Made by a program: the position numbers and the translations under genes
DNA from: a virus
Taxonomy: Duplodnaviria; Heunggongvirae; Uroviricota; Caudoviricetes
Strand: one strand, 5' to 3'
Length of the DNA: 64,000 nt
Virus record (IMG/VR): IMGVR_UViG_2833096052_000002
Coordinates: 38,750-102,749 of that record
Part shown: piece after piece, positions 1 through 64,000 of the stretch
Numbering within the stretch: position 1 is the first letter of the stretch
Layout of the letters: the number at the start of each line of letters is the position of its first letter
The notes under the pieces: generated by a model
What the model was told of the DNA's origin: nothing
Database searches by the model: none
Seen by the model: the letters and a program-made list of their open reading frames with translations, nothing else

Positions 1-208
1 TTAATTTTTCATAACATTTTCCTGTCATCATAAGTGTATTATTCACTAGCAGTATTTTCGTATTATCTGGTACAATTTTCATGCCGTATCTTTTCAACCA
101 CTTCTTGTTAATACGCTTTTTCTTGTGAGTTCTTCTTTGAACATCTTTAGTGATATACTCAGTTATGAGGATTTCATAACCTAAACCTTCAATTGTTTGT
201 ATATTCAT
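1..208 (-). CDS. hypothetical protein, N-terminal part only (runs off window start)
   Basis: ATG at about 208, open minus-strand frame to position 1 (MNIQTIEGLGYEILITEY...); absent from ORF track because truncated. Confidence 0.3.
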   Translation of the reverse strand, partial: MNIQTIEGLGYEILITEYITKDVQRRTHKKKRINKKWLKRYGMKIVPDNTKILLVNNTLMMTGKCYEKL

Positions 209-225
209 GGTTTATTCTCCTGTTT

Positions 226-627
226 CTATATATTCCAATTTTCTATATATTCCAATATCCAACTGTCGTATTTATTTTCTTTAATTAATTGCTGATATAA
301 ATTTATCCATTCTTGTGCTGAAAGACCTTTGTACTTCCAAACGCATTCTTTCCAATGTCTGTGTATAAAATGACCTCTTGTTTTTAACTCAATACATTTC
401 ACACATTTATCGTATAATTTCTTGGAATACCAATTCGATCTCCTTCTATTCCAGCCATTAATCCAGCCATCTATAAATGCTTCAGTCGAATCATATCTGC
501 TTCTCATATCAGTAAGAGTTCTGTCGTATAACTCAGTTTTTGCATTATATAAACAATGAAGCAGAAAATAGATGTCTTCATAATCATTTTTAAAATTCCA
601 TTCTTCAATATTTAAATCAAAATACAT
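226..627 (-). CDS. hypothetical protein (Trp-rich, 133 aa), ends with TAG
   Basis: ORF track; co-directional with neighbours; no recognisable motif. Confidence 0.4.
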   Translation of the reverse strand: MYFDLNIEEWNFKNDYEDIYFLLHCLYNAKTELYDRTLTDMRSRYDSTEAFIDGWINGWNRRRSNWYSKKLYDKCVKCIELKTRGHFIHRHWKECVWKYKGLSAQEWINLYQQLIKENKYDSWILEYIENWNI

Positions 628-1130
628 TGTTCTCCATTCTTCACTACATCAAACTTAATTGGCAACATAGCAGTGAATCTACTCTTCATCCAAGGCTTTT
701 CTTTTGTTGAAAATTCATCGCCAAACTCTTCTGCTAACACAAAATCTCCGACAGTATAGATGATAGAATATCCAGTTAAATCTTTTGGAATCTCTTTATT
801 TACATTACAGGTTTTAAGATGAATCATTTTATCTATGCACTCACCCATCAAATCTTGAAAGAATACAAACGTTCCATCACAATTGCAACGTTGCATTGTG
901 AAATATTCAAAATCTGCATCTGGATCATGCTTAATAATCACATTAAAATAAGGTTTATCACCTTTAAGATAAGGTACATCTGCTAAAATTGTTCCATTTT
1001 TGGTGTAATTAACAACTGTAAATAACTCTCGTATATCCTGCTCAATCATGGATTCATATTTATTATTTTCCATACCATTGCACTGACCTGACGCAATTCG
1101 TTCTTTTACAAATTCTAATGATTTACCCAT
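612..1130 (-). CDS. hypothetical protein (172 aa)
   Basis: ORF track; co-directional tight spacing. Confidence 0.45.
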   Translation of the reverse strand: MGKSLEFVKERIASGQCNGMENNKYESMIEQDIRELFTVVNYTKNGTILADVPYLKGDKPYFNVIIKHDPDADFEYFTMQRCNCDGTFVFFQDLMGECIDKMIHLKTCNVNKEIPKDLTGYSIIYTVGDFVLAEEFGDEFSTKEKPWMKSRFTAMLPIKFDVVKNGEQCILI

Positions 1131-1168
1131 TGTTATTCTCCTATTTACTCATTCTAAATACATTTGCA

Positions 1169-1645
1169 TCACCAACTGCCAAATCTTTTTTCTTCCACAA
1201 AAGAATTAAAATACTCATTATTCTTAAAATTATCTTCTAATGTTTCGGTAATAATATCATCTAACCGACCAAAGAATTTCACAGAAGGATAAAACGCTGG
1301 ATATTTCTTTGAACGGTATTTATTAACACTCCCTCTTAATACAGATAATCCATGTCTTCTACGCTTATTATTGTTCCAATGAATAGGATCAGCATAGAAA
1401 GCATTTTTGTTTCTTTCATACTCTTCTTTTTCTTCCTTCGCCAATCTGTCAAGTTCTTTTTCTCGTTCAGTTTTTGGACGAGGTTTCATAATTTCTTTGA
1501 CATTTTCTCGAATTTTATCATTCGCTTCTGCTTTTTCTGAATCACTCATCTTGTTATAGTTCATAGCAGCTTCTAAAAATATATTTTTCAATTTCTCACC
1601 TACTTTCATGACCAAAGGAAATGTGGTTTTCAATGGCTTTTTCAA
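1169..1645 (-). CDS. hypothetical Lys/Glu-rich protein; ORF-track start is TTG, an internal ATG at 1609 (MKVGEK) is an alternative start
   Basis: ORF track; charged coiled-coil-like composition. Confidence 0.4.
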   Translation of the reverse strand: MKKPLKTTFPLVMKVGEKLKNIFLEAAMNYNKMSDSEKAEANDKIRENVKEIMKPRPKTEREKELDRLAKEEKEEYERNKNAFYADPIHWNNNKRRRHGLSVLRGSVNKYRSKKYPAFYPSVKFFGRLDDIITETLEDNFKNNEYFNSFVEEKRFGSW

Positions 1646-1663
1646 CCTCTAAAAGCCTTGATT

Positions 1664-1981
1664 TTAGGGCATTTTAGAGATTGCTTTAAGTCGATAATAG
1701 AGATTACTTACAAATCCTTCTATCTCATTATGAATATTTGCCGTATCATCTTTCATATACTCAACATATAAGTAAGATAATGTATCTTCTTTATCTAATA
1801 AGAATTCTTCAAAGTTGTCTGATATAATATTCTCTGAAAAATAGTTAATAATTTCTTCTTTAATGCAATACTCATATGAATATTGTTTTAATAGTTTCTC
1901 ACTTGATAAGTCAGAATTGGTGACTAAATCACCAATCCAACTATTCATCTCTTCATTTAATCTTTGCGTTAGTTTATCCAT
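1664..1981 (-). CDS. hypothetical protein (105 aa)
   Basis: ORF track. Confidence 0.4.
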   Translation of the reverse strand: MDKLTQRLNEEMNSWIGDLVTNSDLSSEKLLKQYSYEYCIKEEIINYFSENIISDNFEEFLLDKEDTLSYLYVEYMKDDTANIHNEIEGFVSNLYYRLKAISKMP

Positions 1982-2589
1982 TTTAGTTTACTTTCACCTG
2001 TATAACCCTTTTCAAACTCGTACCACGCATAAGCGACCGCACTACCACCACCTGCTCTCATCTCATCAAAAAGAGCATTTTTTGCACATAAAATACGACT
2101 ACTTGAAACATAAACGCATTTTGGTGGATACTTCTTAAATAATTCCTTACGAGCTTTTCCTTCAAGGAACTGAACTTTAAGAAACATAAATACTCTGCAA
2201 CCATCAGGAATTAATGTCATTGCATGTTCAATAAATTCTTTTGCATATTTGTATGGGGGATTTGTTAAGATATCGCCATTCCAAGGCTGATTATATGTAA
2301 GAAAATCAATTCCACCTTCGCCATAACCTCTATCAATTAGATCGGTGGAACGAACTTCATAACCGAAGCTCTTTAATCTTTCAGATAAATGTCCCTCGCC
2401 ACAGGAACATTCCCAGATAGGTTTGTCAAATGTGACATTACCATCTTTCAATAAAACATCAATTGCAATAGGATCTGTCGCATAATAATCTTCATTCTGT
2501 CTTTCCTTATCAGTATGATTACTTGCACCTAAAGTCTTAAAAATACTATTCTTATTGCCTGTCCAATCTTTTTCTGTATTATTACTCAA
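1969..2589 (-). CDS. DNA methyltransferase (amino-MTase, N6-adenine/N4-cytosine type)
   Basis: motif IV 'ILTNPPY' (D/N-P-P-Y) and Gly-rich region typical of exocyclic amino DNA MTases. Confidence 0.7.
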   Translation of the reverse strand: MSNNTEKDWTGNKNSIFKTLGASNHTDKERQNEDYYATDPIAIDVLLKDGNVTFDKPIWECSCGEGHLSERLKSFGYEVRSTDLIDRGYGEGGIDFLTYNQPWNGDILTNPPYKYAKEFIEHAMTLIPDGCRVFMFLKVQFLEGKARKELFKKYPPKCVYVSSSRILCAKNALFDEMRAGGGSAVAYAWYEFEKGYTGESKLKWIN

Positions 2590-2678
2590 CTTTTGTTCAC
2601 CATTAGTAGCTGCGCAGCTTTACTCACATGTGAACGTTTTTCCTTTCCTTAATTGTAATTACGTTATTATATTCTCTG

Positions 2679-2876
2679 TTATTTCTTTCTTATGTCCCAT
2701 AAATAAGGACTGCTACATCCACAATTATGAATACCGTCTCCAAGAACACATCTTCTACAATCTTCGTATTCTTCATGTGTTCTACAATACTCTTTAACTG
2801 TATTTATAGCATTTATGATTTCTTCATTTATGGATTCTGGTTCAATATACTCTCTTTCTTCAATTCTCATAATCAA
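2679..2876 (-). CDS. small Cys-rich protein
   Basis: ORF track; CxxC / HNCGC cysteine clusters. Confidence 0.35.
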   Translation of the reverse strand: MIMRIEEREYIEPESINEEIINAINTVKEYCRTHEEYEDCRRCVLGDGIHNCGCSSPYLWDIRKK

Positions 2877-2940
2877 TCACCTTTGTCCTAAATATTGTAC
2901 AGTTTTCGTTACAAGCCAAGAAACCAAAATTTCTTCTTAA

Positions 2941-3375
2941 TTACTCTCTGCTATACAGACCAGTACTTTCTTCTTCATCCAATTTGTTTAACAATGTAAT
3001 ACTCATTCTAAACATAATATTAGTATCATCTAAATTACAACTATGAAACCAAACAATCGGCATATTGGCATCATTATCTTTTCTGTTATACAATCCATCC
3101 TTAATGATATTTTCAATAAATTTGTAAATCTCTTTATAAGAACACTTATTTAAAGGAATGGTATATTCTTTGAGATCTGATAATAAATCAACCTTTTGCT
3201 TTGTATATGGATTATATGCTTCGTCTGTATCTCCGAGCCAATTATATCTACACTCTAAATGTGCATATAAATTTTCATCAATGTCATAAAACGCTTGCTG
3301 AATTGCTTCAAAAATAATATCTTCTACTAAATTTGTTCTTGAATTTTTATCAAATTTGTTACTTGTTGTGTACAT
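2941..3375 (-). CDS. hypothetical protein (144 aa)
   Basis: ORF track. Confidence 0.4.
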   Translation of the reverse strand: MYTTSNKFDKNSRTNLVEDIIFEAIQQAFYDIDENLYAHLECRYNWLGDTDEAYNPYTKQKVDLLSDLKEYTIPLNKCSYKEIYKFIENIIKDGLYNRKDNDANMPIVWFHSCNLDDTNIMFRMSITLLNKLDEEESTGLYSRE

Positions 3376-3388
3376 TTATGTATTCTCC

Positions 3389-3712
3389 TTATCTTCTACA
3401 TCTCACACTTCCACCAGCATCTATATCACCTGATACGTTACCACAAGTTACAGAACCACCTGCGTCTACATCTCCTTTGACATCCCCACTGACTTCACAA
3501 CTACCACCGCAATTAATACTTCCTGAATTGCCGTGAACTTCTACTGAACCACTGCAATCAATTTTATTTACATCTCCTTCGATGACAACTTTAATATTAT
3601 CACTGCCACATTTCTGAATAGTCTTGTCATCCACAATTGCATTTCCATTATTGATGACTACATTACTTCCTGAGCAAGTGATAGTTTTGACATTAATCGT
3701 AATTCTGTTCAT
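3389..3712 (-). CDS. Gly/Val repeat beta-helix protein, bactofilin-like
   Basis: tandem short repeats GxVxGxVxxGGSV (e.g. SGDVKGDVDAGGSVTCGNVSGDIDAGGSV) resembling bactofilin/DUF583 repeats. Confidence 0.35.
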   Translation of the reverse strand: MNRITINVKTITCSGSNVVINNGNAIVDDKTIQKCGSDNIKVVIEGDVNKIDCSGSVEVHGNSGSINCGGSCEVSGDVKGDVDAGGSVTCGNVSGDIDAGGSVRCRR

Positions 3713-3740
3713 ATTTTTATCCTTTCCTTATATTTACTCT

Positions 3741-4070
3741 CTATTCAATCTTGACGTTCGCCAATCTTTTATGACTTAAAACATTTAGTGTATCTTCAAT
3801 ACCTTCATAATAAGCAGACTGTTTATCAACATCGTGGTAATTTCTTGCCTTATCAAATACCTCTTTTATGTACTTCTCTTCATCTTTCTTATCTATGGAT
3901 AATCGCTTGATTTTATCAATGCAATCATTACATATATCTAAGCTGTTAAATAACTTATTCCAAATTCGACAGCCATTAATGTATCTTTTAGCAATTCCTG
4001 TAATATCAAGTTCAAAACCAGGAATTCTATTTCCACAAATATCACACACTCGATAGTTTACTTTTGACAC
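3741..4070 (-). CDS. zinc-ribbon protein
   Basis: CDICGN...CNDC cysteine pairs. Confidence 0.4.
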   Translation of the reverse strand: MSKVNYRVCDICGNRIPGFELDITGIAKRYINGCRIWNKLFNSLDICNDCIDKIKRLSIDKKDEEKYIKEVFDKARNYHDVDKQSAYYEGIEDTLNVLSHKRLANVKIE

Positions 4071-4074
4071 TCAA

Positions 4075-4347
4075 TCACCTCTTGTTCTTGTCCATAAATT
4101 CATTTAGAATGTTATTCTTTTCGTCATCACCATAAGAAATACACCAATATTTTTGTAGCTTTAACACATGCTGTACTTGCTCTTTTGAAAACAGATATAA
4201 ATGATCAGTTACAACCTCAATTCTTTTACTTCTATCTGGATGACAATTACCTCCAAAAAGACACTGACATTCGCTTATGTTATATTCACAAATTGGGCAT
4301 TGTTTTGTATTCTTTTTCGTTTTGAATAATCTAAACAACATTTTCAC
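4075..4347 (-). CDS. small Cys-rich protein
   Basis: CPICEY...CQC motif. Confidence 0.35.
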   Translation of the reverse strand: MKMLFRLFKTKKNTKQCPICEYNISECQCLFGGNCHPDRSKRIEVVTDHLYLFSKEQVQHVLKLQKYWCISYGDDEKNNILNEFMDKNKR

Positions 4348-4394
4348 CTCCTATGACCACATGAAATATCGCTTTAATTAGATTGTTATTTTTT

Positions 4395-4742
4395 TCAACC
4401 TATAACAACAATTAATCCTTCTAAATCATTATTCTCCAATAGTTCTTCTAACAATGTTTCGTTATCGGTCATCGACTTTTGCATTTTTAGAATCTCATCT
4501 TTTGTATAATACAAAATAATCCAATCCCAACCATAAGTATCATCTGAACAATACTCCTTATAAAAGTCAGAGTCAGTATCTATTGTCCATGCTTCGATAT
4601 TCTTATAATTTTTATCCCATTTGACTGCACATTTATGACCTAATCTGTCAAATTCAGTGAAGATAAATGGCATTCCTGCATATTTCCCATCGTTAATTTT
4701 CTTACCTGTTTTCGGTGAATAAAAATTATAATAAACCCCCAT
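4395..4742 (-). CDS. hypothetical protein (115 aa)
   Basis: ORF track; start abuts stop of upstream gene. Confidence 0.4.
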   Translation of the reverse strand: MGVYYNFYSPKTGKKINDGKYAGMPFIFTEFDRLGHKCAVKWDKNYKNIEAWTIDTDSDFYKEYCSDDTYGWDWIILYYTKDEILKMQKSMTDNETLLEELLENNDLEGLIVVIG

Positions 4743-5249
4743 TTACTCAACCTCCCTCAAAATCTCTTTAGGGCAATAAATAATCTTCTTGCCTGCTTTC
4801 TGTGTTTTACGAATTGTTGACCAAACACCACCTGATTTATTACCATCCCAAATTGCAAGAAGTACATCACAATGATCAACCATATATTGATCTCTTACAT
4901 TATCACAACCTTTATAGAATTCATCTGATAATTCAACCCATTCACTTGCTTTCAATTTTAAAAATTTATAATATTTGTGTGATGAGTTATAGTTTTTACA
5001 AGGAAGAATACAATGTAATTTAATACTATTTATATAATTCATTGATACTCCTGTAATAGCAAATGCAATATCGCTTCCTGAAGCCATTCCTGTATATAAA
5101 TCAAGTAGCTCATTATTATCTCTACAAGTCTTTATAAAATTACTCAATTCATCTATAATCCAATGCTGAATTGGAATCCATTTTTCATCTGTTTCATCTT
5201 CTGGTAATCCTAATCTCTGAGGTCTATGACCTGTTAATGCTACTCTCAT
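4743..5249 (-). CDS. SLOG-superfamily protein, DUF1273 / YoqJ-like
   Basis: N-terminus MRVALTGHRPQ... matches the DUF1273 'GHRP' signature (SPbeta YoqJ family). Confidence 0.55.
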   Translation of the reverse strand: MRVALTGHRPQRLGLPEDETDEKWIPIQHWIIDELSNFIKTCRDNNELLDLYTGMASGSDIAFAITGVSMNYINSIKLHCILPCKNYNSSHKYYKFLKLKASEWVELSDEFYKGCDNVRDQYMVDHCDVLLAIWDGNKSGGVWSTIRKTQKAGKKIIYCPKEILREVE

Positions 5250-5259
5250 ATTCTCTCCT

Positions 5260-5661
5260 TTAATCAGTTAATATCAAATGCATATACTGTCCTACATGAC
5301 TGCCAAACTCTTCTTTTAAATCGTGACCACCAATCACAAGTTCATCAATATAAAACCCTGTGATTGTCCATTCAGAATATCCAGTATAATGCCCTTGTGT
5401 TAGTAGATTTCCTGTAAGCATATAACTGTCAAAGTTCATCTGTGCTTCTTCTAAGGTACATTTTTCATCAGAAAACCAACAGCATAGATTCGCATTTGAA
5501 ATCATTGTGATTTTCTCACCAAGTCCTTTGTTTATATATGCATAATTGAAATAATTCATAATAGATTCTGTTATTGGTTTATAGTAATCATCAATTTCTT
5601 TAGCTAATCCTAAATTTCCTTCGCTATTACGTCCTATCCATCCTTGTAATATTAATTCCAT
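5260..5661 (-). CDS. hypothetical protein (133 aa)
   Basis: ORF track; RBS GAGGTG 6 nt upstream of ATG. Confidence 0.4.
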   Translation of the reverse strand: MELILQGWIGRNSEGNLGLAKEIDDYYKPITESIMNYFNYAYINKGLGEKITMISNANLCCWFSDEKCTLEEAQMNFDSYMLTGNLLTQGHYTGYSEWTITGFYIDELVIGGHDLKEEFGSHVGQYMHLILTD

Positions 5662-5773
5662 TTTTCACCTCACACTTAATTATTCTCCATTTAATTTTCA
5701 CAATCTAATGAAAGACGGCTTTATTGTTAAATTTGACACCCCAAAAGCCTTATTTTTAGGCACTTTTTGAAGT

Positions 5774-5968
5774 TCAATTTTTCTCAATTTTATATTTAAA
5801 CGACAATGGGCAGCCGAAACCTAATTCGCCACCCAAACATGGATAGTCATTCTCATCACCAGTTATAAAACTGCAACCATATTCACGATACCCAGTGTCG
5901 CTTTCATAGTATGTCGTTTCACAGTAATCACAATTTTCATAATTGTTTTCGTAGATTTCTTCTTCCAT
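5774..5968 (-). CDS. small acidic Cys-containing protein
   Basis: ORF track. Confidence 0.3.
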   Translation of the reverse strand: MEEEIYENNYENCDYCETTYYESDTGYREYGCSFITGDENDYPCLGGELGFGCPLSFKYKIEKN

Positions 5969-5971
5969 AGG

Positions 5972-6559
5972 CTATACCTGCTTGTCTGCAATGCACTTAA
6001 TATTATTCTCTATCTGTCTGTAAGTTTCATTTGTACCAAGAATATTAAGCACTGCATTTGATAACATGCTCTTCGTTGAATTATCAAAAGTCTCTTTCAT
6101 CGTCTTATTAACCTGTTTACGAATATCATCCATGAATTTATCAAGATCTTTTTTAATCATGTCATCAAAATCAAACTGTCTGTTGATATATTCCTCAAAT
6201 GATACATTTTCAAAATCATCATTATATGAACTTGTGTGTCCTTTCTTCTTAGCTCTAAGCTTTTTAGAATCAAGTCTTTCTTTTAATTCCTTCTTAATAT
6301 ACTGTTCTACTGTATATTCCTTTTCTTCTGTATCGTCCCAATAATCTCCACCAACTTTGATTTTGGTATTTGCTATGTATTCATCAACAAAACGCTGAAA
6401 ATTCTCAGATACCTCATCTGCAATTACTTTCTTAGAAAGATCGTCTGCCACCTTTCTAACAGTTCCTTCAATCTGTTCTTTAACAATATTCTCAATGTTT
6501 TTCTCCATTGTTGTCTGAACAAGTGTTTCTAAGTTTTCCATATCAATCGTTACTTTCAT
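5972..6559 (-). CDS. hypothetical acidic/charged protein (195 aa), TAG stop
   Basis: ORF track. Confidence 0.45.
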   Translation of the reverse strand: MKVTIDMENLETLVQTTMEKNIENIVKEQIEGTVRKVADDLSKKVIADEVSENFQRFVDEYIANTKIKVGGDYWDDTEEKEYTVEQYIKKELKERLDSKKLRAKKKGHTSSYNDDFENVSFEEYINRQFDFDDMIKKDLDKFMDDIRKQVNKTMKETFDNSTKSMLSNAVLNILGTNETYRQIENNIKCIADKQV

Positions 6560-6811
6560 ATAATCATTCTCCTTTTCTTAAAATGAAATGCGAGTTCATT
6601 GCTTATTATATTCTGTCCAAATAAACAAAATAATCAGCCTTATAATGGATATCATCTATGTATTTATCGAAATTTTTCTTAACATACCAAGCATAAGGAC
6701 TAATCCCATTATTCATTTGTTCTGATAATTCATATGCTTTTCTCTGATGTTCATTAGCTTCATTTTGCATAGATATTTTTTGAGAATCCCATATAAGATT
6801 TTGAATTGAAT

Positions 6812-6994
6812 CTACACACTTCTATACATCTCAGACTCTTTTATGTATTCTCTTATCACTTTTGTCATTTTGAGAATATTGTCTTTTAATATCGGCTCAT
6901 TGCTAAGTTCATATGGATATAGGATTAAAACTCTAGTATCAGTACATCCCATTGGTATTAATTCCTGTACACAAAACTTTTGTTTTTCTACCAA
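6812..6994 (-). CDS. small hypothetical protein, TTG start with GGAGG 7 nt upstream
   Basis: ORF track plus RBS spacing. Confidence 0.3.
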   Translation of the reverse strand: MVEKQKFCVQELIPMGCTDTRVLILYPYELSNEPILKDNILKMTKVIREYIKESEMYRSV

Positions 6995-7012
6995 ATAATC
7001 ACCTCCAAGTAT

Positions 7013-7744
7013 TTATTCTCTTATCTCAAATAACTTTTCTACTGCTTTTTCACCTGTAACTCTATCTGACTTCTGCAACACTTTACGTTCTTTCTGCCAA
7101 ATACATTTAAAATCATCAGGCATATTATATTCACTTATTAACACTATATTATTCTCTGAAAGTTTACGAAGAAAATCGTAAAAAGAATCGTAGTCAATTG
7201 ACTGTTTAGAATACTGTTTTGTATCTTTGTAAGGTGGATCAAAATAAAATACGCAGTTTTTATAATCTGAGAAATTCTGATAATCACAGCACATAAATTC
7301 AATATCATTTAAATTCGGTGCTTGTTCCTTGAAATTATTTAATCTCTCATTATAAATGCTTCTGCCACCCTTTGAATCTCTACCATAGCCCCCATCAAAG
7401 TATCTGCCACCATAGCTTGCCATATATCCAATCAATGCAATATATTCTGGTGAATACTTATGAGTTTCAAGTTTTCTATCTTCTCTGACCTCTGCGTAAT
7501 GCTCAAATGTACATAATTCAGGTGCAATAGATAAGCTGTTGTCTGTCTAAGCATATTTCAACAAAGCAATCAACTCTTCATTAATATCTGCTCCAATTCT
7601 CTTATCACATTTAATTTTATCAATAAGATTAGCTCCGCCACACATAGGTTCTATGTAAGTTTTAATATTATTATCATCAATATACTTCTGAATAATTGGC
7701 ACTAAAAATTTTGCCAACCTGTTTTTACTTCCTTGATATACCAT
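7013..7744 (-). pseudogene. dam: Dam-type DNA adenine methyltransferase interrupted by one in-frame TAG (at 7547..7549)
   Basis: N-part (7547..7744) carries YQGSK and EPMCGGANL (motif X/I). C-part (7013..7435) carries FYFDPPY (motif IV). Both are in the same frame, and the 37 codons between them are open with a single TAG separating them. Confidence 0.65.
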
Positions 7745-7812
7745 TTAATTACTTGGAGTAAGGAATTCCTTCTTGTGTACACGAACCTCGTCTCCTTTCA
7801 TTATTTTTATTT

Positions 7813-8019
7813 TTAATAAAATGCTTCCGACATTGAATCTCCAAGTCTTACAAGATTCTCTACTTCCTTATCAGACATAGAATTAATTTCTTCGGTCGAA
7901 AAAGTCTCTTTAATTGCAAAATATGAATTATACCAATTTTCATCACATCCCATACTGTTTCTCGCTGTGGTCAATACTGGTTTCTTAATATATTCTAATA
8001 ATTTTTCTTTCTCAGTCAT
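7813..8019 (-). CDS. hypothetical protein (68 aa)
   Basis: ORF track. Confidence 0.3.
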   Translation of the reverse strand: MTEKEKLLEYIKKPVLTTARNSMGCDENWYNSYFAIKETFSTEEINSMSDKEVENLVRLGDSMSEAFY

Positions 8020-8047
8020 TACATGCTCCTTTCAATGTATTATTCTC

Positions 8048-8488
8048 TTAATAGATTTCTGTCCATTCACTAATTTCTACTTTATTATCAGGATAGCCAG
8101 ATAAACTCCATTCATTGTCGTTATATACTACTTTCCACATAGCATTTTCTCCATGTGGATTACCTTTAATTTTGCCATAATATAATCCTGAACATAGTGG
8201 TAATTCTTCTTCTGTTTTTCTCCAAATTGGCTTTTCATATACTTTATTAATATCGTCTACTGCTTTTGCCAAACCTGTCATTATATTTGTAAAATATTTA
8301 TCCTCTGTTTCAAGCATAGAATCAAAATAACTCTTCATAATGTTTAAGAGATTTTTTGTAAACTTTTCAGATGTATCATTCATTCCAAGTATGTAATCAC
8401 GATTAATCTTAAAATCAATTCCAAGTCCAATAAATGCTCCCACACAAAGTCCTAATAATCCAATTAATACTGTTAAATAAATATCCAT
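8048..8488 (-). CDS. membrane-anchored protein
   Basis: N-terminal hydrophobic helix MDIYLTVLIGLLGLCVGAFIGLGI. Confidence 0.4.
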   Translation of the reverse strand: MDIYLTVLIGLLGLCVGAFIGLGIDFKINRDYILGMNDTSEKFTKNLLNIMKSYFDSMLETEDKYFTNIMTGLAKAVDDINKVYEKPIWRKTEEELPLCSGLYYGKIKGNPHGENAMWKVVYNDNEWSLSGYPDNKVEISEWTEIY

Positions 8489-8541
8489 ATTTGACCTCTC
8501 TTTCTTATCATCCGAAGGAATCTTCGGCTTACTGTTACTTT

Positions 8542-8952
8542 TTAATATTCAATATTACTTAAAAACTCTTCCAAAGTAACAACATCTTCATTATATTCAG
8601 AACCATCTTCTCTTTTAAACCATTTACCACCATCAATATGAACACCTATCATTACATTAATATTATCTAAGTTTGCTTCTATAATATCTTTGTAAATTGT
8701 TGTAATAAGCTCAACACCTTTCTTATCAAATGTAATATCATCGCAACGCACATTTAAAAGATTATCATCTAAAAATTCAGTATAGACATCACAGTTATCA
8801 TAATCAAAAACTTTATCATATAATGTTTCTTCCAATTCTTCACTATATTCATCTAATTCGTCTTCATCGCTAATATTTACTATTTCAATTGCAATTAATA
8901 ATTCCGCTTCTGTATTATCCTTTAGCTCAATTCCCTTAAATTTCATATTCAA
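8542..8952 (-). CDS. acidic hypothetical protein
   Basis: ORF track; very acidic composition. Confidence 0.4.
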   Translation of the reverse strand: MNMKFKGIELKDNTEAELLIAIEIVNISDEDELDEYSEELEETLYDKVFDYDNCDVYTEFLDDNLLNVRCDDITFDKKGVELITTIYKDIIEANLDNINVMIGVHIDGGKWFKREDGSEYNEDVVTLEEFLSNIEY

Positions 8953-9248
8953 TTATTCTCCTTTATTAATTCAAAATTTTACTCAATTTCTTCACAACTT
9001 CTTCGCAAAATCTATACAAACAAGTCTTCTTAAATGCTATTCTCAAATCATCAACAACTTGTCTATATTGCTGACATAATTCGTTGTCTATCATGTTATT
9101 CTCCGAATATTCATTATGTTATGCCCACTTACACCATATAAAGGGTTCGAACCTAGTACAGCCCCACTGACACATAAATCACCAACTAGTATCCACATTT
9201 ATGTCGTTGTTAATCTGAATTGAACAGCCCTACAATAATGAATCATCA

Positions 9249-9530
9249 CTAATCAATATCAGCAATGCTTTCTACAAAACAGTTATAATAGATATATCTC
9301 TTGCCATTGAAATCAAATTTGACATATCCTCCATCATTTGTATCAATATCAATCTTGCCCTCATATGTTGCAAGTTCTTTACCATCTGCCGTATATACAG
9401 TAATTGTTCTCTGCATACCACCATTTATATCACTTTTCATATCTGTTACCATTCTGTCCCATGACGCACATCCAGTCATTCCAAAACATAATGTCAATCC
9501 TAATACAACTGCTAAAATTTTCTTCTTCAT
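9249..9530 (-). CDS. small lipoprotein
   Basis: signal peptide MKKKILAVVLGLTLCFGMTGC with lipobox-like Cys. Confidence 0.5.
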   Translation of the reverse strand: MKKKILAVVLGLTLCFGMTGCASWDRMVTDMKSDINGGMQRTITVYTADGKELATYEGKIDIDTNDGGYVKFDFNGKRYIYYNCFVESIADID

Positions 9531-9690
9531 ATGGTTTATTCCTTCTCCTTCAATACAAGAATTGCTTTATAGTATCTACTATTACATGAACTGGATTCTA
9601 CTTTGTATCCATCATCTAAATAATCATTCATTGCATTTTCAAAATCATTGCTGTTTTCCATTTCTAAAATTACACAATTCTTCATATAAT

Positions 9691-10329
9691 TTATTCTCCT
9701 AATTCTTTCAGTGCATTAACAAGTTCAGAAAGTCTTGGGTTCTCAGGATGCTCTTTTGCCATCTTTTCATATAAAGCAATATTATTCATCTTTTCAATCT
9801 CAGACTTTAACTCTTTCTCAATAGAAGCTTTCTGCTTTGCAATTTCCTTCTGACGATTTTCCTCATCAATTCTTGCATTATACGCATTCATATTAACAAC
9901 TCCAACGACCTGTGCCGTTACGCACTTGCCATATGCTTCTACTGATCTTACTTCTTTTAAAATTCCAAGGACTCTATTATCTTTTCCTCTTGCATTTACA
10001 ATCACATATAACGGATGTTTTGTATCGTACTTAACAATTTCATTCATATCTTCATCGTATAAAGCAAATCCATAATTCTTCTTATTGTAATCATCTACCA
10101 AATTTACAATCGCCACTTTATTAAATCCTGTCATTTTATTCTCCTCACTTTTAACTTTTTCTACTGATAAAACGTTATATCCTTGTTTTCTATTCTTTAA
10201 TTGAACCATAACATATTTCTGTGTACCTACATTATATGTATCTATAACAAATCCAGTTTGTCCCCTACTATTACAAGAACTTTTTATTATCACTTTATCA
10301 TTTATCTGAATATTCCTCATAGGCTGCAC
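9691..10329 (-). CDS. hypothetical protein (212 aa)
   Basis: ORF track. Confidence 0.45.
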   Translation of the reverse strand: MQPMRNIQINDKVIIKSSCNSRGQTGFVIDTYNVGTQKYVMVQLKNRKQGYNVLSVEKVKSEENKMTGFNKVAIVNLVDDYNKKNYGFALYDEDMNEIVKYDTKHPLYVIVNARGKDNRVLGILKEVRSVEAYGKCVTAQVVGVVNMNAYNARIDEENRQKEIAKQKASIEKELKSEIEKMNNIALYEKMAKEHPENPRLSELVNALKELGE

Positions 10330-10341
10330 CTCCTATTATTT

Positions 10342-10878
10342 TTATTTTCCTAACTGTTCTAAGAACTCATTGCCACAATCACAAAATTCTCTAATCATAG
10401 ACTTCATTAATCCCCATGACATACCAGAATGTCCCTGATTTTTCATAATTTCAATTCCATCTTGGATAGATTTTTCTTTAACAGTTTTGATAATATCTAA
10501 GCACTGACCAAGTTCCATTCCTCTGTATAGATCATTAAGTCGAATAGGAACACATTTATCCCACATATTCCATTTATCTTTAGATAAAACCTTATGACCT
10601 TCTTCTATCCAATATTTTGATAATTCAGGGATTTTTCTTTTATGTTCTTCCTCTTCACGAATTAATCTTTGACGACTTTCTTCTTGTTCTTTATTAAATT
10701 CGTCAAAAGTTTTACCTATACAAAGCATATAAGCATCATCTAAAGACATATCAGATGTTAGTTTATTTTCATTGAATTCACCGCAATATTTATTTCCATC
10801 CTTTGCTCTTTCGTGTAATTCTTTTACAGCTCGTTCAATAGTCCAACCGCAACAAAAATTAATCTCTCTATATTCCAT
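10342..10878 (-). CDS. hypothetical protein (178 aa)
   Basis: ORF track. Confidence 0.45.
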   Translation of the reverse strand: MEYREINFCCGWTIERAVKELHERAKDGNKYCGEFNENKLTSDMSLDDAYMLCIGKTFDEFNKEQEESRQRLIREEEEHKRKIPELSKYWIEEGHKVLSKDKWNMWDKCVPIRLNDLYRGMELGQCLDIIKTVKEKSIQDGIEIMKNQGHSGMSWGLMKSMIREFCDCGNEFLEQLGK

Positions 10879-11399
10879 ATTGTTTACCTCCTGTTAATTT
10901 ATTCTCCTATTCCATATTTTCTCAACCATTCTTTTTTGCTTAATGTGGTTACACCACGTTTCTTTTGTTGCTTCCATACTTTAATAGCATATTCTTTTGT
11001 CATTCCTGGCACTGGATAATGTATTACTGATTTTGAAATTGTATATGGTTTTCCTATAGAAATCATCTTCAACAAATCTAATAAATTAGTCATAAATATA
11101 TTCTCCTAATCCTCAATATACTTTATTTCTTCTAGTATCGAACTTCCTATTTTCTTTGGAATGTTCATCCAATATTTCATTATTTATTCTTTTACATTTA
11201 TTTAACCCCTTGGTATATCCAATCAAATATGTCATATAAGAAAAGCAGATTGATAAAATTAACCATAACACCATAAGTATAATTATATATTTAACCATTT
11301 CTTACCTCACAATCTCACAAGGAAATCTATGTTTCTTGGTAAAAATATTACTATATATAGTGTCTATGTTTTCTATAAACACTATATATAGTATGTTAT

Positions 11400-12140
11400 T
11401 TACATTTGATACACAAAACTTGGCATTGGCTGTAATTTAAACAGATTTTTCTCATGCATTGAATCAATTTTAGCTTTTACTTTCTTACTTGGCTCAATTC
11501 CATCTCTGATATATGCATCTAATTCAGCATAAGTAAATCCAAGGTTATCTTCATCTGTCTTGCCACAAAGACCATCAGTAGGTGTCTTATCAACTAATTC
11601 TGATGGAAGCCCTAATTCACGACCAATAGCTTTAACCTCTGTTACTGTAAGCTGAGATAACGGACTAAAATCACCAGCAGCGTCACCATATCTTGTGGCG
11701 TAACCCACCCAATCTTCTGAAAGATTACACGTATTTGCAACTCGACCATTCATAGACTGACTGACTGCATATAAAGTTGTCATTCTGATACGTGCAGGAA
11801 GATTTGTGGCAGTCTGTTCAGAAATATCATATCCATTAAAAGGAAGATTATTTAATACACCACATACTGCATCTTTGATATTCACCTCAAAATTTCTGAT
11901 ATCTAAAAATTCAACAAGTTTTCTAGCCATATCAATATCCGACTGTTCTCCATTCGGCATAAGTACACCAATTACTCTATCTTTTCCAAGAGCTTCTACA
12001 CACAGAGCAGCTACAACACTTGAGTCCTTGCCGCCTGAGATACCCACAACCGCCATACAGTCTTTACCGTTCTTCTCGAAGAAATCCTTAATCCACTGAA
12101 CGCAATCATTAGTTACTTTTTTTACATCAAAATTACTCAT
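11400..12140 (-). CDS. nadE: NH3-dependent NAD+ synthetase
   Basis: PP-loop VVGISGGKDSS; downstream ARIRMTTLYA...ANTCNLSEDWVGYATRYGD aligns with NadE consensus. Confidence 0.85.
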   Translation of the reverse strand: MSNFDVKKVTNDCVQWIKDFFEKNGKDCMAVVGISGGKDSSVVAALCVEALGKDRVIGVLMPNGEQSDIDMARKLVEFLDIRNFEVNIKDAVCGVLNNLPFNGYDISEQTATNLPARIRMTTLYAVSQSMNGRVANTCNLSEDWVGYATRYGDAAGDFSPLSQLTVTEVKAIGRELGLPSELVDKTPTDGLCGKTDEDNLGFTYAELDAYIRDGIEPSKKVKAKIDSMHEKNLFKLQPMPSFVYQM

Positions 12141-12546
12141 GTTTAATCTCCTCTCTAACTCTCATAAGAATTTTTCCTAAATTGTTTTCTCCAACACCAT
12201 TCACAGTTCCCCAAATTTTATCACCCCAAGTATTACCTTCTTCGAGATGCTGATTATCAGTCTCAAGTAACTTTGCTTTGAGCTTTAAATTTTGAGTAAA
12301 TTTCGCTTTTACAATTTCGTACATAACGTTGTACTTCACATCTTCCCAATCAGATCGAAGCTGAACTCTTCTACCAAGTTTCTTTGCAGATGATGGATCT
12401 AAATTCGTGAAACATTCTCTATCTGAAAAAGTTTTTGCTGATTGAAAAGCGGCTTCATTATTCAAATATGTAAGTCCTTCATATGTAACAGGAGAAGAAT
12501 AAAAGTTGCTTAAAAAATAATATTTACCTCTAAATTCATTTATCAT
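12133..12546 (-). CDS. NADAR (DUF1768/YbiA-like) domain protein
   Basis: YFLSNFYSSPV...EAAFQSAKT...WG...GxNxLGKILMRVREE matches NADAR family signature. Confidence 0.75.
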   Translation of the reverse strand: MINEFRGKYYFLSNFYSSPVTYEGLTYLNNEAAFQSAKTFSDRECFTNLDPSSAKKLGRRVQLRSDWEDVKYNVMYEIVKAKFTQNLKLKAKLLETDNQHLEEGNTWGDKIWGTVNGVGENNLGKILMRVREEIKHE

Positions 12547-13004
12547 CCTTTGTCAAGCCTCCATAATTCAACATTGCAATCATAAAAAATATTCTCTATC
12601 ATTTGATGTACTTCCTCCCAATTTGCACCGCCACGAACACATCCAATTTTATATGGCATTGCAATACTCATATTTTCTAAAACTGCATATGATTTCAAAT
12701 TTTCAAAACATTTTCTTAAAGCATCAATATCTGTATACTGTTTTCCGTCATAGCCATATGATTTTTGTGCAAATAAATTTGCATATATTCTTGCGTCAAT
12801 ATTAGACTGAAAATATCTAACAGAACCCAATAATTGTTCAGGTGTATTAATCGAACAAAAACTATGATAATCTTTATATACTTGCACATCATAATCACGG
12901 ATTGCTTTTGCAACACCAGAATTAAAAGCACCTTTGCAATTAACCTGGTGTGCAATAATATCAGTGTTCGAAGTGAGCAAGTCTCCATCAATAATTTTAA
13001 TCAT
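12543..13004 (-). CDS. Macro domain (ADP-ribose binding/hydrolase) protein
   Basis: DIIAHQVNCKGAFNSGVAKAI resembles macro-domain nucleotide-binding motif; start overlaps upstream stop (TAATG). Confidence 0.6.
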   Translation of the reverse strand: MIKIIDGDLLTSNTDIIAHQVNCKGAFNSGVAKAIRDYDVQVYKDYHSFCSINTPEQLLGSVRYFQSNIDARIYANLFAQKSYGYDGKQYTDIDALRKCFENLKSYAVLENMSIAMPYKIGCVRGGANWEEVHQMIENIFYDCNVELWRLDKG

Positions 13005-14464
13005 TACTTACCTCCGTACATTCTGTTTCTGATATCCGCAAATGTATCTTCTCTTACTAATTCTCCATCTTTAAATACGGTAGTAAGTAAACTGTTATCA
13101 CTTATTTCAAGTAACTGATCTTGACATTTTAATTCACCGTTATCATCGAATACTCTACAACATCCTTTATGAGATTTCTTTAAGTGACTTGTATCTGTCT
13201 TAGGATCTTTAAAAATCATTAGCTTCTTACCATCAATTACTCCATATGTAGCTTTCATTGCAATGCCAAAAGTATCTCTTGTAACAACAATCATCTTGCC
13301 GTTTTCAACGATTGCAGTGAAGCAAAAAGCTCCTACACCATAAGCAATATTATTAGCTGCGAAACCACGTTTTTCTAATTCTTTCCAAATAGTTTCTACA
13401 TTAGAAAGTGTGCAACCATCACCATAAATAATACCGATATGCGGATCTAATACCTTATAACCTTTACCATTTACAGAACCACCAAAAATCTCCCATAACC
13501 TTTCAACTGTCTTAACTGAAATCTCTACAATATCACCACTATCAGGACGAATTAAGAGCTTTCCATTATGATTCATAATCTCTTCTTTACACTGTGGAAG
13601 AATATTATTTACCATATTCCAATAATCATAAGTATCTGAAACCATACTAAATGATGTATTTGGATATAACTCTGTTAAAAGTCTCTTAACAAACGTAATC
13701 TCATCTCCATCAATTGAGAAATTAGCACCCATTACAGAATGCTCAGTTGAGACAGCACCGATTCCAATACCATTATTCTTACAATCGGCATTATAATATC
13801 TATCAATATAATTAATTGCTGGAATTGTAGATGTCTTATTAAATGAAAGCAACCATGATGCTGAACATCTTGTAGCTTCATCCATACAAGACATTCCTCT
13901 CATACCAAAATCTGCACAAGCCATATTTCCAGGCAACCCGTCTGTTGTCTTGTTATACCAATAATCTGCAATCTCACGATACATATGACCGATAGTTGCA
14001 TGACAACAAGGTTTCCATAATTCTACCTGAAGAATACATTCGATCCACTGAACAAGCCAAGCAAATTTATCATCCGTATTTGTAATCTCAATACAAGGAA
14101 CACCCATAGGAACAAGTGTGCCTTCTGGCAATGCTCTAATCTCAAGTGGTAAATATCCTAATCTGTGAAGCTCTACAATTTTATCTAAATCATAGTTGTC
14201 TCTACCAATCTGTACGTCCATCGAATCTGTATAAAGAGTTAGCATCTCATCTTCCGATAAATCGAAGAAATTTTTCTGAAAATATCCCATTAAATATTCT
14301 TTGATAAATGCCTGTAATCCAAAGAAAACCATTTCATTTTGATTCTCTAACATTGATTTTCGAGGCACCCAATACGATACTAACTTAGTTAATCCCTTCG
14401 GATACATACGATCATGACACTGTTTATAAGTATCTGATAATAATAAAGCCATTGTGTTATCCAT
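13004..14464 (-). CDS. nicotinamide phosphoribosyltransferase homolog (NAMPT/NadV-like; candidate Namat of NARP1)
   Basis: About 486-aa NAMPT-family sequence (LLSDTYKQCH..., GMRGMS..., GIIYGDG...). Probable start is the ATG at 14464 with GGAGG 9 nt upstream; the ORF-track start at 14506 is an upstream extension. Confidence 0.75.
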   Translation of the reverse strand: MDNTMALLLSDTYKQCHDRMYPKGLTKLVSYWVPRKSMLENQNEMVFFGLQAFIKEYLMGYFQKNFFDLSEDEMLTLYTDSMDVQIGRDNYDLDKIVELHRLGYLPLEIRALPEGTLVPMGVPCIEITNTDDKFAWLVQWIECILQVELWKPCCHATIGHMYREIADYWYNKTTDGLPGNMACADFGMRGMSCMDEATRCSASWLLSFNKTSTIPAINYIDRYYNADCKNNGIGIGAVSTEHSVMGANFSIDGDEITFVKRLLTELYPNTSFSMVSDTYDYWNMVNNILPQCKEEIMNHNGKLLIRPDSGDIVEISVKTVERLWEIFGGSVNGKGYKVLDPHIGIIYGDGCTLSNVETIWKELEKRGFAANNIAYGVGAFCFTAIVENGKMIVVTRDTFGIAMKATYGVIDGKKLMIFKDPKTDTSHLKKSHKGCCRVFDDNGELKCQDQLLEISDNSLLTTVFKDGELVREDTFADIRNRMYGGK

Positions 14465-14468
14465 AATT

Positions 14469-15305
14469 TTAAACCTCCATAACTGTAATTTTTTCATGAT
14501 TACCATTAAACAAACTGTTTGTAGTAAATAATCTGTTCACTGTATTATTCTCCAAAGACTTGATCAATGTTCCTTTTTCTTTATCAAGAATTGAATTCTC
14601 TGTATGAGTGGCATACGCATAAATCTCAGTTACACCATGTTTCTTCAATTCTTCTGCACTATAATAAAGTGAACCGCCATATGCGATAATATCATCAATC
14701 ATTAACACAGCTTTATCCTTCAAATCAATACCATTTGTTCTAATGTCTAATCCAAGGATTTTACCAGTCTTCCAATCTCTCTTCTTTTCACCATAACAAT
14801 ACGGCAACTCAGGGAATAAATCTGAATATCTCTTAGCTGCACCTGCATCTGGGAAATAAAGTACAAGATTTCTCATACCAATCTTTGAAATAGCTTTATC
14901 AACATACTCTTTTGGATTTTCTTTTACACAATTATTGAGTAATGCAGTAGAAACATCACTATGAGCATCTAAAACATAAACTGATGAAAATCCTAACCAA
15001 TTGATAAAATCGCAAAAATACTTCAGTGTGAATACTTCATCATCATTTTTTACTCTATCCATTCGTGCATTAGGAATATATGGAAGAGACAAATAATAAT
15101 CCACATTAGTAAAAAATCTTTCAAGATGTTTCCTTACTAACATCAGATAAAACATCTCATCGTTACTCTCATAAATCCATTCAATCCAAATGCAAGGAGA
15201 CCCATCATAAGAGTCTTCCTCAATGTTGTTTATATCAATATTTACTCTTGGTGTTCCATCTGGGAACTTGTTGATTGTTACAATTTCATTATTAATTTTA
15301 ATCAT
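14469..15305 (-). CDS. ribose-phosphate pyrophosphokinase homolog (PRS-like; candidate Adps of NARP1)
   Basis: PRPP-binding loop VLMIDDIIAYGGSL and LDAHSD region typical of PRPP synthetase family; 278 aa, shorter than canonical Prs. Confidence 0.7.
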   Translation of the reverse strand: MIKINNEIVTINKFPDGTPRVNIDINNIEEDSYDGSPCIWIEWIYESNDEMFYLMLVRKHLERFFTNVDYYLSLPYIPNARMDRVKNDDEVFTLKYFCDFINWLGFSSVYVLDAHSDVSTALLNNCVKENPKEYVDKAISKIGMRNLVLYFPDAGAAKRYSDLFPELPYCYGEKKRDWKTGKILGLDIRTNGIDLKDKAVLMIDDIIAYGGSLYYSAEELKKHGVTEIYAYATHTENSILDKEKGTLIKSLENNTVNRLFTTNSLFNGNHEKITVMEV

Positions 15306-15308
15306 GTT

Positions 15309-15821
15309 TTACTCTCCAATCACTTCGATCTGACACATCTTCATAGTTGCTAATGCAGCCTTGTGGGTATCAGGTGTGACACCTGCGCAACAGCTTGCAT
15401 CTACTGTAATATCAATCTCAGGATAATTTGCCCTGATAATAAGTGCATTTGAAACCACACAGATGTCGGTGCATAATCCGCAAACCTCAACACTTTCAAA
15501 TCCTAAATCCTTCCAGTTTAACCAACCGAATGTAGGCTTATCAATCAGAATATCGTTCTCAATATCAAAATCTAACTTATCGGAAATCTGCCAACCAATA
15601 GTATTCTTTACACAGTGAGTAACAGGAAGATGCTTACCTTCATATGTTTCTAAATAATTCTCAGGATGTGTGTCTCTTGTAAAAATTACCTGCTTACCAG
15701 CATCCTTATACTCCTTAATTTTCTTTGCTACATTTGATACAATCGCCTGTGCTTCCTTTGTACCAAGTGTTCCATCAATAAAATCATTCTGCATGTCTAC
15801 AACAATTAATGTTTCTCTCAT
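15309..15821 (-). CDS. isochorismatase-family cysteine hydrolase, nicotinamidase (PncA)-like
   Basis: LIVVDMQNDF start motif and catalytic-Cys segment VCGLCTDICV. Confidence 0.7.
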   Translation of the reverse strand: MRETLIVVDMQNDFIDGTLGTKEAQAIVSNVAKKIKEYKDAGKQVIFTRDTHPENYLETYEGKHLPVTHCVKNTIGWQISDKLDFDIENDILIDKPTFGWLNWKDLGFESVEVCGLCTDICVVSNALIIRANYPEIDITVDASCCAGVTPDTHKAALATMKMCQIEVIGE

Positions 15822-15939
15822 TTTGTTACCTCTTTTCTTTATTTTTATATGTATTTATTCTCTGAAAACTCAGAAGAAAAAAATATTTCATTTTACTTTT
15901 TTGGATAATTTGGCTGATCAGCCGTGAATAGAATTGCTT

Positions 15940-16128
15940 CTATATTAGATTATTCTCTACTCGAAACTTCTTTAATTCATCTTGAATCATCTTTTGTATA
16001 TCTTCTTTATCAAAAGATATATTTGCTACTGGAATAACATTTGCATTTGGATTAACTTCACCAACAATAGCTTCATCAAATACTTTTATAAACATTTCTG
16101 CAATTTCTTTTTCATAATTGCCACACAA
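15940..16128 (-). CDS. small hypothetical protein
   Basis: ORF track. Confidence 0.3.
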   Translation of the reverse strand: MCGNYEKEIAEMFIKVFDEAIVGEVNPNANVIPVANISFDKEDIQKMIQDELKKFRVENNLI

Positions 16129-16245
16129 TCCACTACAATCTATATCTGCAATTACTCTTGAAAAAAATCTTTGAACTTATCATCTATAAAATCTCGCTCG
16201 TATTCTCTTGGTATATCAATTGTTAATTTCACCATTTCACCTCAC

Positions 16246-16452
16246 TTATTCTCTGTATGGTTCAGGTAACGGCATCCAAGCTCTCATGCCTCCATTGATT
16301 CTTCCCCAATACCATGTCCCATCATAGTATTGCCTTTGCACTTTTGTTACCATTCCTCGATTTGTGGTAACAAGTACATTTATCACTTTCTTACCTTCAT
16401 ATCTTTTATCATCTTCTGGCATTTGCCCTTCGATACATTTAATCCATTCCAA
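16246..16452 (-). CDS. small Trp-rich hypothetical protein
   Basis: ORF track. Confidence 0.35.
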   Translation of the reverse strand: MEWIKCIEGQMPEDDKRYEGKKVINVLVTTNRGMVTKVQRQYYDGTWYWGRINGGMRAWMPLPEPYRE

Positions 16453-16465
16453 TTATTCTTTCACC

Positions 16466-17206
16466 TCACATCCATTTATCAATTTCACTAAACACATTAC
16501 CTAATGAATTAACAATCATCAAATCAGTTTCACCGTATAACAACACTTGAATTTTCTCTTTATTGATAACAACCAAATGTCTACCACTAAAATATGAAAT
16601 ATAATGAGCTGCTGGATAAACTTTTAATGAAGTGCCACCAATAATCAACATTTCAGCATCTCGAATAGCTCTGATTGCTCCATTTACAGCTTCATTAGGA
16701 AGATTCTCTCCGTATAAAGTCACATCAGGTCTAATCAGCCCACCACATTCACACTTTGGAACAGCATCTTTAGTGTTAAATAAGAAATCAGAATGATATT
16801 TCATCTTACACTTACTACAATAATTTCTCTGAGTAGTTCCATGAATCTCAAAGACATTCTTACTACCAGCTTTCTGATGAAGTCCATCAATGTTCTGTGT
16901 TACAATAGCTTTCAACTTGCCTACTTCTTCCATCTTAGCAAGTACCTTATGAGTAATATTTGGCTCAATATTTCTTGTATCCATCTTCTGCCGATAGAAC
17001 TCATAGAATACTTTCGGATTGTTGTATAAGCATTCTCGACTCAAAAGATACTCTGGCTCGTATCTATCAAACTGAACGTCATGCTGATTATATAATCCAT
17101 CCTTTGAACGGAAGTCAGGAATACCACTTTCAGTTGACACACCTGCTCCACCAAAAAATACAATATTGTTCGATTCTTCTATATATTCTCTTAATTTATC
17201 GTACAT
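16466..17206 (-). CDS. Sir2-family NAD+-dependent deacylase/ADP-ribosyltransferase
   Basis: GAGVSTESGIPDFRS, TQNIDGLH, HG and CSKC...CECGG zinc ribbon. Confidence 0.8.
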   Translation of the reverse strand: MYDKLREYIEESNNIVFFGGAGVSTESGIPDFRSKDGLYNQHDVQFDRYEPEYLLSRECLYNNPKVFYEFYRQKMDTRNIEPNITHKVLAKMEEVGKLKAIVTQNIDGLHQKAGSKNVFEIHGTTQRNYCSKCKMKYHSDFLFNTKDAVPKCECGGLIRPDVTLYGENLPNEAVNGAIRAIRDAEMLIIGGTSLKVYPAAHYISYFSGRHLVVINKEKIQVLLYGETDLMIVNSLGNVFSEIDKWM

Positions 17207-17212
17207 ATTACC

Positions 17213-17470
17213 TCACTCTATCATTTCAACTTTAATCCTAAATTTTGTTGTTTCTATATGTTCGTTTTCTTGATAAGGACAATTATAATCAAAGTGCTGA
17301 TGTTTAACAGTCGCAATCAAATGAGTATCATTACTAGAAACAAATTCCGTATCTGTTTCATAAGTATCTTCAGAACCATCACCAAGTTTAGAATCTGCAC
17401 AATATATCTGATTTGCGTCTAATGCATCTTGAATAATTCTGTAAATGTCTCCTGTATTATACATAGTCAC
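17213..17470 (-). CDS. small hypothetical protein
   Basis: ORF track. Confidence 0.35.
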   Translation of the reverse strand: MTMYNTGDIYRIIQDALDANQIYCADSKLGDGSEDTYETDTEFVSSNDTHLIATVKHQHFDYNCPYQENEHIETTKFRIKVEMIE

Positions 17471-17474
17471 TCCT

Positions 17475-18863
17475 TTAATACTCTATCAAACCATCTGTAA
17501 TACCAGTCATCCAATAAATAAGATCTTCTCTATCATTTTTTAATCTTCCATCTATTACACGAGTTAAGATTTCATTGAGCCAGTACCCAACCTCTTTTCC
17601 ACTTTTAATGAGCATTGTATCCATTACATCTTTTCCATTAACTGCTAAATCCTTTAAAGAAAAACATTCATCATCCTGTAAGACTTCTTCTAAAATATAT
17701 TCGATGTTATCAATCTTCTGTAATCTTATTTCCTGATTAATGTCTGCTTGTGCTTTAATATCGGCTCTACGAACATTTAATAATCTTCTAAACTGTTCTT
17801 CTCCGATTTTATTAAGCCATCTCTTGACATATTTCTTTCCCACCTCAAAAGTAGCATCATGATAATAGACTAATTCAACAACTTTTTCTCTCGTATCATT
17901 GTCAAATCTTAATCGCTTCATTATTTTATCAGTCATATCAGCACTGACTCTTCCATGACCTTTGAAATGTCTAATACCATCCTCGCCATCTTGATAACAA
18001 TGTAGCTTTCCAATATCATGAAAAAATACAGCCAATGATGTAATCAAATCTCTTGGATTCAAGTCTTCTTCACAATCACATTCATAAGCTTGTACTGCAT
18101 GTACTGTATGATTCCATACATCATAGATGTGATATGGATTATTCTGTGGAAAATCAAACATATCTTTTATTTCAGGAATAAACAATGATAATACATCGCC
18201 ATATAAAACCATCTGTACACAAAAATCACTCGATATAGCAATTTTACAGAACTCACTATTTATCCTCTCAACGGATATATTCTCTAAATTTTGATACATC
18301 TTGTGTAAAACATAATCTGTATTTGGTTCAAGAACAAAGCTTAACTGAGAAGCGAATCTAATGGCACGTAAAATTCTTAAAGCATCTTCAGCAAATCTAT
18401 CTTCTGGTTTACCAACACACTGAATTTTGTGATATTTTATATCTTCCATTCCATTAAACGGATCTACAAGACCAACTTCATCATTGTATGCCATCGCATT
18501 AATTGTAAAATCTCTACGCTTTAAATCCTCTTCAAGACTTCGTGTAAATGCAACACTGTCAGGTCTACGACTATCTGAGTAATTACCGTCAATTCTGTAA
18601 GTGGTACATTCATATCCTTCACCGTTAATTACAATAGTGATAGTTCCATGCTGCAATCCAGTTTCAATAATTCTCTTATCCTTGAATACTTCCATCATTT
18701 CATCTGGTGTGGCAGAAGTCGTAATGTCATAATCGTGAATTGGTCTGCCAAGAATACTATCTCTCACTGCACCGCCACATAAAAATGCCTCATATCCATT
18801 ACTCTGTAAAGTATGAATAATTTCATTTGCACCAGATGGAATTTTAATTTTCAATTTCTTCAT
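17475..18863 (-). CDS. cca: tRNA nucleotidyltransferase (CCA-adding enzyme) with HD domain
   Basis: GGAVRD...DxD polymerase-beta head, RRDFTINA, and HD motif FFHDIGK. Confidence 0.8.
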   Translation of the reverse strand: MKKLKIKIPSGANEIIHTLQSNGYEAFLCGGAVRDSILGRPIHDYDITTSATPDEMMEVFKDKRIIETGLQHGTITIVINGEGYECTTYRIDGNYSDSRRPDSVAFTRSLEEDLKRRDFTINAMAYNDEVGLVDPFNGMEDIKYHKIQCVGKPEDRFAEDALRILRAIRFASQLSFVLEPNTDYVLHKMYQNLENISVERINSEFCKIAISSDFCVQMVLYGDVLSLFIPEIKDMFDFPQNNPYHIYDVWNHTVHAVQAYECDCEEDLNPRDLITSLAVFFHDIGKLHCYQDGEDGIRHFKGHGRVSADMTDKIMKRLRFDNDTREKVVELVYYHDATFEVGKKYVKRWLNKIGEEQFRRLLNVRRADIKAQADINQEIRLQKIDNIEYILEEVLQDDECFSLKDLAVNGKDVMDTMLIKSGKEVGYWLNEILTRVIDGRLKNDREDLIYWMTGITDGLIEY

Positions 18864-19806
18864 TCAAATTCACCTCAATTTTTGGTTCATCAATAAACTT
18901 TGCCAATAGTCCTTCATGGTAGAATACCTTGTCACTTTCAGTAATTTCTTCTCCCAAGAAATATCTAAGTACGAATGGCATCATATAGTTGTCTAAACAT
19001 TTGAACTCAATACTATATTCTCCATTTTCTTTGTAGATTTTTTTACAGTATCCGTCAGTACCATTGATTTTGTGGAGCGAAAATAATTCAACTCTGAATG
19101 GAATATTAGATTTTGTACTTAATCTTTCTTCAACACAATTTCTCACAAGACTTAACATGTGCAAATTACTTGCCGTTGTCATATCATAAACAATCTCATC
19201 ATTTGAAAAGAATACAATTCTCTCTTCACCAATGATGTCATATAATAACGATAATGTCTGATCCATAAGGTACTTTTCATAGGTGATATGTCTTTTAGGA
19301 TTACAATTACCAAGAATAACCTGGCGAACATATTTACTATTTGCAATATGTTCGTTATCCGTGAATTGAGAAATAAAATCTTCCCATGTATCAGTCCCAC
19401 GAAATATATTCTTATCATATTCGTGTAAAGATGAAAAATTAGCCTTTCTCATATCAATACTTATAAAAACTCTTCCAGTATTAGTTGGCTTAAATATGTC
19501 TTTATTAGATAAATTTTTATGAATCACAGTGAATTTATTCATATCTTCCGCATTAAATCTCTGATATGCTTCTGACTCCTTGATACTTGTAATAGCTGCA
19601 TCCTTTACATGATTATATTCTTCAAAATAATCCTGCTCACAATTATACCCCTGTAATTCACTTGCAAATATAATCCACTTGTCAACAGTTCCATAGAATT
19701 CATCAAAAAGCTTAATTCTATCTAAAAAATATGGCTCTTGGAATAATCTAATTGGTATATTGCAATCCTTACAGAATCTTTCTTTTGCTCTATTTGATAT
19801 TTCCAT
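18844..19806 (-). CDS. hypothetical protein (320 aa)
   Basis: ORF track. Confidence 0.45.
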   Translation of the reverse strand: MEISNRAKERFCKDCNIPIRLFQEPYFLDRIKLFDEFYGTVDKWIIFASELQGYNCEQDYFEEYNHVKDAAITSIKESEAYQRFNAEDMNKFTVIHKNLSNKDIFKPTNTGRVFISIDMRKANFSSLHEYDKNIFRGTDTWEDFISQFTDNEHIANSKYVRQVILGNCNPKRHITYEKYLMDQTLSLLYDIIGEERIVFFSNDEIVYDMTTASNLHMLSLVRNCVEERLSTKSNIPFRVELFSLHKINGTDGYCKKIYKENGEYSIEFKCLDNYMMPFVLRYFLGEEITESDKVFYHEGLLAKFIDEPKIEVNLNEEIEN

Positions 19807-20849
19807 CAGATATCTCCTTTCACAATTCTCTCATTTACATACATCTTAAATTCATTGATTTTCTTATAATTAGGTTTGTCAGGCAAAGATGTATTTTCTT
19901 TTGCATATTCAAAACGTTTTTCATATTCATTCAATAAATCATAGAACTCAGAAATAGGTTGCCTATTTTTATCTAAATATTCTCCATTTCTAATACTCAT
20001 GAGTAAATCGTGTTCATCTGATCTATAAGTGATAATCTCTTCCTTTTCAAGAATATCAATACACATCATATATAAACGAATCAGATGTGCCATATGTTTA
20101 CCAAGTTTATCATGAGCAACTGCTTTTTCATTTCGTTTGCCAAATTTACTGTAACTACTTACAATGGATTTCATTTCGTTCCACATTCCAGCCCAATCTC
20201 TTAATGGGTAATGTTTCAAATTTACATCCATAAAAATTTCACTGTCATATCCTTCCTGAACAGCTTTATCAATATACAGTTTCAAATCACTTTCATTGTA
20301 TGGATAATATCTATTTTTAAATTCATATTGAGCATTGTTAATACTTCTCAAAATATATGCTTCATTTTCTGCCTGACCAACTAACCTTGCAGCTTTGTTC
20401 TCCATGCGTCTTAACTGTGAAGACGAATAACCACCAAAAGTATGAATACAAACTTTTGATAAAAACATTTTTCTATTGTCTAAAAGTTCTCTTCCAATAT
20501 CAGACAAATGCAAATAATGTTCTGGTAGACAACCGAGTTGTTCAATTGTATTAGGATTATTCGATGTAAGAAGCTGAATCATTTTGTTAAATGAATATAC
20601 TGTGGTGTCTGTATCGGTATTTACGACCTGTTCAAAATCTGTTCCAAGTAAAATATCTGATTTGCTGTTGAGTGCAATACCTCTCACATCTAAATCAGAT
20701 CCTTCTTTATCCATTCCATATGCATGACTTCCACCAAGAGTTAAGATAATGATATTGTCACCCAAATTCTTATCTGTTCTCAGGAAGTCATACTCTTTTG
20801 ATTTTAATTTGTCCTTAATCTGTTTAATTGTCATTGTCTTAACCTCCAA
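19806..20849 (-). CDS. Pol-beta superfamily nucleotidyltransferase domain protein
   Basis: LTLGGSHAYGMDKEGSDLDVRG = GS-x(9-13)-DxD minimal NTase motif. Confidence 0.5.
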   Translation of the reverse strand: MEVKTMTIKQIKDKLKSKEYDFLRTDKNLGDNIIILTLGGSHAYGMDKEGSDLDVRGIALNSKSDILLGTDFEQVVNTDTDTTVYSFNKMIQLLTSNNPNTIEQLGCLPEHYLHLSDIGRELLDNRKMFLSKVCIHTFGGYSSSQLRRMENKAARLVGQAENEAYILRSINNAQYEFKNRYYPYNESDLKLYIDKAVQEGYDSEIFMDVNLKHYPLRDWAGMWNEMKSIVSSYSKFGKRNEKAVAHDKLGKHMAHLIRLYMMCIDILEKEEIITYRSDEHDLLMSIRNGEYLDKNRQPISEFYDLLNEYEKRFEYAKENTSLPDKPNYKKINEFKMYVNERIVKGDI

Positions 20850-20958
20850 AATTTTATATATCTGTTTTTACTCGTTGCTTAAAGTTTGGGACATCCTTAT
20901 TATCCTTGTTACGAGAACGAATTAAATATACATATAAATTTGACATTGTATTATCCTC

Positions 20959-21399
20959 CTAATCTTTTAGTCTATATGGGCTACAAAGCTTCACAATGTC
21001 GTAAAATGAAGTATACTCATCTCTATTATTTGCATAATCAACTAAACAATCATGACAATTTCTGTGAAACTTTTTACATCTCCAAGCAGTACTTCCTATT
21101 GCGTCACCAGGAGCACATAAATCCATTTCTTCCCATTCTTTAACTTTTTCTTTGGGTGTGATTTTTCCTCTTGAATGAATGTCATCTATTTGTTCCTGAG
21201 TTAATGATTTAAATTTTGGCTTTATGTATATTGGGATTTCTTCAACACATTTAGCAGTTTGTTTTATATCATTTTTTATAATCTCTTTTTTCTTTGAGGA
21301 TGTATATAGATCTATTTCTACAACTAAATATCCCAATACAATAATCAAGCAAAGTATCAAAATAAAAATCTTTATATATTCTATAAATTTCACCTCCAA
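20959..21399 (-). CDS. membrane-anchored protein
   Basis: N-terminal TM helix IFILILCLIIVLGYLVV. Confidence 0.4.
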   Translation of the reverse strand: MEVKFIEYIKIFILILCLIIVLGYLVVEIDLYTSSKKKEIIKNDIKQTAKCVEEIPIYIKPKFKSLTQEQIDDIHSRGKITPKEKVKEWEEMDLCAPGDAIGSTAWRCKKFHRNCHDCLVDYANNRDEYTSFYDIVKLCSPYRLKD

Positions 21400-21432
21400 A
21401 AATTCCGCAAGAAATGTGCGTTTCTTAACAAA

Positions 21433-21717
21433 TTATTTATCTAGAATTTTATACCTATTTGGAAATAAGGAATCATCCAATACAGCAGATATTTCAATTT
21501 TGGTTCTTTTGTATCTATCTTTATCTGGCGCTAATACCCTATTCCCATCAGAATCATTTGCAATTTCAAATACATACTGAACAGTTCTGTCGCCTCTGCA
21601 CATTGTGCTCAATGATACTATTGCACCGACTCCATTTTCTTTTTCATATTCCTCTAATTTTTCAATTATTTCATGTGTACTTGCCACTTTTAATTCAAAC
21701 ATTTTGTACCTCCGCAT
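21433..21717 (-). CDS. hypothetical protein (94 aa)
   Basis: ORF track. Confidence 0.4.
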   Translation of the reverse strand: MRRYKMFELKVASTHEIIEKLEEYEKENGVGAIVSLSTMCRGDRTVQYVFEIANDSDGNRVLAPDKDRYKRTKIEISAVLDDSLFPNRYKILDK

Positions 21718-21723
21718 TCTTTT

Positions 21724-22107
21724 TTACCTGCTAAACAAATATTCATCACACTTATATCCGTTCTGATTTAACCAGTCTGCAACTAAATGTCTGTGACAAA
21801 AATCCGTTGGTTTTTCGTAACAAATTAAACAAATGTCGCATTCACCAACATTAAAACCATAACATATCCTTGATAAATCCAGAATAACATCTGTTGCATT
21901 TAATTTACTTAACACTTGCTCGTTAAAACATTTAATGTAATATTCGTTGTCATGATTTTTCTTCCATTCCATAAAGAAATCATATCTTGGCGCAAGTTTC
22001 TTATACTGCAATCCTGTATACCAATCAGGTGCTTTACCACAAATGCTAATTGGAACAATATTATCTGGCAAGGATTTTAACTTTGCAAAATAACTCGTAT
22101 AAATCAC
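21724..22107 (-). CDS. hypothetical Cys/His-rich protein (127 aa)
   Basis: ORF track. Confidence 0.4.
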   Translation of the reverse strand: MIYTSYFAKLKSLPDNIVPISICGKAPDWYTGLQYKKLAPRYDFFMEWKKNHDNEYYIKCFNEQVLSKLNATDVILDLSRICYGFNVGECDICLICYEKPTDFCHRHLVADWLNQNGYKCDEYLFSR

Positions 22108-22182
22108 TCTTTATTATCCTCCCAACCTTCACCAACATAGGCTAATCTGTCTCTAACTGGCATAGTATATACCTCTCTTTCT

Positions 22183-22214
22183 ATAAAAAAGGACTGACCA
22201 ACTGTTCGTCAGCC
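22183..22214 (-). terminator. rho-independent terminator
   Basis: minus-strand hairpin CTGAC-GAACAGTTG-GTCAG followed by TCCTTTTTT; downstream of the 128-aa gene. Confidence 0.5.
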
Positions 22215-22228
22215 AGCCCATAAAAACA

Positions 22229-22615
22229 TTACTCTAACTCTGCAAGTGCCTTATCCAGTTCCTCATCAGACATATTTTCAAGTGCTGCATCTTGTCTCTT
22301 AGCCTTGATTTCAAGCAATCTCTGTCTCATCTCAGCATTTTTCTTAGCGTCTTCTCTCTTCTTTTTCTCATCCAGCTTCACACTAACAATATACTTGACA
22401 ATTTCAATCTTATTAGAAATTTCCTCATCTTCCTTTGACTTGGTATTCAGAAGACTTTCTTCCTCAGACTTCTTTGCTTCTGCATTGAGTGTTTTAAACA
22501 CTGAGTCCAGATTTGTGAGAGACAAATCCCACAAGTCAATTACGTTAATCATTCCTCTAAATGGGAACTGATAGTTTGCTCTTGTTGCATTGATAAATAA
22601 TTCGTTGTTTGTCAT
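22229..22615 (-). CDS. coiled-coil Lys/Glu-rich protein
   Basis: ORF track; last gene before terminator. Confidence 0.45.
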   Translation of the reverse strand: MTNNELFINATRANYQFPFRGMINVIDLWDLSLTNLDSVFKTLNAEAKKSEEESLLNTKSKEDEEISNKIEIVKYIVSVKLDEKKKREDAKKNAEMRQRLLEIKAKRQDAALENMSDEELDKALAELE

Positions 22616-22636
22616 AATAATAATCTCCTTTTCTAA

Positions 22637-24694
22637 TTAAAACTTAATCTTCATTACACGCTCTGTTGCACCCTTAACCTTAACAACTAAATCTGCTCTC
22701 TTTGTCATAGAGAATCCAATTCCTGAAAGCTGATCATCAGTATCTTCTACATGACACTTAGCACCTAAAGCCTCAAATACTCTCTTGTGCTTTTCAAGGT
22801 CACTCTTTAAGAACTCATTGTAGTAACCGTTTGGCTCTTCGTTATTCACACAATCCTTCAGGAAGAAGAACAAATGTCTATGACCAATTCCATCCTGCTC
22901 ATCAAAGTAGTTTGGACTATAACTAATTACTGATACAGGTACAAACTGATTTGTATTTACGCCCCAAATCTCACGACTTGAAATAGATGAATTACCTGCT
23001 AGTTTTTCCTTAATTGAGAAGTTGCCATTCGAATCAAGTGTTACTTCTGCAACCTGAACCTTTTCACCTGTTCTCATTGAGTTACTATAGTCAAACTTAT
23101 AAATTTCGCCATTAAACTCAATCTCGGCTCTGAATCCATGTCTTACACTTCCTGAATACTGATGTACAAAGAACTTATAAACACCTGGCTTCATTCTTGA
23201 TAAATCTTCCCAAGTAATATTCTCCACTGCAATCTCTCCACATGGATCAATGACATCAACATCTAACTGACCACCCATAGAAGTAATTCTTGGTGCTTTA
23301 TAACTGCCATAGTAGATTTCTGTACCATTTGGCTCAATACAATGTGCATCAAGGTCGTAATTATCATGACCATCTTCGTTCCACTGAATAGAAAATCTGA
23401 GAATCCCATCGACATTACCGCCAGCAGCTTTTACATTCTGCTTCATATCAGAGTCAGTAATGTTTCCTGAATAAGCCCAAGATAATCCATTATTCCATTT
23501 GAACATTGTCTTAGCGTCTGGATTAACAGGTGCAATCATAGAAACAAAGTTCTTCTCATGTTTATTCTCTACAAAAGCTTCAATCTCCTTTGCAGTTGGA
23601 AGTACCTTATCAATGAAATCCTGTGCCGAAATCTCCTCAACCTTAGAAAACTTCTTAGGACTTACAGCAACATCTTTTTCCATCTGACCAAAAATATCAT
23701 CTGCGCCAACCATTCTTCTTGCAGCACTCTTATTTGAGAACAGTACATTATTTACAGTAATATCATTCAGATTAGCAAATCTTCTCTGTAATGAATCCAT
23801 ATATCCAAGTTCTGTAACGGTTTTCTTTGCATCCTCAAGCATCTTCTTTGTAAAAATAGCCTTTGGACGCTTATAATTGCTTGGAGCGACAATCTGTTCA
23901 TACTTCTTAACTGCTGCATCGAGATCCATATCCTCACTTACATTAATAAGAAGTGTTCCAATAGAATGATTTCTAATTCTACCGATAGCCATACCTGCTG
24001 TTACCGACTTCTCCCAAGCATATAAATCCTTTTCAGTATCAGAAGTCAGCTTATCATATTCCTTCTTATACTTCTTGAACTCTGTGAGTACGCCTTTCCA
24101 CTCTTCGCCCTTGTAAAGTGTATTTGAATTGATAAGTTCAAGAATTGTATCAAGTGCTTCCATAGTAATCTCATCAAGAGAACGCTTAAATACATTTCTT
24201 GTATCTCTGAACTGTCCTTTAACTTCCTCGTTAGAACGACTACTTCTATTTACGAATTTGCTTGGAAGCTCTAAGAAGAAATGATCCCACTGATGAGATT
24301 TTCCATTGATTTCCTCAAAGTTAAAATCTGTACCAATCTTAGGGAACTTAGTTGTATAAATATCTGTAACTGTATGAGTCTTTACAAAAGCGTCAAGTGC
24401 ATCGCATACTGGCTGATATGTTGTATCACCAAGATTCAGTTCCCAAATTGTATGAATCTGATTATCCTTGATAGTGACAGCAGAACCAATATTCTTAATA
24501 AACTGTCTACAACAACTACAATCATGTTCTCTACGCTCTCTGAAAATCTCATTTGTACCAGCAGGGAAGCTATCAAGATATGTATTCCATAATTCATCCT
24601 TATCTACATTTACTTCAAATAAATGTGTTGCCTCTTTCTGCATTTCATCGAAATGCTTCTGTAAAGCCTTTTTAAACATCATAAATCCATCCAT
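22637..24694 (-). CDS. large hypothetical protein (about 685 aa) with possible TerD-like C-terminal domain
   Basis: Start placed at ATG 24694 (MDGFMMF, SD AAGAGGT 7 nt upstream) rather than track start 24883. The C-terminal segment ...YDLDAHCI...GGQLDVDVID...VYKFFVHQY...HGFRAEIEF loosely parallels TerD DLDAS / GDGDDE / beta-sandwich pattern. Confidence 0.55.
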   Translation of the reverse strand: MDGFMMFKKALQKHFDEMQKEATHLFEVNVDKDELWNTYLDSFPAGTNEIFRERREHDCSCCRQFIKNIGSAVTIKDNQIHTIWELNLGDTTYQPVCDALDAFVKTHTVTDIYTTKFPKIGTDFNFEEINGKSHQWDHFFLELPSKFVNRSSRSNEEVKGQFRDTRNVFKRSLDEITMEALDTILELINSNTLYKGEEWKGVLTEFKKYKKEYDKLTSDTEKDLYAWEKSVTAGMAIGRIRNHSIGTLLINVSEDMDLDAAVKKYEQIVAPSNYKRPKAIFTKKMLEDAKKTVTELGYMDSLQRRFANLNDITVNNVLFSNKSAARRMVGADDIFGQMEKDVAVSPKKFSKVEEISAQDFIDKVLPTAKEIEAFVENKHEKNFVSMIAPVNPDAKTMFKWNNGLSWAYSGNITDSDMKQNVKAAGGNVDGILRFSIQWNEDGHDNYDLDAHCIEPNGTEIYYGSYKAPRITSMGGQLDVDVIDPCGEIAVENITWEDLSRMKPGVYKFFVHQYSGSVRHGFRAEIEFNGEIYKFDYSNSMRTGEKVQVAEVTLDSNGNFSIKEKLAGNSSISSREIWGVNTNQFVPVSVISYSPNYFDEQDGIGHRHLFFFLKDCVNNEEPNGYYNEFLKSDLEKHKRVFEALGAKCHVEDTDDQLSGIGFSMTKRADLVVKVKGATERVMKIKF

Positions 24695-24922
24695 GTTTTG
24701 TACCTCTTCTTTCTTATATTTATTTTTGTTAATTGTTTCTACTGTTATATTCTCCGTTTTATAAATTAAAAGGTTTATTTTATTGCCCTTTGATAGAGTT
24801 AGTAGGTTATGACACCTACTAGCCCTTGAATTATTTATTCTTCTTACGTTTTCCTGCAATAAAACCTGCTCCAAAGCATACACCGAGACAGATTACGAAA
24901 ACTCCAATGTTTAATACAATCA

Positions 24923-25672
24923 TTACTTATTACCTCTCTGTCTCTTCATATCATCAAGGATCTGACGAGCATTGCGCTCTCTTTCAGAATTAGCAAGTCT
25001 TCTCTCATTTGCCTGTGCGCTAGAATCATATGCAATTCTACTTCCTTCTGCACGTTCTCTTGTCTTTCTTGCTCCTTCACGAACTCTTTCAAGCATTCTA
25101 TCGCTCTCATTATTCGTATTAAGACTATCCATACTCTGATGAAGTTCGATAATCTGACTATCGGCTTCCATCTGAAAAAGAACCTGTTCCTTTTCCTCTT
25201 TAAGTTTCTGCAATTCTTCGGCTGCCTGATCACGAATGTCTTTCTGGTGAGCCTGTGCTTCTTTCATCTCTTCGATTGTATCTTTTAGTACATTAATCTT
25301 ATTCTCCAAAGTAGACTTCTTCATTGCATACTGCATTGCTTCATTTTCTTTATTTTCATCAAGACAAGCATTAATCTGCTGTGTAACACGCATAATATCT
25401 TTATTTGCCTGATATAAATCCTTTTCTGCTGTATCACGCTTTCCTGAAATTTCAGCATATGTAGCAGATGCCTTGTTATAAAAATCTTCCTTTTCTCTAA
25501 TGGCTGCGTTGTAATAATCTCTAGCACCTTCTGGTGTCTGTGCATCCTGACGCATTACTTCATCCGTTCTTCCTTTAAACTTTACTCGAAGCTGTTTACC
25601 AAAAGGAGTAAAGAAAAGAATCAGTGCAATTAATACAATCGCCACAATTATAATAAACATAAAATTTGTCAT
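24923..25672 (-). CDS. membrane-anchored coiled-coil protein, PspA/IM30-like
   Basis: N-terminal TM (FMFIIIVAIVLIALILFF) then long charged coiled coil with PspA-like periodicity. Confidence 0.35.
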   Translation of the reverse strand: MTNFMFIIIVAIVLIALILFFTPFGKQLRVKFKGRTDEVMRQDAQTPEGARDYYNAAIREKEDFYNKASATYAEISGKRDTAEKDLYQANKDIMRVTQQINACLDENKENEAMQYAMKKSTLENKINVLKDTIEEMKEAQAHQKDIRDQAAEELQKLKEEKEQVLFQMEADSQIIELHQSMDSLNTNNESDRMLERVREGARKTRERAEGSRIAYDSSAQANERRLANSERERNARQILDDMKRQRGNK

Positions 25673-25681
25673 ACAATCCTC

Positions 25682-26263
25682 CTACTCTGCATCAATTCCA
25701 TACTGATTACATAGTGCCTTTAATCCACCGTTATAGCCACTTCCTACAGCCTTAAACTTCCATTCACCATTATGTTTATAAATTTCAGCTACGACTAACG
25801 CAGTCTCGGTAGAGAAGTCTTCACTTAAATCAAAACGAATAAGCTCCTCGCCTGTCTCTTCGTCTACTACACGCACATATGCGTTTCCAACCATACCGAA
25901 GTTCTGAAGTCTACTCTCAGCATCATAAATTGTGACCGTCACAGCAAGAGTCTCATAGTCTGATGGGATTTTATCAAGTTTAATCTTAATAACCTCATCA
26001 TCTCCATCTCCCTCACCTGTACGATTATCTCCCATATGCTTTACACTCTTTGAACTATGTTCAAGATTACCATAGAAAATGAAATCCTCATCCTTGCCAA
26101 CCTTGCCATTCTCTTTTGTCATAAACACAGAGGCATCGAGATCAAAATCTGCTTCTCCATCATAATGATTAATATCCCATCCAAGTCCAACAAGAATGTT
26201 TTTTAATGATGGTCTACCCTTTGTTAAATCTACTCTCTGTCCTTTACTTAACGAAACTGACAT
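25682..26263 (-). CDS. TerD-family protein (paralog 1)
   Basis: MSVSLSKGQRVDLTK...LGWD...DFDLDASVF...GDNRTGEGDGDDEVI. Confidence 0.8.
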   Translation of the reverse strand: MSVSLSKGQRVDLTKGRPSLKNILVGLGWDINHYDGEADFDLDASVFMTKENGKVGKDEDFIFYGNLEHSSKSVKHMGDNRTGEGDGDDEVIKIKLDKIPSDYETLAVTVTIYDAESRLQNFGMVGNAYVRVVDEETGEELIRFDLSEDFSTETALVVAEIYKHNGEWKFKAVGSGYNGGLKALCNQYGIDAE

Positions 26264-26275
26264 AATTAAATCCTC

Positions 26276-26851
26276 CTACTTGTATCTTCTTATTAATTCG
26301 CTAACACTTGAATCATTTGTTCCCTGACCGATAGCGTTAAATTTCCACTCTCCGTCTTTCTTATAAACCTCTGCAAATACCATTGCTGTCTTACCAGCAT
26401 AATCATCTGAAAGATTGTATTTACAAATTTCCTTACCAGTTGACTCATCAACAAGTCTAATGTACGCATTCTTGATAAGTCCAAAATCCTGCTTTCTTGA
26501 AGTGCAATCATAGATATTTACTACAAATACAATCTTCTCAACCTTATTTGTAATATTCGCAAGGTCAACTGTAATCTGCTCATCATCGCCGTCTCCATCT
26601 CCTGTGAGGTTGTCGCCATGATGATACACACATCTATCTTCTGCTGATCTGTCACCATAATAAACACATGTACGATACTTATCATCTTTTCCTAAAATAA
26701 TTGCTGAAGCATCGCAATCAATGTTTGGCTTAGAATTAAAAAATCCTTTCTTAACAGCATCCCATCCAAGTCCTACCATAATCTTTGTAAGACCACCTGC
26801 TACTTCCTTAGATAAATTAATTTTCTGTCCTTTGACTAAATTTACTGACAT
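26276..26851 (-). CDS. TerD-family protein (paralog 2)
   Basis: MSVNLVKGQKINLSK...GLGWD...GDNLTGDGDGDDEQI. Confidence 0.8.
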   Translation of the reverse strand: MSVNLVKGQKINLSKEVAGGLTKIMVGLGWDAVKKGFFNSKPNIDCDASAIILGKDDKYRTCVYYGDRSAEDRCVYHHGDNLTGDGDGDDEQITVDLANITNKVEKIVFVVNIYDCTSRKQDFGLIKNAYIRLVDESTGKEICKYNLSDDYAGKTAMVFAEVYKKDGEWKFNAIGQGTNDSSVSELIRRYK

Positions 26852-26869
26852 ATATATTCTCCTTCCACT

Positions 26870-27484
26870 TTATAAATCCAGACCAAAATTTCTACCAATA
26901 GCAGCTAAACCACCATTGTAACCTGAACCAACTGCATTAAACTTCCATTCACCGTTCTTACGATACAACTCACCTGCAATAACACCTGTCTCTAATGAGA
27001 AATCCTCATTAAGTTCATATTTGAAAAGTTCCTCATTTGTATCAGCGTTGTATGCTCTAATGTACGAATTATCAACCATTCCGAAATTCTGTAAACGATT
27101 TTCTGCATCATAAATTGTCGCTGAGAAGCTAATCTTTGTAATATTAGATGGAATCTTATTTAACTCAACAATCATTGTCTCGTCATCGCCATCACCTACA
27201 CCTGTTCTATTATCACCAGAATAAATCAATGCTCCACTTGGATGCTGTGGCTGACCATAAAATACGAAATCTTGTTCGCCTGTTACCTTTCCTGAATCAT
27301 CGGTAAAAAATGCTGACACATCCAAATCAAAATCTGCATTACCATCGTATCTATTTGTATCCCATCCAAGACCAAATACGACTTTGTTTAAACCTGCATT
27401 GCCTTTTGTAAGGTCAATCTTCTGACCTTTAACTAAACTAATTGACATATTATTTTTCCTCCTTATTCTTGGGAAGGCTGTCAA
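26870..27484 (-). CDS. TerD-family protein (paralog 3)
   Basis: ISLVKGQKIDLTK...GLGWD...DFDLDVSAF...GDNRTGVGDGDDETM. Confidence 0.8.
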   Translation of the reverse strand: MTAFPRIRRKNNMSISLVKGQKIDLTKGNAGLNKVVFGLGWDTNRYDGNADFDLDVSAFFTDDSGKVTGEQDFVFYGQPQHPSGALIYSGDNRTGVGDGDDETMIVELNKIPSNITKISFSATIYDAENRLQNFGMVDNSYIRAYNADTNEELFKYELNEDFSLETGVIAGELYRKNGEWKFNAVGSGYNGGLAAIGRNFGLDL

Positions 27485-27641
27485 CCTTCCCTTTTAATAA
27501 TTTAAAAGAAATTGGGAATGTGAGTAACGTTAGAAAAATAAATGGAATAAAGCGTGTAATACATGCTACAACAACACTAATTGAAAAACATATAAGAGTA
27601 ATAATCTCTACTGTTTTATAACTTTTATCTCTCATTACCAT
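27450..27641 (-). CDS. small two-TM membrane protein
   Basis: hydrophobic 63-aa ORF between ATPase and TerD genes. Confidence 0.35.
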   Translation of the reverse strand: MVMRDKSYKTVEIITLICFSISVVVACITRFIPFIFLTLLTFPISFKLLKGKVDSLPKNKEEK

Positions 27642-27657
27642 ATTCTCATCTCCTCAA

Positions 27658-30258
27658 TTACTTATTCTCTCTTTTTTTCTCAATAATCTTTCTAATAAGA
27701 TCAATTGGAATAACCATAAACGCTAGAATTACAACTACTACCCAATGTTTGAAATCTAAAGCTGTGACCTTAATAAGATTTTCTGCAAAATTGCAAAGAG
27801 CAAACGTCATTACAAAAATTCCAATTGCAATGGCTGAAAATAACTTGTTCTTTCCAATGCCATTGAATAAATTAATATGCTCTGTACGAATGTTAAATCC
27901 ATTAAATACCGCCATGAAGCATAATAAAGCAAATCTCGCTGTTATAGCTTCTGTCTCAGTCACAAACATATTAGCAATTGGGCTAAATGTAATAATTCCA
28001 TAGAGTGCAATAAATGCTACTGTACTAATTGCAATACGTTTCTTTGCTCCTCTTATGAATAAGCCAGAACCTTTCTTGATAGGTTTCTCTGTCATATACT
28101 CATCTTTTGGAGGTTCACCACCAAATGATAATGAATTAAGAGAGTCCATAATGATATTTACAATCAGAATCTGAACCGATGCGAGTAATGCACCTGTTGC
28201 AATCATTGGATAAATAACACTAAGAATCAGAAGTGAAATATTGATAGGTAACTGGAATTCAAGAAACATCATAATATTGTGCATAAATGTTCTTCCAAGT
28301 TCTACTGCCTTTACAACGCTTGCAAAGTTATCATCTGTTAATACAATGTCTGAAGCTTCTTTTGCCACATCTGATCCACCTTGCATACCAAAACCCACAT
28401 CAGCTCTCTTTAAAGCAGGACTATCATTTACACCATCACCTGTCATTGCAACTGACTTTCCAATCTCTTGTGCTAATGTGACAAGTCTGAGTTTTGTGTT
28501 TGGTGAGCATCTTGAAATAACTCTCAATCGAGGAATTATACTCTTTACTTCATCATCTGACATCGCTTCAAATTCATCATTTGTAAGTGCTAAATCTCCA
28601 TCTTTGTAAATTCCACACTCTGTAGCAACTGCAACTGCTGTCTCAATACAATCGCCTGTAATTTCAATAACTTGAATACCAGCCTTATGTGCTATTTTTA
28701 CTGCACTCGGTACTTCATCTCTTACAGGATCTACAACACCAATAATTCCAAGGAATGTCATGTCATTTGGTATTTCATTCTCTACTAAATCACCATCTGC
28801 CATTGTAACTGCAATGCATCTCATCGCATTACTTGTCATTGCTGTAATTGCATTACTTAATGTGTCATTGTCGTTATTCTCTATAATTTCACCATTTGAG
28901 TCCATTACTTTTGTGCAATGCTCAATCAGTTTCTCAGGTGCGCCCTTATAATATGTAATTCCATCATTTGTTGTAAAAGCTGAATACTTATTACTACTAT
29001 TAAATACCTGCTTTAACCTAACTGGATATTTTTTCTGAATGTCAACATATGTTTCAGGATTTACAAGGCTAAGAACTGCTCTATCAATTGAATTACCACC
29101 TGTAATATTGTTTTCTGAATCAAATGTTGCACTATTATTTAAAGAAATGTTTGCCTTGATATTATTCCAAAGAACTGAATCCTTATTTACATCATTACCA
29201 AAGCCATCAATAATCTTCTTTGGAGTCATAATACCTGTCGTAAGAGTACCTGTCTTATCAGTACAGATAATATCAACATATGCTAACTCTGGAATTTTAC
29301 CAGGATTCTTAGCAAGAATATTGAATTTCTCCATCGTCTTTACATTTTGTTTTGTTACAAGTTTTACAATAAGAGGCAATCCTTCGGGAACAGCAGCTAC
29401 AATAATTGTTAATGCTACTGAGAAGTTCTGTGCGATTTTCTGAATAATATTCAGAACACCACCGCTAAAATATTCTCCAAATCCAACCTGTACAATTCCT
29501 GAAATTGTAAGTACCGCAAATGTAATAACGGCTGCGATTGTTCCCCACTTAGAAATGAAGTCGCTCAGATTATCAAGTGCAATATCAAGTGCTGTCTTTG
29601 GTGCTTCGAGTGTTTGCATTTTAACAAGTGTATCACCATTTACTGTATTTACACCTACATCAGTAACAATCATTTTTCCTTCGTCTGACATTACTGTTGT
29701 ACCAGCAAATAAGCAATTCTGATTCGTATAAGCATCTGTTGAAGTAGTTTTCTTATGAACGTATCCTTCAATTGGTGTTTTCTTGACCTCTTTTGTCTCA
29801 CCATTAATTGCAGCGTTGTTGACTGAAATTTTACCATCAACAAGATATCCATCTGCAAAAATTTCCTGTCCCATTCCGATACAACCGAGATCGCCAACTA
29901 CCAATTCATCCTTGTTAATTGTTTGAACTTTGCCATCACGAATTACATCACAATACCTGACTGATGTTTTGGCTCTCAACTCTGCTGCTGATTTTTGAAC
30001 ACCAAGTCCAGTCTTAACAGCAATACATGTTACAATTGCTAATACAACAAGAATCATAATTGGATCTGATAAATCCATTACCCCCATGACTCCAAGGAAT
30101 AACTGCAATACTGCAATTGCAATAAGAATCATTGTGATTTTCTCACTTAATGCCTTCTTTGCGAAGTCATACCACTTGTCCAACTTTGGTTCAGGAAGCT
30201 TATTACTTCCATGTAGTTCTCTACTTTTGAGAACTTCTTTACTACTCAATCCATTCAT
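27658..30258 (-). CDS. P-type cation-transporting ATPase, Ca2+-ATPase (type II) like
   Basis: phosphorylation motif ICTDKTGTLT, PEGLP in M4, KGAPE, DPVRDEV, hinge TGDGVNDSPALKRADVGFGM; 866 aa. Confidence 0.85.
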   Translation of the reverse strand: MNGLSSKEVLKSRELHGSNKLPEPKLDKWYDFAKKALSEKITMILIAIAVLQLFLGVMGVMDLSDPIMILVVLAIVTCIAVKTGLGVQKSAAELRAKTSVRYCDVIRDGKVQTINKDELVVGDLGCIGMGQEIFADGYLVDGKISVNNAAINGETKEVKKTPIEGYVHKKTTSTDAYTNQNCLFAGTTVMSDEGKMIVTDVGVNTVNGDTLVKMQTLEAPKTALDIALDNLSDFISKWGTIAAVITFAVLTISGIVQVGFGEYFSGGVLNIIQKIAQNFSVALTIIVAAVPEGLPLIVKLVTKQNVKTMEKFNILAKNPGKIPELAYVDIICTDKTGTLTTGIMTPKKIIDGFGNDVNKDSVLWNNIKANISLNNSATFDSENNITGGNSIDRAVLSLVNPETYVDIQKKYPVRLKQVFNSSNKYSAFTTNDGITYYKGAPEKLIEHCTKVMDSNGEIIENNDNDTLSNAITAMTSNAMRCIAVTMADGDLVENEIPNDMTFLGIIGVVDPVRDEVPSAVKIAHKAGIQVIEITGDCIETAVAVATECGIYKDGDLALTNDEFEAMSDDEVKSIIPRLRVISRCSPNTKLRLVTLAQEIGKSVAMTGDGVNDSPALKRADVGFGMQGGSDVAKEASDIVLTDDNFASVVKAVELGRTFMHNIMMFLEFQLPINISLLILSVIYPMIATGALLASVQILIVNIIMDSLNSLSFGGEPPKDEYMTEKPIKKGSGLFIRGAKKRIAISTVAFIALYGIITFSPIANMFVTETEAITARFALLCFMAVFNGFNIRTEHINLFNGIGKNKLFSAIAIGIFVMTFALCNFAENLIKVTALDFKHWVVVVILAFMVIPIDLIRKIIEKKRENK

Positions 30259-30387
30259 CTGTTTTACTCTCCTTTTCTATAATTTTTTATATATGAATGT
30301 TATTAGTTACATATCTATATTCTCTTTTTAATTTGGGAATTTTATTGAGCTGAATCGCTCAGAAATTTTTTACAATGAAACGAAGTT

Positions 30388-30606
30388 TTACTGTGGTTTC
30401 TGTTCTTCGTCTATAAAATATGTATTTCCATATTCATTGACTTTCTCGGTCAAATTCATTCTTGCATAATCAAGAACGTCTGATGCGAAATTTGCCATAC
30501 ACGGATAACATAGATAATGCTTAGTTTTTCCTACATTCATTTCTACTAATCCAACTTCTATTCTTCCGCAAATCTCACATGACTTATTTTTAATCCATTG
30601 ACTCAT
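30388..30606 (-). CDS. small zinc-ribbon protein
   Basis: CEICGR...CYPC. Confidence 0.35.
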   Translation of the reverse strand: MSQWIKNKSCEICGRIEVGLVEMNVGKTKHYLCYPCMANFASDVLDYARMNLTEKVNEYGNTYFIDEEQKPQ

Positions 30607-30632
30607 ATAACTCCGCTCCTCTCCTTTCTAAT

Positions 30633-30893
30633 TTACCAAATACCATTTACCGTCTTATCAATGGCTTCTCTCATCACTCCACCTGTCATTTTGTTCATTG
30701 TATCTGCAACAAGACCTTTGAATTCTGCTCTTATTCGCCTATTATAATGAGTACATGGCGTTGAACAATAATTATTTCTTCTACATTTTTCACAGTTGCC
30801 ATTCAATTTCCACTGTTCATTTTCCTGAATCTGTTCCATAATGTCCATAATGCCTTTCACCTCTCTTCCGAAGAAATCGAACATTCTTACCAA
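30633..30893 (-). CDS. small Cys-rich protein
   Basis: CEKCRRNNYCSTPC. Confidence 0.35.
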   Translation of the reverse strand: MVRMFDFFGREVKGIMDIMEQIQENEQWKLNGNCEKCRRNNYCSTPCTHYNRRIRAEFKGLVADTMNKMTGGVMREAIDKTVNGIW

Positions 30894-31096
30894 AACAGTT
30901 CTTCAAATTCGTAAAAATATTCTAGTGAATACCACTCTTCTTTACCTATATCATTTTTAACCTTTACACAATCTCCATCAAAACCAATTACCAAATATTG
31001 TTTCCCCTCTGTCAAATTAAACTGTTCACCTCTATTATTTGAAGTAACTGGTTTTCTAATGTGAACATTTGCTACATTATGCATAACACAATTCAT
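30887..31096 (-). CDS. small hypothetical protein
   Basis: ORF track. Confidence 0.35.
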   Translation of the reverse strand: MNCVMHNVANVHIRKPVTSNNRGEQFNLTEGKQYLVIGFDGDCVKVKNDIGKEEWYSLEYFYEFEELFW

Positions 31097-31434
31097 ATTT
31101 TTTTACCTTTCTTTCCAAAAAAAACAAACTTTACTCACGATTGCCTTCTCTTTCATAATTGTAAACACCAACTACTTTTGCTATTTCTATACAGCACTCA
31201 TAATCATCCAAATCAGGTGATTGTAATAACTCAATAATTTTATTTACTTTTTCTTCAGGACTCATTTTTCCACCTCTTATAAAACCTTACTTTCTTGTAA
31301 GCCTAATTATCAGTTCTACAAGTCTCTCCTTACTCATAGCATGTAAATGCTCTCTCTTCTCATCATCTGAGCAGTTCTCAATAATTTTTAAATCACTCTC
31401 TGGCATTTTTAATATCCTCCTTATATTTTTCTAA

Positions 31435-31509
31435 CTAGGCTGGTGGGACTTGAACCCACAAAACCTGCGGTCAAAGCGCAGTGCGTCTAACCAATTCCGC
31501 CACAGCCCA
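31435..31509 (-). tRNA. tRNA-Gln (anticodon UUG)
   Basis: Minus-strand cloverleaf: acceptor TGGGCTG/CAGCCTA with U1:A72 and G73 discriminator, anticodon arm CTGCG-CTTTGAC-CGCAG, T-arm GTGGG-TTCAAGT-CCCAC; CCA not encoded. Confidence 0.7.
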
Positions 31510-31552
31510 TTAGAGATGGTGTGGAATTTCGCCACACCAAGTTATTCTCTAT

Positions 31553-32431
31553 TTATTGGTCTGAATCAGCATTCTTTGTAACTACAGTATCGCTACCCTG
31601 TACTGTTACCCATCCATGTTTAAGCCTTGCTTCTGCCTCTTTCATACGAATGAGCTGATCAGTAATTGAGCTGTTAATCTTCGCATTTGCATCCGCTTCT
31701 GCCTGTGCTGCAATGACCTTTGCATCTGCATCACCCTGAGCTTTTGTAACCTCTGCCTCAGCATCGGCTTTTGCCTTATCAATATTTGTCTGATTCTGAA
31801 TTGCCTGAGTCTCTGCATCCTGCTGAGCCTTAATCTTAGCATTTATAGCTTTCATTGTATCTTTATCAACATCAATATTAATTAAAGATACGTTGCTAAT
31901 CGTAATGCCATATGGCTCAAATTTCTTTGCAAGATAATCTGAAACTGCATTGTTAATATTCGCTCTTTCAGAACCAAGAATGTCGGATACTTTGTAATTT
32001 GCAACAATCTCTTTAGTCCAAGAAACAATATTAGGTTTGATAAAACTATCTCTTACCTCTTTACCACTCTGACCTTTGAATCGGGTGAAAACGTCTGCAA
32101 CACTATTTGGCTTGTACTGATATGTATAAGTAAGCTCCAATGTCATTGACTTACCCTCTGATGAACTTGCTGTAAAACTATCATCGTCTGGTGAATCTCC
32201 CTTTTTAGAAGCTGTAAGATATGACTGCTCAAGACCAACTGTATATAATGTTGTTTTTACCATTGGACTCTTCCAATGCCAACCCTGATTAAGTACCTCT
32301 TTCTTTACTCCACCGTTTGCATTGTACTGAACTGCTACATAGCCAGCAGGTACTTTTACTAAAGATTTCATACATATGATTACTCCAATTACAAGTACAA
32401 TTACTACTACAAATCCTCCTAGTTTCTTCAT
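31553..32431 (-). CDS. SPFH/band-7 (stomatin/prohibitin-like) membrane protein
   Basis: N-terminal TM then VPAGYVAVQY... SPFH core; Ala/Gln-rich coiled-coil tail. Confidence 0.75.
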   Translation of the reverse strand: MKKLGGFVVVIVLVIGVIICMKSLVKVPAGYVAVQYNANGGVKKEVLNQGWHWKSPMVKTTLYTVGLEQSYLTASKKGDSPDDDSFTASSSEGKSMTLELTYTYQYKPNSVADVFTRFKGQSGKEVRDSFIKPNIVSWTKEIVANYKVSDILGSERANINNAVSDYLAKKFEPYGITISNVSLINIDVDKDTMKAINAKIKAQQDAETQAIQNQTNIDKAKADAEAEVTKAQGDADAKVIAAQAEADANAKINSSITDQLIRMKEAEARLKHGWVTVQGSDTVVTKNADSDQ

Positions 32432-32934
32432 TCTTTTGTCTCCTTTTCATCTTTATTTATTTCTTCTGTCACACTATTTTTTATTATCTTATAGACAAAT
32501 GAGCCTATTTTCGTAAAAAATGGTGACAGTAAAAACCATAATATTAATAGTCCTATAATGACCAAAATCATCAAAACCGACATTTGATTATCCTCCTATC
32601 TCAACAACAAATATTTTAACCAATCAGGTATATCAGCATTTACAACCATACTAAATATCCCAATGTTTACTAATATAGCGAATACTACAATTACTATAAA
32701 CATTCCTATAATGAACAATTTATCCTTCATATGTATTTATTCTCTCCTTGCCAACTCATATATCCAAGTATCAACAGTTTCTGTAAATTATTGCCATGAA
32801 AACCTGTTATATCGCAAAATGCACCAAGTATTTCTGTGTCTTCATGCGTTATTGCATGATAATTTACGCTGTTACATTCCTCTAAATGGTTCATGTTTCC
32901 GTTTTGAAAAAATGTATTATGTAATGTCTCATAT

Positions 32935-33129
32935 TCAGTATTCGTCATATTTTAACTCTTCCTTTGTATCAATTACCAATCTTACTATTCCAAATATCAG
33001 GCATATTATTGCCAGAACTATATCAATAACCATTAATCTGTAATGACCATGATTGTAGTTACTCATAATATGCGGAATGAGAAATCCACACCCGAAAAAT
33101 GCTATTTGCCTTACTATTAGTTTCATCAT
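32935..33129 (-). CDS. small membrane protein
   Basis: two hydrophobic helices; one of several tiny TM ORFs in 32428..33130. Confidence 0.3.
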   Translation of the reverse strand: MMKLIVRQIAFFGCGFLIPHIMSNYNHGHYRLMVIDIVLAIICLIFGIVRLVIDTKEELKYDEY

Positions 33130-33362
33130 TTCTACGCACCGTACCTTTCTAAATCAGCTAAAATCTTTTCTGCTTTAATATTGTGTTCGGTACATTTCTG
33201 TGATAATAAATTCATTATTGAAATATAAAATTTTATCACCGCAAGATGGAACTTAAATCTAACTTCATTCATATTCATTCTCCAAACATTTCATTCCGTA
33301 CAGCCATTCAGAAAATCCAATAATAGCTGCAACTAATGAAGCTTCCAAAATCCATTCCATAT

Positions 33363-33839
33363 CTATAACCTCTGATTTTTAGCAATTCTTTTAATCTTCA
33401 TATTCTCTGGAATATCCATTGGTCTGAAGTCAGATCTTATAATCCTTGATATAATTACTGGTTTAACACCGCATTTTGTATAACACATGACTATATCTCC
33501 TACAAATATGTTCTCCATAAACATATTCCATTTCTCGGATGTCGGCACTCTCCAGACATACTCTTTGTCCGTCTGCTGATTCGGATGTTTACCGTATATG
33601 TATGTAACAACTTTCTTATTCTGTCTTTCATATCTGTACTGCTTGACATCTTCTACGTCAAACTCTTTAAGTATTAAGTATCTTATATATCCATCTACCA
33701 ACTCTTTTTTATGATTGATAATAATTGGCTTGTCCAACTCCCCATACTTAAGGAAATATCTCTTTACTCTGTTCATCTTTGCCTCATTTGGTACAGACTC
33801 GGCAAGATAATCTGGGATTATAATGTCTGCTAACTTCAT
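33363..33839 (-). CDS. hypothetical protein, possible ParB/Srx-like fold
   Basis: ELVDGYIRYLIL resembles the ParB N-terminal DGxxR motif (weak). Confidence 0.35.
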   Translation of the reverse strand: MKLADIIIPDYLAESVPNEAKMNRVKRYFLKYGELDKPIIINHKKELVDGYIRYLILKEFDVEDVKQYRYERQNKKVVTYIYGKHPNQQTDKEYVWRVPTSEKWNMFMENIFVGDIVMCYTKCGVKPVIISRIIRSDFRPMDIPENMKIKRIAKNQRL

Positions 33840-33863
33840 ATTTATTTGTTCTCCTTTACGTAT

Positions 33864-35285
33864 TTATGCATTTGCCATCTTGTCAAAACTTCTTTTCATG
33901 AAGTCATAATTTACTTTCTGTGAAGGGCTAAATTTCTTTTGATTTTTGTATTTATTAATCCATTCCTCAAACTTGTCCTCATTCTCATTCTCACAAGCGT
34001 ATGCCATTAATGCTATTAAAGCTGTCTGACACTGTTGATAGATTGGAGCATCGACTTCAATTCCATTATGATCAAGGCAATAATCAACAAGGTCAGAATA
34101 AGTATTTACGTCCTCATCTGTTGCTTCTGGATTTGCGTTTTCTTGTACAAACGAGAGTGTTGATTCGTTGGAATTTTCAACCTCTAAAGTTCTTGATTTT
34201 ATTGTGTTTTTAAGGTCAAACATTTCCAACATAAGCGAAATATATGTATTTATCTTGTTTTGTATCAATTTTTTATCAGATGTACCAGGCTCTTTATCGA
34301 GCATGTCATAGCTCCATTTATCAACTATTTTGTCATGTAAATTGTTTACTAGCTCATCTAAAAACGTAGCAAATTTGCTATCTTCTAATCCCAACTTAGT
34401 GAATCTATGGAACACAGCAAACCAAACTGGGATATCTTTGAACACAAATAAGTTTTTGAATTTTTCTCCACAAACCTTTGCAATTCGATTTCCATATGTA
34501 TTAATTATGTTAAATTCTTCATCAGAAGAACTATCTTCAATAAACTCATTCCTGTCTTTTGGATTCTTTTTCCAATCATCTATATGGAATACGGTCATTA
34601 CAGAATTTGCAACTGTCTGCTCGTAAGTTCCATTTTTCCTCTTTGGACTTGAATATGTAACACAATTTTTAAAAAACTCATTGTTTGCAATGTTTTTAAT
34701 TTTTCTTGCATATGTAGGAATCCATGTAAGAGCTTTCTGGTTTGAACCCATACTCTTATTACGGTTATATCTGCGAACCAACTTGCTTATTTCTTGCATG
34801 GTACAATTTTGATGAATTACTATACGAATCTGATAATCATCAAATTTCTTTTTCAATTCATCAGGCAATTGCTCGTAAGTTTTATTCTTTATGTCAAACT
34901 CACAATTGTCCCAAAGAATACTTCCGTTCTCATCTTTAATAAGATGTCCCTTTTCATCTCTTCGCTTCTTCTGATACTGAATAACGCTATTCTCAAAAGA
35001 TTTAGTTGTTTTCCAGTTCATATGTCTGAATTTATTCAGAGCTGTTGTTCTCTGAATACCATCAACTATGTACTGTTGAGTTAAATTATCTCCAAGCTCT
35101 TCCTCACCAAGAATAATAGGAGGAATATAATCTTCATTAAGTACCGTATAGATTAGCTCGTTTATTGCTCCATTGTCCCAACAGAACATTCTCTGAACGT
35201 CCTGATTTTCTGAAATATCCTCACTATTTACACTCTTTAAATATGAAGATAATGCCATTGCTTGTTCTCTCACTTTTTTTGCCAT
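33864..35285 (-). CDS. DUF262 domain protein (GmrSD/DndB-type ParB-like NTPase/nuclease N-domain)
   Basis: QQYIVDGIQRTTAL = DGQQR signature of DUF262. Confidence 0.65.
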   Translation of the reverse strand: MAKKVREQAMALSSYLKSVNSEDISENQDVQRMFCWDNGAINELIYTVLNEDYIPPIILGEEELGDNLTQQYIVDGIQRTTALNKFRHMNWKTTKSFENSVIQYQKKRRDEKGHLIKDENGSILWDNCEFDIKNKTYEQLPDELKKKFDDYQIRIVIHQNCTMQEISKLVRRYNRNKSMGSNQKALTWIPTYARKIKNIANNEFFKNCVTYSSPKRKNGTYEQTVANSVMTVFHIDDWKKNPKDRNEFIEDSSSDEEFNIINTYGNRIAKVCGEKFKNLFVFKDIPVWFAVFHRFTKLGLEDSKFATFLDELVNNLHDKIVDKWSYDMLDKEPGTSDKKLIQNKINTYISLMLEMFDLKNTIKSRTLEVENSNESTLSFVQENANPEATDEDVNTYSDLVDYCLDHNGIEVDAPIYQQCQTALIALMAYACENENEDKFEEWINKYKNQKKFSPSQKVNYDFMKRSFDKMANA

Positions 35286-35314
35286 TGATTAATTCCTCCT
35301 ATATATATTGCCCA

Positions 35315-35899
35315 TTAATATCTCTGGGTTAAGATTCTTGTGTTCTCATAAGACTGAATTGCCTTTATATTATTTGAGTACTCTTTTGCACTCATATGTA
35401 AATATTCTCTGATTTCCATTGGTTTATATCCTTCAGAAAGCAACGCAACAATTTTCCTTTGCATATGCGATAGCTGATTTAAGTATCTCTGTATTTTTGT
35501 ACCACCCATCATACTTTGTGCTGCTATTTCAAAAGTATCAAAATCAGAAGGTATCATTTCACTGATTTCCATCCCATCTTCACCTATTAAAGCATTCATA
35601 CTTTCAATATTTTTCTGAGGGATTTTTTTTAATCTGTTTCTATCTCGTATTTCAGTTTTAAACTTGCGTTTAATGTTGCTTGCTAAGAAACAATCAAAAC
35701 TACATTTATTGTTCTCATCATACCTAAATACCGAATCGGTTAAAACTCCAAGTGCAATTGAATAGAAATCATCAATATCCATTCCATATAAACCACCGAT
35801 TTTATTTAACATTGGATTACACATTTTTTTGAGCTTTGCCATTTCGTTATTACAATACTTTTCGAGTATTTCTTTTTGTTGAATTTCCATTTTTACCAC
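35315..35899 (-). CDS. sigma-70 family RNA polymerase sigma factor
   Basis: C-terminal region-4 HTH LSHMQRKIVALLSEGYKPMEIREYLHMSAKEYSNNIKAI and region-2-like N-half. Confidence 0.6.
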   Translation of the reverse strand: MVKMEIQQKEILEKYCNNEMAKLKKMCNPMLNKIGGLYGMDIDDFYSIALGVLTDSVFRYDENNKCSFDCFLASNIKRKFKTEIRDRNRLKKIPQKNIESMNALIGEDGMEISEMIPSDFDTFEIAAQSMMGGTKIQRYLNQLSHMQRKIVALLSEGYKPMEIREYLHMSAKEYSNNIKAIQSYENTRILTQRY

Positions 35900-35921
35900 T
35901 CTCCTTATGTTTGATATATAA

Positions 35922-36542
35922 CTATTCTCCGTTTTCTACCTCGACTATTCGATATCTGTATTTACGACTAAATAATCCATTTATCGCTTTTTGTGTTCTT
36001 TCTTTGCTGACTTTAGTGGTATCCACTTCAACTATTACATTATGTATAATGACCATCTCATCCTTAAGATTTCGTCTATTTTTTCGATTGGTACGAATTC
36101 TCTTATAGAATATCCAACCTCTGTAGAGATCAACTGGCTTTTCCAACTCTACCTCATGTAAAATATCTATTAATTCTTCGTCAGCTCGCTTCAACTCAAT
36201 TTCGAGTTCTTTATATCTTTTGGCTGCATCACTGAGAATTCGTTCACATTCGCCAAACTTATCAATCCAAGACTTGACCGATTCAGCAACTTCATATCCA
36301 TCATTACCTTTAATTGAAGTTTTAGTTGCTTTAACAATTCTCTCAACTGGTGTTTCCATCTTAATATCAGGTATACATTCCAATTTAAAATGTAAACGTC
36401 TCATAGATTTTGGTAGATGTTCCAAAATATTCTCTGCCTTTTGCTTTGAAAATGTATCTCTAATTTTCTTTGAACAAGCAACTGGTTGTCCATTATTGAG
36501 CCTTATGTATACACCATTGTTGCTTACAATCGCGTATTCCAA
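35922..36542 (-). CDS. hypothetical protein (206 aa), basic C-terminal half
   Basis: ORF track; directly upstream of sigma factor gene. Confidence 0.45.
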   Translation of the reverse strand: MEYAIVSNNGVYIRLNNGQPVACSKKIRDTFSKQKAENILEHLPKSMRRLHFKLECIPDIKMETPVERIVKATKTSIKGNDGYEVAESVKSWIDKFGECERILSDAAKRYKELEIELKRADEELIDILHEVELEKPVDLYRGWIFYKRIRTNRKNRRNLKDEMVIIHNVIVEVDTTKVSKERTQKAINGLFSRKYRYRIVEVENGE

Positions 36543-36574
36543 TTTTCATCACCCTTTCTTCTTATTTATAACAA

Positions 36575-36630
36575 GAGGCATCAAGGAGTTGAACCTTACA
36601 CGATTGGCTTTCCTGTAAAGCTGATGCCTC
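36575..36630 (-). ncRNA. tRNA-like element with no anticodon arm (T-arm plus 8-bp acceptor-like stem)
   Basis: GAGGCATC...GATGCCTC closing stem; minus strand has AAGG-TTCAACT-CCTT T-arm-like hairpin and a GCTTT-ACAGG-AAAGC hairpin; only about 56 nt. Confidence 0.25.
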
Positions 36631-36764
36631 ATCCATCCGTTAGTGGATTAAACTATGGTAGAACTATAGCAACTACACATTCTGCTCTTACAAGGCAATA
36701 TGTATGTACAAAGAAACAAGTACCTTGCGTTCTGCACTTACATCGGGTGTGATTCAGTGCATAG

Positions 36765-36836
36765 CAGAGCTAGTTGGATTCGAACCAACGAATACAGCAG
36801 TCAAAGTGCTGTGCCTTACCGCTTGGCGATAGCCCT
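36765..36836 (-). tRNA. tRNA-Gln (anticodon UUG), second copy with different sequence
   Basis: AGGGCTA TC GCCAAGCGGTAAGGC A CAGCA-CTTTGAC-TGCTG TATTC GTTGG-TTCGAAT-CCAAC TAGCTCT G; D-arm identical to bacterial tRNA-Gln; A1:U72. Confidence 0.8.
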
Positions 36837-36978
36837 ATATTTTATTAAATTAAAATTAAATAAGTGAAAAATATGCTGAATTGCTTGAAATCATTTGACA
36901 TTCCGTCAATTTATATGTATTATAATTATGAGTGTATTCCAGTACGTTCATAATACAATTCAACTAAATATTTTTAGG

Positions 36979-37027
36979 AAAGTCGAGCTAGTGTTCCAGC
37001 ACTATGATGCTCGGCTTTCTCTTTTTG
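36979..37027 (+). terminator. plus-strand rho-independent terminator-like hairpin
   Basis: AAAGTCGAGC-(21 nt with inner TAGTG/CACTA stem)-GCTCGGCTTT followed by CTCTTTTTGT on plus strand. Confidence 0.4.
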
Positions 37028-37099
37028 TATTTCACATTTAATATAATAGAACGTCTGTTCGATTTTGTCAACACTTTCATCGAACATTCATTCTGTTTT

Positions 37100-37378
37100 T
37101 TATATGATATCACGTTGCGAGTCCCAAATTCTGCCCTCGCAACTACAAAATTTAATATTGTGTATCATTTCTGTATGAGATAAACTAATTCGATTGAATA
37201 CATTATTTGATAACCAATCAATCTCATCATCTGCTTTATTAATTATTCTCTTCCCTTCATCAGGTGTAATCTGTTTTGGCTTTGCATGAATAAACGTAAT
37301 TCCATTAAAGGAATCCAACCAGATTTTACCAGGAGCTTCGTCTATTAGTTGTTTTGCTTCTTCTTTGCTTATATACAT
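37100..37378 (-). CDS. hypothetical protein (92 aa), downstream of and overlapping MazF-like gene
   Basis: ORF track; 10-nt overlap with upstream gene. Confidence 0.4.
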   Translation of the reverse strand: MYISKEEAKQLIDEAPGKIWLDSFNGITFIHAKPKQITPDEGKRIINKADDEIDWLSNNVFNRISLSHTEMIHNIKFCSCEGRIWDSQRDII

Positions 37379-37758
37379 GTCGTTCCCTCCTCTAATCTAT
37401 ATCCAGTTCCAAAGAACAAACCATTAAAACACGTCTGGTCAATCATTCTTCTATCTTCCTTACATATGATTGTACCAAGTTTTTCCATTACCTCCGTTTT
37501 AGAGATAGTTATTATCTGCTCGCCCATTACCATTGAATAAAGCTGCAATCCATTTTCTCCATTGGCTTCAAGACATCCATGCACTGGCATATTTGTCTTT
37601 TTAATTTTACTTGTCAAAGGCATCACTGTAATTATCGTAGCATGTTTTGTCCCAATTGGGTTTGATACGATCACATATGGACGTTCTTTAGTCTGGACTG
37701 AACCTTCGCCTTGATATTTGATTTTCGCTTTTATAACATCATATCTCTGTAAATCCAT
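37369..37758 (-). CDS. MazF/PemK-family endoribonuclease toxin homolog
   Basis: RYDVIKAKIKYQGEGSVQTKERPYVIVSNPIGTKHATIITVMPLTSK aligns with EndoA/MazF N-terminal core. Confidence 0.65.
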   Translation of the reverse strand: MDLQRYDVIKAKIKYQGEGSVQTKERPYVIVSNPIGTKHATIITVMPLTSKIKKTNMPVHGCLEANGENGLQLYSMVMGEQIITISKTEVMEKLGTIICKEDRRMIDQTCFNGLFFGTGYRLEEGTTCI

Positions 37759-37920
37759 ATGTACGTTCCTCCTCTCTTTTGTATTTATGTACCTTTGGAT
37801 TACCTTTGATATTTCATACTATACACCCTTAACAATATAATGTCAATAGTTATTCTTAAGATTGTATTTATTTTTTTAACAATATATGCTAAAGTGTATA
37901 TTATCAAGGAGGTAATATAT
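37759..37920. promoter_or_regulatory. divergent promoter/operator region with direct repeats TTAACAATATA
   Basis: TTAACAATATAATG at about 37822 and TTAACAATATATG at about 37877, between divergently oriented MazF-like (-) and HTH (+) genes; strong SD AAGGAGG before 37921. Confidence 0.4.
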
Positions 37921-38130
37921 ATGAAACTTAATATAAAACCATTAGTTGACGCAAAAGGATTAAATAGAAATCAGCTTTCAAAAGAACTAAAAATAGGATA
38001 TCAAGCAACATGTAATTTGTATGATGGTAATGCACAACGCATATACTTTGATACATTGCAAAGATTATGTGACGTTCTCGAATGTACTCCTAATGATATT
38101 TTAATATCTGAACACGACACTAAAAATTAG
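37921..38130 (+). CDS. XRE-family HTH transcriptional regulator (Cro-like)
   Basis: MKLNIKPLVDAKGLNRNQLSKELKIGYQATCNLYDG... HTH. AAGGAGG 8 nt upstream of ATG 37921; the ORF-track start at 37840 is a hydrophobic upstream extension. Confidence 0.6.
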   Translation: MKLNIKPLVDAKGLNRNQLSKELKIGYQATCNLYDGNAQRIYFDTLQRLCDVLECTPNDILISEHDTKN

Positions 38131-38143
38131 TGTCGTATACATA

Positions 38144-38338
38144 TCACACAAATTTAACAAGATCAAATGGTTGCACTTTCATAGCTTTGGCAACCAAATC
38201 TAATGCAGCTAAATCAGGAACAGCACTTCCATTTTCCCACTTACTAATTGTACTTGGTGCAATGTCAGCCATTTTCGCAAGCCCTCTTACTGTTATTCTC
38301 TTTTCAGTTCTGATTCTCTTTCCAATATATTCAACCAT
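38144..38338 (-). CDS. XRE-family HTH transcriptional regulator (CI/Cro-like)
   Basis: ITVRGLAKMADIAPSTISKWENGSAVPDLAAL HTH. Confidence 0.65.
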   Translation of the reverse strand: MVEYIGKRIRTEKRITVRGLAKMADIAPSTISKWENGSAVPDLAALDLVAKAMKVQPFDLVKFV

Positions 38339-38340
38339 AA

Positions 38341-39333
38341 TTACATCTCCATCAATTTTTCTTTCATTCCAACTGCACCATTCGCATAGTTATTAACTGT
38401 TGTATTTACACTACTATGTCCAAGCTGTTGCTGCACGAATGCAAGATTTCCATTCTGATTCATTACACTAGCATAATAATGTCGCATCATATGTGGAGTA
38501 ATACCATTTCCATAATTCTCAAATACCTGTTTGATATTTCTTTCCGTTGTACGTGTGCCATTCTTATTGATAAAAACTGCTTCTGTATCTACAATATTAT
38601 TCAGTGTATTTCTGTACTCTAGCCATTCACTTAATGCTTTTAAAGCAGATCCGCTAAGATATACCGTTCTATTTTGCATTTCTCTATACACACCTTTGCC
38701 AAGAATAGTAATATATGGCATTTCTTCATCTAAATGCAAATCAGTTAAATCCAAGCCAGCAAGTTCAGATTCTCTTATTCCAGTTCCTCTTAACACACGA
38801 AAAATAGCAATATTCCTATTTCTTACTGGAATATCCTTTTTCCACATTATTTTCTCTTCCATATCATTAAGCTGTTTTTCTGTTGGGAGTTTTTTAGTTA
38901 AGTTGTTCCCAGATGGAATTCCTTTATATGTTACATCTTTAAAGAATTTATCTTTAATTTCAGTTCCCTTCACTCTACTCATATAATCCCAAAAACTGCT
39001 TATTATATGTTTTCTAGTTTCTAATGTCGTAGGTGACATTCCATTCTGCTCTTTTGTCTTTAAATATAACGTGATATCTTCTGCCATAATGTCAGTAAAA
39101 TCCGATGGTTCAATATCTGAAATATGTGTTTTATCAATAAGTTTCTCTTCAACAAACCAAGTGAGCAAATCTACAATAACACCAAGATAATTCAATGCGC
39201 CTGCTTTACTTTCTATTTTAACAGTAAAATATTTTCTCATATATATAGGAAGATTTAACTCATCCAACTTCCTATTAAGCTTTTCAGCATTTTTGTTTTG
39301 TACTTCTATCTTATAACACATATAATCGACCAC
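38341..39333 (-). CDS. int: tyrosine recombinase / phage integrase
   Basis: C-terminal catalytic box HMMRHYYAS...LGHSSVNTTVNNYAN (R..HxxR..Y family). Confidence 0.85.
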   Translation of the reverse strand: MVDYMCYKIEVQNKNAEKLNRKLDELNLPIYMRKYFTVKIESKAGALNYLGVIVDLLTWFVEEKLIDKTHISDIEPSDFTDIMAEDITLYLKTKEQNGMSPTTLETRKHIISSFWDYMSRVKGTEIKDKFFKDVTYKGIPSGNNLTKKLPTEKQLNDMEEKIMWKKDIPVRNRNIAIFRVLRGTGIRESELAGLDLTDLHLDEEMPYITILGKGVYREMQNRTVYLSGSALKALSEWLEYRNTLNNIVDTEAVFINKNGTRTTERNIKQVFENYGNGITPHMMRHYYASVMNQNGNLAFVQQQLGHSSVNTTVNNYANGAVGMKEKLMEM

Positions 39334-39344
39334 CTTTCACCATA

Positions 39345-39599
39345 TTATTCTCCATCAGGATAATATTTTTCTCTAATTTGCTCTGCCTTATCACGAGCTT
39401 CTAATATATTATCACACCATCTAATCTCTAAATTTTTCGTTATCATTCCGTGACATTCTTTATTAAAGCATGTCAGGTCTTTGACATGCCATTTTTCTCT
39501 TGTATGTCCACCTCTCTGTATTCCACTGCCTAATTGATTGATCTTCATACAATGTAAACAGAGAAATTGACTACTGCGTTTTGGATTTCCTGTATTCAT
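39345..39599 (-). CDS. zinc-finger protein
   Basis: CLHC...CFNKECHG. Confidence 0.4.
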   Translation of the reverse strand: MNTGNPKRSSQFLCLHCMKINQLGSGIQRGGHTREKWHVKDLTCFNKECHGMITKNLEIRWCDNILEARDKAEQIREKYYPDGE

Positions 39600-40003
39600 T
39601 CAATTTCTTCCTTTCCATTAAAAAAGAAGCAGTTAATTCCTGCTCCTAATGTTTATAATATTTTACATAATTCTCGATACTGTTTTTTATTTTATTTAGA
39701 TAATTCAAAATCACGCACAGAAACAGATTCATCAAATTCTTTACAAAGTAAAATTTTGCGCAAAACAGTTTCTGCCTTCTCTAAATGCCGCATATCATAT
39801 TCCATGCGTTCTCTTACTTCCTCTACATTTTGACATAAATCATCATTATCTTCGTCTGGATTTGTAGCGGATTCAAAATCAAGATGAACAGATAATAAAA
39901 TTTCTACAATACTTTCTAATTCTAATTTTTCTTTTTTTGTTAATATACATAAATCTCTCATTATTATTCACCACTTTCGCTTGAAAGCAATTTTTCTTTG
40001 GGT

Positions 40004-40318
40004 TTAATATCCCAACTTCTTCATGCTTTCTATATTAAATTTCCAATATGTCTCAATCATATTTCCATATTTCTTTATAGCAGCCTGTCTTAATCCTTCA
40101 CTTGTAAAAATTAATTCTGTATTTTTCAAATCATTGAATAATTTTTTGCTCATTACAGGACACGCTTTATTAAATCCACTTCCTATTCTTTGTGTTATGA
40201 TCTGATAACAAGCTCCATTATCAAGTATCAAATCATTTTCACTTATATTTAATATTTTTCTTCCAACTTTTAACTTAACCATAATATTATATCCTTTCTT
40301 TTGAAACAATTCTTTCAT
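40004..40318 (-). CDS. hypothetical protein
   Basis: ORF track. Confidence 0.35.
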   Translation of the reverse strand: MKELFQKKGYNIMVKLKVGRKILNISENDLILDNGACYQIITQRIGSGFNKACPVMSKKLFNDLKNTELIFTSEGLRQAAIKKYGNMIETYWKFNIESMKKLGY

Positions 40319-40323
40319 TGTAT

Positions 40324-40653
40324 TTAATTAAATTCACCAGCTACATACATTTTCCCAATATTGTGACCTTCTCTTAATTCTCTTGACGTAAAATCACAGA
40401 TTCTTTCAAAGCAACCATTTTCATTATTTCTAATAAAAATATCATGCATTTTTGTTTTATCATTCCATGCGTACTTCCCATTAAGAGCAAATATTGAATT
40501 CGTATATATGATTGCGCATGGTTTTACAATATTAATATTATCTAATTGATTAATACATGAAGTTACTCCGTCTTCTGCATTAATTATAAAATCAGGAATA
40601 ATTGGAAGGAGTTTAGAATTTATTAATTTTCCATCCTCAAAATATATTCGCAT
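40324..40653 (-). CDS. hypothetical protein
   Basis: ORF track. Confidence 0.35.
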   Translation of the reverse strand: MRIYFEDGKLINSKLLPIIPDFIINAEDGVTSCINQLDNINIVKPCAIIYTNSIFALNGKYAWNDKTKMHDIFIRNNENGCFERICDFTSRELREGHNIGKMYVAGEFN

Positions 40654-41185
40654 AATCTTACCTCCGAATTATAAAAAGAAATCGTCATTTCTTTTAACAA
40701 TAGTTATCCATTGCTGGTATGTTTTGACTTGCAACAATATGTTCATCTTTTATTTGTGGAGCTGAATCAATAAACTCACCATTGAAATTAACTAGAGCTA
40801 TTGTATCACTTTCAATACAAATAATTCGTGCTTCAGGATTATATACCTGAATCCTTTTTAGAATCGTTTCAATTTTATCAAAGCATTTTTGCATATCACG
40901 AATGTCTTTCTCTTTAATACCATTAGTCATTTTATATCACCTCTTCCAATCTTCCAAGCAAATCATTCTTTCATTATAAAATCACATCTACATGTTCATA
41001 AGTAAAATCATTTATTGTTAATGTATGCACACCAAATTTGTTATCATTAATATATTCTCTCAATTTTTCACACGCAATATGAAAATCTTCTGCCTTAATT
41101 ACTATACGAAAATCAAACGCTTCATTATAAAATATATGCATTTCTATCACCTACCATTTCCAAAGGAAAGTCGAATTTCTACTTG

Positions 41186-41626
41186 TTAAAAATCAATTCT
41201 ACTGTATTTCTCAATTACCTTTTCTTCTTGTTCAATTCTGTATGGAAAGAAATCATTTAGCATCCAATTTTTGTAATCTTCAAACGAATTAATATCTACC
41301 TTTGTTTCCCATGGAGCACCACCATCACATATACAAGCCGTTCTATACATCTCTGAATTAAGATAGTCTTCTTCTGTCATGTCTTCCCATATTTTTTGCT
41401 GTTTACAATATCCCTTCAGAAATTTTATTGCTTGATTGTACTCTTTTCTCTGAAATGACTGAAGTTTGTCTTTTATAAGTTTATCAAAACACGTTGTTCC
41501 AAAGTTAAAATGTTCTCCTTCTACAGTTTCCACACTACATATATTCTGAATAGATTTTCCACAACAAGCACAAGTACCTGATTCTGACCTTGGCACAGAG
41601 TAGTACATTATTCTTTTAATCTTCAT
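41186..41626 (-). CDS. Cys-rich hypothetical protein
   Basis: CACCGK...C...C. Confidence 0.4.
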   Translation of the reverse strand: MKIKRIMYYSVPRSESGTCACCGKSIQNICSVETVEGEHFNFGTTCFDKLIKDKLQSFQRKEYNQAIKFLKGYCKQQKIWEDMTEEDYLNSEMYRTACICDGGAPWETKVDINSFEDYKNWMLNDFFPYRIEQEEKVIEKYSRIDF

Positions 41627-42258
41627 ATCAACACCTGCCTTGAAAGTTAAATTTCATTACAATGCATATAGCTAATTCCAACAATTCTTTTTAAATCTTC
41701 TATGTTGCAAGCCGACATATTTGATTCTTCTATATATTTTTTATTTTTTAAAACTTCGCAAGCAACTATATACCATGTTTTATCAAGATCTTCTTTATAT
41801 ATATGCATTCTAGTTGTACTGGTTATATTTACATATATATCATTTTGAGTAGTTATGTTAGTAATAACATTTTTAATTGTTCCCGAATATCCCATTGGTT
41901 TTCCTTTCATAGTAAAATTAAAATTTACTTGGATTCTGGGAATCTAATTCCACCCCATTCAGAGTTCCAAATTTCAATTCTCTTTCCATTTTTAAAAGTA
42001 ACAAGCATGTTTTCTCCATCAAAGGTAATCCCAGAATCTTTTAAATTTATTTTCCATTTTTCAATAAGAACTTTTGCACCTTCAATTGCTTCTTCTTTTG
42101 TATAATCATAAAAATCAGTAATTTCTACCTTATCAACAATATCGCCAAACATTTCAATCGCAATGTCTGTAATATCAATATACCACTGATCATGTTCTTG
42201 TCTTAATCTATCCTCTATATTCACATTGCTCTCCTCTTTGAAACTTAATTTCTTTGCC

Positions 42259-42963
42259 TTACTCATTCTCAATATCAACTGGATTTTCCAATTTTAAAAA
42301 CTCTTCTCTATGTTCTACCAATGACGCATTAGCAATTGCATTGATTTTGTTCTGGCAAAAGGACTCAATTTCTCCCTTTGCTTCCATAACAGTTTTATCC
42401 ATCTGTTCATTGAACTGATCTGCAATAAATCCAATATTGCTTCCAATATCGTAATTTAACATATTGAGCTTTTTTAAAATATTTTCTTTATCTGCCTTTG
42501 TAAGTGTCTTTTTTGAAGAAAACAATTCTGCAACTTCATTTATTAATTCTTTTGACTTTTCCATTGCCTTATCAGTCTGCTCTTTAAATTCTCCTGTAAA
42601 TTGTTCTCTCTTGCTAACAAAATCACACGGAGGTATTTCCCCATCTTTTTCAGTATAGCAAATTGTTACTGGAATTCCTGTTCCTTGTCCAAAAGATGTA
42701 ATTGCCTCAGCAAATTGTGAATAACTCATTTCGACTTTTACAATAGGCTTATCACCAAAAATATCGTCACGATTTAATCCTCTTGTGATATCAGCATGTC
42801 TAAGTTCCATTGTAATTACATTACTATGTTCAATGCTGCTTCCGAATAATGGTGTCTTTCCACCATAAGCTCTGTTAAATAACAAAGTACCATAACTAGG
42901 ATGGCTTGTTTTTGTTCCAAATTTTGTTTTTTCTACTTTATATTCATTTTCCATATATTCCAT
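42259..42963 (-). CDS. hypothetical protein (234 aa)
   Basis: ORF track. Confidence 0.45.
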   Translation of the reverse strand: MEYMENEYKVEKTKFGTKTSHPSYGTLLFNRAYGGKTPLFGSSIEHSNVITMELRHADITRGLNRDDIFGDKPIVKVEMSYSQFAEAITSFGQGTGIPVTICYTEKDGEIPPCDFVSKREQFTGEFKEQTDKAMEKSKELINEVAELFSSKKTLTKADKENILKKLNMLNYDIGSNIGFIADQFNEQMDKTVMEAKGEIESFCQNKINAIANASLVEHREEFLKLENPVDIENE

Positions 42964-43271
42964 TCTCCTTCCATAGTAAACTTAGATTTCTTAGTAACAT
43001 TTAATATTCAATTCTATTGGCAATCTCTTTTATCTTATCTGCATTTAATGGTGCAACTGCATCTACTAATCTACCTTTAATTTCTTCATATTCTTTTGAA
43101 TATGGATCAAATCCAGATAATTGACACCAATTTTCAATTTCTGCTTCTAGTTTACTTGCTTTTTTACAAGCTTCATTTTGCTGCTTGATCTTATTCTGTA
43201 TATATTTAGGTATCTCCATACAAATTTATTCTCCTTTCCTTTCCAAAAGAAAACTTGGGTTCATTGGCTTT

Positions 43272-43712
43272 TTATATTTTAGTCATACCATTCGAAAGTT
43301 TATACAGCTCTCTTGCTGCATTCTTTAATATATTTTCTTCTCTCTTGCAGCTAACCTTTGATCTACACTGATTACAAAATATCCCTTTAAGTCCATTATT
43401 AAAACAGTATAAGACGCCTGGTTCAAATCCATTTTTAAAACTAGAATATGCTTTATCTATAACCGTATTATTACTATCTATATTTTTTATTCCAGAATTA
43501 TATCTTCTAATTCTTTCCGCAGTAACTTTTTCAATATCTTTTGTGATTTTTATATCTACACATTCTCTCTTTTTTAAATCAGCTACAAAATCATTAACTG
43601 AACTTTCATGTAAAAAATTCTCATATTGAATTTTTCCATTTTCTTCCCATTGTACATTTATCATAATATCATCTCCATTCACAAGAAACTTAGTTGCAAT
43701 TTGTTGGTACAT
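43272..43712 (-). CDS. hypothetical protein (146 aa)
   Basis: ORF track. Confidence 0.4.
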   Translation of the reverse strand: MYQQIATKFLVNGDDIMINVQWEENGKIQYENFLHESSVNDFVADLKKRECVDIKITKDIEKVTAERIRRYNSGIKNIDSNNTVIDKAYSSFKNGFEPGVLYCFNNGLKGIFCNQCRSKVSCKREENILKNAARELYKLSNGMTKI

Positions 43713-43980
43713 CGACCATATTCCATAAAAGACTTTCTCTTACAGGATATACTCTTTTATGATCAATAGATACAAAATATTTCTCATCGTCTGTCAAATA
43801 CACCAAATCCCATGCCAAATCATTTGAGTTTTCTTTTATCCATATAGGCATCGTTTTTGCAGATTTGGGTATATGTTTATCTAACTTTTGAATAGCCATC
43901 TTGTATTCTCCAATCTTCCAATGAATCTATTATTTCTCGCTTTTATTTTAGCATGTAAAATGCATACTGTCGCTATTTAT

Positions 43981-44613
43981 TTACCAATCTTCACCCCATA
44001 ATTTCTTAGTTACATTGAAGTCACTTGGCATTGTCCTACATTTTAAACATCCAAAATTCAACTTGTTAAATTCTTCCTCTGTAATTTCAGTGCCCATATC
44101 TCCTTCAACAGTCGTATCGTAATCAAGTTTTCCCTGGCATTCTGGACGAAAATACCATACTCTATAAAACTCTTTACCAGTCTTACTATTTTTTCCGCTA
44201 AACAAACAAGTAATTGTTCTTCCTGAACTAATTTCGGTTGTTACTATTTTCCCAAAATAAGGATTATACTGTCCATATGAATTGTATCCTCTCTTGATAT
44301 TATTTTGTTTGTCACGTTCACTCATTTCCAATAACTGCTGCGTACCTCTTCCGTAAGAAGTGTTATACACTCTGCTACTATTCACTCCAACAGTTGAATA
44401 CAACTTAACTCCATTTCTGTCCGTTGTCTCAACTCTCTTTACTCGCTCTCCATTGATATATTCATTACACAATCTGTCTGCATAATGCACATTTCCATCT
44501 TTATCAACTGTACGAGTTGTTTTCTTCATATCATAATTATCATAAGCTGCCTTTGCAGCACTTCCTGCATAAATTCCTAAAAATGCTAATAGTCCTCCGA
44601 ACATAATCATCAA
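43981..44613 (-). CDS. secreted/membrane-anchored protein
   Basis: N-terminal signal/TM MMIMFGGLLAFLGIYAGSAAKA. Confidence 0.45.
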   Translation of the reverse strand: MMIMFGGLLAFLGIYAGSAAKAAYDNYDMKKTTRTVDKDGNVHYADRLCNEYINGERVKRVETTDRNGVKLYSTVGVNSSRVYNTSYGRGTQQLLEMSERDKQNNIKRGYNSYGQYNPYFGKIVTTEISSGRTITCLFSGKNSKTGKEFYRVWYFRPECQGKLDYDTTVEGDMGTEITEEEFNKLNFGCLKCRTMPSDFNVTKKLWGEDW

Positions 44614-45030
44614 CCACCTTTCTTATATTATCTTTTCCATTTATCCATTTCGTCTACAGACTTCTTGTTTAAGTTATTATACATATCTTGTCTCTTACGA
44701 GATTCTTCTTTTTGGCTCGCTTTCCAAGGAAGATAAATACATAAATATCCTGCGATTAAACATCCAATTAATTGTCCCATAATAACTACCTCCGTCATCT
44801 TATTTTCGTTACCATATTACTACTTTTATTATATCACTACTATTTCATTATTAATAGTATCAAATATCTCATAGAAATTCTCTTCATAGATATCATCCAG
44901 TTTATCAGCCTCTTCATATTCATTCAGAGTATATGTTGCAGCTTCCAACGAATCGAAACTATCTATGACATTTCCACCTTGTCTGTCTCTAATTTGAAAC
45001 ATACAATCACCTCCATTATATTATTCTCCA

Positions 45031-45064
45031 TTAAAAAACAGACAACCTTTCGATTGTCTGTTTC
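45031..45064 (-). terminator. rho-independent terminator
   Basis: minus-strand hairpin AACAGACAA-TCGAAAGG-TTGTCTGTT followed by TTTTTT. Confidence 0.5.
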
Positions 45065-45088
45065 AAGTCACATATTCAATTTACAGTA

Positions 45089-45556
45089 CTACAACACGTA
45101 CATTATATAGTACCATTTTCCTTCAATTTCCACACATCCCCAATCAGTACAAGGTTTATGTGTTCTGACCATTTCTCTTACCATGTCAGAATATCCGTCA
45201 TCCGCACAACAATTATCCCATTCTTCACAGTATCCTTCAAGACCTTCCTCCAAATCTCTGTATATAGTCGTGCCAGTTTCAAGATACTTCTTTGCTTCTG
45301 CTTTGGTACAGTTATCTTCGAGAAGAATATCCATATCATCAGGAATGACCTCTATTCCATCTTCAACTCTCATTCCATCCGCTTTGTACTCTAAATACTC
45401 TCTAAGATCATCGACATCATTTACTTCTTCCCATTTGTCATGCATTTCTTCACCAAATATTTTAATGTCTGGTTCAAAGAAATCTTTAAGCTCATCGAAG
45501 CTCATTTCCTTAGTATATTCAGCCTTATTGTCTATGTCAAACACTCTATACTTCAT
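45089..45556 (-). CDS. acidic hypothetical protein
   Basis: ORF track; start placed at ATG 45556 (MKYRVF) with GGAGG 8 nt upstream. Confidence 0.45.
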   Translation of the reverse strand: MKYRVFDIDNKAEYTKEMSFDELKDFFEPDIKIFGEEMHDKWEEVNDVDDLREYLEYKADGMRVEDGIEVIPDDMDILLEDNCTKAEAKKYLETGTTIYRDLEEGLEGYCEEWDNCCADDGYSDMVREMVRTHKPCTDWGCVEIEGKWYYIMYVL

Positions 45557-48500
45557 AATACATACCTCCAATCATAAATCCATTATATCAATTCCAAACT
45601 CTGATTTCAAGACATTCTCAAAGTCTGGATCAAGCCCACAGTATCTCTTAATAAATTCATTGTTACTACATGGTGCAAGTTCTCGATGCACCTGTTCTCT
45701 TATATCGCCATCCATAAATATTGCAATTGCAGGCATTGCATATTTACTAATTTCCATTTCATCAACCTCCTTTACAAGCACTGTGCAAATAATATACACA
45801 TTCTCTTAGGATTTGTGTATATTATTTTTTTCTTAGTTATCTTATTATACACAGTAATACTCAATTGCTTTGTGAGCAGATTCTGATTTAGTACTATCTG
45901 TTTCTCTTTTGTGTCTTTCAATAACATATCATTCATTAACACCCTCACTTTCTCTAAGAAATTTCCGTTTCATCTTTTCTTAAATTTTTTATGTTCTTCT
46001 ATCAATTCTTCTAAAATATCCAACGGAACAATATTTTTTAAATCATCAACATAAACTCTTATATGTTCAAACTTTCCATTCAGATAATTGTATCCACACT
46101 CAATACATGTTCCACAATTAAAACCTAGTTTATTTTTGCATATCGGACATTCCATTTTATCACTCCTAACTAATTTAATTCCTGTTTACATTCTTCTAAC
46201 AAATCGTCTACAGTCATTCCTTCTGTATTTCTCCACCATAACTGTAAATTATCGTCTTGTGTATTGACTTCTGCTAAAGGATCATCGAGCATTGGAATAT
46301 TTTCATTATCACTTTGCATATCCCGCACAAACGCTTTCTTTGAACCCCATTCGTATTCCACATATTTCCCATCACAATTAATAACAACTATATTCAACAT
46401 AATATTTCCTCCAATCTTCACAGTAAATCATCGTTTCATTTCTCTGCTAGTATGTCATTAATGTGTTTTGTATACGAAATAATCTCATCAATCTTATATT
46501 TAATTTTCTCTGTATGTGTTTCGCCATCCTCTATTTTGTCGATAAGCTTTCCAATATAACTTGCTGTTGTACGAATGCTCTGTTGGTAGAAGGATAAGCT
46601 TTCTACCTCGTCTGATGTTAAAGTATATAATTTCTGCATATATATTTCTCCAATCCTAAAATTATCATTTCATGTCCAAATTTACTTTAATCATTTCCAT
46701 TGCGTTTTCTTTGATTTCATGACGTACCTTTTGTAATTTATCCCATGTCATATTTTCCTTCATACAACAATCACCCCAATTACAGTACATGTACTCTGTA
46801 ACGGTATCAATAATATTCTTTATTGCCTCATCACTTGCTACAACCCCAATCTTTTTCATAGGTTCATTTAGTGACATCTTATAAATCTTATTATCCTGTA
46901 TATGGTAAAGTCCGTTATTCATAATATTCTCCATTCTTCTAAATTTTACTTAATTGTGATATTACTCCTTTCGATTCACTTGTTTCAAAATAATTTCTGT
47001 ATCGGTATAGGCAGTACAATATGCAATGTTATTGTTTTCATCATAATAATTTACATAATACGTATCATCGTCAAATGTTCTATTGACTCCAATAAAACCA
47101 CCTCTTCTTTTGCCGTTTAAATAAACATCATACTTTACTTCTTTTAATGTATCTGCCCAATAATCTTGAGGATTTTTCACTCTCCATATAAAATCGTGTG
47201 GTGTTGTTCTTAATTCATCCATTATCTTGTCTCCAATTCTTACCTTAAAACTCTTGATTCATAGTGACGTATATTCCGTCATTTCTGGATCTCCACGTTC
47301 TATTGTAATTCCTGTCCTATAATATTTTTTATTTGTTGTTTTACTCCATTCAACGATTTCGTTCTGCATTCCGTCAACGAAGTTAAATCCACGATTAACG
47401 AGTGTAATAATCAAATTCTCTATATTGTTTGCAATACAAATTTGATTTCCATAACCATTCCTTGTGGAAAAATCTGCTGTAAATTTCATACTTATTCCTC
47501 CATCCTATCCCATACATCCTAGTTCAATAATATCAGGATTATCAGCAAACCAATGATTATCAATATTTTCAATTTCAATCATATCTTCAGTTATCTCTGA
47601 CTCGTATCCTCCATGCTCTGTATATGCTTTTAATACTTTCTGTTTGGCTTCCTCTTCTGTATCAGCTTTTACAATCCCATAAGTATCTTCATCAAATGTG
47701 TATATCCAAAACTTCATATCTCATCACTCCTTATCATCTTCCCAATAAGCATTTACATCATCTTTATTATCATTATCATCATCCCAACAATCAAATTCAC
47801 ATTTTGCTTTAGCTTTACAGTCTCATTTCTTATCACAGTAGTAACAACATCTATCATCTTTATAACTACAATCATCTGATTCTGGCTGTACATAATTTCC
47901 GTATTTATACATATCTCATTACTCCTTAATCTCAATGATCCATAACTTCTAATACATCTGGATGATCTTCAAACCATGAATTTTCATCTAATTTCCATAC
48001 TGCAATCCACTCAATCTCAGGATTAAATTCAGTAACATGTGCTTTATATGCAGCTTTTACTTTCTCTTTTGCCTCTTCTACGTTATCTGCCAAGACAATT
48101 CCTGTTGCTAAATCTTGAATTGAATACCCATATAATCTTTTAATATTCATATTTACCACTCCCTTAACTCTTCATTTGCCTTATCAATAAGACTTACTGG
48201 AATTGCTTTAAAATCTGTCACATATCCTTCCATTACATTGACATGTTCCTCGATGTATTTTTCAAGTTCCTTTTTGAAGTCATCATCAGATACATTTGTT
48301 AAGTCGTCATTCCATGAGAAACTTGCAACATCGCAATAATCATAAGGATAATCATCATCTCCATATCCATATCCTGTATCAACACCACCTACATATAAAT
48401 CAAACCATAAGTGATTACCCCAATCTATAATATCAAAACATAGATTACCAACTCGTACATTTCCAAGATAATCTCCACTACCTTCTTCTGTTTCATATGT

Positions 48501-48562
48501 ATGCTGATCTACCTTATATCTCTGAAACTCTGGCTGTAAATTCCATTTAAATTTCATATTTA

Positions 48563-48775
48563 TCACCCTTTGTACTTTCTCTCATTCCAGTAATCTATTG
48601 TTTTTTCTACTGGATTTTTTGCACCTCTCATAAAACTTTTAAATCCCATTAATCCACAATCGGCACATCGAATTTTTACATCAAATATACCTTCATATGT
48701 TGGTTCTTCCAAGTAAACTCTTTCTGAACCACACATGGGGCATGGTTTTGCTTTACCAGTCAAATCTCTCATCAT
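48563..48775 (-). CDS. Lar-family restriction alleviation protein-like zinc ribbon
   Basis: KPCPMCGS...IRCADCG...TIDYWNER matches Lar family pattern (KPCPFCG ... C..CG ... WN.R). Confidence 0.5.
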   Translation of the reverse strand: MMRDLTGKAKPCPMCGSERVYLEEPTYEGIFDVKIRCADCGLMGFKSFMRGAKNPVEKTIDYWNERKYKG

Positions 48776-48788
48776 ATATCTTTACTCC

Positions 48789-49329
48789 TTAATCTACCTG
48801 AATAATCAATCTGATCTGCTTTCCACCTATACAATCAATAACAATTCCATTGTCTCCTGTGACATACATATTTGGATAACGACCAACTCTTTCAATTTCA
48901 GGTGCATCACCAGTTTTCATTTTATCATTGAAGAAATCGTATAACTCATTCTCAACAGACTCTTTTGTAATCACCTTTACTTCTTGTTCGTTCCCCTGTA
49001 AATCATCCAACAATTTTTCTAATGTTTTCTGTTTCCATTCTGCATCATGAACTAAATCCATAATACTATCAGGGCAACCACCCTTACCTCTATTTGGAAT
49101 CCATATTTCGACTTCTTCATCGACATCAAAATTCAACACTCTTTCTTCAACTGCATTTACAAACCCTTCATATGTACCATCAAACCAGATTGTCTCCCAC
49201 CAATCTTCACCTTCTGGTGTACTCTGATTGATTTCTATATATTTTCCATTATCTTGCTCACTAATTTCTTCATCAAAATTGAATTCATTCCTCTCTAAAA
49301 TATCCTGTATTTTTTTTATCTAATACCAT
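48789..49329 (-). CDS. hypothetical acidic protein requiring a +1 shift at an A8 run (frameshifted gene or homopolymer error)
   Basis: ATG at about 49329 with GGAGAG SD 8 nt upstream. Six codons later an A8 run (49310..49317 on plus). The zero frame stops after 14 codons, while the +1 frame is open for 60 start-less codons and then joins the 116-aa ORF 48789..49139. Confidence 0.45.
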
Positions 49330-52300
49330 ATAAATCACTCTCCAATCTCAAATAATTCATCACCAGAAAAATCGTTCATATCTTGTAATACAGCATGAGC
49401 AAATTCTATTGCATAGTCATTCCATAATTTATCTTGTAATTCTTCTACATCACAATCTTCTAATCTATAATCATGGACAAATTTCTCTATTAAATTTTTC
49501 ATTCTGTACTCATAATTCTCTTCTATTGTTGGGATATGCATAAAATCAACCATCCTTTCTATTCTACAGAAATAACATATTTTTTACCTGTTGCTCCGCA
49601 TTTAGGGCAAGTATCGTGTCCTGTTACATAATTTTCAGCCAACCATGCAGCGCCACATTTCTTACACCTCATTTTTGTTGAATAGCCACCATTCTTTTCA
49701 CTGTCAATAGTTCCGTAATCAACAAAACCTACAATTGCATCACAATCAATTACTCTAATTTCCATTAAATCAACTCCTTTTGAAATTGCTATTTCTTTAC
49801 ATTGTCATTTTATGAATCTTATCCCAATCAATCTGCTTAAACAGTTTGCTTCTAAAATTTTCCAACTCATCTGCCTTTTCACACTGCTCACAATACTCAT
49901 CTACATCATCGAAATAATTATCTTCCGTCTCTATCCACCAATCTTCCCATTCGGATTCTTCTTCGTTCCAGATCTGAACACCGCCTGTATTGCAATAATC
50001 TGGTTTAATTCTGTTCTGTAACTGAAATGCGTCATAAGCAGCCAATAAATCCACAATCTTTTTGCCTTCTTCTACTGTATTAACTGGAATATAAAATGCT
50101 CCACCATCTGCCCCTACCTGTGGAATCCACCATACTCTTAATTTACTCATATCACTCAACCTCACTTTCTAATTGTCCATACACGCCAACAATTCTCCAT
50201 AACTCATATCTGAATATGGTCGTTCAAAATAAAACCGTTGAGCTTCAGGATAATTTTCTCTTGCCTTTTCTATTTTCCTATCTTTCCATAATTTCATATA
50301 ATCTTCATCAAGATCATTTCCAACATTGAATGTTTCAACTTTGACTTCATCTCCACATTCGTCAACCATAATTAAGTCCAATTGCATTTCCATCACTCCT
50401 TTATCATCATGTTTCTAAAGTATGCAAATACCATTATCATCGCTTTATATTTCCGTGGATGTTTCATAATATTCTCAATTTCTTTCTCAAGACCTGCTGT
50501 ATCTATATCTAATTCGCTTTTTGTAAGAAAGAATCCATTCAATCCACGAATTTCCTCATTGCTATAAGTTTCCATAATTTCTCTTCTTATCATTTTTGCT
50601 GTGTTTGTCGCAGCTTGCTCCAATAATTTTTGATCTACCATATTAATCACCAATCTTCCAATAACTCATACCTCTTTGTAGTCTTCCAATAGCTCATTCA
50701 AGTTGCCTTTTCTCCACCGATGAAGTTTTCCATCACCAGTGTAATTCCTAACAACTCCAACTTTATGACCTGCAACTTTCTGGTCATACTGTATATACTG
50801 ACGAACAGAATTGTGATAATGTCCGTCATTATGAACTTCAATGTATTTTCGTTTATTTCTCTTGTTCTGATATATTTTAATCATACTCACACCTCCACAA
50901 TTTCAATCTCGAAATCATCAGGATCATATTCACTACCTTCAATATCCCAATCTCTCATGTATTCTTCTTTTGCAAGTTCGCTCTCTTCTCTTGCTTCTTC
51001 TTCGGTCTCATAGAGATACCCCAAATCTGAACTATCTCTAAGCCATCCACCGTCATGCCAAATTATATATTTAAACATATTAATATCCCTCCAATCTTTT
51101 CCAACCACCATTTTTCTGTTCCCATGCCGTAGGATTTAAGCAATACAAATCCTTTTTGAACAATTCATCATATCTTTTGTCCATTTGGTCTTTTGTATTG
51201 AAAAGTTCTTCGTGGTCTAAATTGCCTTTATCTATACCAGACAGTTTGTAAATTCGTAACTTATACATAATCATGCCTCTATTATTTCTCGCATTTCATC
51301 AACTGGTACAAATTCTTTGCACCAATCACATAATGCGCAATCCTCGTTGTCAATTGTCACGGTTTCTATATTGTCATTTACTTCCGTTTCAAATACATGT
51401 TCACCTCTGCTTTCAATTTCTTGTAAACAATATTGGCAAATAATCATAATCGCACCTCCTAACACCATAATCCTAATAGAACCATTACCTGCTCAATTCC
51501 CTTGTTCAGTGACGAAACTAAGTATTCGTCCATATCGCTTTCTGTCAGATTACTGTTTTCAAAAATATCATTAATTTTTTGGCACAGATTACCTAACTCT
51601 GTTTTTTGTTCTTCCGTTAATTTATTTAGTAATTCTTCCATTTAATCACTCTCCTCTACAATTTTTCAAATAATCAGCTTTCTTTTTTCTATATTCTGCT
51701 TCAATTTTATCCAATCTTTTCTGTTCTTGATCGCACTCTTCTTGTGATTCAAATACATCATAGTAATGTGTATCTCCATCCCAACGACATCGCACAATTT
51801 TATCTTTCTCTTCGTCTGTTAAGTGATATACTCTGTACATTCTAATCACTCTCCTTGCCTCTAAAATACATATTATATTTGATACCTGCTTCTTTCAGCT
51901 TCCATCCAACCCAATCTCCATAACACCAACATTCTTCTTCAACTTTTGGATCATTCCAAAAATCATCAAAAGCTTTTTCCGTTACTTCTTTTGCTTTATC
52001 AAAATCTTCATCATTTACCAATAAAACTAAATCCATCCACGAATTCATGTCAGAATAAAGATTAATACATCTACGTTCTACTACCATCTTAATCACTCTC
52101 CCTTCAAATTAGGACATAAACCAAGACCACCATCAATTTCAGGCACTCTTCTATATGCTCCTCTGTGAATACAATTTTCCTTATCACATTCAGTACAATC
52201 GCACTTTTTGTATTCCTCGTAACTCATTTTATAATTTGTCTCTTTGAATCTCTCTTCTGTCATCATATCAATCACTCCTTTAAACAATCCTTGTCAACTA

Positions 52301-52938
52301 CTGCAAACAACTTAATTTCCTCTCCAACTTCGCTTTCATCAAGATCCAGATTATCAAGTAATTCTGCAAATGACTCATCGTTAAAATCTTCCTTATATAA
52401 ATACACGTCATGTACTGTTGGAGTACACCATAAATGCAATCTAATGAACTCTATCAGTTCAATCCATTCGCATTCATTACATATCCGTCTTGCACATCTT
52501 ACTAATGATTGAACAAAATCCTGCGTTATTAATCCGTTGCCTTCGAGTTTTTCAATCTGCTCGTCAGTAATCTCTTTTATGTTGCTTATACCTTTGTCCA
52601 TGATATAGGAAACAACTGCATTTCCCATTCGTGAATCGAACTCTTCCTCAATAATCTTTCCTATTTTTGTTTCGTAGTATGTCATATTACGCTACCTCCT
52701 AATAATCTTCATCAATACATTCGTCAGCTTCACTATAATATTGACCATCATATCCCTTTTCCATTAATTTCTCCCAACAATCATTACACACTAATCTAAA
52801 AGTGATTCCATGACAGTCTCTTGTAAAATTCATATCATTTCTTTCTACTTCCTTATTACACACTGGACAAATTCTAATATCTTTTTCTTCCATAGTTTAT
52901 TGTCTCCTTTTTCTTGTAAACAGTTCTTTCCTTTGGCT

Positions 52939-53808
52939 TTATGCTACTGCCTCAACGCTGTCATACAATGTTTCGCTTACTCCAAAATTAAGTGCAATAT
53001 TCTTAACAAGTTCATCACCCCATTTGTCACTAAAATATCCCCAACATGAATCTTTCTCTTCCCAGTCATCATCTTCTGCATTGTATTCTTCCGTGATAAC
53101 CCCATATACTTCACCAGTTAAATACTGATCATATACCTCAACTTCACCTTGCATATCTGCATATGCAATTTTCTTCCAATTTCTTTTATTTGCATTACCA
53201 CAAGTCTTTAATACCGTTTTCTTGTCAGTGTAAATATATCCAACCTGTCCAGAGTCCCATCTGTCACCAAAACTTCCAGTGCTCATTGTGATTCCGCTAT
53301 GGTCATACAGATAAAGTGGAAGATATATAATGTTTGCGTGTTTCTCTAACAAATACCATTTATCTTTCTGTGGTAAAGCTTCAATCATATCATCGACTAA
53401 CCAATCAAGCGATTCATATTCTTCTATTACATCAAATTTTGCTTCTCTGCTTGTGCCAAGTGGAAACCAATAATATGTTCCCCATAACTGCCACATCTGT
53501 TCATGTCTGTCATATCTCAACTCAAGTCCATTAGATGCTTTCTTTGCCTTCACATAATTGATGATTGATTTCTCTTCTACATTTTCCCTTATAAGATTAT
53601 TTAAAAAGTCCTCATTGTCGTTGTAATCATTATCCTTATAATCTCCAAGTCTATAATCTCTATGCCAACACATCATTTTGCCTATTTGACCATCCCAATC
53701 ATACCGTGGATCAAGTGGTTCATCATCCTGTTCAATATGTAGTCTCATAAGCTTTCCGTTATCTTTATAGTATCTGTATTCTTTATCTGCCATATCAATC
53801 AACCTCAC
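52939..53808 (-). CDS. hypothetical Trp/Asp-rich protein (289 aa)
   Basis: ORF track. Confidence 0.45.
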   Translation of the reverse strand: MRLIDMADKEYRYYKDNGKLMRLHIEQDDEPLDPRYDWDGQIGKMMCWHRDYRLGDYKDNDYNDNEDFLNNLIRENVEEKSIINYVKAKKASNGLELRYDRHEQMWQLWGTYYWFPLGTSREAKFDVIEEYESLDWLVDDMIEALPQKDKWYLLEKHANIIYLPLYLYDHSGITMSTGSFGDRWDSGQVGYIYTDKKTVLKTCGNANKRNWKKIAYADMQGEVEVYDQYLTGEVYGVITEEYNAEDDDWEEKDSCWGYFSDKWGDELVKNIALNFGVSETLYDSVEAVA

Positions 53809-54377
53809 TTTCTTACGCCAAATCTCTTTTCCATGATATGATTTACACTATCTTGTGCATACATTTCTCTTGCACATTCCATAAATTTCTGAATACCATA
53901 TCCGTAATCTTCCATTGAATCATTTAAAATTCGTTCAATTAAATCTTTGTCCATTTCTTCTGTATAGATTGAAGGACTTCCCTGACCATCTACGTTACTA
54001 AATCCGACAACCTTTCCTGAACTCATTCGTAAAATATCAAGTTTATAAAATCCATACATTCTGTTGATAATAATATTATGTATTTTACCTCTGTACTTTA
54101 CATTTACATCACCACAAAGAACTCTTCCGTCTTCTGCGATTATTACACTTCCAACAAGAGTTCTATATTCATCATAGTTCCCATTCTGACTGTAAATATA
54201 AGCAGCTACCGCTTCAATATTTGCAAGTGTACCCGTTAATTTTTGAAATTTATCATATTCATTTTGAGTATATTTAATCAATGGTTCATCTCCATATTGA
54301 ACTGCCACAATATCATGGAGAGAATCATTCCATGATGTAAACCATTTCTCTTTTAATTCTTCTCTCGTCATTCTCAT
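53805..54377 (-). CDS. hypothetical protein (190 aa)
   Basis: ORF track. Confidence 0.45.
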   Translation of the reverse strand: MRMTREELKEKWFTSWNDSLHDIVAVQYGDEPLIKYTQNEYDKFQKLTGTLANIEAVAAYIYSQNGNYDEYRTLVGSVIIAEDGRVLCGDVNVKYRGKIHNIIINRMYGFYKLDILRMSSGKVVGFSNVDGQGSPSIYTEEMDKDLIERILNDSMEDYGYGIQKFMECAREMYAQDSVNHIMEKRFGVRK

Positions 54378-54994
54378 TTTCGCTTATCTCCTACAATAAT
54401 TCGTTTACATGCTTCTTTAACCATGCATATGCTTTTACCATTGAATCAAATGGTTCAATTCCGATCCACATCAAAACACCATCTCCAACAACTGCTGTTG
54501 TCTTTAAACAATACTCTTCTTTATTAATTTCCCATTTTCCATCGTATCGCTTTTCTACAACATACTTACTTATTCGTGGGGTAATTTTTCCAAAATAATT
54601 CCGTGTAATCATCTTTACATTCTCCTTTCTCTAAACCTTTTAATTCATCATCAGAATATTTCGCCCATTTTCCTGTATGAACATCATTCATTATTTCTTC
54701 AAATGTTCTCTCTTTCATTCCATATATTTCTGTTGCAACTTTATACATGTCATAAACAAGATCCTTTTCTGTATCAATAATCATAAAATCTTTAGGATTT
54801 TTCAAATTATCCAACACATACTGCATGAAATCTCTGAATGTAATTAGTCTGTTTGTTGTACACCATACAAGAATTTTATTTTTATCTTTGGTGTCTCTTG
54901 TTACAAATTTCATCAATTGCATCTCACATTCTCCTTCCTAATAAAATAAGGCAGACACAATAATTTGCATCTGCCTTTATTTATTCTCCTATTT

Positions 54995-55528
54995 CTAATC
55001 AATCTCATCACATTCTAAACTATCAACATCCCAATCAAGTTCATCAATCGGCTTGTCCCATAATCCATTGTCGTCTGCAATATAATTCATAATCCTTGCA
55101 AAACTACTTGCCTTAACCTTTTCCATTTCCTCTGTAAATTTATGAGTCGGCTGCATAGCATCGTCTGTTTCAAAGATATACACATCAACTGTGTTATCAC
55201 TATTTACATTAGCCTTAATAAATCCAATCTCATTTTTATGGAAAATAAAAAACTCACATAATCTATTATTACAATTCCAATCAAACGGTGTACTATCGTT
55301 TCCATTCATGTAATAAATAGCTCCGTTTGTATCCAACATATCGTCCGTTACATTAGGATACATATTTCGTGCAACCTTAAAAATTCTTTCAATTTCTCTT
55401 TTAAATTCGTAGCCATTCATATTATTTTTCCTCCTTTGGTGTAATAAGTTCTGTGATCTTCTCTCTGAAAAATTCACAATATCCGTTAATACTTCCGTCA
55501 TTATAAACCCAGAACCAATCCTCATCAT
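54995..55528 (-). CDS. hypothetical protein (177 aa)
   Basis: ORF track. Confidence 0.4.
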   Translation of the reverse strand: MMRIGSGFIMTEVLTDIVNFSERRSQNLLHQRRKNNMNGYEFKREIERIFKVARNMYPNVTDDMLDTNGAIYYMNGNDSTPFDWNCNNRLCEFFIFHKNEIGFIKANVNSDNTVDVYIFETDDAMQPTHKFTEEMEKVKASSFARIMNYIADDNGLWDKPIDELDWDVDSLECDEID

Positions 55529-55934
55529 AATTCCAGAAAATCATTACTTCGTGACCTGCTGTAACACCATCAAATACATGTTTATTTCTCTTTCCATCTT
55601 TTGATTTAAAACAATCATTTACCGTATCATCACTTGCTCCATTTTTCTTTAAAACAAGGTATAAATATCTTTTAAGGTTTTCCAAGTCCCTTTCTGTTTG
55701 TATATCAAAAATTTCAACTTTCTCATCATAGCTATAATCATCGTTTATGTCGCAATGTGATAAATAGTTTTTGTTACCCATTCTCTTTAACTCTTTGCTG
55801 ATTGCAAACAGTGCTGATTCCTCATATTTTTTGCACTCCTCTTCGCTACCAAATACAGTTCCATCATCTGAAACGTATTCTATTCTTACAAGTTTCTCGA
55901 TTGTTTCTGTTTTTCTTACTTCGTTTATCTTCAT
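55422..55934 (-). CDS. hypothetical protein (170 aa)
   Basis: ORF track. Confidence 0.4.
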   Translation of the reverse strand: MKINEVRKTETIEKLVRIEYVSDDGTVFGSEEECKKYEESALFAISKELKRMGNKNYLSHCDINDDYSYDEKVEIFDIQTERDLENLKRYLYLVLKKNGASDDTVNDCFKSKDGKRNKHVFDGVTAGHEVMIFWNYDEDWFWVYNDGSINGYCEFFREKITELITPKEEK

Positions 55935-56589
55935 AGTTTTAGTCTCCTTTTTCTCTTATACTATATATTGTGGTTGCTCGTTTTATACATCACTATATGT
56001 TGTAATTATTCTACCAAGAAATTACAATTTACTTTGCTTTTTAATTCTGAAATACAATGTCGGATATTTCTTTTATTAATCTTTCAGCATCATTAACTCG
56101 CCTTGCTAAAACATCATCTGTACAAAAATCCCATTACTCATCTTCATTTACCTTTTTTATTACCTGTAATGACTGAGACAATAATGTGTTAATGCTTCCC
56201 AATGCTTTTAATGTATTGTCTTTATCAATAATATGTTTTGCCATATAATCACGCTCCTTTACCACTCAGGCTCTTTATCAATCAAGCCCAAGTAAAATTC
56301 ATGTTTTGCTCCATCATTAAAATGTTCTCGTAGATTAGCAAGTGTTTTCGTTCCATTTTTTAATGATTCATAATCAGCAAGTACCATATCATCTGTATAT
56401 TTTGCGTACTCGTTCCTACCAATACTCAATCTAAAAGTTTCACCTGTTCTAACCCAACCCCATTTTCCTGTATTTTTTGCTTTCGGATAAGCACCTATCA
56501 TATACCCATATAAGTCTGGATGTTTTTCTGAATTTTCGCTATGCCAATCTTCAAGCTGTATTTTCGTTCCGTCTGATAAAACGGTCTTG

Positions 56590-57180
56590 TCAATTATTTT
56601 CTGCATAATTCTCGACCTCCCCACTTTCTAATCTCAACACTAAATCAAGCACCTTATCTCTATACTTGATCATCTGTACTGCTTTTCTAAGTGTTTCCTT
56701 TTCACCAAACTCATCGGGAATAATATCAATTCCATATTCTACAAGCTGTTTTTCTGCTTCATACATTAAGTCTTTTGCATTCGCTTCTGGAATATAATCT
56801 TTCCCTCTTGGATCTGCAATTCCTGCTTTTACATATTCTGGATAACACAAATCAATGAATCGTGGCAATTCATTATCTAAATCCATCATATATGTATGGT
56901 CAGGATCAAGGATGCGTTCAGGCTTACCACTTCCCCCTCTCTTTCCCATCCTTTCTGCAATATCTTCTGTCTCATAAAATTCATTCTCTGCAAGAACTTT
57001 TCTCTGAATCTCTTCTGCGTTTGCTTTAATTGTTTCATATAATGCCTTTGCATTAAAATAATTACTCTTTAATTTTCCAAGGAAAACTTTGTCATACTGA
57101 ATCTGTGGCAACATAACTAATCCCTCCTTGCTTTTAACATCTGTTCTCTGTATTCTTTTATCTGTTCCATTGTCAACCAC
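56590..57180 (-). CDS. hypothetical protein (196 aa)
   Basis: ORF track. Confidence 0.4.
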   Translation of the reverse strand: MVDNGTDKRIQRTDVKSKEGLVMLPQIQYDKVFLGKLKSNYFNAKALYETIKANAEEIQRKVLAENEFYETEDIAERMGKRGGSGKPERILDPDHTYMMDLDNELPRFIDLCYPEYVKAGIADPRGKDYIPEANAKDLMYEAEKQLVEYGIDIIPDEFGEKETLRKAVQMIKYRDKVLDLVLRLESGEVENYAENN

Positions 57181-57844
57181 TCTGGCTTTTCATCTTCTGC
57201 AAATGAGTTCCATAATTTTTCCATTTCATCACAGTGTTCTTCAACCGACTTGTAATACAGATGTCCTTCATATCCATTTCCATTACCCAAGAAATAATCA
57301 CAATCCATTTTATATCTACTAAGCATCATGTAATCCATTTCTCTTGGATGTCTTACGAATGGTTCATCACATACAACTTCTTCTGTAACTCTTCTATTTG
57401 GTTCGCCACAAATCTCTCCCCATTCTTCTCTATAAGCTCCTGTGTATAATGCAAGTCCGTTTCTGCCATTGTTTTCATCGAAATACAGCTTTCCGTTTTC
57501 GTCCTCATAACAAGGGACTTCCATATATCCACCGAATCCTACAAATTTTACTTTTAACATACTAATCAACCTGCCTTTCCATGTATAACAAACTTGTCAT
57601 AATTCCCTTTAATGCATACCAACACTGTTCTGCATTCATATATCCAATTAGCGAACCAGTATCTTTCTTTATATGGAATTGATTGCCACATTCAATACTG
57701 ATTACTACAGATATTTCCGTTTTGCTTACTGTATTGATTGCACTAATTTCTCTATCAATCTTTCCACACAGTTCTTTTTCGTTTTCGCTTAAATATCCTA
57801 TAACTCCGTTATCCCATTTGATATTTAACATCTATATCATCTCC

Positions 57845-58534
57845 TTATCTCACATATGGAATATCTTTTCCATGCATATAATTTTCACCTCTAAAACAAT
57901 CACCACAGTATTCCCAAATTCCATCATCTACCTTTTTAAATGTGGAATATGTTGTTCTGCCTTTTCCATTTTCATCAATTCTGCTTGAACATGGCTCGCC
58001 AATCTGTGAACAATCGCTTCTCATACAAGCTGGTAGCAATAAATCCATAAAGGAATCAATCATATCCTCTGTGAAATATTCACCAACTTCATGTGCATCA
58101 AGTCCAAAGTAATGTTCTTTATCTACAATTTCCTTTCCGTTGTACATTTTAGATTCACTTAATGGAACACCATCATATTCGACTTCTTCAATTACCAAGG
58201 TATCATTGAACCATGTATATGATTCATAATGCTTTTTATAAACTTCTGCTGCTTTGCGTGTTGGGAAGATTTGCGGATTACCTGCTGATAATCTATATTT
58301 TCCTTTGTGATAATACACAACTTCATATCCCTTAAGTCCTTTTGTCCATCCTGGAATATCAATTTCGATCACATATCCGTTATCAACTGACCATTTAACT
58401 GCTTCATAATCATATTCGTCTACAGGTTCACCAACTGTTTTATACTTGTAACTTGCACACTCTTCTTTGCCTTTTTCTGTAAGTACAAAATGCTTTCCTT
58501 CGTCTGCTTTGTACCAATTATTCCGTAATTTCAT
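57845..58534 (-). CDS. hypothetical protein (229 aa)
   Basis: ORF track. Confidence 0.45.
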   Translation of the reverse strand: MKLRNNWYKADEGKHFVLTEKGKEECASYKYKTVGEPVDEYDYEAVKWSVDNGYVIEIDIPGWTKGLKGYEVVYYHKGKYRLSAGNPQIFPTRKAAEVYKKHYESYTWFNDTLVIEEVEYDGVPLSESKMYNGKEIVDKEHYFGLDAHEVGEYFTEDMIDSFMDLLLPACMRSDCSQIGEPCSSRIDENGKGRTTYSTFKKVDDGIWEYCGDCFRGENYMHGKDIPYVR

Positions 58535-59958
58535 AATTCGTTTCCTCCTTGTAATAAAATAGGCAGCTAGGTATTTATTCTCCTAACTGCCTTTGCGGTT
58601 ACTATAAATTTATTGCATTTCCATTCTCATCATATTCAATCGGTGCAATGTGAACTGCATAACTGATTCCTTTTTCTTTGTCGTAAATCTCCATTGTACC
58701 ACCTGCACAAAATTCAAATGAGAACCGCTTATCATCCGATTCAAGTAATTTAATCAGATGATCCGTGAGTTCATTCAAGTTCTGTGCATCTTCTTTTGAT
58801 TTTTCAATACTTGTCATTTTGCTTCACTCCTTTTCATAAATTTCTAATCTATGCAGCAAATCAAACATTGCCACATATCTACCCTGATTCCGTTCCTTGA
58901 GTTTTTCATTATCATTCTGCATTGCATCATCATAATCCTTATTTACTTTTCTAAATTCCTCTGCAATAATTTCAAGAATTTCATCCTTTGTCTTGCTACA
59001 TGTATATTTTGCCATTTCGCTTCACTCCTTATCTAATTTCTTCAAAAGGTTTTACATTTTTGATTCGTTCATCATAAATCAACGTATAGCCATTATAATA
59101 AAACCTTTCTCTTTCGTCTGGCTTTGTCCATATAATTGTTTCCTGTTTTAAACCATCACAAGGAGAAGTCTTAATATCTGCCATCGTTGCTCCATTCGAT
59201 TCATAAATCCGTACTGCTATTGCATAAGGTTTGTTTTCCATTGATTTTTACCCCCAATCTTATCAAGAAATCTTAGTTTCATTTATTCATCCGCAAGTAA
59301 TGAACCAATTTTCCAATTCCGTTCTTTCTTCATCCGTTAAACAAGTTCCGTTCTCATAATGAAAAGACCAGTTATCATTTTTATCCACCATATAAATAAA
59401 ATCTATCTTAGCAGCGTGATGATTTTGATTCATAAAAACTACTGCTCTGCCAAGATTGATATTGCCATCATAACAAGTATTACTTTGTGTCTCGAATGCA
59501 AAATTTTCATCAACTCTATCCATTTTTCTGCCCCCAAATCAAATGAAACACGTATTTCTAACTATCACTTTCAATCAAGTAATTCAGGACATTTTCAATA
59601 TAAGAACATTCGACATCTATAACACATTCCTTTTTAAGTTTGCTCTGTATATCTAAAATATCTGAATCATATAGATGACTGATTCCAATTTTTTCTTTTT
59701 CATCGCAAATTTCTATTATTGTTTCAACTGTAGATACAAATATCCGCAATGAACAATCCAGGCAAATCATTCTGTTTGCCTCATCATTTGTCTGTCTGCA
59801 AGCTCTGCCATAATATCCACATATACAAGGTACATTACATTTACTTTCATCACTTGTAATATTATTTCTGATGCAATACTTTTCAAACTCCTTTTGCTTT
59901 TTGCTTGTTATAATTGGAAACATGCAACCATCTCCTTTCCCTTGAAACACGCATTTTA

Positions 59959-60777
59959 CTACCAACTAATCTCACAAGTTTCTTTATTAAAGAAATATGC
60001 GTGATCACTCAATACTTCTTCTGGTGAAACCTGTGTTGCATTTATTTCACGAACCATATTAGAGTACATTTTCATGTCGGGTTCATTGTCGATGTGAATA
60101 ATACATTCGTGAATACTTGATGGAAGAATTACAAGGTTACTATTATATTCCTTTGCAATATTGCTTAACAACTCCTTGTCACAAATTGCAACTGCTCCAT
60201 TTACCTTTTTCTTATTTGTAACAATAATCATTTTTACTTCATCCATATTAAGAAGTTCGTCACACCCTATCATATCGGCAAGCATCTTTGCCATATCTTC
60301 AACAAGAATATTTTCTTTTGCATTTAACAATGCTCTTGCAAAAATTTCATCTTTGCTTACTTCCTTAAACATTCCTGGCTTTATCTTATATGTAGCATCT
60401 TCTGCGACTTTTACCCTGACATACATTTCCATATCAAGATAATCCCTCTTTAAAATATTTTCATCTGTCTTTCTCTGTAAACAAAGCTGCAAGTTATTCT
60501 TTGCATAATCCCACTTTATAATCTTATCCGCATTTATATCCATTTTTGGAGCGTTTTCATAAGTATTAATAATTCCACTTACACACTCATTCACTGTAAG
60601 ATTTAAGTTAGGATAAATAGTAGGTCTTATTGTGCCTTCTCCAATAATCACACCGACTTTTTCAACTCCATTTTTTACCACTGTTGTACTTTCTGCCTTG
60701 TATCCTCTGTTATTTAACTCCATAATAATTTCGTTCATCATAATTTTTTTACCTGCCTTTCCAAAAGAAATATCCAT
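59959..60777 (-). CDS. hypothetical protein (272 aa)
   Basis: ORF track. Confidence 0.45.
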   Translation of the reverse strand: MDISFGKAGKKIMMNEIIMELNNRGYKAESTTVVKNGVEKVGVIIGEGTIRPTIYPNLNLTVNECVSGIINTYENAPKMDINADKIIKWDYAKNNLQLCLQRKTDENILKRDYLDMEMYVRVKVAEDATYKIKPGMFKEVSKDEIFARALLNAKENILVEDMAKMLADMIGCDELLNMDEVKMIIVTNKKKVNGAVAICDKELLSNIAKEYNSNLVILPSSIHECIIHIDNEPDMKMYSNMVREINATQVSPEEVLSDHAYFFNKETCEISW

Positions 60778-60780
60778 TTC

Positions 60781-61239
60781 TTAATCCTCATCAATGCTAT
60801 TTGCACCATCAGAGAACCCATCATCATAACCCTTGTTATACATAGGATTCTCGAACTTCGTATTAGCTATTGGTGAATCTTCTTCAATGCCAAAGAAAGA
60901 TTTCTCTTCCTCAGACATTTCACAACACTCGTCAAAATACTCCATTGCACTTTCCCTATCATCAGAGATTAAACCATCCTTGAAGAGCGTTGCAAGTTCT
61001 TCTAATCTGCAACGTGGAATATAATCTGCATTTACCTTTCCCATGAAACAATCATAAGCTGATTGAAGATATAACATCTTCTTAGGATTATTCTGGAAAT
61101 AAGTAAAATACATTCCATGCGCCCACTGCTGACCTTCTGGTTGTGTTGGATCGTAACCACTAACAACTGCATACTGTGTATCACTTTCGCTTTGCAGTAA
61201 TGCATAATCTCCATTCCGTAAAATTTCTGTCCACTTCAT
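60781..61239 (-). CDS. hypothetical acidic protein, possible partner of HicA-like gene
   Basis: immediately downstream (4-nt gap) of HicA-like ORF. Confidence 0.35.
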   Translation of the reverse strand: MKWTEILRNGDYALLQSESDTQYAVVSGYDPTQPEGQQWAHGMYFTYFQNNPKKMLYLQSAYDCFMGKVNADYIPRCRLEELATLFKDGLISDDRESAMEYFDECCEMSEEEKSFFGIEEDSPIANTKFENPMYNKGYDDGFSDGANSIDED

Positions 61240-61243
61240 TCTT

Positions 61244-61471
61244 TTACCTCCTACTACTAATCTTGCTCAACACGTTCTTGCCACCCTTTAGCGAATGCCT
61301 TTTACATTCACCAAGCCATAGCATTCGATTTAACGACTTTGGAAGACTTATTACATCTCCCTTTTCGTTCTCATATATGTAATGAGAACCGCTTTTCCGC
61401 TTAACACAATATCCATTCATCTCCATTACTGGATTGACTATACGGATATCATCTCTCCATCTCTTACTCAT
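61244..61471 (-). CDS. HicA-family (YcfA-like) toxin homolog
   Basis: NGYCVKRKSGSHYIYENEKGDVISLPKS resembles HicA GWxxxRxxGSHxxxxHP core. Confidence 0.45.
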   Translation of the reverse strand: MSKRWRDDIRIVNPVMEMNGYCVKRKSGSHYIYENEKGDVISLPKSLNRMLWLGECKRHSLKGGKNVLSKISSRR

Positions 61472-61534
61472 TTATTTTCTCCTTTCGCTTATATTTGACC
61501 GTATAGCCGTTATCTCAGCTATGTGTTTATTCTC

Positions 61535-62515
61535 TTAAATTGCCTTCTTTCTTGTTACTTTTTTCTTTGTTGCTGTAAATGGACTTTCCATTTCGTAACG
61601 TACAATTTCTGACAGATAATCAAAAATCTGTGCCTGTGTTTTATCCATGATATTTTCAACAAAGTATTCAGTTCCCTTACAATGCTTAAGTAAGGCTGCT
61701 TCCATTTCGTCTGTTCTTCCTTCACAATATGCATATAATGCTTTTAGAGCACGAATAATTTTTGCAGTATATGCCTTACCATTATAGGAATCTGCATATC
61801 CGTTCCAACCAAGCTTTCCAAGCAGAGCAAGCATTGAATCAAAAAGTTCAGGATTTGTCTTTGACAACTTTACTCCATCAGAAATAGATGTAAGCGTTCC
61901 TACTGTGTTTTCATTATCATCATCTCCTTTTACTGCAACATTATTTTTGTGACAAATTTCCTGTAATTTCACATAATCTCCCTTACCGCCTGCAATAGCA
62001 GCCTTGTAAATATCCATAGGTTGCATTTTTGCTCTATCCTGTGACTGGTTAATAAACAGATCAATCGCTTCTTCAAGACTGCATTCCATGATTTCAACAA
62101 CGACAGAATCCATTTTTGCTTTGAATGCTCCATAAATTCTGTGCTGACCATCAATAACCCATAATCTTCCTTTGTAAAATAATACCTTCGGAACATCCCA
62201 TTTATACTTGTTATATGTATTACCGATTGCATATGCTCTTGCAAGTTTTAATCTTCTCTGCCACTCTGGAATGTGAATGTACATTGGATCAACTACGATC
62301 TGAAGCTTATCTCCAATCATGGAGTTTCGCTTTGCATCCTTGATCATCCGTGAAATATAATCAGTTTCTAATTTGTCAGTAAATCCTTCGACATTCCGTA
62401 CTTCCTGCATTTCCATTTCTGCTTCTTTTGCTGTTAAATAAACTCTCTTACACATAATTGTGTCCTCCTTAATTAATATTTTTTTGTATAAAAATAACGG
62501 CTTGCCTTTTGACAA
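61535..62515 (-). CDS. ParB-like nuclease domain protein
   Basis: RLWVIDGQHRIYG = ParB/Srx DGQHR motif. Confidence 0.6.
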   Translation of the reverse strand: MSKGKPLFLYKKILIKEDTIMCKRVYLTAKEAEMEMQEVRNVEGFTDKLETDYISRMIKDAKRNSMIGDKLQIVVDPMYIHIPEWQRRLKLARAYAIGNTYNKYKWDVPKVLFYKGRLWVIDGQHRIYGAFKAKMDSVVVEIMECSLEEAIDLFINQSQDRAKMQPMDIYKAAIAGGKGDYVKLQEICHKNNVAVKGDDDNENTVGTLTSISDGVKLSKTNPELFDSMLALLGKLGWNGYADSYNGKAYTAKIIRALKALYAYCEGRTDEMEAALLKHCKGTEYFVENIMDKTQAQIFDYLSEIVRYEMESPFTATKKKVTRKKAI

Positions 62516-63256
62516 ACCGTTTAGTAACTAAATTATAGGCTCATTCAAGCCTAACTCTTTTCGGATTTCGCTTGTCCAGTAGCGAACATCCTCCAAATCT
62601 TCTCCATTCTCTATATCTGCGTCAAGATTAGTGAGTAAATAGTTTATTGTATCATTTGGCTCACCTTTCTCTTTACTTGACTGAAACTCGCATAAATAAT
62701 TATATGCGTTCTCAGCAATCTCGATTGGTACGAAACCGCCTTTCCAATTCATATTTGCATAGTCTGCTATGCAGTAAAAGTCTCTAAAATCTAACATATT
62801 AATCAACCTCCCTTCTGCCTGTAATAGTCAAAGTAAAATTCTGTCTTGCTACTACAGTTATTTTTGTATAACCTTTTCTTTTTAATGAACGGATTGCCTT
62901 CCGCTCGTTGTATATTGGAACGTTGAATAGTGTGTAACTCATGCTGCATCCTCCTTCAATAATACATATTCAAGATAATCAGTTTCCGTTGCGAATAACT
63001 GATACTTGCTTTCGCTTTTTAGCCATCCCATATAGCCGTTGGGTACAGTGTATCCTTTAATCATTTTTTTGCCTCCTTTACAGTAATGCGGATAATATCT
63101 CCGCAAAACTTTTATGTGGTTTGTTTCTTTGTTTTCTCTTTGCATAAAGCTCCTCTGCATAGCGCATATTCTCATATGCGATCTCTGCCTCTGGTCTTGT
63201 GTCTATAATCTCTGCTCCGTTGTACGCTCTGTATACTATTGCCTTTTGCATTTTAT

Positions 63257-63811
63257 TTATTCTCCCTTCTGTACGTAATCGAACCTTTCGATTACATCAT
63301 CTGTATAATTTGTCTCTGGGTTGTATATCAAATATGTCGTGACTGTATCTCCCTTTGTGCAATCAACATCTGCATATGAGATATAGTTATAATCTGAATC
63401 TGCGTTTTGAATTGCTCCGTTTTTCTCGTCATCAAGAACTTTACCCACGCATTTCTCTATGATTAATTTGCCTTGTCTGTTGGCAAGGACGTCTTCTGTA
63501 AGTTCAGAAGAGTCATAGACTTGACAGATATTGTCTGTTTCCGTTTCGCCATTGACAGTTGGCACGAAATCGTAACTATCAGTTGATGTGTTGATAGTCA
63601 GTTTATTTTTGATTACATAGTAATCTATTGATTGAATATCATTGACTGCTAAGTATTGTTTTGCGTTTGGTTTTGGCTCAACTGTCTTCTGTGTAGACAT
63701 TGTTTTGCCTATTAAAAAAGCACTCATTACGAGTGCTGATGTGGTGAGTATATATGCTATTTTGCGTTTCATGGTTCGCTTACCTCCTGTTTTTGGGCAT
63801 AAAAATAGCAC
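63257..63811 (-). CDS. secreted/lipoprotein-like protein
   Basis: internal start MKRKIAYILTTSALVMSAFLIG signal peptide. Confidence 0.45.
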   Translation of the reverse strand: MLFLCPKTGGKRTMKRKIAYILTTSALVMSAFLIGKTMSTQKTVEPKPNAKQYLAVNDIQSIDYYVIKNKLTINTSTDSYDFVPTVNGETETDNICQVYDSSELTEDVLANRQGKLIIEKCVGKVLDDEKNGAIQNADSDYNYISYADVDCTKGDTVTTYLIYNPETNYTDDVIERFDYVQKGE

Positions 63812-64000
63812 CCTTTGCGTTTGGGTGCTTGGTTGCGTTATATTTGACGCAGTTACATTTCGTAATTTGCGTCTATGATTTCTATTTGCTCATCATAATA
63901 TTTACGAGCTTCTGAACAACGGAGTTCATAGTTACTTCCGTTTGCAGGATAGCCTTCAGCTTCACACTGTTCGGCTATTTCTTTGCATTCTTTTCTGTAC

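Follow-up and report, generated by a model that had tools for sequence, protein, structure and literature searches.

In Agathobacter rectalis, a large prophage (or phage-derived region) carries a DNA methyltransferase gene that a single in-frame amber codon interrupts. We put the probability at roughly 0.85 that this is a recent loss-of-function allele of an orphan Dam-like methyltransferase – an ordinary knock-out, and not a case of recoding, read-through or suppression.

A single amber codon interrupts an otherwise open gene

The stretch of DNA analyzed here in its entirety, 64,000 nucleotides long, is referred to as the window. A locus 100% identical to it is present in the A. rectalis assembly GCA_003471975.1 at NCBI (contig QRKN01000001.1, 747 kb). 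The window has a GC content of 30–37% throughout and carries the large majority of its long open reading frames (ORFs) on the minus strand. Close relatives of the methyltransferase sit on IMG/VR viral contigs of about 145–165 kb. Given these phage-like characteristics and the viral contigs that carry the relatives, we identify the window as a large prophage, or phage-derived region, in a cultured gut bacterium, with relatives of ~150 kb.

Positions 7744..7013 (minus strand) translate to 243 sense codons followed by a TAA; the frame contains no other stop but the TAG at 7549..7547. A preliminary description of this DNA had proposed just such a gene, split by one in-frame amber, and had placed YQGSK, EPMCGGANL and FYFDPPY in a common frame with 37 open codons between the two pieces. 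All three motifs are present in the translation, and exactly 37 codons lead from the TAG to the TTG at 7435, the first possible restart. The features of the locus are:

7013..7744, minus strand: the whole disrupted gene, a D12-class N6-adenine DNA methyltransferase (from its translation, PF02086, full-length homologues and an AF2 model)
7547..7549, minus strand: the amber TAG at codon 66, formerly CAG (Gln), from a single C-to-T transition at 7549
7547..7744, minus strand: N-terminal remnant ORF of 65 amino acids with YQGSK and the AdoMet-binding motif EPMCGGANL (NCBI RHI25682.1)
7013..7435, minus strand: C-terminal remnant ORF, from the TTG at 7435, containing FYFDPPY (NCBI RHI25681.1)
7389..7393, minus strand: a run of five G (G5; GGG GGC, Gly118-Gly119), confined to the window's sub-lineage and in frame in the window
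7370..7411, minus strand: 42 bp between GGTGGCAGA direct repeats (direct repeat D5), which the sister contig L001 has lost through an in-frame deletion
6606..6994, minus strand: the gene immediately downstream, encoding a conserved hypothetical protein of 129 amino acids in relatives (from comparison with relatives)

Translation from the normal start codon should give nothing but the 65-amino acid fragment, whose exact sequence is also on record in GCA_003471975.1. In the NCBI annotation the two pieces are individual proteins, each named DNA adenine methylase, with the C-terminal one beginning at the ATG at 7423 and 136 amino acids long. The C-terminal remnant contains the catalytic DPPY (7229..7240, minus strand) and is without residues 66–103, which include the invariant C78, F80, E81, H82, Y83, V86, R87 and Y101.

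The intact gene encodes a Dam-like D12 methyltransferase

With glutamine placed at codon 66, the translation matched PF02086 (D12 N6-adenine methyltransferase) from residue 3 to residue 188, across the stop, with 61.1 bits against a cut-off of 22. It also matched PHROG 56, ‘DNA methyltransferase’ (E = 8.5e-39). Some 2000 homologues in the database lack the interruption; they are about 243 amino acids long and homologous over the full length. The motif order is that of the alpha group, with the AdoMet motif EPMCGGANL at residues 32–40 and DPPY at residues 169–172; D169, P170, P171 and Y172 are invariant in one alignment (A4) and at least 90% conserved in another (A1). Beyond the stop, the homologues share many invariant residues, and pN/pS against nine relatives ranges from 0.06 to 0.30. 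Both observations argue that the intact gene is functional and under purifying selection.

We modeled an intact relative (P0001, 98% identical to the window protein) with AF2 at a pLDDT of 89 and found that its top 26 PDB hits in Foldseek were E. coli Dam, Mcbe1, DpnM and T4 Dam. The match to E. coli Dam (4rtn) had E = 1e-10 and a TM of about 0.6; DpnM (2dpm) and T4 Dam (1yf3) were matched as well. The enzyme thus resembles E. coli Dam, T4 Dam and DpnM in its PF02086 domain, its motif order (AdoMet motif, recognition region, C-terminal DPPY) and its fold. It differs from them in being shorter (243 amino acids), in sharing just 15–22% sequence identity with the solved enzymes, in scoring below the curated cut-off of the NCBIfam ‘dam’ family TIGR00571 (45.1 against 114.85 bits) and, in the window, in being interrupted by a stop. 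A sequence search of the PDB with the methyltransferase gave no match at E ≤ 1.

Profile, motif order and fold therefore all place the gene in the D12 class, and what departs from that class in the window is the frame, broken by the TAG at codon 66. Since the PDB search found no match at the sequence level and the TIGR00571 score lies below the cut-off for Dam proper, we refer to a Dam-like D12 methyltransferase and regard the GATC-specific label ‘Dam’ as unproven. The name used in the preliminary description is accordingly borne out for the fold and the Pfam family and not for membership in the NCBIfam dam family. GATC occurs in the window at 0.39 of expectation, and E. coli Dam, DpnM and T4 Dam, which are among the nearest solved folds at 15–22% identity, are GATC enzymes.

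Examination of the gene's neighbors by NCBIfam, PHROGs and fold revealed no recognizable restriction enzyme, so the methyltransferase looks like an orphan enzyme. Among 50,697 phage records, a megablast search with 2 kb of sequence found no match, and the tblastn matches were all below 60% identity, the best annotated being Enterococcus phages at ~45%. A promoter and terminator scan around the gene gave sites no commoner than in shuffled sequence. Our literature search returned nothing specific on such an A. rectalis phage or on the loss of a phage methyltransferase through a nonsense mutation.

The amber codon arose recently from a glutamine codon

We compared codon 66 with its counterpart in related loci, as the preliminary description had suggested. 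Across the scanned loci the codon is CAG in 41, CAA in one and TAG in three, so that CAG is found in 41 of the 42 other relatives read at this position. Two of the TAG loci (L004 and L216) are both pieces of the window's own contig; the third is L005, from a different sequencing run (Logan ERR10432884). Two further look-up matches (L006 and L007) come from contigs that stop just before codon 66 and carry no allele information.

L217, a contig from a human gut metagenome, is 99.94% identical to the window across 6990 bp. The two sequences differ at four places: 8603, 4908, 7549 (C in L217, T in the window) and about 6822, where L217 has an additional A. L217 has CAG at codon 66 and an uninterrupted methyltransferase frame, whose product and the repaired window protein are 100% identical. 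The CAG and TAG alleles thus occur on a 99.94%-identical background, with only one direction of change evident. CAG is also present in L001, L002 and L003; L001 is near-identical over window positions 4500–10750 and differs within the gene by CAG at codon 66 and by its own 42-bp deletion. L005 shares with the window the TAG and the neighboring frameshift at 99.93% identity, and may represent a separate host population or the same strain re-sequenced.

The TAG therefore arose from CAG by one recent C-to-T transition, and these comparisons demonstrate the mutation itself, its polarity, its recency and its presence in a second assembly. Among the possibilities raised by the preliminary description, a recent nonsense pseudogene is strongly supported by the CAG in the near-identical L217 and L001 and by the uninterrupted frame of L217, while sequencing error is contradicted by the recurrence of both lesions in L005.

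TAG is an ordinary terminator in the window

The preliminary description had also raised programmed read-through or suppression of the amber, and had taken TAG to be a genuine stop elsewhere, citing the two TerD genes. The latter point was correct: both TerD genes (26276..26851 and 25682..26263) end in TAG, as do 27 of the 134 minus-strand ORFs in the window (20%). The TAG often overlaps the ribosome-binding site of the next gene, in the pattern TAGgagg..ATG. By a greedy ORF proxy rather than Prodigal, coding density rises from 90.9% under code 11 to 91.7% with TAG read as sense, a gain of 0.8%; recoded phages have been recognized by a gain above 5–10% (bioRxiv 10.1101/2021.08.26.457843). Among the genes of the window, only this methyltransferase gene has an internal TAG supported by homology. 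The other long minus-strand merge across a TAG (61535–62827) resolved into two genes, the downstream one with its own ATG. On stop usage, coding density and inspection of the merged minus-strand ORFs, we rejected global or partial recoding of TAG.

We next consider the tRNAs. ARAGORN and Rfam identified only two in the window, both tRNA-Gln(UUG), and searches of IMG/VR viral contigs with a wild-card anticodon matched 126 copies of these two tRNAs, of which all 126 carried TTG. The preliminary description had recommended a search for a CUA tRNA. Neither the window, the 9.4 kb past its left end nor 1.7 Mb from related loci contained one, and ARAGORN detected no CUA, UUA or UCA anticodon in those 1.7 Mb or in the 9.4 kb; some 60% of the phage genome falls beyond the window. 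With only tRNA-Gln(UUG) detected and stop anticodons absent from the fetched loci, we rejected a suppressor or Pyl tRNA. An RNA structure that stimulates read-through was likewise discarded: the 130 nt around and after the TAG fold no better than shuffled sequence (z = +0.99).

Coding density, use of TAG as a terminator, the search for a CUA tRNA and conservation of the stop in orthologues all speak against recoding or suppression. With TAG a routine terminator, density flat, neither CUA tRNA nor RNA structure detected and the TAG not kept in relatives, programmed read-through or suppression found no support. The first three in-frame stops that we found in relatives are all Gln-to-TAG changes, which is expected from mutation alone, as six of the eight remaining glutamine codons in the gene are CAG and seven of the ten possible transitions to a stop give TAG. 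These alleles are accompanied by frameshifts or by TAA or TGA stops. The amber at a glutamine position is simply the outcome of a CAG-to-TAG transition.

The adjacent gene is frameshifted

The gene immediately downstream has lost one nucleotide in the window at about 6822 (AGAAAG to AGAAG), and the resulting frameshift leaves two ORFs, 6812..6994 and 6606..6770. The same A is missing in L005. The encoded protein has 258 homologues of about 128 amino acids, which are without precomputed Pfam domains; it matched no NCBIfam or PHROG family, and its AF2 model (pLDDT 88) had no PDB fold match below E = 0.3. Comparison of the 20 kb around the methyltransferase gene with L001 and L215 shows altered lengths for that gene and its downstream neighbor only. 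The damage around the gene is local.

Relatives carry many other null alleles

Natural knock-outs of the gene have arisen many times independently, the amber codon among them. Relatives of the gene carry Q177TAG (L019 and L230), Q63TAG with a frameshift (L072), Q19TAG with a frameshift (L274), E81TAA (L259), a frameshift at DPPY (L063) and another close to codon 203 (L272). Long contigs further encode about ten distinct truncated forms of the methyltransferase. The 42-bp in-frame deletion in L001, which removes the conserved residues GGRYFDGGYGRDSK (14 conserved residues), is an independent lesion of the same gene. At the site of the G5 run, GGTGGT or GGCGGT is the usual sequence among relatives; GGGGGC occurs in the window, L215 and L217, and GGGGC in L064 and L287. 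Slippage by –1 (G4) accounts for the truncated products P0123, P0124, P0126 and P0127, and slippage by +1 (G6) for P0129.

With a sister clade that carries a candidate invertible segment (described below) set aside, mutational knock-outs affect the methyltransferase in 5 of ~52 IMG/VR contigs (about 9%). Two genes of equal length from the same phages served as controls: knock-outs were found in 4 of 44 contigs for a SIR2-like gene and in 1 of 80 for a NadE-like gene. An apparent excess of methyltransferase knock-outs disappeared against these controls once inverted-state loci were set aside. Compared with its flanking genes, which are too poorly conserved across relatives to make a good control, the methyltransferase was disrupted in 8 of 69 cases against 1 of 46 (p = 0.08). 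Since its knock-out frequency is like that of the SIR2-like gene, the methyltransferase behaves like a dispensable accessory gene that is often lost in this phage family. We regard positive selection for the loss as unproven. Disruptive changes cluster in near-identical sequence (L217 and L001), which is suggestive, but few events are involved.

These features are shared with prophage accessory (moron-like) pseudogenes disabled by nonsense or frameshift mutations – a single recent disabling mutation, an intact allele in near-identical genomes and a broken neighbor – and the SIR2-like accessory gene of the same phage family provides an example with a similar lesion frequency. Nothing essential separates the window gene from ordinary pseudogenes of this kind; its allelic series is unusually rich and includes the G5 slippage.

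A candidate invertible segment in a sister clade

We observed a different arrangement outside the window, in a sister clade with ~62% protein identity. Here a perfect 16-nt repeat (AATATTTCTTTTATGT) occurs in inverted orientation on either side of the last 287 nt of the gene, which include DPPY; its left copy falls within the gene and its right copy directly after the stop. Among IMG/VR loci, eight have the segment collinear with the gene (ON) and 11 have it inverted (OFF), and ON-state proteins are encoded on at least 24 contigs. An ON locus (L057) and an OFF locus (L081) are 100% identical across 1954 nt of left flank and, orientation aside, throughout the segment; in a second pair (L053 and L073) the segments are 100% identical in opposite orientation and the left flanks 97% identical. 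Both parts of the sister-clade gene show a pN/pS of about 0.1. No recombinase was seen within 3 kb of the segment; a pair of genes for Xis and a tyrosine integrase lies about 10 kb away.

The segment looks like an invertible on/off switch of a phage methyltransferase. Such switches have been described for bacterial genes (PMC10028968). The phage family resembles phasevarions and intragenic invertons with premature stops (PMC10028968; PMC11868660) in its ON/OFF heterogeneity, its G-run slippage and this 287-nt segment. The window gene differs from them: its lesion is a point mutation, its G run is just 5 nt long and it has no such flanking inverted repeats. Its OFF state thus stems neither from a repeat tract nor from an invertible segment.

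Consequences of the mutation and competing explanations

We propose that one C-to-T transition converted the Gln66 codon CAG to TAG in an accessory D12 methyltransferase of an A. rectalis prophage. Translation from the normal start would then stop after 65 residues, yielding a fragment that keeps the AdoMet motif and has neither the target-recognition region nor DPPY. As such a fragment is without both of these parts, no active enzyme would be made and the methylation mark of the enzyme would be lost. We infer a loss of enzyme activity that was either neutral or selected.

We consider each of three alternatives improbable. A sequencing or assembly error in the isolate genome would fit a change one base apart from relatives and a neighboring frameshift in a short A-run, yet both lesions recur in the separately assembled L005 at 99.93% identity and the NCBI contig is recorded in two samples, which makes an error extremely unlikely. 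That the amber is read through, suppressed or recoded to glutamine, with the methyltransferase off until a suppressor becomes available, is very unlikely, even though several observations can be cited in its favor. The amber replaces glutamine, the residue inserted in code-15 phages; TAG-to-Gln recoding would likewise predict the Gln-to-TAG changes seen in the first three stops of relatives; the phage has two tRNA-Gln genes; and the base after the stop is A, a context that favors amber suppression. Both tRNAs have the UUG anticodon, however, as in 126 of 126 viral copies, and no examined sequence contained a suppressor tRNA. TAG moreover ends 20% of ORFs and adds 0.8% to coding density when read as sense, no second gene has a homology-supported internal TAG, relatives have CAG and no RNA structure follows the stop. 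The frameshift of the adjacent gene, in this same strain, is more in keeping with decay than with regulation. Like the code-15 (TAG to Gln) gut phages – crAss-like, Lak, Garnet and Topaz – the window has a low GC content, a standard-code host and an in-frame TAG at a glutamine position (bioRxiv 10.1101/2021.08.26.457843; PMC9523058), but it differs from them in that one gene is affected, TAG is a common terminator, density gains nothing, the examined sequences contain no suppressor tRNA and relatives have CAG. A two-chain enzyme, assembled from the 65-amino acid piece and a restarted C-terminal piece, is barely conceivable. Both pieces are still open and NCBI calls both DNA adenine methylase, but the restart lies 37 codons downstream, nine invariant residues (C78 to A103) are missing, no Shine-Dalgarno-like sequence precedes the restart and the lesion is only as old as 0.06% divergence, leaving no time for adaptation.

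A further alternative accepts the same molecular event as our preferred reading and differs in its cause alone: the amber and the adjacent frameshift may have been fixed by selection as the OFF state of a contingency gene, with methylation sometimes harmful, for example upon exposure to a methylation-dependent (type IV) nuclease. We consider this possible and, on balance, unlikely. Of the four differences that separate the window from L217 over 7 kb, two are disruptive, and these fall in adjacent genes; in the near-identical sister L001, the methyltransferase gene has suffered its own, independent loss of 14 conserved residues. Slippage of the G5 run, itself specific to the lineage, by both –1 and +1 points the same way, as does the reversible-looking inversion in the sister clade, with its ON and OFF states on 100%-identical backgrounds and its pN/pS of about 0.1 in both parts. 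The window also encodes a protein with weak matches to GmrSD_N/NsnA (33864..35285), and its GATC sites are depleted to 0.39 of expectation. Against selection, knock-outs are no more frequent than in the SIR2-like gene (5 of ~52 against 4 of 44), if more frequent than in NadE (1 of 80), and the comparison with flanking genes is not significant (8 of 69 against 1 of 46, p = 0.08). Nor is an amber codon a fast reversible switch, and no methylation-dependent nuclease of matching specificity was demonstrated. In its broader form, the idea is that the methyltransferase of this ~150-kb Agathobacter/Lachnospiraceae phage family could be a contingency locus under fluctuating selection, toggled by lineage-specific routes – an inverton in one clade, G5 slippage, and repeated CAG-to-TAG or other null mutations in the clade of the window – and we offer it tentatively.

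Implications

On the preferred reading, an ordinary and recent knock-out, the NCBI proteins RHI25682.1 and RHI25681.1 are the two halves of one dead gene, and the amber codon between them is no sign of an alternative genetic code. The case represents a dated, population-supported loss of an orphan phage methyltransferase in a lysogen. The CAG allele of the L217 type and the TAG allele of the window form a natural isogenic pair, which could be used to determine the target motif and the effect of phage adenine methylation in a major butyrate-producing gut bacterium.

The population context – the many independent knock-outs and what seems to be an inversion switch in the relatives – places the finding slightly above the routine. 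These same two observations hint that switching the enzyme off could be adaptive, a suggestion that we regard as doubtful at present. The more interesting lead is the invertible segment of the sister clade; if it is what it appears to be, it would represent a phase-variable methyltransferase carried by a phage.

Sequence features in and around the methyltransferase gene

The gene directly downstream of the methyltransferase carries a lesion of its own, and the methyltransferase gene contains a homopolymeric run and lies between the arms of a short inverted repeat:

6606-6994 (-), conserved 129-aa gene directly downstream of the methyltransferase, lesion at ~6822
7389-7393 (-), G5 run (GGGGGC) encoding Gly118-Gly119 of the methyltransferase
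7003-7015 and 7746-7758, 13-nt imperfect inverted repeat (12/13 complementary)

Loss of a single A (AGAAAG to AGAAG) at ~6822 frameshifts the downstream gene. This frameshift occurs in the same strain as the methyltransferase amber codon and is common to L005, the second assembly with TAG; L217 and L001, the near-identical relatives with CAG at codon 66, carry the downstream gene undisrupted. Family and fold searches with the 129-aa product returned no match.

The G5 run is confined to the window's sub-lineage. Relatives with G4 or G6 represent -1 and +1 frameshift alleles, respectively, and occur on several long contigs, making the run a slippage hot spot within the methyltransferase gene. 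One G4 allele belongs to IMGVR_UViG_3300045988_133402 (source of both L064 and L358), which also has an in-frame stop in its NadE-like gene; this contig may come from a prophage in decay or from an assembly of lower quality.

L006 (738 nt) and L007 (568 nt), MEGAHIT contigs assembled from separate samples and ~97% identical to the window, both terminate exactly at the last base ahead of codon 66. This shared end could reflect an assembly-graph branch at the codon 66 site. Since the contigs were found by exact-product look-up, which favours contigs with such ends, it may be coincidence. The two arms of the 13-nt repeat enclose the methyltransferase gene in full, each overlapping the ribosome-binding region on its side; the same 1.6 kb holds nine more inverted-repeat pairs of comparable quality, so this arrangement is probably due to chance.

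An apparent invertible switch in a sister clade

Methyltransferase genes of a sister clade (~62% amino acid identity) have a 287-nt 3' segment that is bracketed by perfect 16-nt inverted repeats (AATATTTCTTTTATGT) and includes the catalytic DPPY motif. The segment is found in two orientations:

L052-L055 and L057-L060, collinear (ON)
L071 and L073-L082, inverted (OFF; for example, L071 3439-3757)

Both orientations are found on backgrounds that are identical apart from the segment's orientation (L057 versus L081), and pN/pS is ~0.1 in both parts of the gene. Judged from these sequence comparisons, the segment appears to switch a phage methyltransferase on and off by inversion.

ATA replaces ATG as the start codon (position 3001) in 19/19 inverton-bearing loci (L052-L082), with a TAA three codons upstream. 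Despite the ATA start, purifying selection acts on the gene, and gene callers begin it at an internal TTG, yielding 187-aa products (P0165, P0166).

Genomic context of the methyltransferase

The surrounding region encodes two auxiliary gene clusters, two tRNAs, an integrase, and a possible nuclease:

11400-18863 (-), auxiliary cluster 1, NAD salvage and turnover (NAD synthase, NADAR, NAMPT, phosphoribosyltransferase, isochorismatase/nicotinamidase-like, and SIR2, then CCA-adding enzyme)
24923-32431 (-), auxiliary cluster 2, stress-type (three TerD, PspA-like, P-type cation ATPase, SPFH/Band 7 protein)
31435-31509 (-), first tRNA-Gln(UUG)
33864-35285 (-), 473-aa protein with weak GmrSD N-terminal domain and NsnA matches
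36764-36836 (-), second tRNA-Gln(UUG)
38341-39333 (-), tyrosine integrase (Pfam Phage_integrase, E = 1e-27)

The two tRNA-Gln genes are divergent, and the integrase lies ~1.5 kb from the second, whose anticodon-arm sequence is seen again on >118 viral contigs of many sizes. The tRNA pair and integrase sit mid-region, in uniformly phage-like surroundings.

Palindromic restriction-type sites are strongly avoided across the window (1-64000), with observed versus expected counts of 0 versus 21.6 for CCGG, 0 versus 30.8 for GGCC, 1 versus 16.6 for CGCG, 91 versus 235 for GATC, and 31 versus 70 for CTAG. The 473-aa protein weakly matches the Pfam GmrSD N-terminal domain (28.3 bits, under the 33.2 cut-off) and PADLOC NsnA (E = 4e-11), and is possibly a modification-dependent nuclease or defence gene on this methyltransferase-bearing prophage.

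Follow-up and report, generated by a model that had tools for sequence, protein, structure and literature searches.

A probable extended phage NAD+ reconstitution cassette with an altered Namat pocket and a predicted route through nicotinic acid

The window, a 64,000-nucleotide stretch of phage DNA (positions 38,750 to 102,749 of IMG/VR record IMGVR_UViG_2833096052_000002), contains a cassette of genes that in all likelihood rebuilds NAD+ to defeat NAD+-depleting defence. The active site of its Namat-family transferase, called Namat* here, is altered, and two additional enzymes, a nicotinamidase and an NAD+ synthetase, are nearly always present beside it. Together these suggest that NAD+ would be rebuilt by way of nicotinic acid; no such route has been described in phages. 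Positions 11349-15821 of the minus strand probably constitute one operon of six genes, in the order PncA, Adps, Namat*, Macro, NADAR and NadE, followed by a terminator hairpin, and the operon is likely to be an enlarged version of NARP1/NARP1-AP, the pathway by which phages reconstitute NAD+:

15309..15821, minus strand: PncA-type nicotinamidase, cassette gene 1 (PF00857, 4e-30)
14469..15305, minus strand: Adps, a PRPS-like ADP-ribose pyrophosphokinase (phrog_619, 1e-64)
13004..14464, minus strand: Namat*, a transferase of the Namat family whose pyridine pocket is altered (phrog_448, 7e-162)
12543..13004, minus strand: Macro-domain protein, Adpp/Poa1p-like (phrog_335 'phosphatase', 7e-39)
12133..12546, minus strand: NADAR protein of the YbiA subfamily (PF08719, 5e-27; TIGR02464, 79 bits, over the cut-off)
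11400..12140, minus strand: NadE, a single-domain NH3-dependent NAD+ synthetase, last cassette gene (PF02540, 1e-54; TIGR00552, 187 bits)
11349..11393, minus strand: terminator-like hairpin with a 19-bp stem and a T-run, 6 nt past the NadE stop

Adjoining genes among the six are separated by gaps or overlaps of no more than 8 nt. A strong ribosome-binding site, AAGAGG, lies 7 nt 5' of the pncA start, and the hairpin is the end of the operon. With Sir2 and a CCA-adding enzyme upstream there are eight recognisable ORFs, all of which the ORF list of the window places on the minus strand at the coordinates given in this report. The original prediction named all eight correctly, as profile searches confirm (Macro through phrog_335, PF01661 being weak), and treated them as a single unit. 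The gene-order search that it proposed shows that they are not one: what emerged was a conserved PncA-Adps-Namat-NadE core, a variable slot between Namat and NadE, occupied in the window by the Macro phosphatase-like gene and the NADAR gene, and a variable flank.

The comparison set comprised about 200 related loci. Among 80 IMG/VR relatives, PncA, Adps and Namat are each present in 79 and NadE in 77, so that PncA and NadE, assigned from the outset to NAD+ resynthesis, are indeed the most conserved partners in that block. The core is found in more than 100 related loci and also in unrelated lineages; the cassette also occurs at 19 loci of gut genomes and MAGs, and in the clade of the code-15 phage phAss-1, that phage included, at 32% Namat identity. 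Of the 2089 GenBank phage records that gave a match, just 2 contain the four core genes together, and NadE is scarce in GenBank phages (51 of 50,697 records).

NARP1 is the experimentally established phage pair Adps and Namat (Osterman et al. 2024; structures PMC12774641, PMC13586617). The window pair resembles it: a PRPS-like Adps gene adjoins a NAMPT-like Namat gene, and the presumed purpose, to rebuild NAD+ from what NADase defence produces, is shared. Namat* aligns with the SPβL1 Namat structures (9W5X/9W5W) at 391 bits and with human NAMPT at about 190 bits. Its ORF is readable from 14506 (13004-14506), but database homologues are 486-488 residues long, which implies a start at M15 (14464). 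The clamp aromatic F392 of Namat, which is absent from NAMPT, is retained as F394; the second clamp aromatic, Tyr396, falls within a 9-10 residue insertion of Namat*.

The pyridine pocket, unlike the rest, departs from NARP1. H187, G213, D215 and A242 of SPβL1 Namat are replaced at the aligned positions by A198, K224, S226 and S253. Asp215 hydrogen-bonds nicotinamide in SPβL1 Namat, and both it and Asp219 of human NAMPT align with Ser226, so that the amide-binding Asp is lost. Two papers that cite Khan, Tao and Tong 2006 state that Asp219 sets the substrate specificity of NAMPT and that D219S 'switches the substrate affinity' (PMC7096376, PMC4919578). D219S is the same Asp-to-Ser change at the nicotinamide-specificity residue. 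It was engineered alone, however, into an enzyme that uses PRPP, whereas the four-residue signature of Namat* is natural and conserved and belongs to an enzyme of the ADPR-PP type. The substrate choice proposed for Namat* is based on these four aligned residues and on gene co-occurrence. Khan and co-workers are said to have found that the switch in NAMPT goes towards nicotinic acid. Ser could still hydrogen-bond the amide, and Namat* may therefore use nicotinamide, or both bases.

Among the loci examined, every one associated with PncA/NadE has Ser or Ala instead of the nicotinamide-binding Asp, together with the three further pocket changes, and none of the canonical NARP1 loci does. Ser/Ala-type Namat loci with enough flanking sequence (n=99) have NadE in 99/99 and PncA in 97/99 cases, an association that may rest on few independent events, because the loci are phylogenetically related and a neighbour-joining tree fits one or several Ser/Ala origins. 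By tblastn, PncA and NadE were each found in 0/68 Asp/Glu-type NARP1 loci, and an HMM re-check of Asp-type loci found neither gene (0/92). Of the 150 nearest representatives of 50%-identity clusters, about 52 carry the Ser/Ala signature. All seven of the Ser/Ala representatives examined, from diverse clusters, have both Isochorismatase and NAD_synthase as neighbours, with gene order differing between them; the single informative Asp-type control cluster had neither neighbour, and the other control was on a contig of 1.7 kb. In one locus, L099, an NMNAT-like gene replaces Adps, yet NadE adjoins the S-type enzyme. The altered pocket and, in the loci examined, its constant association with NadE and nearly constant one with PncA were missed by the original prediction and are the new point of this analysis.

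Adps shares 39% identity with the validated SPβL1 Adps and scores 90 bits against the PRPP synthase model TIGR01251, under its cut-off of 113. Its motifs ARMDR, DAHS (H115), PDAG (D153), K174-x-R-D and D204-D205 match Arg87, His121, Asp161, Lys185 and Asp212-213 of ICP1 Adps in the alignment. Among solved structures PncA is closest to that of P. horikoshii PncA (1ILW, 4e-17), and it keeps the catalytic D9/K95/C121 and the metal site D50/H52/H69. NadE has the P-loop SGGKDS at residue 35, and its top solved relatives are 2E18 and 3FIU; since the latter is the Francisella NMN synthetase, the substrate of NadE could be NaMN rather than NaAD.

The slot after Namat contains, across the relatives, Macro, Macro with NADAR, a HAD-like phosphatase or nothing. 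Macro is present in 52 of the 80 relatives and a HAD-like phosphatase replaces it in a further 22; in some sister phages this phosphatase is fused to Namat. NADAR occurs in 31/80 and, in the window clade, never without Macro. The match of Macro to PF01661 is weak (1e-3, under the cut-off), but the protein shares 35% identity with the 'phosphatase' that Vibrio phage 184E37-3b carries between its PRS and NAMPT genes (tblastn 1e-16; pairwise BLASTP 1.5e-25). Its nearest solved structures are BT1257, DarG, TARG1 and yeast Poa1p, and its best NCBIfam match is DarG (2e-12). The Lys of its 'FAQK' sequence aligns with the DarG motif 'FPTK', whose Lys is the catalytic residue in DarG/TARG1. Macro might act on macromolecules, reversing ADP-ribosylation as first proposed. 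A small-molecule enzyme is more likely, because Macro is one of the Poa1p/Adpp-like phosphatases that supply NARP1 with ADPR, and its alternation with HAD-like phosphatases likewise indicates a phosphatase role. NADAR matches E. coli YbiA (2B3W) at 2e-15 and keeps the subfamily-defining Glu in 'HLEEG'; members of this family strip ADP-ribose off guanine in vitro, and the window protein is predicted to be an N-glycosidase acting on some ADP-ribose conjugate.

Combined, these predicted activities outline a nicotinate-routed mechanism that we consider somewhat more probable than not. Host NADase effectors would cleave NAD+ to nicotinamide and ADP-ribose or a derivative of it. Macro, perhaps with NADAR, would trim derivatives such as ADPR-1''-phosphate (or, for Macro, O-acetyl-ADPR) to ADPR, which Adps would then pyrophosphorylate (ADPR + ATP -> ADPR-PP + AMP). 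PncA would deamidate nicotinamide to nicotinate, freeing NH3, and Namat* would join nicotinate and ADPR-PP directly into deamido-NAD (NaAD). The NH3-dependent NadE would finally amidate NaAD to NAD+, spending one ATP. The extra ATP cost of removing and re-adding the amide is a point against such a route.

Several known systems share parts of this scheme. The window cassette differs from NARP1 in its predicted base, nicotinate, and product, NaAD instead of NAD+, as well as in the flanking nicotinamidase and NAD synthetase. NARP1-AP, the Adps-Adpp-Namat operon of Vibrio phage Gary (Osterman et al., bioRxiv January 2026), also has a Poa1p-like Macro-domain gene inside the operon, and the Vibrio 'phosphatase' related to the window Macro lies in the same three-gene layout. 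However, the window order is Adps-Namat-Macro instead of Adps-Macro-Namat, NADAR, PncA and NadE are added, and sister phages exchange Macro for HAD-like phosphatases. NARP2 (NadV NAMPT and NatV NMNAT of Vibrio phage KVP40) and NARP3 (PnuC and NadR of Bas30) are likewise phage NAD+ resynthesis pathways against NAD+-depleting immunity, but they proceed through NMN or nicotinamide riboside, without ADPR, nicotinamidase or NAD synthetase. The bacterial Preiss-Handler pathway (PncA-PncB-NadD-NadE) similarly begins with deamidation by PncA and ends with amidation of NaAD by NadE. In the window, Adps and Namat* acting on ADP-ribose would replace the PncB (PRPP) and NadD (ATP) steps, joining nicotinate to a preformed ADP-ribose skeleton in one transfer. 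The island is thus not as undescribed as first supposed, its NARP1 and NARP1-AP core being published; none of the papers searched describes PncA and NadE as obligate NARP1 partners.

The carrier is a phage of gut Lachnospiraceae, about 155 kb long and probably temperate. Numerous window proteins match PHROG families, an integrase is encoded, and a 748-residue protein shares 62% identity with one from ~160-kb Bacillus phages. There are 191 close Namat copies on IMG/VR viral contigs, from which the 80 loci were kept, with contigs of up to 171 kb among them. The supposed phage location of the block is borne out by these data. Copies inside a 792-kb scaffold of Lachnospiraceae bacterium A4 and a 499-kb scaffold of Ruminococcus sp. 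AM36-2AA fit integrated prophages.

That the block counters NAD+-depleting immunity, as originally proposed, is supported; the block contains the established NARP1 pair and, with Macro, the NARP1-AP gene content. A lesser possibility is that the operon is canonical NARP1-AP with boosters, Namat* making NAD+ from nicotinamide and ADPR-PP while PncA and NadE raise host Preiss-Handler flux (PncB, NadD) as an ADPR-independent second route. All the genes are ordinary members of their families, Namat is known to retain residual NAMPT activity, and a backup is plausible because, according to the published discussion, NARP1 fails if ADPR is not the cleavage product. This leaves unexplained, however, both the pocket changes, Asp included, in the PncA/NadE-associated loci and the absence of these genes from the 92 canonical loci, and PncA would compete with Namat for nicotinamide. 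It is doubtful that the phage runs a Preiss-Handler pathway on PRPP, with the PRS-like protein a true PRPP synthase, Namat* forming NaMN, host NadD converting it to NaAD, NadE finishing, and ADP-ribose not a substrate. The affinities of the PRS-like protein are with Adps; the score of Namat* against Namat is double that against NAMPT, and the enzyme retains the clamp aromatic; and ADPR-processing genes (Macro, NADAR, HAD) lie within the operon. On the other hand, the pocket suits nicotinate use, PRPP-dependent activity is retained by Namat, and L099 combines an S-type enzyme, an NMNAT-like gene and NadE.

A co-selected eight-gene anti-defence island, including Sir2 and the CCA-adding enzyme, with Macro and NADAR mainly de-ADP-ribosylating DNA or protein, e.g. 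against DarT, is very improbable. Sir2 is present in only 3/80 and the CCA gene in 28/80 relatives, both within the hypervariable flank, HAD-like phosphatases substitute for Macro, and NADAR is YbiA-type, not DarT1-linked. The co-directional, close packing of the genes, the DarG resemblance of Macro and the guanine activity of the NADAR family favour such an island, as does the fact that O-acetyl-ADPR, a Sir2 product, is a known macrodomain substrate. Scarcely credible is an ordinary bacterial NAD salvage operon: despite the copies in large bacterial scaffolds and a Ser/Ala-type cluster (P0248) with bacterial-looking neighbours, the many viral-contig copies, the phage-specific families and integrase of the window, and the complete genome of phAss-1 all oppose it. 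Nicotinate-routed rebuilding of NAD+ remains the preferred reading.

Upstream of the operon lie the genes of the variable flank:

15940..16128, minus strand: small ORF, 62 aa, in 25/80 relatives
16246..16452, minus strand: small ORF, DUF551, 68 aa, in 15/80 relatives
16466..17206, minus strand: Sir2/CobB-type protein deacylase with a Cys4 zinc ribbon (NF001752, 306 bits, over the cut-off)
17213..17470, minus strand: small ORF, 85 aa, in 2/80 relatives
17475..18863, minus strand: CCA-adding enzyme with an HD domain (NF009814, 322 bits, over the cut-off)
18844..19806, minus strand: 320-aa protein of unassigned family, between the RlaP-like and CCA genes
19806..20849, minus strand: RlaP-like nucleotidyltransferase (PF10127, 2e-20)

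The closest solved relative of Sir2 is the Thermotoga deacetylase Sir2Tm (1YC5, 3e-45); its rarity marks it as variable neighbouring cargo outside the conserved cassette. The three small ORFs interspersed with it, of which the original prediction had counted two, are variable flank genes. Not every product concerns NAD+ or ADP-ribose, as had been claimed, because the CCA-adding enzyme is a tRNA nucleotidyltransferase that belongs with the adjacent RlaP gene. RlaP, the 320-aa protein and CCA (17475..20849) are a separate, strain-variable RNA/tRNA-repair module; the three genes adjoin each other in four relatives (L033, L034, L036 and L078), and RlaP is present in 23/80 and the 320-aa protein in 11/80. 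The hypervariable flank of the relatives is full of methyltransferases and homing endonucleases.

The eight open reading frames (ORFs) to which the original prediction assigned NAD+ or ADP-ribose (ADPR) functions are all present on the minus strand at window 11400-18863, and a profile check of every ORF name against Pfam, NCBIfam and PHROG agrees with all eight names. The block is interrupted by three small ORFs, not by the two tiny ones originally counted. The CCA-adding enzyme, which adjoins a gene for RlaP (PF10127), is unrelated to NAD or ADP-ribose, so the claim that every product acts on these compounds was too broad.

Recognisable genes of the block and their profile matches.
Within 11400-18863, minus strand: NadE; PF02540 (1e-54), TIGR00552 (187 bits, cut-off 64)
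Within 11400-18863, minus strand: NADAR; PF08719 (5e-27, 96 bits)
12543-13004, minus strand: Macro; weak Pfam match, phrog_335 'phosphatase' (7e-39)
13004-14464, minus strand: Namat (NAMPT-like); phrog_448 (7e-162)
14469-15305, minus strand: Adps (PRPP-synthase-like); phrog_619 (1e-64), under the TIGR01251 PRPP-synthase cut-off
Within 11400-18863, minus strand: PncA (isochorismatase fold); PF00857 (4e-30)
Within 11400-18863, minus strand: Sir2, CobB type; NF001752 (306 bits, cut-off 221)
Within 11400-18863, minus strand: CCA-adding enzyme; NF009814 (322 bits, equivalog cut-off 290)

The catalytic residues D9, K95 and C121 of PncA and its metal site (D50, H52 and H69) align with those of P. horikoshii PncA (1ILW). 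NadE is a single-domain protein of 246 residues with an SGGKDS P-loop at residue 35, and the glutaminase domain is absent; its substrate may be NaAD or NaMN. A search of the Protein Data Bank with Adps matched PRPP synthases (~1e-12) and no solved Adps. At its longest, the Namat ORF begins at 14506 and shares 38 nt with Adps. Because the database homologs, 486-488 residues long, begin at a Met equivalent to 14464, 4 nt past the Adps stop, this Met is probably the true start.

To find the extent of the conserved unit, ORFs from 80 IMG/VR relatives with 72-99% identity in Namat were clustered. The gene order PncA-Adps-Namat-slot-NadE, where the slot is a variable position, is invariant among them. 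PncA, Adps and Namat are each found in 79 of the 80 loci, and NadE in 77. The slot holds Macro and NADAR in 29 relatives, Macro alone in 20 and a HAD-like phosphatase with a DxDxT motif in 22, and is empty in three. Both flanks, before PncA and after NadE, are hypervariable and carry genes for DNA methyltransferases and homing endonucleases as well as small ORFs. Sir2 (3 of 80 relatives) and the CCA-adding enzyme (28 of 80) belong to these flanks, as does RlaP (23 relatives), and the proposed single unit of eight genes is therefore not borne out. From PncA to NadE, the six window genes overlap or lie at most 8 nt apart. A strong ribosome-binding site precedes PncA, and a hairpin with a 19-bp stem and a T-run is located 6 nt past NadE.

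The four-gene core of PncA, Adps, Namat and NadE extends beyond these relatives: 19 loci of greater divergence from gut genomes carry it, as do a phage fragment from human faeces (MT835544) and phAss-1, a TAG-recoded phage, with its clade. All four genes occur together in only two (MT835544 and phAss-1) of the 2,089 GenBank phage records that match a chimeric four-protein query, and NadE of any kind is present in 51 of 50,697 GenBank phage records. Among relatives with 99%-identical Namat (L002-L081), the Adps alleles are either 66% or 98% identical, the NadE alleles 64% or 85%, and the PncA alleles 68-98%. This shuffling of alleles indicates frequent recombination between cassette variants. 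In 18 IMG/VR loci (e.g. L060:8530-9162), PncA and Adps are separated by an ORF of ~210 residues that has a CxxxCxxC motif and matches radical-SAM weakly (PF04055, 2e-4).

Depleting NAD+ is among the most common ways in which bacteria resist phages. Since 2024, three pathways by which phages restore NAD+ have been reported, and one of them, NARP1, cancels NAD+-depleting defences. In NARP1, Adps makes ADPR-PP from ADPR and ATP, and Namat joins ADPR-PP and nicotinamide to form NAD+. Adpp, a Poa1p-like Macro phosphatase found in 15% of NARP1 operons, makes ADPR from the ADPR-1''-phosphate that the aRES defence system produces, and the combination is called NARP1-AP (preprint, January 2026).

The window resembles both systems. 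Its Adps adjoins Namat on the same strand with a 4-nt spacer, and is 39% identical to the Adps of SPβL1. The ARMDR motif, H115, D153, K174 and D204/D205 of the window Adps match Arg87, His121, Asp161, Lys185 and Asp212/213 of ICP1 Adps, which are its catalytic and acceptor positions. The window Namat scores 391 bits against SPβL1 Namat (9W5X/9W5W) compared to ~190 bits against human NAMPT. In the ADPR-PP selectivity clamp, F392 of the SPβL1 SCH helix corresponds to F394 of the window enzyme, and the position of Y396, the other aromatic residue of this helix, lies inside an insertion of 9-10 residues. The stacking residue R40 of the SCL loop, a loop described as variable in Namat, aligns with M52. 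The window Macro abuts Namat, and is thus within two genes of the NARP1 pair. With a 'phosphatase' of Vibrio phage 184E37-3b, which is placed between PRS and NAMPT in an Adps-phosphatase-Namat operon, it shares 35% identity (tblastn E 1e-16; pairwise BLASTP E 1.5e-25). The nearest solved relatives of this Macro protein are BT1257, DarG, TARG1 and, as a weak match, yeast Poa1p (6LFT). By its phrog_335 match and the comparison with the 184E37-3b protein, it appears to be a phosphatase of the Poa1p/Adpp type.

In view of these matches, three of the eight genes, Adps, Namat and Macro, form a described system. The anti-defence reading of the island thus holds in outline, but its core cannot be called undescribed. 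However, none of the papers searched brings NadE, nicotinamidase, nicotinate or NaAD together with NARP1 or Namat, and NadE and PncA are absent from the papers on NARP1, NARP1-AP, RyDEP and NARP3 (the PnuC-NadR pathway). A 2022 survey of viral NAD and ADPr systems listed NadV, NadM and NadR as the only NAD-synthesis genes of phages.

The pyridine-binding pocket of the window Namat is altered. In SPβL1 Namat, nicotinamide is bound by F189, R192, D215, A242, R306, D13' and Y15', with D215 forming a hydrogen bond to it (PMC12774641). In the window enzyme, S226 takes the place of D215 ('SFNKTSTIPA' versus 'SFTGTDTIPA'), and three further positions are replaced: A242 by S253, G213 by K224 and H187 by A198. 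The residues F200, R203, R320, D25 and Y27 of the pocket are kept. D215 is equivalent to Asp219 of human NAMPT, and if Asp219 is placed in the motif 'CADFGMRG' the window enzyme would seem to have retained nicotinamide specificity. This reading is ruled out, because alignment with 9W5X assigns the motif to the F189/R192 region and the equivalent of D215 is Ser226. The specificity switch at Asp219 is said to go towards nicotinic acid (Khan and colleagues, 2006). The loss of a carboxylate and the gain of Lys/Arg and Ser around the C3 substituent would be expected of a pocket that prefers an anionic carboxylate over a neutral amide.

The residue at position 215 of SPβL1 Namat divides the loci by their neighbors. 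Neither PncA nor NadE is found in any of the 68 loci with Asp or Glu at this position, each having 2.5 kb or more of flank on either side, whereas the Ser/Ala-type loci have NadE in 99 of 99 cases and PncA in 97 of 99. The Asp/Glu-type set takes in 80 diverse IMG/VR NARP1 loci, SPβL1, and the Tsamsa, Vibrio, Alicyclobacillus and Microcystis phages. Local HMM searches of six-frame ORFs in 92 Asp-type loci likewise detected neither PncA nor NadE. Scans for loci with a single protein returned close relatives only, and an alignment query was required to retrieve the canonical NARP1 loci.

Because the first loci were closely related, a wider search was made among 1.84 billion cluster representatives. 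Of the 150 nearest representatives, ~52 have Ser or Ala (one has Val) at position 215 together with Ser at 242, and ~95 are canonical, HGDA-like. Contigs were looked up for seven Ser/Ala-type representatives with differing signatures, 41-51% identical to the window Namat. In all seven, Isochorismatase and NAD_synthase genes lie no more than a few genes away, usually with a PRS-like gene. The gene order varies: one has NadE upstream, one has PncA on the opposite strand, and one carries inserted IS605 elements. As for the Asp-type controls, the one that was informative had Adps only, and the other was on a 1.7-kb contig. A neighbor-joining tree did not settle the monophyly of the Ser/Ala-type enzymes, and the Namat of phAss-1 is 39% identical to that of SPβL1 compared to 32% to that of the window.

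A different arrangement is found in an Acutalibacteraceae MAG (L099), where an NMNAT-like gene (PFHKGH motif, 624-1187) is positioned directly upstream of an S-type Namat homolog. The latter is followed by Macro, NadE and NADAR, and neither Adps nor PncA is present. This resembles the layout of NARP2 (the NadV-NatV pathway), but here the route would also pass via deamidated intermediates. In a 73-kb JGI contig (3300042643, L214), a Ser/Ala-type cassette of PncA, PRS-like, Namat and NadE genes lies amid genes for a DAG kinase, an acyltransferase, a Ser/Thr kinase and PP2C. With such bacterial-looking neighbors, the cassette may occur as a pathway of bacterial chromosomes as well. Two other loci (L210:10217-10510 and L211:10217-10510) have a Tad2-like gene (PF11195, an anti-Thoeris sponge family) two genes downstream of a Ser/Ala-type cassette, which fits an anti-defence neighborhood.

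NAD+ reconstitution is very probably the function of the cassette. The conserved set PncA-Adps-Namat-NadE with its re-tooled pyridine pocket is best read as a new element, a variant of NARP1 routed through nicotinate and NaAD; from sequence comparison, this route is slightly favored over others. In the proposed mechanism, defence NADases would release nicotinamide and ADPR or a derivative of it. Macro (Adpp-like), perhaps together with NADAR, would bring back plain ADPR, from which Adps would form ADPR-PP. PncA would deamidate nicotinamide, freeing NH3; the window Namat would put nicotinate onto ADPR-PP to give NaAD, and NadE, an NH3-dependent NAD+ synthetase, would turn NaAD into NAD+. The ammonia released by PncA would be the co-substrate of NadE, and the net extra cost would be one ATP. 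The detour might be of benefit in providing an irreversible ATP-driven last step, in suiting hosts that rapidly deamidate nicotinamide, or in using an intermediate that is spared by NADases.

The joint reading, named deamido-NARP1, has roughly an even chance of being correct. It states that the cassette represents a fourth, undescribed phage pathway of NAD+ reconstitution with a new nicotinate:ADPR-PP transferase giving NaAD from ADP-ribose, PncA supplying the nicotinate and NadE completing the synthesis; that the pathway is widespread in human-gut phages and occurs in some bacteria; and that it is fed by interchangeable 'funnel' enzymes. If so, it would comprise thousands of sequences in 50 or more protein clusters (50% identity), give the NAMPT/Namat family a new kind of enzyme chemistry, and account for a 'NAMPT-like' subfamily that is always accompanied by nicotinamidase and NAD synthetase. 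Abundant gut Clostridia phages would then differ from the model phages of E. coli, Bacillus and Vibrio in how they rebuild NAD+. The 'funnel' enzymes (Macro, two kinds of HAD phosphatase and NADAR) would turn the various ADPR derivatives made by defences into the substrate of the pathway, and the slot past Namat would be a catalogue of enzymes that return immune-derived ADP-ribose derivatives to ADPR. For annotation, the residue rule is Asp or Ser/Ala at position 215 of SPβL1 Namat, plus Ser at 242.

HAD-like phosphatases take the place of Macro in relatives and Namat-HAD fusions exist, which argues for a slot enzyme of the phosphatase kind, supplying ADPR to the pathway. In one fusion (P0101) Namat is joined to a small HAD, and in the other (P0114/P0087, a cluster of 2,406 members) to a different HAD-like domain. 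The small HAD-like protein has ~140 residues, a DxDxT motif and no Pfam match (L035, L037, L038, L041-L043, L051-L066, L082, L108-L112). The same protein adjoins ~14 of the 80 canonical NARP1 loci, and may stand in for the Adpp phosphatase without being homologous to it. The window NADAR can be assigned to the YbiA subfamily by the Glu of its last strand, in 'HLEEG', which aligns with the 'KLVE' motif of YbiA. This Glu excludes both the DarT1-linked type (Asp, BC4488) and the T4 gp30.3 type (His), and there is no DarT nearby. The NADAR family hydrolyzes guanine-ADPr in vitro, and action on small N-glycosidic ADPR derivatives was proposed in an earlier survey. By analogy with RyDEP, which acts on 2'/3'cADPR, the window NADAR might open N-glycosidic ADPR signals.

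The Sir2 protein has the 'EIHG' His and a CxxC...CxC zinc ribbon, its closest solved relative is 1YC5 (Sir2Tm), and it is classified by sequence as a sporadic deacetylase sirtuin of the housekeeping type. PncA might be thought mainly to relieve the inhibition of this sirtuin by nicotinamide. As the main role this is rejected because Sir2 is present in three of the 80 relatives and PncA in 79. The CCA-adding enzyme consists of a PolyA_pol head, tRNA_NucTran2_2 and HD domains, and recurs in relatives together with RlaP, an 'RNA repair pathway' nucleotidyltransferase. In the window (17475-20849, minus strand), the recurring set comprises the RlaP-like nucleotidyltransferase, a 320-residue protein without a match in Pfam, PHROG or the Protein Data Bank, and the HD-containing CCA-adding enzyme. 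The trio is presumably a tRNA/RNA-repair counter-defence module.

The window cassette is not an ordinary bacterial NAD salvage or housekeeping operon. Many window products match phage-specific PHROG families, and an integrase and a sigma-like factor are present. Close copies of the window Namat number 191 in IMG/VR, of which 80 loci, on contigs of up to 171 kb, were kept; single clusters at 90% identity contain more than 2,000 sequences. The closest GTDB counterparts of this Namat come from gut Lachnospiraceae, Roseburia and Clostridia MAGs. Two cultured isolates also carry cassette copies within large scaffolds, one of 792 kb in Lachnospiraceae bacterium A4 and one of 499 kb in Ruminococcus sp. 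AM36-2AA (L089, L092). Therefore the element is an abundant, ~155-kb, probably temperate phage of gut Lachnospiraceae. The temperate lifestyle and the candidate hosts are suggested by the tyrosine integrase at 38341-39333 (minus strand) and the copies in isolate scaffolds.

The window is AT-rich (30-37% G+C), and all its ORFs of at least 150 residues are on the minus strand, except two that overlap minus-strand ORFs. A megablast search of the region against GenBank phages gave no match, and only protein-level searches were informative; a 748-residue window protein is 62% identical to a protein of ~160-kb Bacillus phages. A promoter scan found 49 sites compared to 60 expected from shuffles. There is no sign of recoding among the window ORFs examined; phAss-1, a distant carrier of the cassette, uses code 15 and has a suppressor tRNA. 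Two tRNA-Gln(UUG) genes, ~5 kb apart, are located at 31435-31509 and 36764-36836 (minus strand). Three tandem paralogs of ~190-204 residues each, all belonging to phrog_5698, occupy positions 25682-27484 on the same strand.

Follow-up and report, generated by a model that had tools for sequence, protein, structure and literature searches.

A phage operon with a predicted route for rebuilding NAD+ from ADP-ribose through nicotinic acid

The phage DNA analysed here, a stretch of 64 kb referred to below as the window, carries an operon that probably rebuilds NAD+ from ADP-ribose (ADPR) and nicotinamide by way of nicotinic acid, in a deamidated version of NARP1. NARP1 is the main known means by which phages undo the NAD+ depletion caused by Thoeris, DSR, SIR2-HerA, SEFIR and related defences. 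The inputs of the proposed route, ADPR and nicotinamide, would be the two products of the defence NADases. PncA would deamidate nicotinamide to nicotinate with release of NH3, and Adps would pyrophosphorylate ADPR with ATP, giving ADPR-PP and AMP. The Namat-like enzyme, in whose pocket a Ser and a Lys have appeared and the amide-binding Asp is gone, would join nicotinate and ADPR-PP to form NaAD and PPi. Finally, the NH3-dependent NadE would amidate NaAD to NAD+ at the expense of ATP. Two other proteins, carrying Macro and NADAR domains, may serve as optional feeders that release free ADPR from modified forms. This route is proposed because PncA and NadE almost invariably accompany the pair in its relatives and because the nicotinamide pocket is remodelled. 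NaAD is the accepted substrate of NadE and is never produced by canonical NARP1. What the analysis establishes is which genes are present and in what order, the families they belong to, the residues they carry and how often they occur together; the substrates and products are all inferred.

The original prediction had described a two-gene unit at 13004-15305, in which a 278-aa Prs-like gene precedes a 486-aa NAMPT-like gene whose RBS lies in the 3′ end of the first. Both ORFs are indeed found there, on the minus strand. A GGAGG stands 9 nt upstream of the NAMPT-like ATG at 14464, where the Prs-like gene ends with the codons M-E-V-stop (junction ATGGAGGTTTAAAATTATGGATAAC), and 4 nt separate the stop of one gene from the start of the other. 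The longest reading of the NAMPT-like ORF covers 13004..14506 (500 aa); the 486-aa form begins at the start used by homologues of 486-488 aa. In PHROGs, the two proteins match phrog_619 (Prs-like, 1e-64) and phrog_448 (NAMPT-like, 7e-162). The unit itself is larger than predicted. It is a six-gene operon in the order PncA, Adps, Namat-like, Macro, NADAR, NadE, followed by a terminator, with genes that abut or overlap (Table 1); the four flanking genes had been overlooked. The AT-rich leader is presumed to be the promoter region of the operon; in a promoter consensus scan, sites were no more numerous than in shuffled sequence. The hairpin beyond NadE marks the operon end.

Table 1. Features of the operon and its surroundings, in the direction of transcription of the operon genes (window coordinates)
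Feature	Position	Strand	Length	Evidence or remark
CobB-like Sir2 NAD-dependent deacylase	16466..17206	(-)		PF02146 3e-56; NF001752 305.8 bits (cutoff 221)
AT-rich leader upstream of first gene	15822..15939	(-)	118 bp	AAGAGG 7 nt before PncA ATG
PncA-like nicotinamidase, isochorismatase fold	15309..15821	(-)	170 aa	PF00857 3.8e-30
Adps-like protein (Prs homologue)	14469..15305	(-)	278 aa	PF00156 and weak PF14572; contains VLMIDDIIAYGGSL
NAMPT-like / Namat-like protein	13004..14464	(-)	486 aa	PF18127 and PF04095
Macro-domain protein, TARG1/DarG/Poa1p-like class	12543..13004	(-)	153 aa	phrog_335 'phosphatase' 7e-39
NADAR-domain protein	12133..12546	(-)	137 aa	PF08719 5e-27; TIGR02464 78.9 bits (cutoff 73.7)
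NadE, NH3-dependent NAD+ synthetase	11400..12140	(-)	246 aa	PF02540 1.4e-54; TIGR00552 186.7 bits (cutoff 63.65)
Terminator-like hairpin	11349..11393	(-)		19-bp stem and T-rich tail, starting 7 nt past NadE stop

Among solved structures, PncA comes closest to 1IM5, the pyrazinamidase/nicotinamidase of P. horikoshii (65.7 bits). The alignment of the two conserves VVDMQNDF (Asp), TRDTHPEN...HCV (Asp/His/His) and DK together with CGLCTDICV (Lys, Cys), which we take to be the Asp-Lys-Cys triad and the Asp/His/His metal site of nicotinamidases/pyrazinamidases. NadE is a single-domain protein devoid of the glutaminase (CN-hydrolase) domain, and its best PDB matches are the NH3-dependent NAD synthetases 2E18, then 3FIU. 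The latter is presumably the Francisella NMN synthetase acting on NaMN, and its rank as second-best solved relative is a point against the deamidated route.

Regarding the two remaining genes of the operon, the Macro protein matches the DarG-type macro domain at 47 bits and, in the PDB, BT1257 and TARG1, homology to Poa1p being marginal (E 0.03-0.08). It is possible that it is an ADPR-1''-phosphate phosphatase (Adpp-like) or another ADPR-releasing hydrolase. Its position directly after the Namat-like gene and its PHROG name 'phosphatase' recall NARP1-AP, which combines NARP1 with the Macro phosphatase Adpp (bioRxiv 10.64898/2026.01.28.702374). The window operon departs from NARP1-AP by the better DarG/TARG1-type matches of its Macro protein; in addition, only part of the related cassettes have a Macro gene, which makes it an optional member of the switch-type clade defined below, unlike PncA and NadE. 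The NADAR protein, which possibly releases ADPR from ADP-ribosylated substrates, is optional as well; it occurs in some related cassettes and also near canonical NARP1 in Bacteroidota genomes. PADLOC recognised only the Macro protein (as DarG-like) and the NADAR protein (as PDC-M42C), with no match for the core genes. The Sir2 gene lies 0.65 kb upstream, outside the core; only a few related loci have it within 10 kb, and a minority carry it in the cassette itself.

By its sequence, the Prs-like protein is a member of the Adps clade and not a housekeeping Prs. With the Prs model TIGR01251 it reaches 90.5 bits, below the cutoff of 113, as does the validated Adps of SPbetaL1 (106). With an HMM derived from 72 canonical-locus Adps it obtains 240 bits, versus 136 for E. 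coli Prs, and it is 36-39% identical to pfAdps and SPbetaL1 Adps versus 25% to EcPrs. The equivalent of the catalytic Lys of SPbetaL1, K162, is present (GEKKRDW aligned with GHKQRNF). Moreover, the motifs FTLKY, PHSDV and FPDAGAAKRY and a 3-aa TH-xEN-SI insert are common to the window protein, SPbetaL1 and pfAdps, and absent in EcPrs.

The NAMPT-like protein is placed among Namat. Its scores are 391 bits with Namat (9w5w/9w5x), 309 bits with HdNadV and 190 bits with human NAMPT; in the NJ tree it is nested in the Namat radiation, beside the SPbetaL1 group, and Foldseek ranks 1-7 are all Namat. The phylogenetic placement put forward as a check in the original prediction, carried out with HMM scores, identities and the NJ tree, thus locates both proteins on the Adps/Namat side and not on the Prs/NadV side, and the NARP1-like reading of the pair holds. 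The core residues D13, Y15, F189, R192, H245, R306, D308, G360, D361 and T398-R399-D400 are conserved. The curated NAPRT equivalogs TIGR01513 and NF009131 give it about 24-25 bits, their cutoffs lying near 300. An hhalign of the Namat alignment against E. coli PncB, aimed at the residue that true NAPRTs have at position 215, aligned the C-terminal third only, with a probability of 10%. The protein does match NCBIfam NF006629 'nicotinate phosphoribosyltransferase', a name that is non-discriminating because validated Namat scores higher on the same model (594 bits).

It had been stated that sequence alone could not tell a true NAMPT/Prs pair from the Namat/Adps variants, but sequence does show the determinants of Namat that have been published (Lan et al., NAR 2026, PMC12774641). 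The window protein deviates from three of these, namely Asp215, the SCH motif and the Arg/Lys/Tyr of SCL. In SPbetaL1 numbering, its pyridine pocket has M184, A187, K213, S215, G239 and S242, which corresponds to the substitutions D215S (human D219, the amide-recognising residue), A242S, H187A and G213K. Ser215 is shared by all 120 closest homologues. Asp219 of human NAMPT forms a hydrogen bond with the amide and sets the specificity for nicotinamide; the D219S change switches substrate affinity (PMC7096376; PMC4919578, Table 2; PMC12143786). In SPbetaL1 Namat, D215A lowered the activity 8-fold (PMC12774641). As far as the work of Khan et al. (2006) is relayed in PMC4919578 and PMC7096376, the human D219S mutant shows the same replacement of Asp by Ser, with an altered pyridine preference. 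Unlike this mutant, the window enzyme is a natural one with additional coupled changes in its pocket, namely S242, a basic residue (K213 or K/R184) and the loss of H187, and it belongs to the ADPR-PP-using lineage.

The adenine clamp is modified as well. Arg40 is replaced by Met and Ser391 by Ala, the equivalent of Tyr396 is lost and nine residues, AIVENGKMI, are inserted; F392 is kept. The SCH signature, GSX-phi-X-phi-X-phi-TRD, calls for aromatics in its third and seventh positions; the window protein has instead GAFCFT-AIVENGKMI-VVTRD, in which position 2 is Ala, Phe is retained at positions 3 and 5 and no aromatic precedes TRD. The third residue of SCL, an adenine-stacking Arg, Lys or Tyr, is Met in the window and Arg in most other switch-type relatives. 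In SPbetaL1, the R40A/Y396K variant had its activity reduced 2.4-fold (PMC12774641). Because Arg40 and the Tyr396 equivalent are lost and Ser391 is changed to Ala, the use of ADPR-PP would be less certain for the window protein than for its Clostridium-type relatives. AlphaFold2 (pTM 0.81) models the insertion as a β-hairpin (residues 384-393); the placement of K213, M184 and S215 in the pocket is of low confidence in this model, with pLDDT below 50 in the pocket loops 187-192, 240-247 and 378-381.

The association between pocket and gene context was considered across about 360 related loci, in which [A/S]215-S242 defines the switch type and D215-A242 the canonical type. If the count is limited to loci flanked by 4 kb or more and the genes are sought within 10 kb, PncA accompanies 182 of 183 switch-type loci and none of 92 canonical ones; for NadE, the figures are 177/183 and 0/92. 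The validated systems of SPbetaL1 and P. foliorum are among the canonical loci that have neither gene. After clustering at 70% identity, PncA is found in 10/10 switch-type clusters versus 0/33 (Fisher 5e-10) and NadE in 9/10 versus 0/33 (2e-8), tests that overstate independence, because the switch types are in essence a single clade and the association may go back to one ancestral event. PncA occupies three positions, before Adps, between Adps and Namat or after NadE, always on the same strand. Asp215 is present in 93/93 canonical family representatives versus 0/45 switch-type ones and never occurs together with PncA. When 127 dereplicated Namat were grouped solely by PncA context, the best of about 480 columns were 187, 215 and 242, followed by 184, 240, 239 and 185 (in this order human H191, D219, A244, Y188, V242, S241 and K189); these seven lie in the nicotinamide pocket and tunnel. 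Exactly one Lys/Arg at 184 or 213 is observed in 44 of 51 PncA-linked enzymes (none has both) versus 1 of 76 others, which fits a new cationic partner for the carboxylate.

Basal members of the switch clade, from Clostridium genomes (L248-L266), keep R40 and the canonical ADPR-PP clamp, GSYTYQYNTRD; PncA is still present in them, and around half also have NadE in the vicinity. One switch-type sequence, P0248, is placed by the NJ tree among canonical Namat. No close relative of it was found in the viral-contig scan, and three relatives at 53-57% identity were recovered in the metagenome scan, all arranged as Adps-Namat-NadE. One of them (L336) has a divergent PncA-like gene (50 bits); another (L335) has a doubtful one (29 bits), 4 kb off and on the opposite strand. 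The best INPHARED match to the window lineage is 54% identical and the others are at most 44% identical. A megablast of 11000-19000 against INPHARED returned no match, and therefore no annotated near relative. It is because the lineage is almost absent from deposited phage genomes that published surveys have missed it.

As predicted, no NMN adenylyltransferase was detected in the window. Neither an NMN or NaMN adenylyltransferase of the PF01467 type or a related family nor a NadD-like family member was found among 71 ORFs scanned in these 64 kb, which are part of a phage genome of about 150 kb. On the minus strand, the scan took in 61 ORFs with a length of 100 aa or more and 5 small ones (61-85 aa); on the plus strand, it took in 5 ORFs (112-208 aa). 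A direct dinucleotide-making route thus needs no missing enzyme. A true Prs/NadV pair, of the classical NadV+NatV type or of the NARP2 type, was rejected; a housekeeping prophage-borne salvage operon was also rejected.

Other schemes may be envisaged. The Prs-like protein might supply PRPP, from which the NAMPT-like enzyme, acting as a NAPRT, would make NaMN, to be processed by host NadD and phage NadE or by NadE acting as an NMN synthetase. The pocket switch would equally suit nicotinate and PRPP, Namat keeps PRPP activity in vitro (bioRxiv 10.1101/2024.02.11.579819; PMC12774641), and the window enzyme lacks two of the three adenine-stacking clamp residues and has an insertion in the clamp motif. 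The resemblance of NadE to 3FIU and, for what this non-discriminating name is worth, the NF006629 match go in the same direction. We nevertheless regard this scheme as unlikely, as the Prs-like protein carries the motifs particular to Adps and is by its scores an Adps rather than a Prs, and validated Adps gave no product from ribose-5-phosphate (bioRxiv 10.1101/2024.02.11.579819). Moreover, basal switch-type relatives keep the complete clamp, F392, the residue whose loss has the largest effect in combination, is retained, and the scheme needs an adenylyltransferase, of which the window has none.

It is rather improbable that the operon is a canonical NARP1 with bystanders, making NAD+ directly from ADPR and nicotinamide while PncA and NadE boost the host Preiss-Handler pathway in parallel, the pocket changes being neutral drift or tuning. 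Such a reading accounts for the NARP1 architecture and clade membership of the pair and for a catalytic core otherwise intact (F189, R192, H245, R306, D308, G360, D361, TRD), and phages do gather NAD-related genes in islands (PMC9503650). It is opposed by the distribution of Asp215 given above, by the cost of D215A to SPbetaL1 Namat and by the location of the strongest context-linked columns in the nicotinamide pocket. A booster role also leaves unexplained the strict, rearrangement-proof linkage of PncA and NadE to this subclade and their complete absence beside D-type Namat. A main role other than NAD+ restoration, for example removal of nicotinamide or ADPR-derived immune signals, or production of NaAD or another pyridine dinucleotide analogue as end product or decoy, has very little probability. 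Macro, NADAR and the nearby Sir2 all handle ADPR derivatives, and other NARP1 accessories degrade signals (bioRxiv 10.64898/2026.05.28.727677); yet Macro and NADAR are dispensable among relatives, and the last place is nearly always taken by NadE, the producer of NAD+, which argues for NAD+ as end product.

Compared with known systems, the operon shares with NARP1 (Osterman et al., 2024, bioRxiv 10.1101/2024.02.11.579819; 9W5W/9W5X, Lan et al., 2026, PMC12774641) an Adps-clade gene upstream of, and translationally coupled to, a Namat-clade gene, a conserved catalytic core, the lack of NMNAT and a phage location. It differs from it by S215 with A242S, H187A and G213K, by Met40, by the 9-aa hairpin in GSXxXxXxTRD and by the obligate linkage of its type to nicotinamidase and NadE, the predicted transferase product being NaAD and not NAD+. 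With NARP2 (NadV/Nampt and Nmnat, Vibrio phage KVP40) and NARP3 (PnuC and NadR, PMC13464706), it has in common phage NAD+ restoration against NAD-depleting defence; unlike them, the window has no adenylyltransferase, PnuC or NadR, and its transferase is of the Namat clade and not of the KVP40 Nampt clade. As in the Preiss-Handler pathway (PncA-PncB-NadD-NadE), nicotinamide would be deamidated first and NadE would amidate last, PncA and NadE being typical family members. In contrast with that pathway, Adps and the Namat-like enzyme replace PncB and NadD and would transfer the entire ADP-ribosyl moiety in a single reaction, the nucleotide half coming from ADPR and not from PRPP and ATP. In the openly accessible literature searched, no paper joins NARP1 with nicotinamidase or NadE. 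The combination of NARP1 with 'nicotinic acid' returned only the NARP3 paper, of unrelated mechanism, and neither of the two enzymes is mentioned by Iyer et al. (2022). This suggests that a NAD route from ADP-ribose through nicotinic acid is undescribed in that literature.

On balance, the data lean towards a nicotinate ADP-ribosyltransferase (nicotinate and ADPR-PP to NaAD) as a new activity defining a fourth, deamidated pathway, PncA-Adps-'Naat'-NadE, widespread in large phages of seemingly human-associated metagenomes and also present in Clostridium chromosomes. The enzyme would derive from Namat by loss of Asp215, gain of Ser242 and acquisition of a Lys/Arg at 213 or 184, the clamp of the window lineage having been rebuilt around the inserted β-hairpin. 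If true, a new reaction would enter NAD metabolism, NaAD being made directly from ADPR-PP, and the carriage of nicotinamidase and NadE by these phages would be explained. Switch-type proteins are currently labelled NAMPT or NAPRT; residues 215 and 242 with one Lys/Arg at 184 or 213 would provide an annotation rule, and these enzymes would be natural specificity-switch variants for enzyme engineering. What advantage a costlier route (2 ATP) offers is a matter of conjecture. If the route exists, it would suggest a counter-defence adapted to hosts that quickly deamidate nicotinamide, namely Preiss-Handler bacteria such as Clostridia.

The PRS-like and NAMPT-like reading frames were found on the minus strand where the original prediction had placed them, at the centre of a run of six abutting or overlapping genes. 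The expected ribosome binding site is a GGAGG inside the last codons of the PRS-like gene, 9 nt 5′ of the downstream ATG (ATGGAGGTTTAAAATTATGGATAAC). This ATG, at 14464, is the start used by 486-488-aa homologues. Matches of the pair to phrog_619 and phrog_448 in PHROGs have strong scores. In the nicotinamidase PncA, the catalytic triad and metal ligands are conserved in an alignment with 1IM5. The hairpin following NadE, with its unusually long stem, is likely an intrinsic terminator. A scan of 71 window ORFs revealed, as had been claimed, no NMN/NaMN adenylyltransferase of the PF01467 type; members of the Nudix, PnuC and NadR families were not found either.

Features of the operon and its surroundings (window coordinates)
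Feature	Coordinates	Strand	Evidence and remarks
Terminator-like hairpin	11349..11393	minus	AT-rich, 19-bp stem, T-rich tail; starts 7 nt past NadE stop
NadE, NH3-dependent NAD synthetase	11400..12140	minus	Passes TIGR00552; no glutaminase domain
NADAR	12133..12546	minus	Profile matches
Macro	12543..13004	minus	Profile matches
NAMPT-like (Namat-like)	13004..14506 (longest reading); 13004..14464 (486 aa)	minus	PF18127, PF04095, phrog_448
Prs-like (Adps)	14469..15305	minus	278 aa, contains VLMIDDIIAYGGSL; PF00156, weak PF14572, phrog_619
Nicotinamidase (PncA), isochorismatase fold	15309..15821	minus	Profile matches
Leader, AT-rich, 118 bp	directly 5′ of PncA	minus	Sequence read
CobB-like Sir2 NAD-dependent protein deacylase	16466..17206	minus	NF001752, 306 bits; 0.65 kb upstream of operon
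CCA-adding tRNA nucleotidyltransferase, HD domain	17475..18863	minus	Upstream of Sir2
P-type cation ATPase (866 aa), three tandem TerD genes, PspA-like gene	24923..30258	minus	Stress/ion-homeostasis block
tRNA-Gln(UUG)	31435..31509	minus	
tRNA-Gln(UUG)	36764..36836	minus	

Whether the first enzyme is Adps, which converts ADPR to ADPR-PP in NARP1, or a housekeeping Prs can be judged from several comparisons. On the Prs model TIGR01251, the window protein scores 90.5 bits, below the 113-bit cutoff, as does the biochemically validated Adps of SPbetaL1 (106 bits). An HMM built solely from 72 Adps of canonical NARP1 loci gives it 240 bits, versus 136 for E. coli Prs. Its identity is 36-39% to the validated Adps of P. 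foliorum and SPbetaL1 and 25% to E. coli Prs, and its best solved Prs relative reaches 51 bits only. The motifs FTLKY, PHSDV and FPDAGAAKRY and a 3-residue TH-xEN-SI insert are common to the window protein and Adps and absent from Prs; the lysine equivalent to SPbetaL1 K162 is present. Sequence evidence thus places the enzyme with Adps.

Overall similarity puts the second enzyme with Namat. Its scores are 391 bits against the Namat crystal structures (9W5W/9W5X), 309 against NadV of H. ducreyi and 190 against human NAMPT. Namat chains occupy Foldseek ranks 1-7 for its AF2 model (pTM 0.81). A neighbor-joining tree was built from 141 near-full-length sequences, comprising the window protein, the homologue of related locus L007, Namat of SPbetaL1 and representatives of the closest clusters at 50% identity; in it the window protein is nested within the Namat radiation, beside the SPbetaL1 group. 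The catalytic core is intact. Three of the determinants of Namat defined by Lan et al. (PMC12774641) are nevertheless not retained (SPbetaL1 numbering): Asp215 is replaced by Ser, Arg40 of the clamp loop by Met, and the adenine-clamp motif GSFTYQYNTRD by GAFCFT-AIVENGKMI-VVTRD. The resulting 9-residue insertion, modeled with moderate confidence as a β-hairpin (residues 384-393), is common to all 120 closest homologues (71-98% identity); those picked up by a pattern scan all have Ser215 and the SML clamp-loop motif as well. Length varies in the family. Some switch-type homologues (altered at residues 215 and 242, see below) have 646 aa, with an extra C-terminal domain of about 160 aa (L087 9992..11944; P0087, P0113-P0120). 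Many cluster representatives (P0122-P0270) span 550-1114 aa and align with the query in 2-4 discontinuous segments, most often interrupted near residue 310-320, which suggests intein-like or other large insertions.

Position 215 corresponds to Asp219 of human NAMPT, as checked by alignment. Asp219 hydrogen-bonds the amide and sets nicotinamide specificity, and D219S is recorded as a substrate-affinity switch (PMC7096376, PMC4919578, PMC12143786). Among near-full-length representatives of the family, residues 215 and 242 co-vary: the pair is D/A in 91 (canonical), A, S or V with S in 44 (switch-type) and A/G in 2, the six others including D/G (2), E/A (2) and K/D (1, a NAMPT-like outgroup). In a test over about 480 alignment columns that took no residues as given, 127 dereplicated Namat sequences were grouped by nearby PncA only. 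The columns best separating the two groups were 187, 215 and 242, then 184, 240, 239 and 185, corresponding in the SPbetaL1-human alignment to H191, D219, A244, Y188, V242, S241 and K189. Three of these are well known from the pocket or tunnel: D219, which binds the amide, and H191 and A244, where mutations confer resistance to inhibitors. Resistance mutations also map to G217, which corresponds to position 213. Exactly one Lys or Arg occurs at 184 or 213 in 44 of the 51 PncA-linked enzymes, never at both, and one of the 76 others has one. The window protein carries M184, A187, K213, S215, G239 and S242; the pocket loops are of low confidence in its monomer AF2 model. A change of substrate from a neutral amide to a carboxylate would call for such a pattern: an acidic residue given up and a single basic one acquired, here by either of two routes.

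About 360 loci with 10-kb flanks were collected from IMG/VR, GTDB genomes and JGI metagenomes and annotated with HMMs grown from the window proteins; context was counted in 328. With at least 4 kb of flank, PncA accompanies 182 of 183 switch-type enzymes and NadE 177 of 183, whereas either gene is found at 0/92 canonical loci. After clustering at 90% identity, the figures are 48/49 and 44/49 against 0/68; at 70%, 10/10 and 9/10 against 0/33 (Fisher tests, 5e-10 for PncA and 2e-8 for NadE). Neither gene was found near the validated systems of SPbetaL1 and P. foliorum, which are both canonical. PncA, always co-directional, takes three positions relative to the core: PncA-Adps-Namat-...-NadE in the window, Adps-PncA-Namat-NadE in Clostridium genomes and Adps-Namat-Macro-NadE-PncA in the MT835544 type. 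Comparison of related loci shows Macro and NADAR to be optional. In Bacteroidota chromosomes from GTDB, canonical Adps and Namat are often several kb apart, frequently with NADAR, Macro and Sir2 (L272, L279, L286, L290, L295, L304-L307, L313 and L315, among others). NADAR may therefore serve NARP1 systems in general as an accessory; its proximity to phage NadV/NadM has been noted (Iyer et al., 2022).

Because switch types form essentially one clade in the neighbor-joining tree, these statistics speak largely of a single origin followed by long retention, not of many independent events. Basal members, largely from Clostridium genomes and relatives (L248-L266, chromosomes or contigs), keep R40 and the canonical clamp GSYTYQYNTRD; a four-gene cassette Adps-PncA-Namat(A215/S242)-NadE occurs among them. 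A derived subclade gained clamp insertions of 6-26 residues, and in the window lineage R40 and Ser391 have been lost as well. The P0248-related sequences branch outside the switch clade; their loci are likewise Adps-Namat-NadE.

On balance, we consider it probable that NAD+ is rebuilt here from ADPR via nicotinate, in a deamidated form of NARP1. PncA would convert nicotinamide to nicotinate and NH3, Adps would make ADPR-PP from ADPR and ATP, the switched Namat would join nicotinate and ADPR-PP into NaAD, releasing PPi, and NadE would form NAD+ from NaAD, ATP and NH3. The NH3 made in the first step balances that used in the last, and NadE has no glutaminase domain. Such a route would require no adenylyltransferase. 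If this were canonical NARP1 with PncA and NadE as bystanders, neither the invariant loss of Asp215 nor a context signal centred on the pocket would be easy to explain. A PRPP-based nicotinate route, finished by host NadD, is somewhat favoured by the weakened clamp of the window enzyme and by the resemblance of NadE to 3FIU; the identification of the first enzyme as Adps and the clamps kept intact in basal switch-type relatives count against it. A role of the operon other than NAD+ restoration is a further rival.

Within the deamidated route, Macro and NADAR may supply free ADPR. The Macro phosphatase Adpp and RyDEP are described as feeding ADPR into NARP1. Sir2 genes also lie within some related cassettes (L093, L096, L352). 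Sirtuins use up NAD+, giving nicotinamide and O-acyl-ADPR, which a Macro domain could convert to ADPR. In many close relatives, the CCA-adding enzyme is conserved within a few kb of the cassette. Between PncA and Adps, the 84%-identical relatives L001-L004 have an inserted gene (around 8499..9146; 215 aa) whose radical-SAM match is faint. The ATPase/TerD/PspA-like block recurs in the 356-kb relative L005, and the two tRNA genes are 5 kb apart. Other window proteins belong to the MazF/PemK-like, phage integrase, GmrSD_N, D12 adenine methylase, RlaP, Band_7 and superinfection-exclusion gp17 families.

The window, part of a phage of roughly 150 kb, has a GC content of about 32% and is transcribed nearly entirely from the minus strand. 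Near-identical copies of the region occur on 90-170-kb IMG/VR viral contigs and relatives at 84-90% on 238-356-kb metagenome contigs; no near-identical relative was found among deposited phages. The lineage is nearly absent from the latter (best match 54% identical, others at most 44%), which would explain why INPHARED-based surveys missed it. NARP1, NARP1-AP, NARP2, NARP3 and RyDEP have been described, and no paper joining NARP1 with nicotinamidase or NadE was found in the literature searchable outside subscription. Judged from sequence, the system would be a relative of known NARP1 that includes a predicted new enzyme activity. As to the reason for such a route, one conjecture is that where the host's nicotinamidase is active, the pyridine at hand would be nicotinate rather than nicotinamide.

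Follow-up and report, generated by a model that had tools for sequence, protein, structure and literature searches.

A co-conserved P2-type cation pump, TerD, and PspA-like operon in a gut prophage-like element: a putative variant of the Ter stress system

A large prophage-like element in the gut bacterium Agathobacter rectalis contains a core operon (27658–30258 down to 24923) that encodes a P2-type ATPase, a 63-amino-acid membrane protein, three TerD proteins, and a PspA-like protein. Our comparisons support the view that the pump, TerD, and PspA-like genes are a real, selected functional unit and not a chance run of genes, because their order and orientation are kept across both viral and genome loci (including 73 of the 74 related viral contigs with enough flanking sequence) and because all five genes are under purifying selection (dN/dS of 0.008–0.19). 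Across the conserved loci, the identity of the pumps falls to ~45%. We propose that the module is a mobile-element variant of the Ter envelope-stress system, in which TerC has been replaced by a P-type pump and TelA by a membrane-anchored PspA-like protein. We would give this explanation, including the mechanism described below, about an even chance of being correct.

The window, which is the whole 64-kb stretch of DNA that we analyzed, had previously been annotated without database searches. That sequence-only reading placed the genes correctly, all on the minus strand, and the motifs it quoted are real. The features are:

22191–22219, minus strand: intrinsic terminator that closes the gene run (12-pair stem with 6 G-C pairs, and a T-run)
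22229–22615, minus strand: coiled-coil protein, 128 amino acids, the constant partner of DUF8224 (phrog_2018, 125 bits)
22637–24694, minus strand: DUF8224/phrog_1735 protein by family match, 685 amino acids, first gene of a two-gene cassette (counted from the ATG; the mechanical open reading frame extends to a GTG at 24883)
24923–25672, minus strand: protein similar to PspA/IM30 (ESCRT-III superfamily), with an N-terminal transmembrane anchor and a long helical hairpin (PF04012, AF2, Foldseek)
25682–26263, minus strand: TerD paralog 3, 193 amino acids (PF02342, 279.5 bits; GDNRTGEGDGDDE and DLDAS)
26276–26851, minus strand: TerD paralog 2, 191 amino acids (PF02342, 229.5 bits; GDNLTGDGDGDDE and DCDAS)
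26870–27448, minus strand: TerD paralog 1, 192 amino acids (PF02342, 251.8 bits; GDNRTGVGDGDDE and DLDVS)
27450–27641, minus strand: two-helix membrane protein, 63 amino acids, directly after the pump (open reading frame)
27658–30258, minus strand: P2-type (PMCA/LMCA1-like) cation pump, 866 amino acids (Pfam, NCBIfam, PDB relatives, motifs)
30388–31096, minus strand: three small open reading frames (72, 86, and 69 amino acids; two are Cys-rich) between the SPFH/tRNA genes and the pump
31435–31509, minus strand: tRNA-Gln(UUG), between the SPFH gene and the small open reading frames (ARAGORN and Rfam)
31553–32431, minus strand: SPFH/band-7 membrane protein, 292 amino acids (PF01145, 102 bits; phrog_200)

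The element (~160–185 kb) lies inside an isolate contig and also encodes an integrase, an HTH pair, and a PemK toxin. The neighbourhood of the module includes defence and counter-defence genes (GmrSD_N/NsnA-like, Sir2, and NAD salvage). The 64-kb window has no structural phage genes, so the earlier label of "phage-borne" has an indirect basis: the IMG/VR classification of the relatives, PHROG families, and the integration in the A. rectalis contig. No promoter was identifiable upstream of the pump gene.

The pump had been described as a Ca2+-ATPase, and the family assignments agree. It matches the Pfam families Cation_ATPase_N, E1-E2_ATPase, Hydrolase, and Cation_ATPase_C; its top NCBIfam model is the PMCA-type Ca2+-ATPase TIGR01517 (498.5 bits, just under the cutoff of 507), followed by a PMR1-type Ca2+/Mn2+ pump; and the closest solved structures in the PDB are ACA8, SPCA1, PMCA1, and LMCA1. 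The hallmarks DKTGTLT, PEGLP, and TGDGVNDSPALK are all present. Among 71 distinct family sequences (down to 45% identity), DKTGT, PEGLP, KGAPE, DPVR, TGD, TGDGVND, and the M6 Asn/Asp are conserved. The A-domain loop is NGET instead of TGES (NGET or NGES across the family). The ion site retains the PEGLP glutamate and the M6 Asn/Asp, and an alignment to ACA8 shows a leucine at the M5 position that corresponds to Glu771 of SERCA; therefore, the pump should have a single ion site, as in PMCA and LMCA1. (We take the roles of these residues to be those established for SERCA and PMCA.) Judging from these residues and relatives, the pump is probably an exporter of Ca2+, or possibly of both Ca2+ and Mn2+, although its substrate could be Mn2+ or another cation instead. 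A heavy-metal (P1B) pump, which the sequence-only reading had named as the identity to check for, is ruled out: the pump lacks a CPC motif, and its scores on P1B models are much lower. Single-site Ca2+ pumps (Listeria LMCA1, Arabidopsis ACA8, PMCA, and SPCA1) align to the pump over its full length (E = 1e-85 to 1e-97) and share its ten-helix C-terminal architecture and the absence of the site-I glutamate in M5, as well as DKTGT, the PEGLP glutamate, and the M6 Asn/Asp. But the pump is only ~30% identical to them, has the NGET/NGES loop, and lacks a calmodulin-binding tail.

The pump itself is not new, as reports from 2025–26 already cover Ca2+-ATPases and TerD/pspA-like pairs in phages. The earlier statement that P-type ATPases are very unusual as phage cargo has been overtaken: such pumps are described in PMC12880540, and two scans of IMG/VR found related pumps on 153 and 214 viral stretches. 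In Jug phages from the gut, the Ca2+-ATPase and terD-pspA-like genes are highly transcribed (PMC12880540), and the same study (Sci Adv 2026) mentions a few 159–197 kb phages and pumps of Bacillota affinity. Like the window, the Jug and other huge phages are from the human gut, and their genomes combine a P2-type Ca2+ pump, TerD, and a pspA-like gene next to terD. In the Jug phages, however, the pump is transcribed together with a small upstream protein, and terD/pspA-like genes are in separate operons (PMC12880540), whereas in the Lachnospiraceae-associated elements, all three components form one contiguous and strictly conserved operon. PMC12880540 has no description of a pump adjacent to TerD, and we found no published description of a fixed pump-TerD-PspA-like operon.

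The three tandem TerD paralogs were also recognized correctly. Each matches PF02342 strongly (230–280 bits), as expected if they have the TerD fold, and each keeps both GDGDDE and D-x-D-x-S. Ca2+ is the characterised ligand of TerD (title of PDB entry 2kxt). Paralog 1 has a dN/dS of 0.008–0.04. In one arrangement of the module (variant B, described below), the TerD has lost GDGDDE and reads GKHYDE; therefore, the module may not require that TerD bind Ca2+. The 63-amino-acid protein, which has no family match, was seen only in close (~98%) relatives and is missing from the other variants, so it seems to be lineage-specific; it is possibly a pump-associated micropeptide.

The assignment of the PspA-like protein as a membrane-anchored relative of PspA/IM30 held up. 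Its match to PF04012 (E = 8.4e-6, 26 bits) is under the gathering score of 33.9, but many relatives in its cluster have precomputed matches to this family. The AF2 model (pLDDT 83.4) has helices at residues 2–21, 23–43, 47–105, and 109–247, and its top three Foldseek hits in the PDB are Vipp1 (6zvr and 8qbs) and PspA (4whe), with weak E-values (~0.02). Weak E-values of fold matches are usual for coiled coils. The protein resembles PspA/Vipp1 (the bacterial ESCRT-III proteins) and the PspA-YdjGHI system of Bacillus subtilis in its helical hairpin, its PF04012 signal, its membrane-stress context, and an SPFH gene that is sometimes nearby; in B. subtilis, PspA is hard-wired to SPFH proteins (PMC8581546). 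Unlike PspA/Vipp1, it has a true N-terminal transmembrane helix instead of the amphipathic helix α0. Ter, TerD, and calcium partners go unmentioned in a broad survey of PSP systems. A search of 185,579 species genomes with a profile of the PspA-like family gave just 9 loci, in 9 species genomes, and all seven of the loci that keep the pump region have the pump-TerD-PspA-like arrangement, some with pumps that are only 46–48% identical. The nearest members outside the module (gp247 of Bacillus phage G, and MT835556) are beside ABC transporter and OmpA-domain genes, a context that has been noted for transmembrane PspA/Snf7 homologs (PMC11237479).

The module is akin to the Ter systems. Like the module, both the plasmid or enterobacterial terZABCDE(F) and yceCDEFGH of B. 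subtilis (which encodes three TerD paralogs, TerC/MeeF, YceG, and the TelA-like YceH) combine tandem TerDs with a cation exporter that is an integral membrane protein and with a helical protein that associates with the membrane. The number of TerDs in the window is the same as in yceCDE. But the window lacks TerC, TerB, TelA, and YceG; the P2-type ATPase and the anchored PspA-like protein stand there instead. (The PspA-like protein has no detectable sequence similarity to TelA, with an hhalign probability of 0.3%.) Relatives of the module do have Ter-specific genes (vWA-TerF-like, YceG, TelA, StiP, and C-C lyase). Variant B has the order pump, vWA-TerF-like (PF10138, 204 bits), TerD, PspA-like, with the vWA-TerF-like gene replacing two TerDs. 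Unrelated viral contigs of 214–355 kb have YceG-TelA-TerD×3-pump or pump-TerD×3; the former is seen in MT836648, which also has the StiP/PELOTA and C-C lyase genes of Ter clusters, and in L104, a ~260-kb contig. In all 13 viral contigs with pumps that are ~30–35% identical to the window's (67–355 kb, most over 200 kb), two to four TerD genes abut the pump. Bacillus phage YungSlug has a TerD...TerD-TerC arrangement, which shows that TerC and the pump alternate.

We propose that the pump exports Ca2+ (and possibly Mn2+) from the cytoplasm, with one ion per cycle. The cytosolic TerDs would serve as Ca2+-binding sensors or buffers and signal when the level of divalent cations in the cytosol goes up, which is the expected sign of a leaky membrane. 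The PspA-like protein would assemble at the membrane's inner face, stabilising or sealing the membrane, and the pump would then return the ion to its low resting level. The element would benefit in that the lysogen or infected cell would keep its membrane and ion gradients intact. The stress might be holin-independent damage, membrane-targeting abortive-infection effectors, bacteriocins, bile, or superinfection. We infer the ion specificity, the interactions of TerD with the pump and with PspA, when the operon is expressed, and how the element benefits; the proposals of Ca2+ handling and membrane protection in the sequence-only reading seem reasonable. In the Ca2+-triggered repair of eukaryotic plasma membranes, the Ca2+ sensor ALG-2 recruits ESCRT-III. 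Our proposal follows the same logic (a sensor that binds Ca2+, a polymer from the ESCRT-III family, and a Ca2+ pump to reset the signal), but this is a working analogy only: TerD is not homologous to ALG-2. The pump-containing variant gives the long-enigmatic "tellurite resistance" (Ter) system a testable function.

We also considered that the operon might serve lysogenic conversion, guarding the lysogen against superinfecting phages or bacteriocins instead of aiding the phage's own replication. The plasmid ter operon confers resistance to several phages and to pore-forming colicins, and the integrated state of the element, its integrase, HTH pair, and toxin, and the nearby defence genes all fit. 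However, the pump, TerD, and vWA proteins match no PADLOC model, and the same pairing occurs in the 214–355 kb contigs without any sign of lysogeny. We consider this explanation unlikely, but it overlaps mechanistically with the Ter-variant proposal, as membrane protection underlies both. Slightly less likely still is the handling of Mn2+ or of divalent metals in general, with the pump replacing TerC and the TerDs buffering or chaperoning metal, for homeostasis or for the metalation of secreted or virion proteins. The pump does sit at TerC's position in yceCDEFGH-like clusters, and TerC proteins export Mn2+ or act as metalation factors (PMC10550928, which also cites a streptococcal P-type Mn2+/Ca2+ ATPase under a Mn riboswitch that controls TerC elsewhere). 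The second-ranked NCBIfam model points the same way. But Ca2+ pumps make up the top-scoring models and the solved relatives, Ca2+ is also the characterised ligand of TerD, and metalation would leave the membrane-remodelling PspA-like partner unexplained.

Another reading is a takeover of the host via calcium, as has been hypothesized for the highly transcribed pumps of Jug phages (PMC12880540). The pump would lower cytosolic Ca2+ and so tune host metabolism or gene expression for replication, and TerD and PspA-like would be incidental stress proteins. This seems improbable for the module, as it accounts neither for the TerD genes that abut the pump in every lineage examined nor for a PspA-like family that occurs only beside the pump. 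Finally, the module lies in a mosaic, variable accessory region in which the DUF8224/coiled-coil cassette, SPFH, the 63-amino-acid protein, and small open reading frames come and go, and unrelated cargo could have come together by chance. For the core (SPFH aside), this is effectively refuted by the conserved order across such divergent pumps, the independent arrangements in other lineages, and the strong purifying selection. The pump gene recombines separately from the TerD/PspA block and the pairing is still retained (L030 and L058). In one natural variant (L011), TerD2, TerD3, and the PspA-like gene are gone.

The module was originally drawn to span 22229–32431; the core stands, but the flanking genes are facultative. 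SPFH was said to be just upstream. It is present, but three small open reading frames and the tRNA-Gln lie between it and the pump. Only 14 of 80 viral loci have an SPFH gene within 10 kb of the pump, on either side, so SPFH is an occasional, loose neighbour outside the core. The three small open reading frames have no Pfam matches, are rarely conserved in related loci, and are not members of the module. On the other side, the PspA-like gene and DUF8224 lie 228 nt apart, and the coiled-coil gene ends at a terminator, as had been claimed. Only 16 of 80 viral loci have DUF8224 and the coiled-coil gene beside the module, and the two genes occur without it in Bacillus Herelleviridae; they are a separate, widespread phage cassette that has recurrently landed beside the module. 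The coiled-coil gene follows DUF8224 in all loci, and also in phages TsarBomba and Emiliahah. DUF8224 has a predicted TerD-fold β-sandwich at about residues 430–566 (~22997–23407), which may let the cassette use the same signal as the module.

The window is AT-rich (30–37% G+C) and nearly all of its transcription is on the minus strand, with which its strong, uniformly negative GC skew is consistent (-0.14 to -0.47 in every 2-kb bin of the whole window). A sequence-only reading had claimed 22229-32431 as one phage-borne Ca2+/membrane-stress module. On inspection of this minus-strand run, the ORFs and motifs that it listed were borne out:

31553-32431, minus strand: SPFH/band-7 protein, the first gene of the run
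31435-31509, minus strand: tRNA-Gln(UUG)
between the tRNA-Gln and the pump, minus strand: three small ORFs
27658-30258, minus strand: P-type ATPase (the pump), 866 aa
27450-27641, minus strand: two-helix membrane protein, 63 aa
26870-27448, 26276-26851 and 25682-26263, minus strand: three TerD genes
24923-25672, minus strand: PspA-like protein of 249 aa, with an N-terminal transmembrane (TM) helix and a long coiled coil
22637-24694, minus strand: DUF8224 protein of 685 aa, after the PspA-like gene and a 228-nt gap
22229-22615, minus strand: coiled-coil protein, 128 aa
22219-22191, minus strand: strong intrinsic terminator, the end of the run

From the pump through the PspA-like gene, the spacers are just 1–18 nt each, so this stretch reads as one operon of about 5.3 kb with five or six genes.

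The pump matches all four cation-ATPase domains in Pfam. Among curated models, that of the PMCA-type Ca2+-ATPase (TIGR01517, 498.5 bits) fits it best and leads the PMR1-type model (398 bits) by about 100 bits; the SERCA-type model scores 321 bits. Because the pump narrowly misses the TIGR01517 cutoff (507.05 bits), we describe it as a PMCA-like P2 pump with Ca2+ as the probable substrate, rather than as an equivalog. The closest solved structures are Arabidopsis ACA8, human SPCA1 and PMCA1, and Listeria LMCA1 (E = 1e-97 to 1e-85, over the full length). The sequence-only reading would have failed if the ATPase were a heavy-metal (P1B) pump. But it has no CPC motif, and P1B models score only 115–172 bits, versus 498 for the PMCA-type model.

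The pump contains the motifs DKTGTLT, KGAPE, DPVR, TGD, and TGDGVNDSPALK. We surveyed 71 distinct pumps of the family, with pairwise identity down to 45%. DKTGT and the motifs of the N and P domains (KGAPE, DPxR, TGD, and TGDGxND) are conserved in 70–71 of them. The glutamate of PEGLP in M4 is present in all 71, and so are the asparagine and the aspartate of the M6 motif (V/I)NI(I/V)MD(S/G)LNS (VNIIMDSLNS in the window's pump, which aligns to VNLIMDTL of ACA8). In Ca2+ pumps, these three residues form ion site II, and SERCA has a site-I glutamate in M5. The window's pump has leucine at the site-I position instead (FQLPINIS), as do single-site pumps such as LMCA1 and PMCA. This predicts that, like them, it moves one ion per cycle. 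The loop of the A domain is NGET in 60 of the pumps (including the window's) and NGES in the other 11, and never TGES; the catalytic glutamate and the glycine are kept while the threonine is replaced by asparagine.

Although bacteria, plasmids, and large phages abound in TerD proteins, the molecular role of these proteins has been unclear since the ter operon was described. The window's three TerD genes lie in tandem directly after the pump, 1–18 nt apart. All three proteins are far above the cutoff for PF02342 (279.5, 229.5, and 251.8 bits; cutoff 25.3), and all three retain the Ca2+-binding motifs GDN(x)TG(x)GDGDDE and D-x-D-x-S, so their identification, which had been named as a point on which the claim could fall, holds.

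To compare gene order, we used the pump as the query and recovered 80 viral loci. Of these, 74 extend 3.2 kb or more past the pump on the downstream side, and in 73 of the 74 the pump is followed directly by TerD and the PspA-like gene. The lone exception, locus L011, is a deletion that kept only TerD1. There are two architectures: pump-(63-aa protein)-TerD×3-PspA-like, as in the window (A), and pump, 255-aa vWA protein, one TerD, PspA-like (B). The vWA protein of variant B has a clear vWA-TerF-like domain (PF10138, 204 bits), and the Ca2+-binding motifs of variant B's sole TerD are degenerate. Across five genes, dN/dS is 0.008–0.19, which indicates strong purifying selection. In two loci (L030 and L058), the pump is only 76–85% identical to the window's while the TerD×3/PspA block is 97–100% identical, and in L030, dS is 1.4 for the pump versus 0.03–0.1 for the block. 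So the pump allele was exchanged by recombination, yet the pairing was retained. (The breakpoint in these two loci lies between the pump and TerD1.) The core of pump, TerD, and PspA-like protein is a conserved module, with the same order in other viral loci that the sequence-only reading had suggested looking for.

The label PspA/IM30 for the 249-aa protein needs qualification. PF04012 hits it with 26 bits (E = 8.4e-6), which is under the gathering cutoff of 33.9 bits, so we call the protein PspA-like. The homolog from variant B scores 29 bits, a distant relative in MT835556 scores 42 bits, and in precomputed tables, many relatives from the cluster have the PspA_IM30 match in Pfam. As for structure, the AlphaFold2 model is confident (pLDDT 83) and has a TM helix followed by a long helical hairpin (residues 47–105 and 109–247), and the top three matches in the PDB, as found by Foldseek, are Vipp1 and PspA (TM-score 0.58–0.73 on the target). 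The E-values are only around 0.02, as expected for coiled coils. Whereas PspA has the amphipathic helix alpha0 at its N-terminus, the window's protein has a true TM anchor there (residues ~5–23), followed by residues rich in lysine and arginine. We also considered that it might be a diverged TelA, but hhalign gave this a probability of 0.3%.

A profile of the PspA-like family found only 9 loci across 185,579 species (one genome each), all of them in Clostridia-type MAGs or isolates. Every one of these loci that retains the pump region has the order pump-TerD-PspA-like, even where the pump is just 46–48% identical to the window's. By this profile search, the family is essentially confined to the operon. 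Its nearest outliers are gp247 of Bacillus phage G (locus L098, gp243-gp250) and a protein of MT835556 (locus L102). In both, the context is ABC permease / ABC ATPase, unknown, PspA-like, and OmpA-domain proteins, so coupling of this PspA subfamily to membrane transporters recurs in phages. The same context, of ABC transporter and OmpA genes, was noted for TM-bearing PspA/Snf7 homologs (PMC11237479). We also noticed that in a jumbo phage with pump-TerD×3 (L105, a 355-kb contig from IMG/VR), the gene directly upstream of the pump (8522-9184) encodes a coiled-coil protein of 220 aa whose N-terminus is amphipathic. No Pfam family matches it at E < 0.001. It is possibly a soluble partner of the PspA type.

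The module is narrower than had been claimed: the core was right, and the flanking genes do not belong to it. The 685-aa protein belongs to DUF8224 (PF26675; phrog_1735), which is found in 555 phage records in GenBank, from many hosts, annotated as hypothetical or as "galactose-binding-like." In Bacillus Herelleviridae, DUF8224 occurs with the same 128-aa coiled-coil partner and with no Ter gene. Only 16 of the 80 viral loci with the module have DUF8224. Where present, it is always directly beside the module, either downstream of the PspA-like gene (the window's lineage) or upstream of the pump (five variant-B loci, one of which is from an isolate, Ruminococcus sp. AM36-2AA). We therefore rejected DUF8224 and its coiled-coil partner as members of the core; DUF8224 is a separate cassette, probably one that carries a TerD-fold domain. 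Specifically, residues ~430–566 (22997-23407) form an apparent TerD-fold beta-sandwich with invariant acidic residues and a putative acidic site (D449, D478, D480, and E491). (A sequence search of DUF8224 against the PDB gave no match.) This domain may be why DUF8224 keeps landing beside the module. The assignment is a new lead for a family found in hundreds of isolated phages, including the Bacillus phages TsarBomba and Emiliahah (gp213; loci L001 and L002).

The SPFH protein is also not part of the core. It is clearly identified (PF01145, 102 bits; cutoff 23.6) and has a hydrophobic N-terminus, but SPFH genes lie within 10 kb of the pump in only 14 of the 80 loci, at varying positions. By analogy to the coupling of PspA and SPFH in B. 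subtilis (PMC8581546), a loose functional tie to the module is plausible.

Tandem TerD paralogs together with a membrane component in an operon are also a feature of Ter ("tellurite resistance") systems. There, the membrane component is TerC; the window has a P2-type pump instead. For instance, yceCDEFGH of B. subtilis encodes three TerD paralogs, TerC (YceF/MeeF), YceG, and the TelA-like YceH, and the Ter cluster of Bacillus phage YungSlug runs from TerD to TerD-TerC. Neither the window nor any related locus has TerC, whose slot is taken by the pump. The window also lacks TelA, YceG, the vWA proteins TerF/TerY, and TerB. Sister architectures do have accessory Ter genes: the vWA-TerF-like protein in variant B, and YceG and TelA in MT836648 and locus L104. 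In L104 (260,841 bp), YceG and TelA, as identified by Pfam, are upstream of the TerDs, and a T4-type RNA ligase/kinase adjoins. MT836648, a GenBank contig from human faeces, encodes YceG, TelA, and TerD×3, after which a P-type ATPase begins; upstream are StiP/PELOTA and a TIM-barrel C-C lyase, both of which are typical of Ter clusters. And MT840059 has pump-TerD×3 with a pump that is only 35% identical to the window's. Comparing this pump to IMG/VR yielded 13 more viral contigs (67–355 kb, most of them over 200 kb; L104 is one of them), and in all 13, two to four TerDs abut the pump, on either side.

The simplest reading of these gene orders is that the operon is a Ter system with the pump in TerC's place. 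P2-type pumps and TerC would then be interchangeable exporters, and TerD would be the constant cytosolic partner of the exporter. YceF/MeeF, of the TerC family, exports Mn2+ and serves as a metalation factor (PMC10550928). Also, a streptococcal P-type Mn2+/Ca2+ pump is under the control of the Mn riboswitch that elsewhere controls TerC genes (cited in PMC10550928).

Building on the domain identities, the ion-site residues, the linkage, the selection, and the Ter kinship, all of which we observe, we propose a mechanism for the operon. The pump would export Ca2+ (or Ca2+/Mn2+). The TerD paralogs would sense or buffer the rise in cytosolic cations that accompanies membrane leakage, the anchored PspA-like protein would stabilize the membrane, and the pump would reset the signal. 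If the replicating phage benefits, then the cell would be kept energized and membrane-targeting abortive infection would be resisted. If the lysogen benefits, then the gain might be resistance to bile, bacteriocins, or superinfection. (Resistance to phages and colicins is a classic phenotype of ter operons.)

A purely defensive role, or a role in lysogenic conversion, is a rival explanation. However, as far as known anti-phage defense goes, PADLOC has no match for the pump, TerD, vWA, or SPFH; we treated a match of the PspA-like protein to the coiled-coil protein PbeC (18.9 bits) as noise. Another rival is that the operon handles Mn2+ or metalation, and our own proposal allows for some Mn2+ export. 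Or, the pump might serve for Ca2+-based takeover of the host, as proposed for the Jug phages, which are huge gut phages that encode P-type ATPases for moving Ca2+. In these phages, terD and pspA-like genes are transcribed as operons apart from that of the pump, whose own partner is a small protein encoded upstream (PMC12880540).

We also considered a bolder analogy, which we think improbable: that the operon is the prokaryotic or viral counterpart of Ca2+-triggered membrane repair by ESCRT-III. TerD would sense the Ca2+ that leaks in where the membrane is damaged and would switch on or recruit the anchored PspA-like polymer, gate the pump, or both, and the pump would clear the Ca2+. If this were true, then the role of the TerD family, and along with it the tellurite, phage, and colicin phenotypes of ter operons, would be accounted for as sensing of divalent cations, linked both to an exporter (TerC or a P-type pump) and to a helical protein that stabilizes the membrane (TelA or PspA-like). 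DUF8224, from over 500 sequenced phages, would respond to that signal as one more TerD-fold effector.

The sequence-only reading considered a P-type ATPase to be very unusual cargo for a phage. This overstated the novelty, as pumps in phages have already been described (PMC12880540). In the literature searched (which did not extend to Anantharaman et al. 2012 on Ter systems), we came across neither a fixed pump-TerD(-PspA-like) operon nor the alternation of TerC and the pump, and a broad survey of PSP systems does not mention Ter, tellurite, or calcium partners (PMC11237479). In several independent lineages, and with the genes in several orders, TerD is physically tied to a P-type pump of the Ca2+ type; Ter clusters that are otherwise canonical have either TerC or the pump; and one lineage has as the partner an ESCRT-III-like PspA homolog that is known only from the operon context. 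Together, these make the "stress protein" label testable, as cation sensing, export, and membrane stabilization, and the operon gives a concrete handle on TerD function. Because the operon is compact and is found in a cultured and abundant commensal of the human gut, it is experimentally tractable. Our results also extend the phage Ca2+ pumps reported in 2025–26 from huge phages of Bacteroides to elements of Lachnospiraceae, and suggest likely partners for them.

The claim that the module is phage-borne is likely to be correct, but the evidence is indirect. The window's pump is identical to a protein annotated in Agathobacter rectalis, and the window's gene order is also found at ~625–648 kb of a 747-kb contig from an isolate of that species (assembly GCA_003471975.1), into which the element is integrated. 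The relatives are viral contigs from IMG/VR, with recurring sizes of ~160 and ~183 kb, and many of the window's genes match PHROG families. However, two PHROG scans found no virion or packaging genes in the 64-kb window, and look-ups past its two ends (~10 kb on the low-coordinate side, ~7 kb on the high-coordinate side) gave none either. There are no relatives at the DNA level among GenBank phages, where matches to the P-type ATPase are mostly to unannotated fragments or bacterial contigs.

The gene set of the window (NAD salvage, CCA, RlaP, sigma factor, integrase, PemK, and tiny ORFs) is what the accessory arm of a large temperate phage typically carries. The NAD-related block at 11400-17206 encodes an NAD synthetase-like protein (11400-12140), nicotinamide phosphoribosyltransferase (13004-14506), ribose-phosphate pyrophosphokinase (14469-15305), and a Sir2-family protein (16466-17206). 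Together they resemble a counter-defense set with which a phage replenishes NAD+. The genes next in line, at 17475-20849, encode a CCA-adding tRNA nucleotidyltransferase of 462 aa, an unknown protein of 320 aa, and an RlaP-type nucleotidyltransferase (PF10127). Many of the related loci also have these three with the pump module, and in one relative (L178), an RNA ligase lies just past the position of the window's low end, which suggests a tRNA-repair set. Immediately after the module's terminator is a 127-aa protein from the "active DUF488-N3a" subclade (21724-22107; PF22751, 51.6 bits). On the other side of the run, 33363-35285 encodes a protein of 473 aa that has a weak GmrSD_N (DUF262-like) domain and matches NsnA in PADLOC (40.7 bits), and then a DUF5839 protein; the two are conserved in many relatives and may be a defense or anti-defense pair.

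The region from 35315 to 39333 includes a sigma-factor-like gene (35315-35899), a second tRNA-Gln(UUG) (36764-36836), a PemK-family toxin (37369-37758), a divergent HTH pair, and a tyrosine integrase (38341-39333). As the integrase is in the middle of an AT-rich foreign region, rather than at its edge, it does not mark an end of the element within the window. Finally, we asked if the ORF-poor stretch at 45–52 kb reflects stop-codon recoding or a giant gene. Instead, 45000-53000 contains a dense array of about 35 back-to-back ORFs on the minus strand, of 60–90 aa each, almost without spacers and with no larger genes. This pattern resembles the early-gene array of a large phage.
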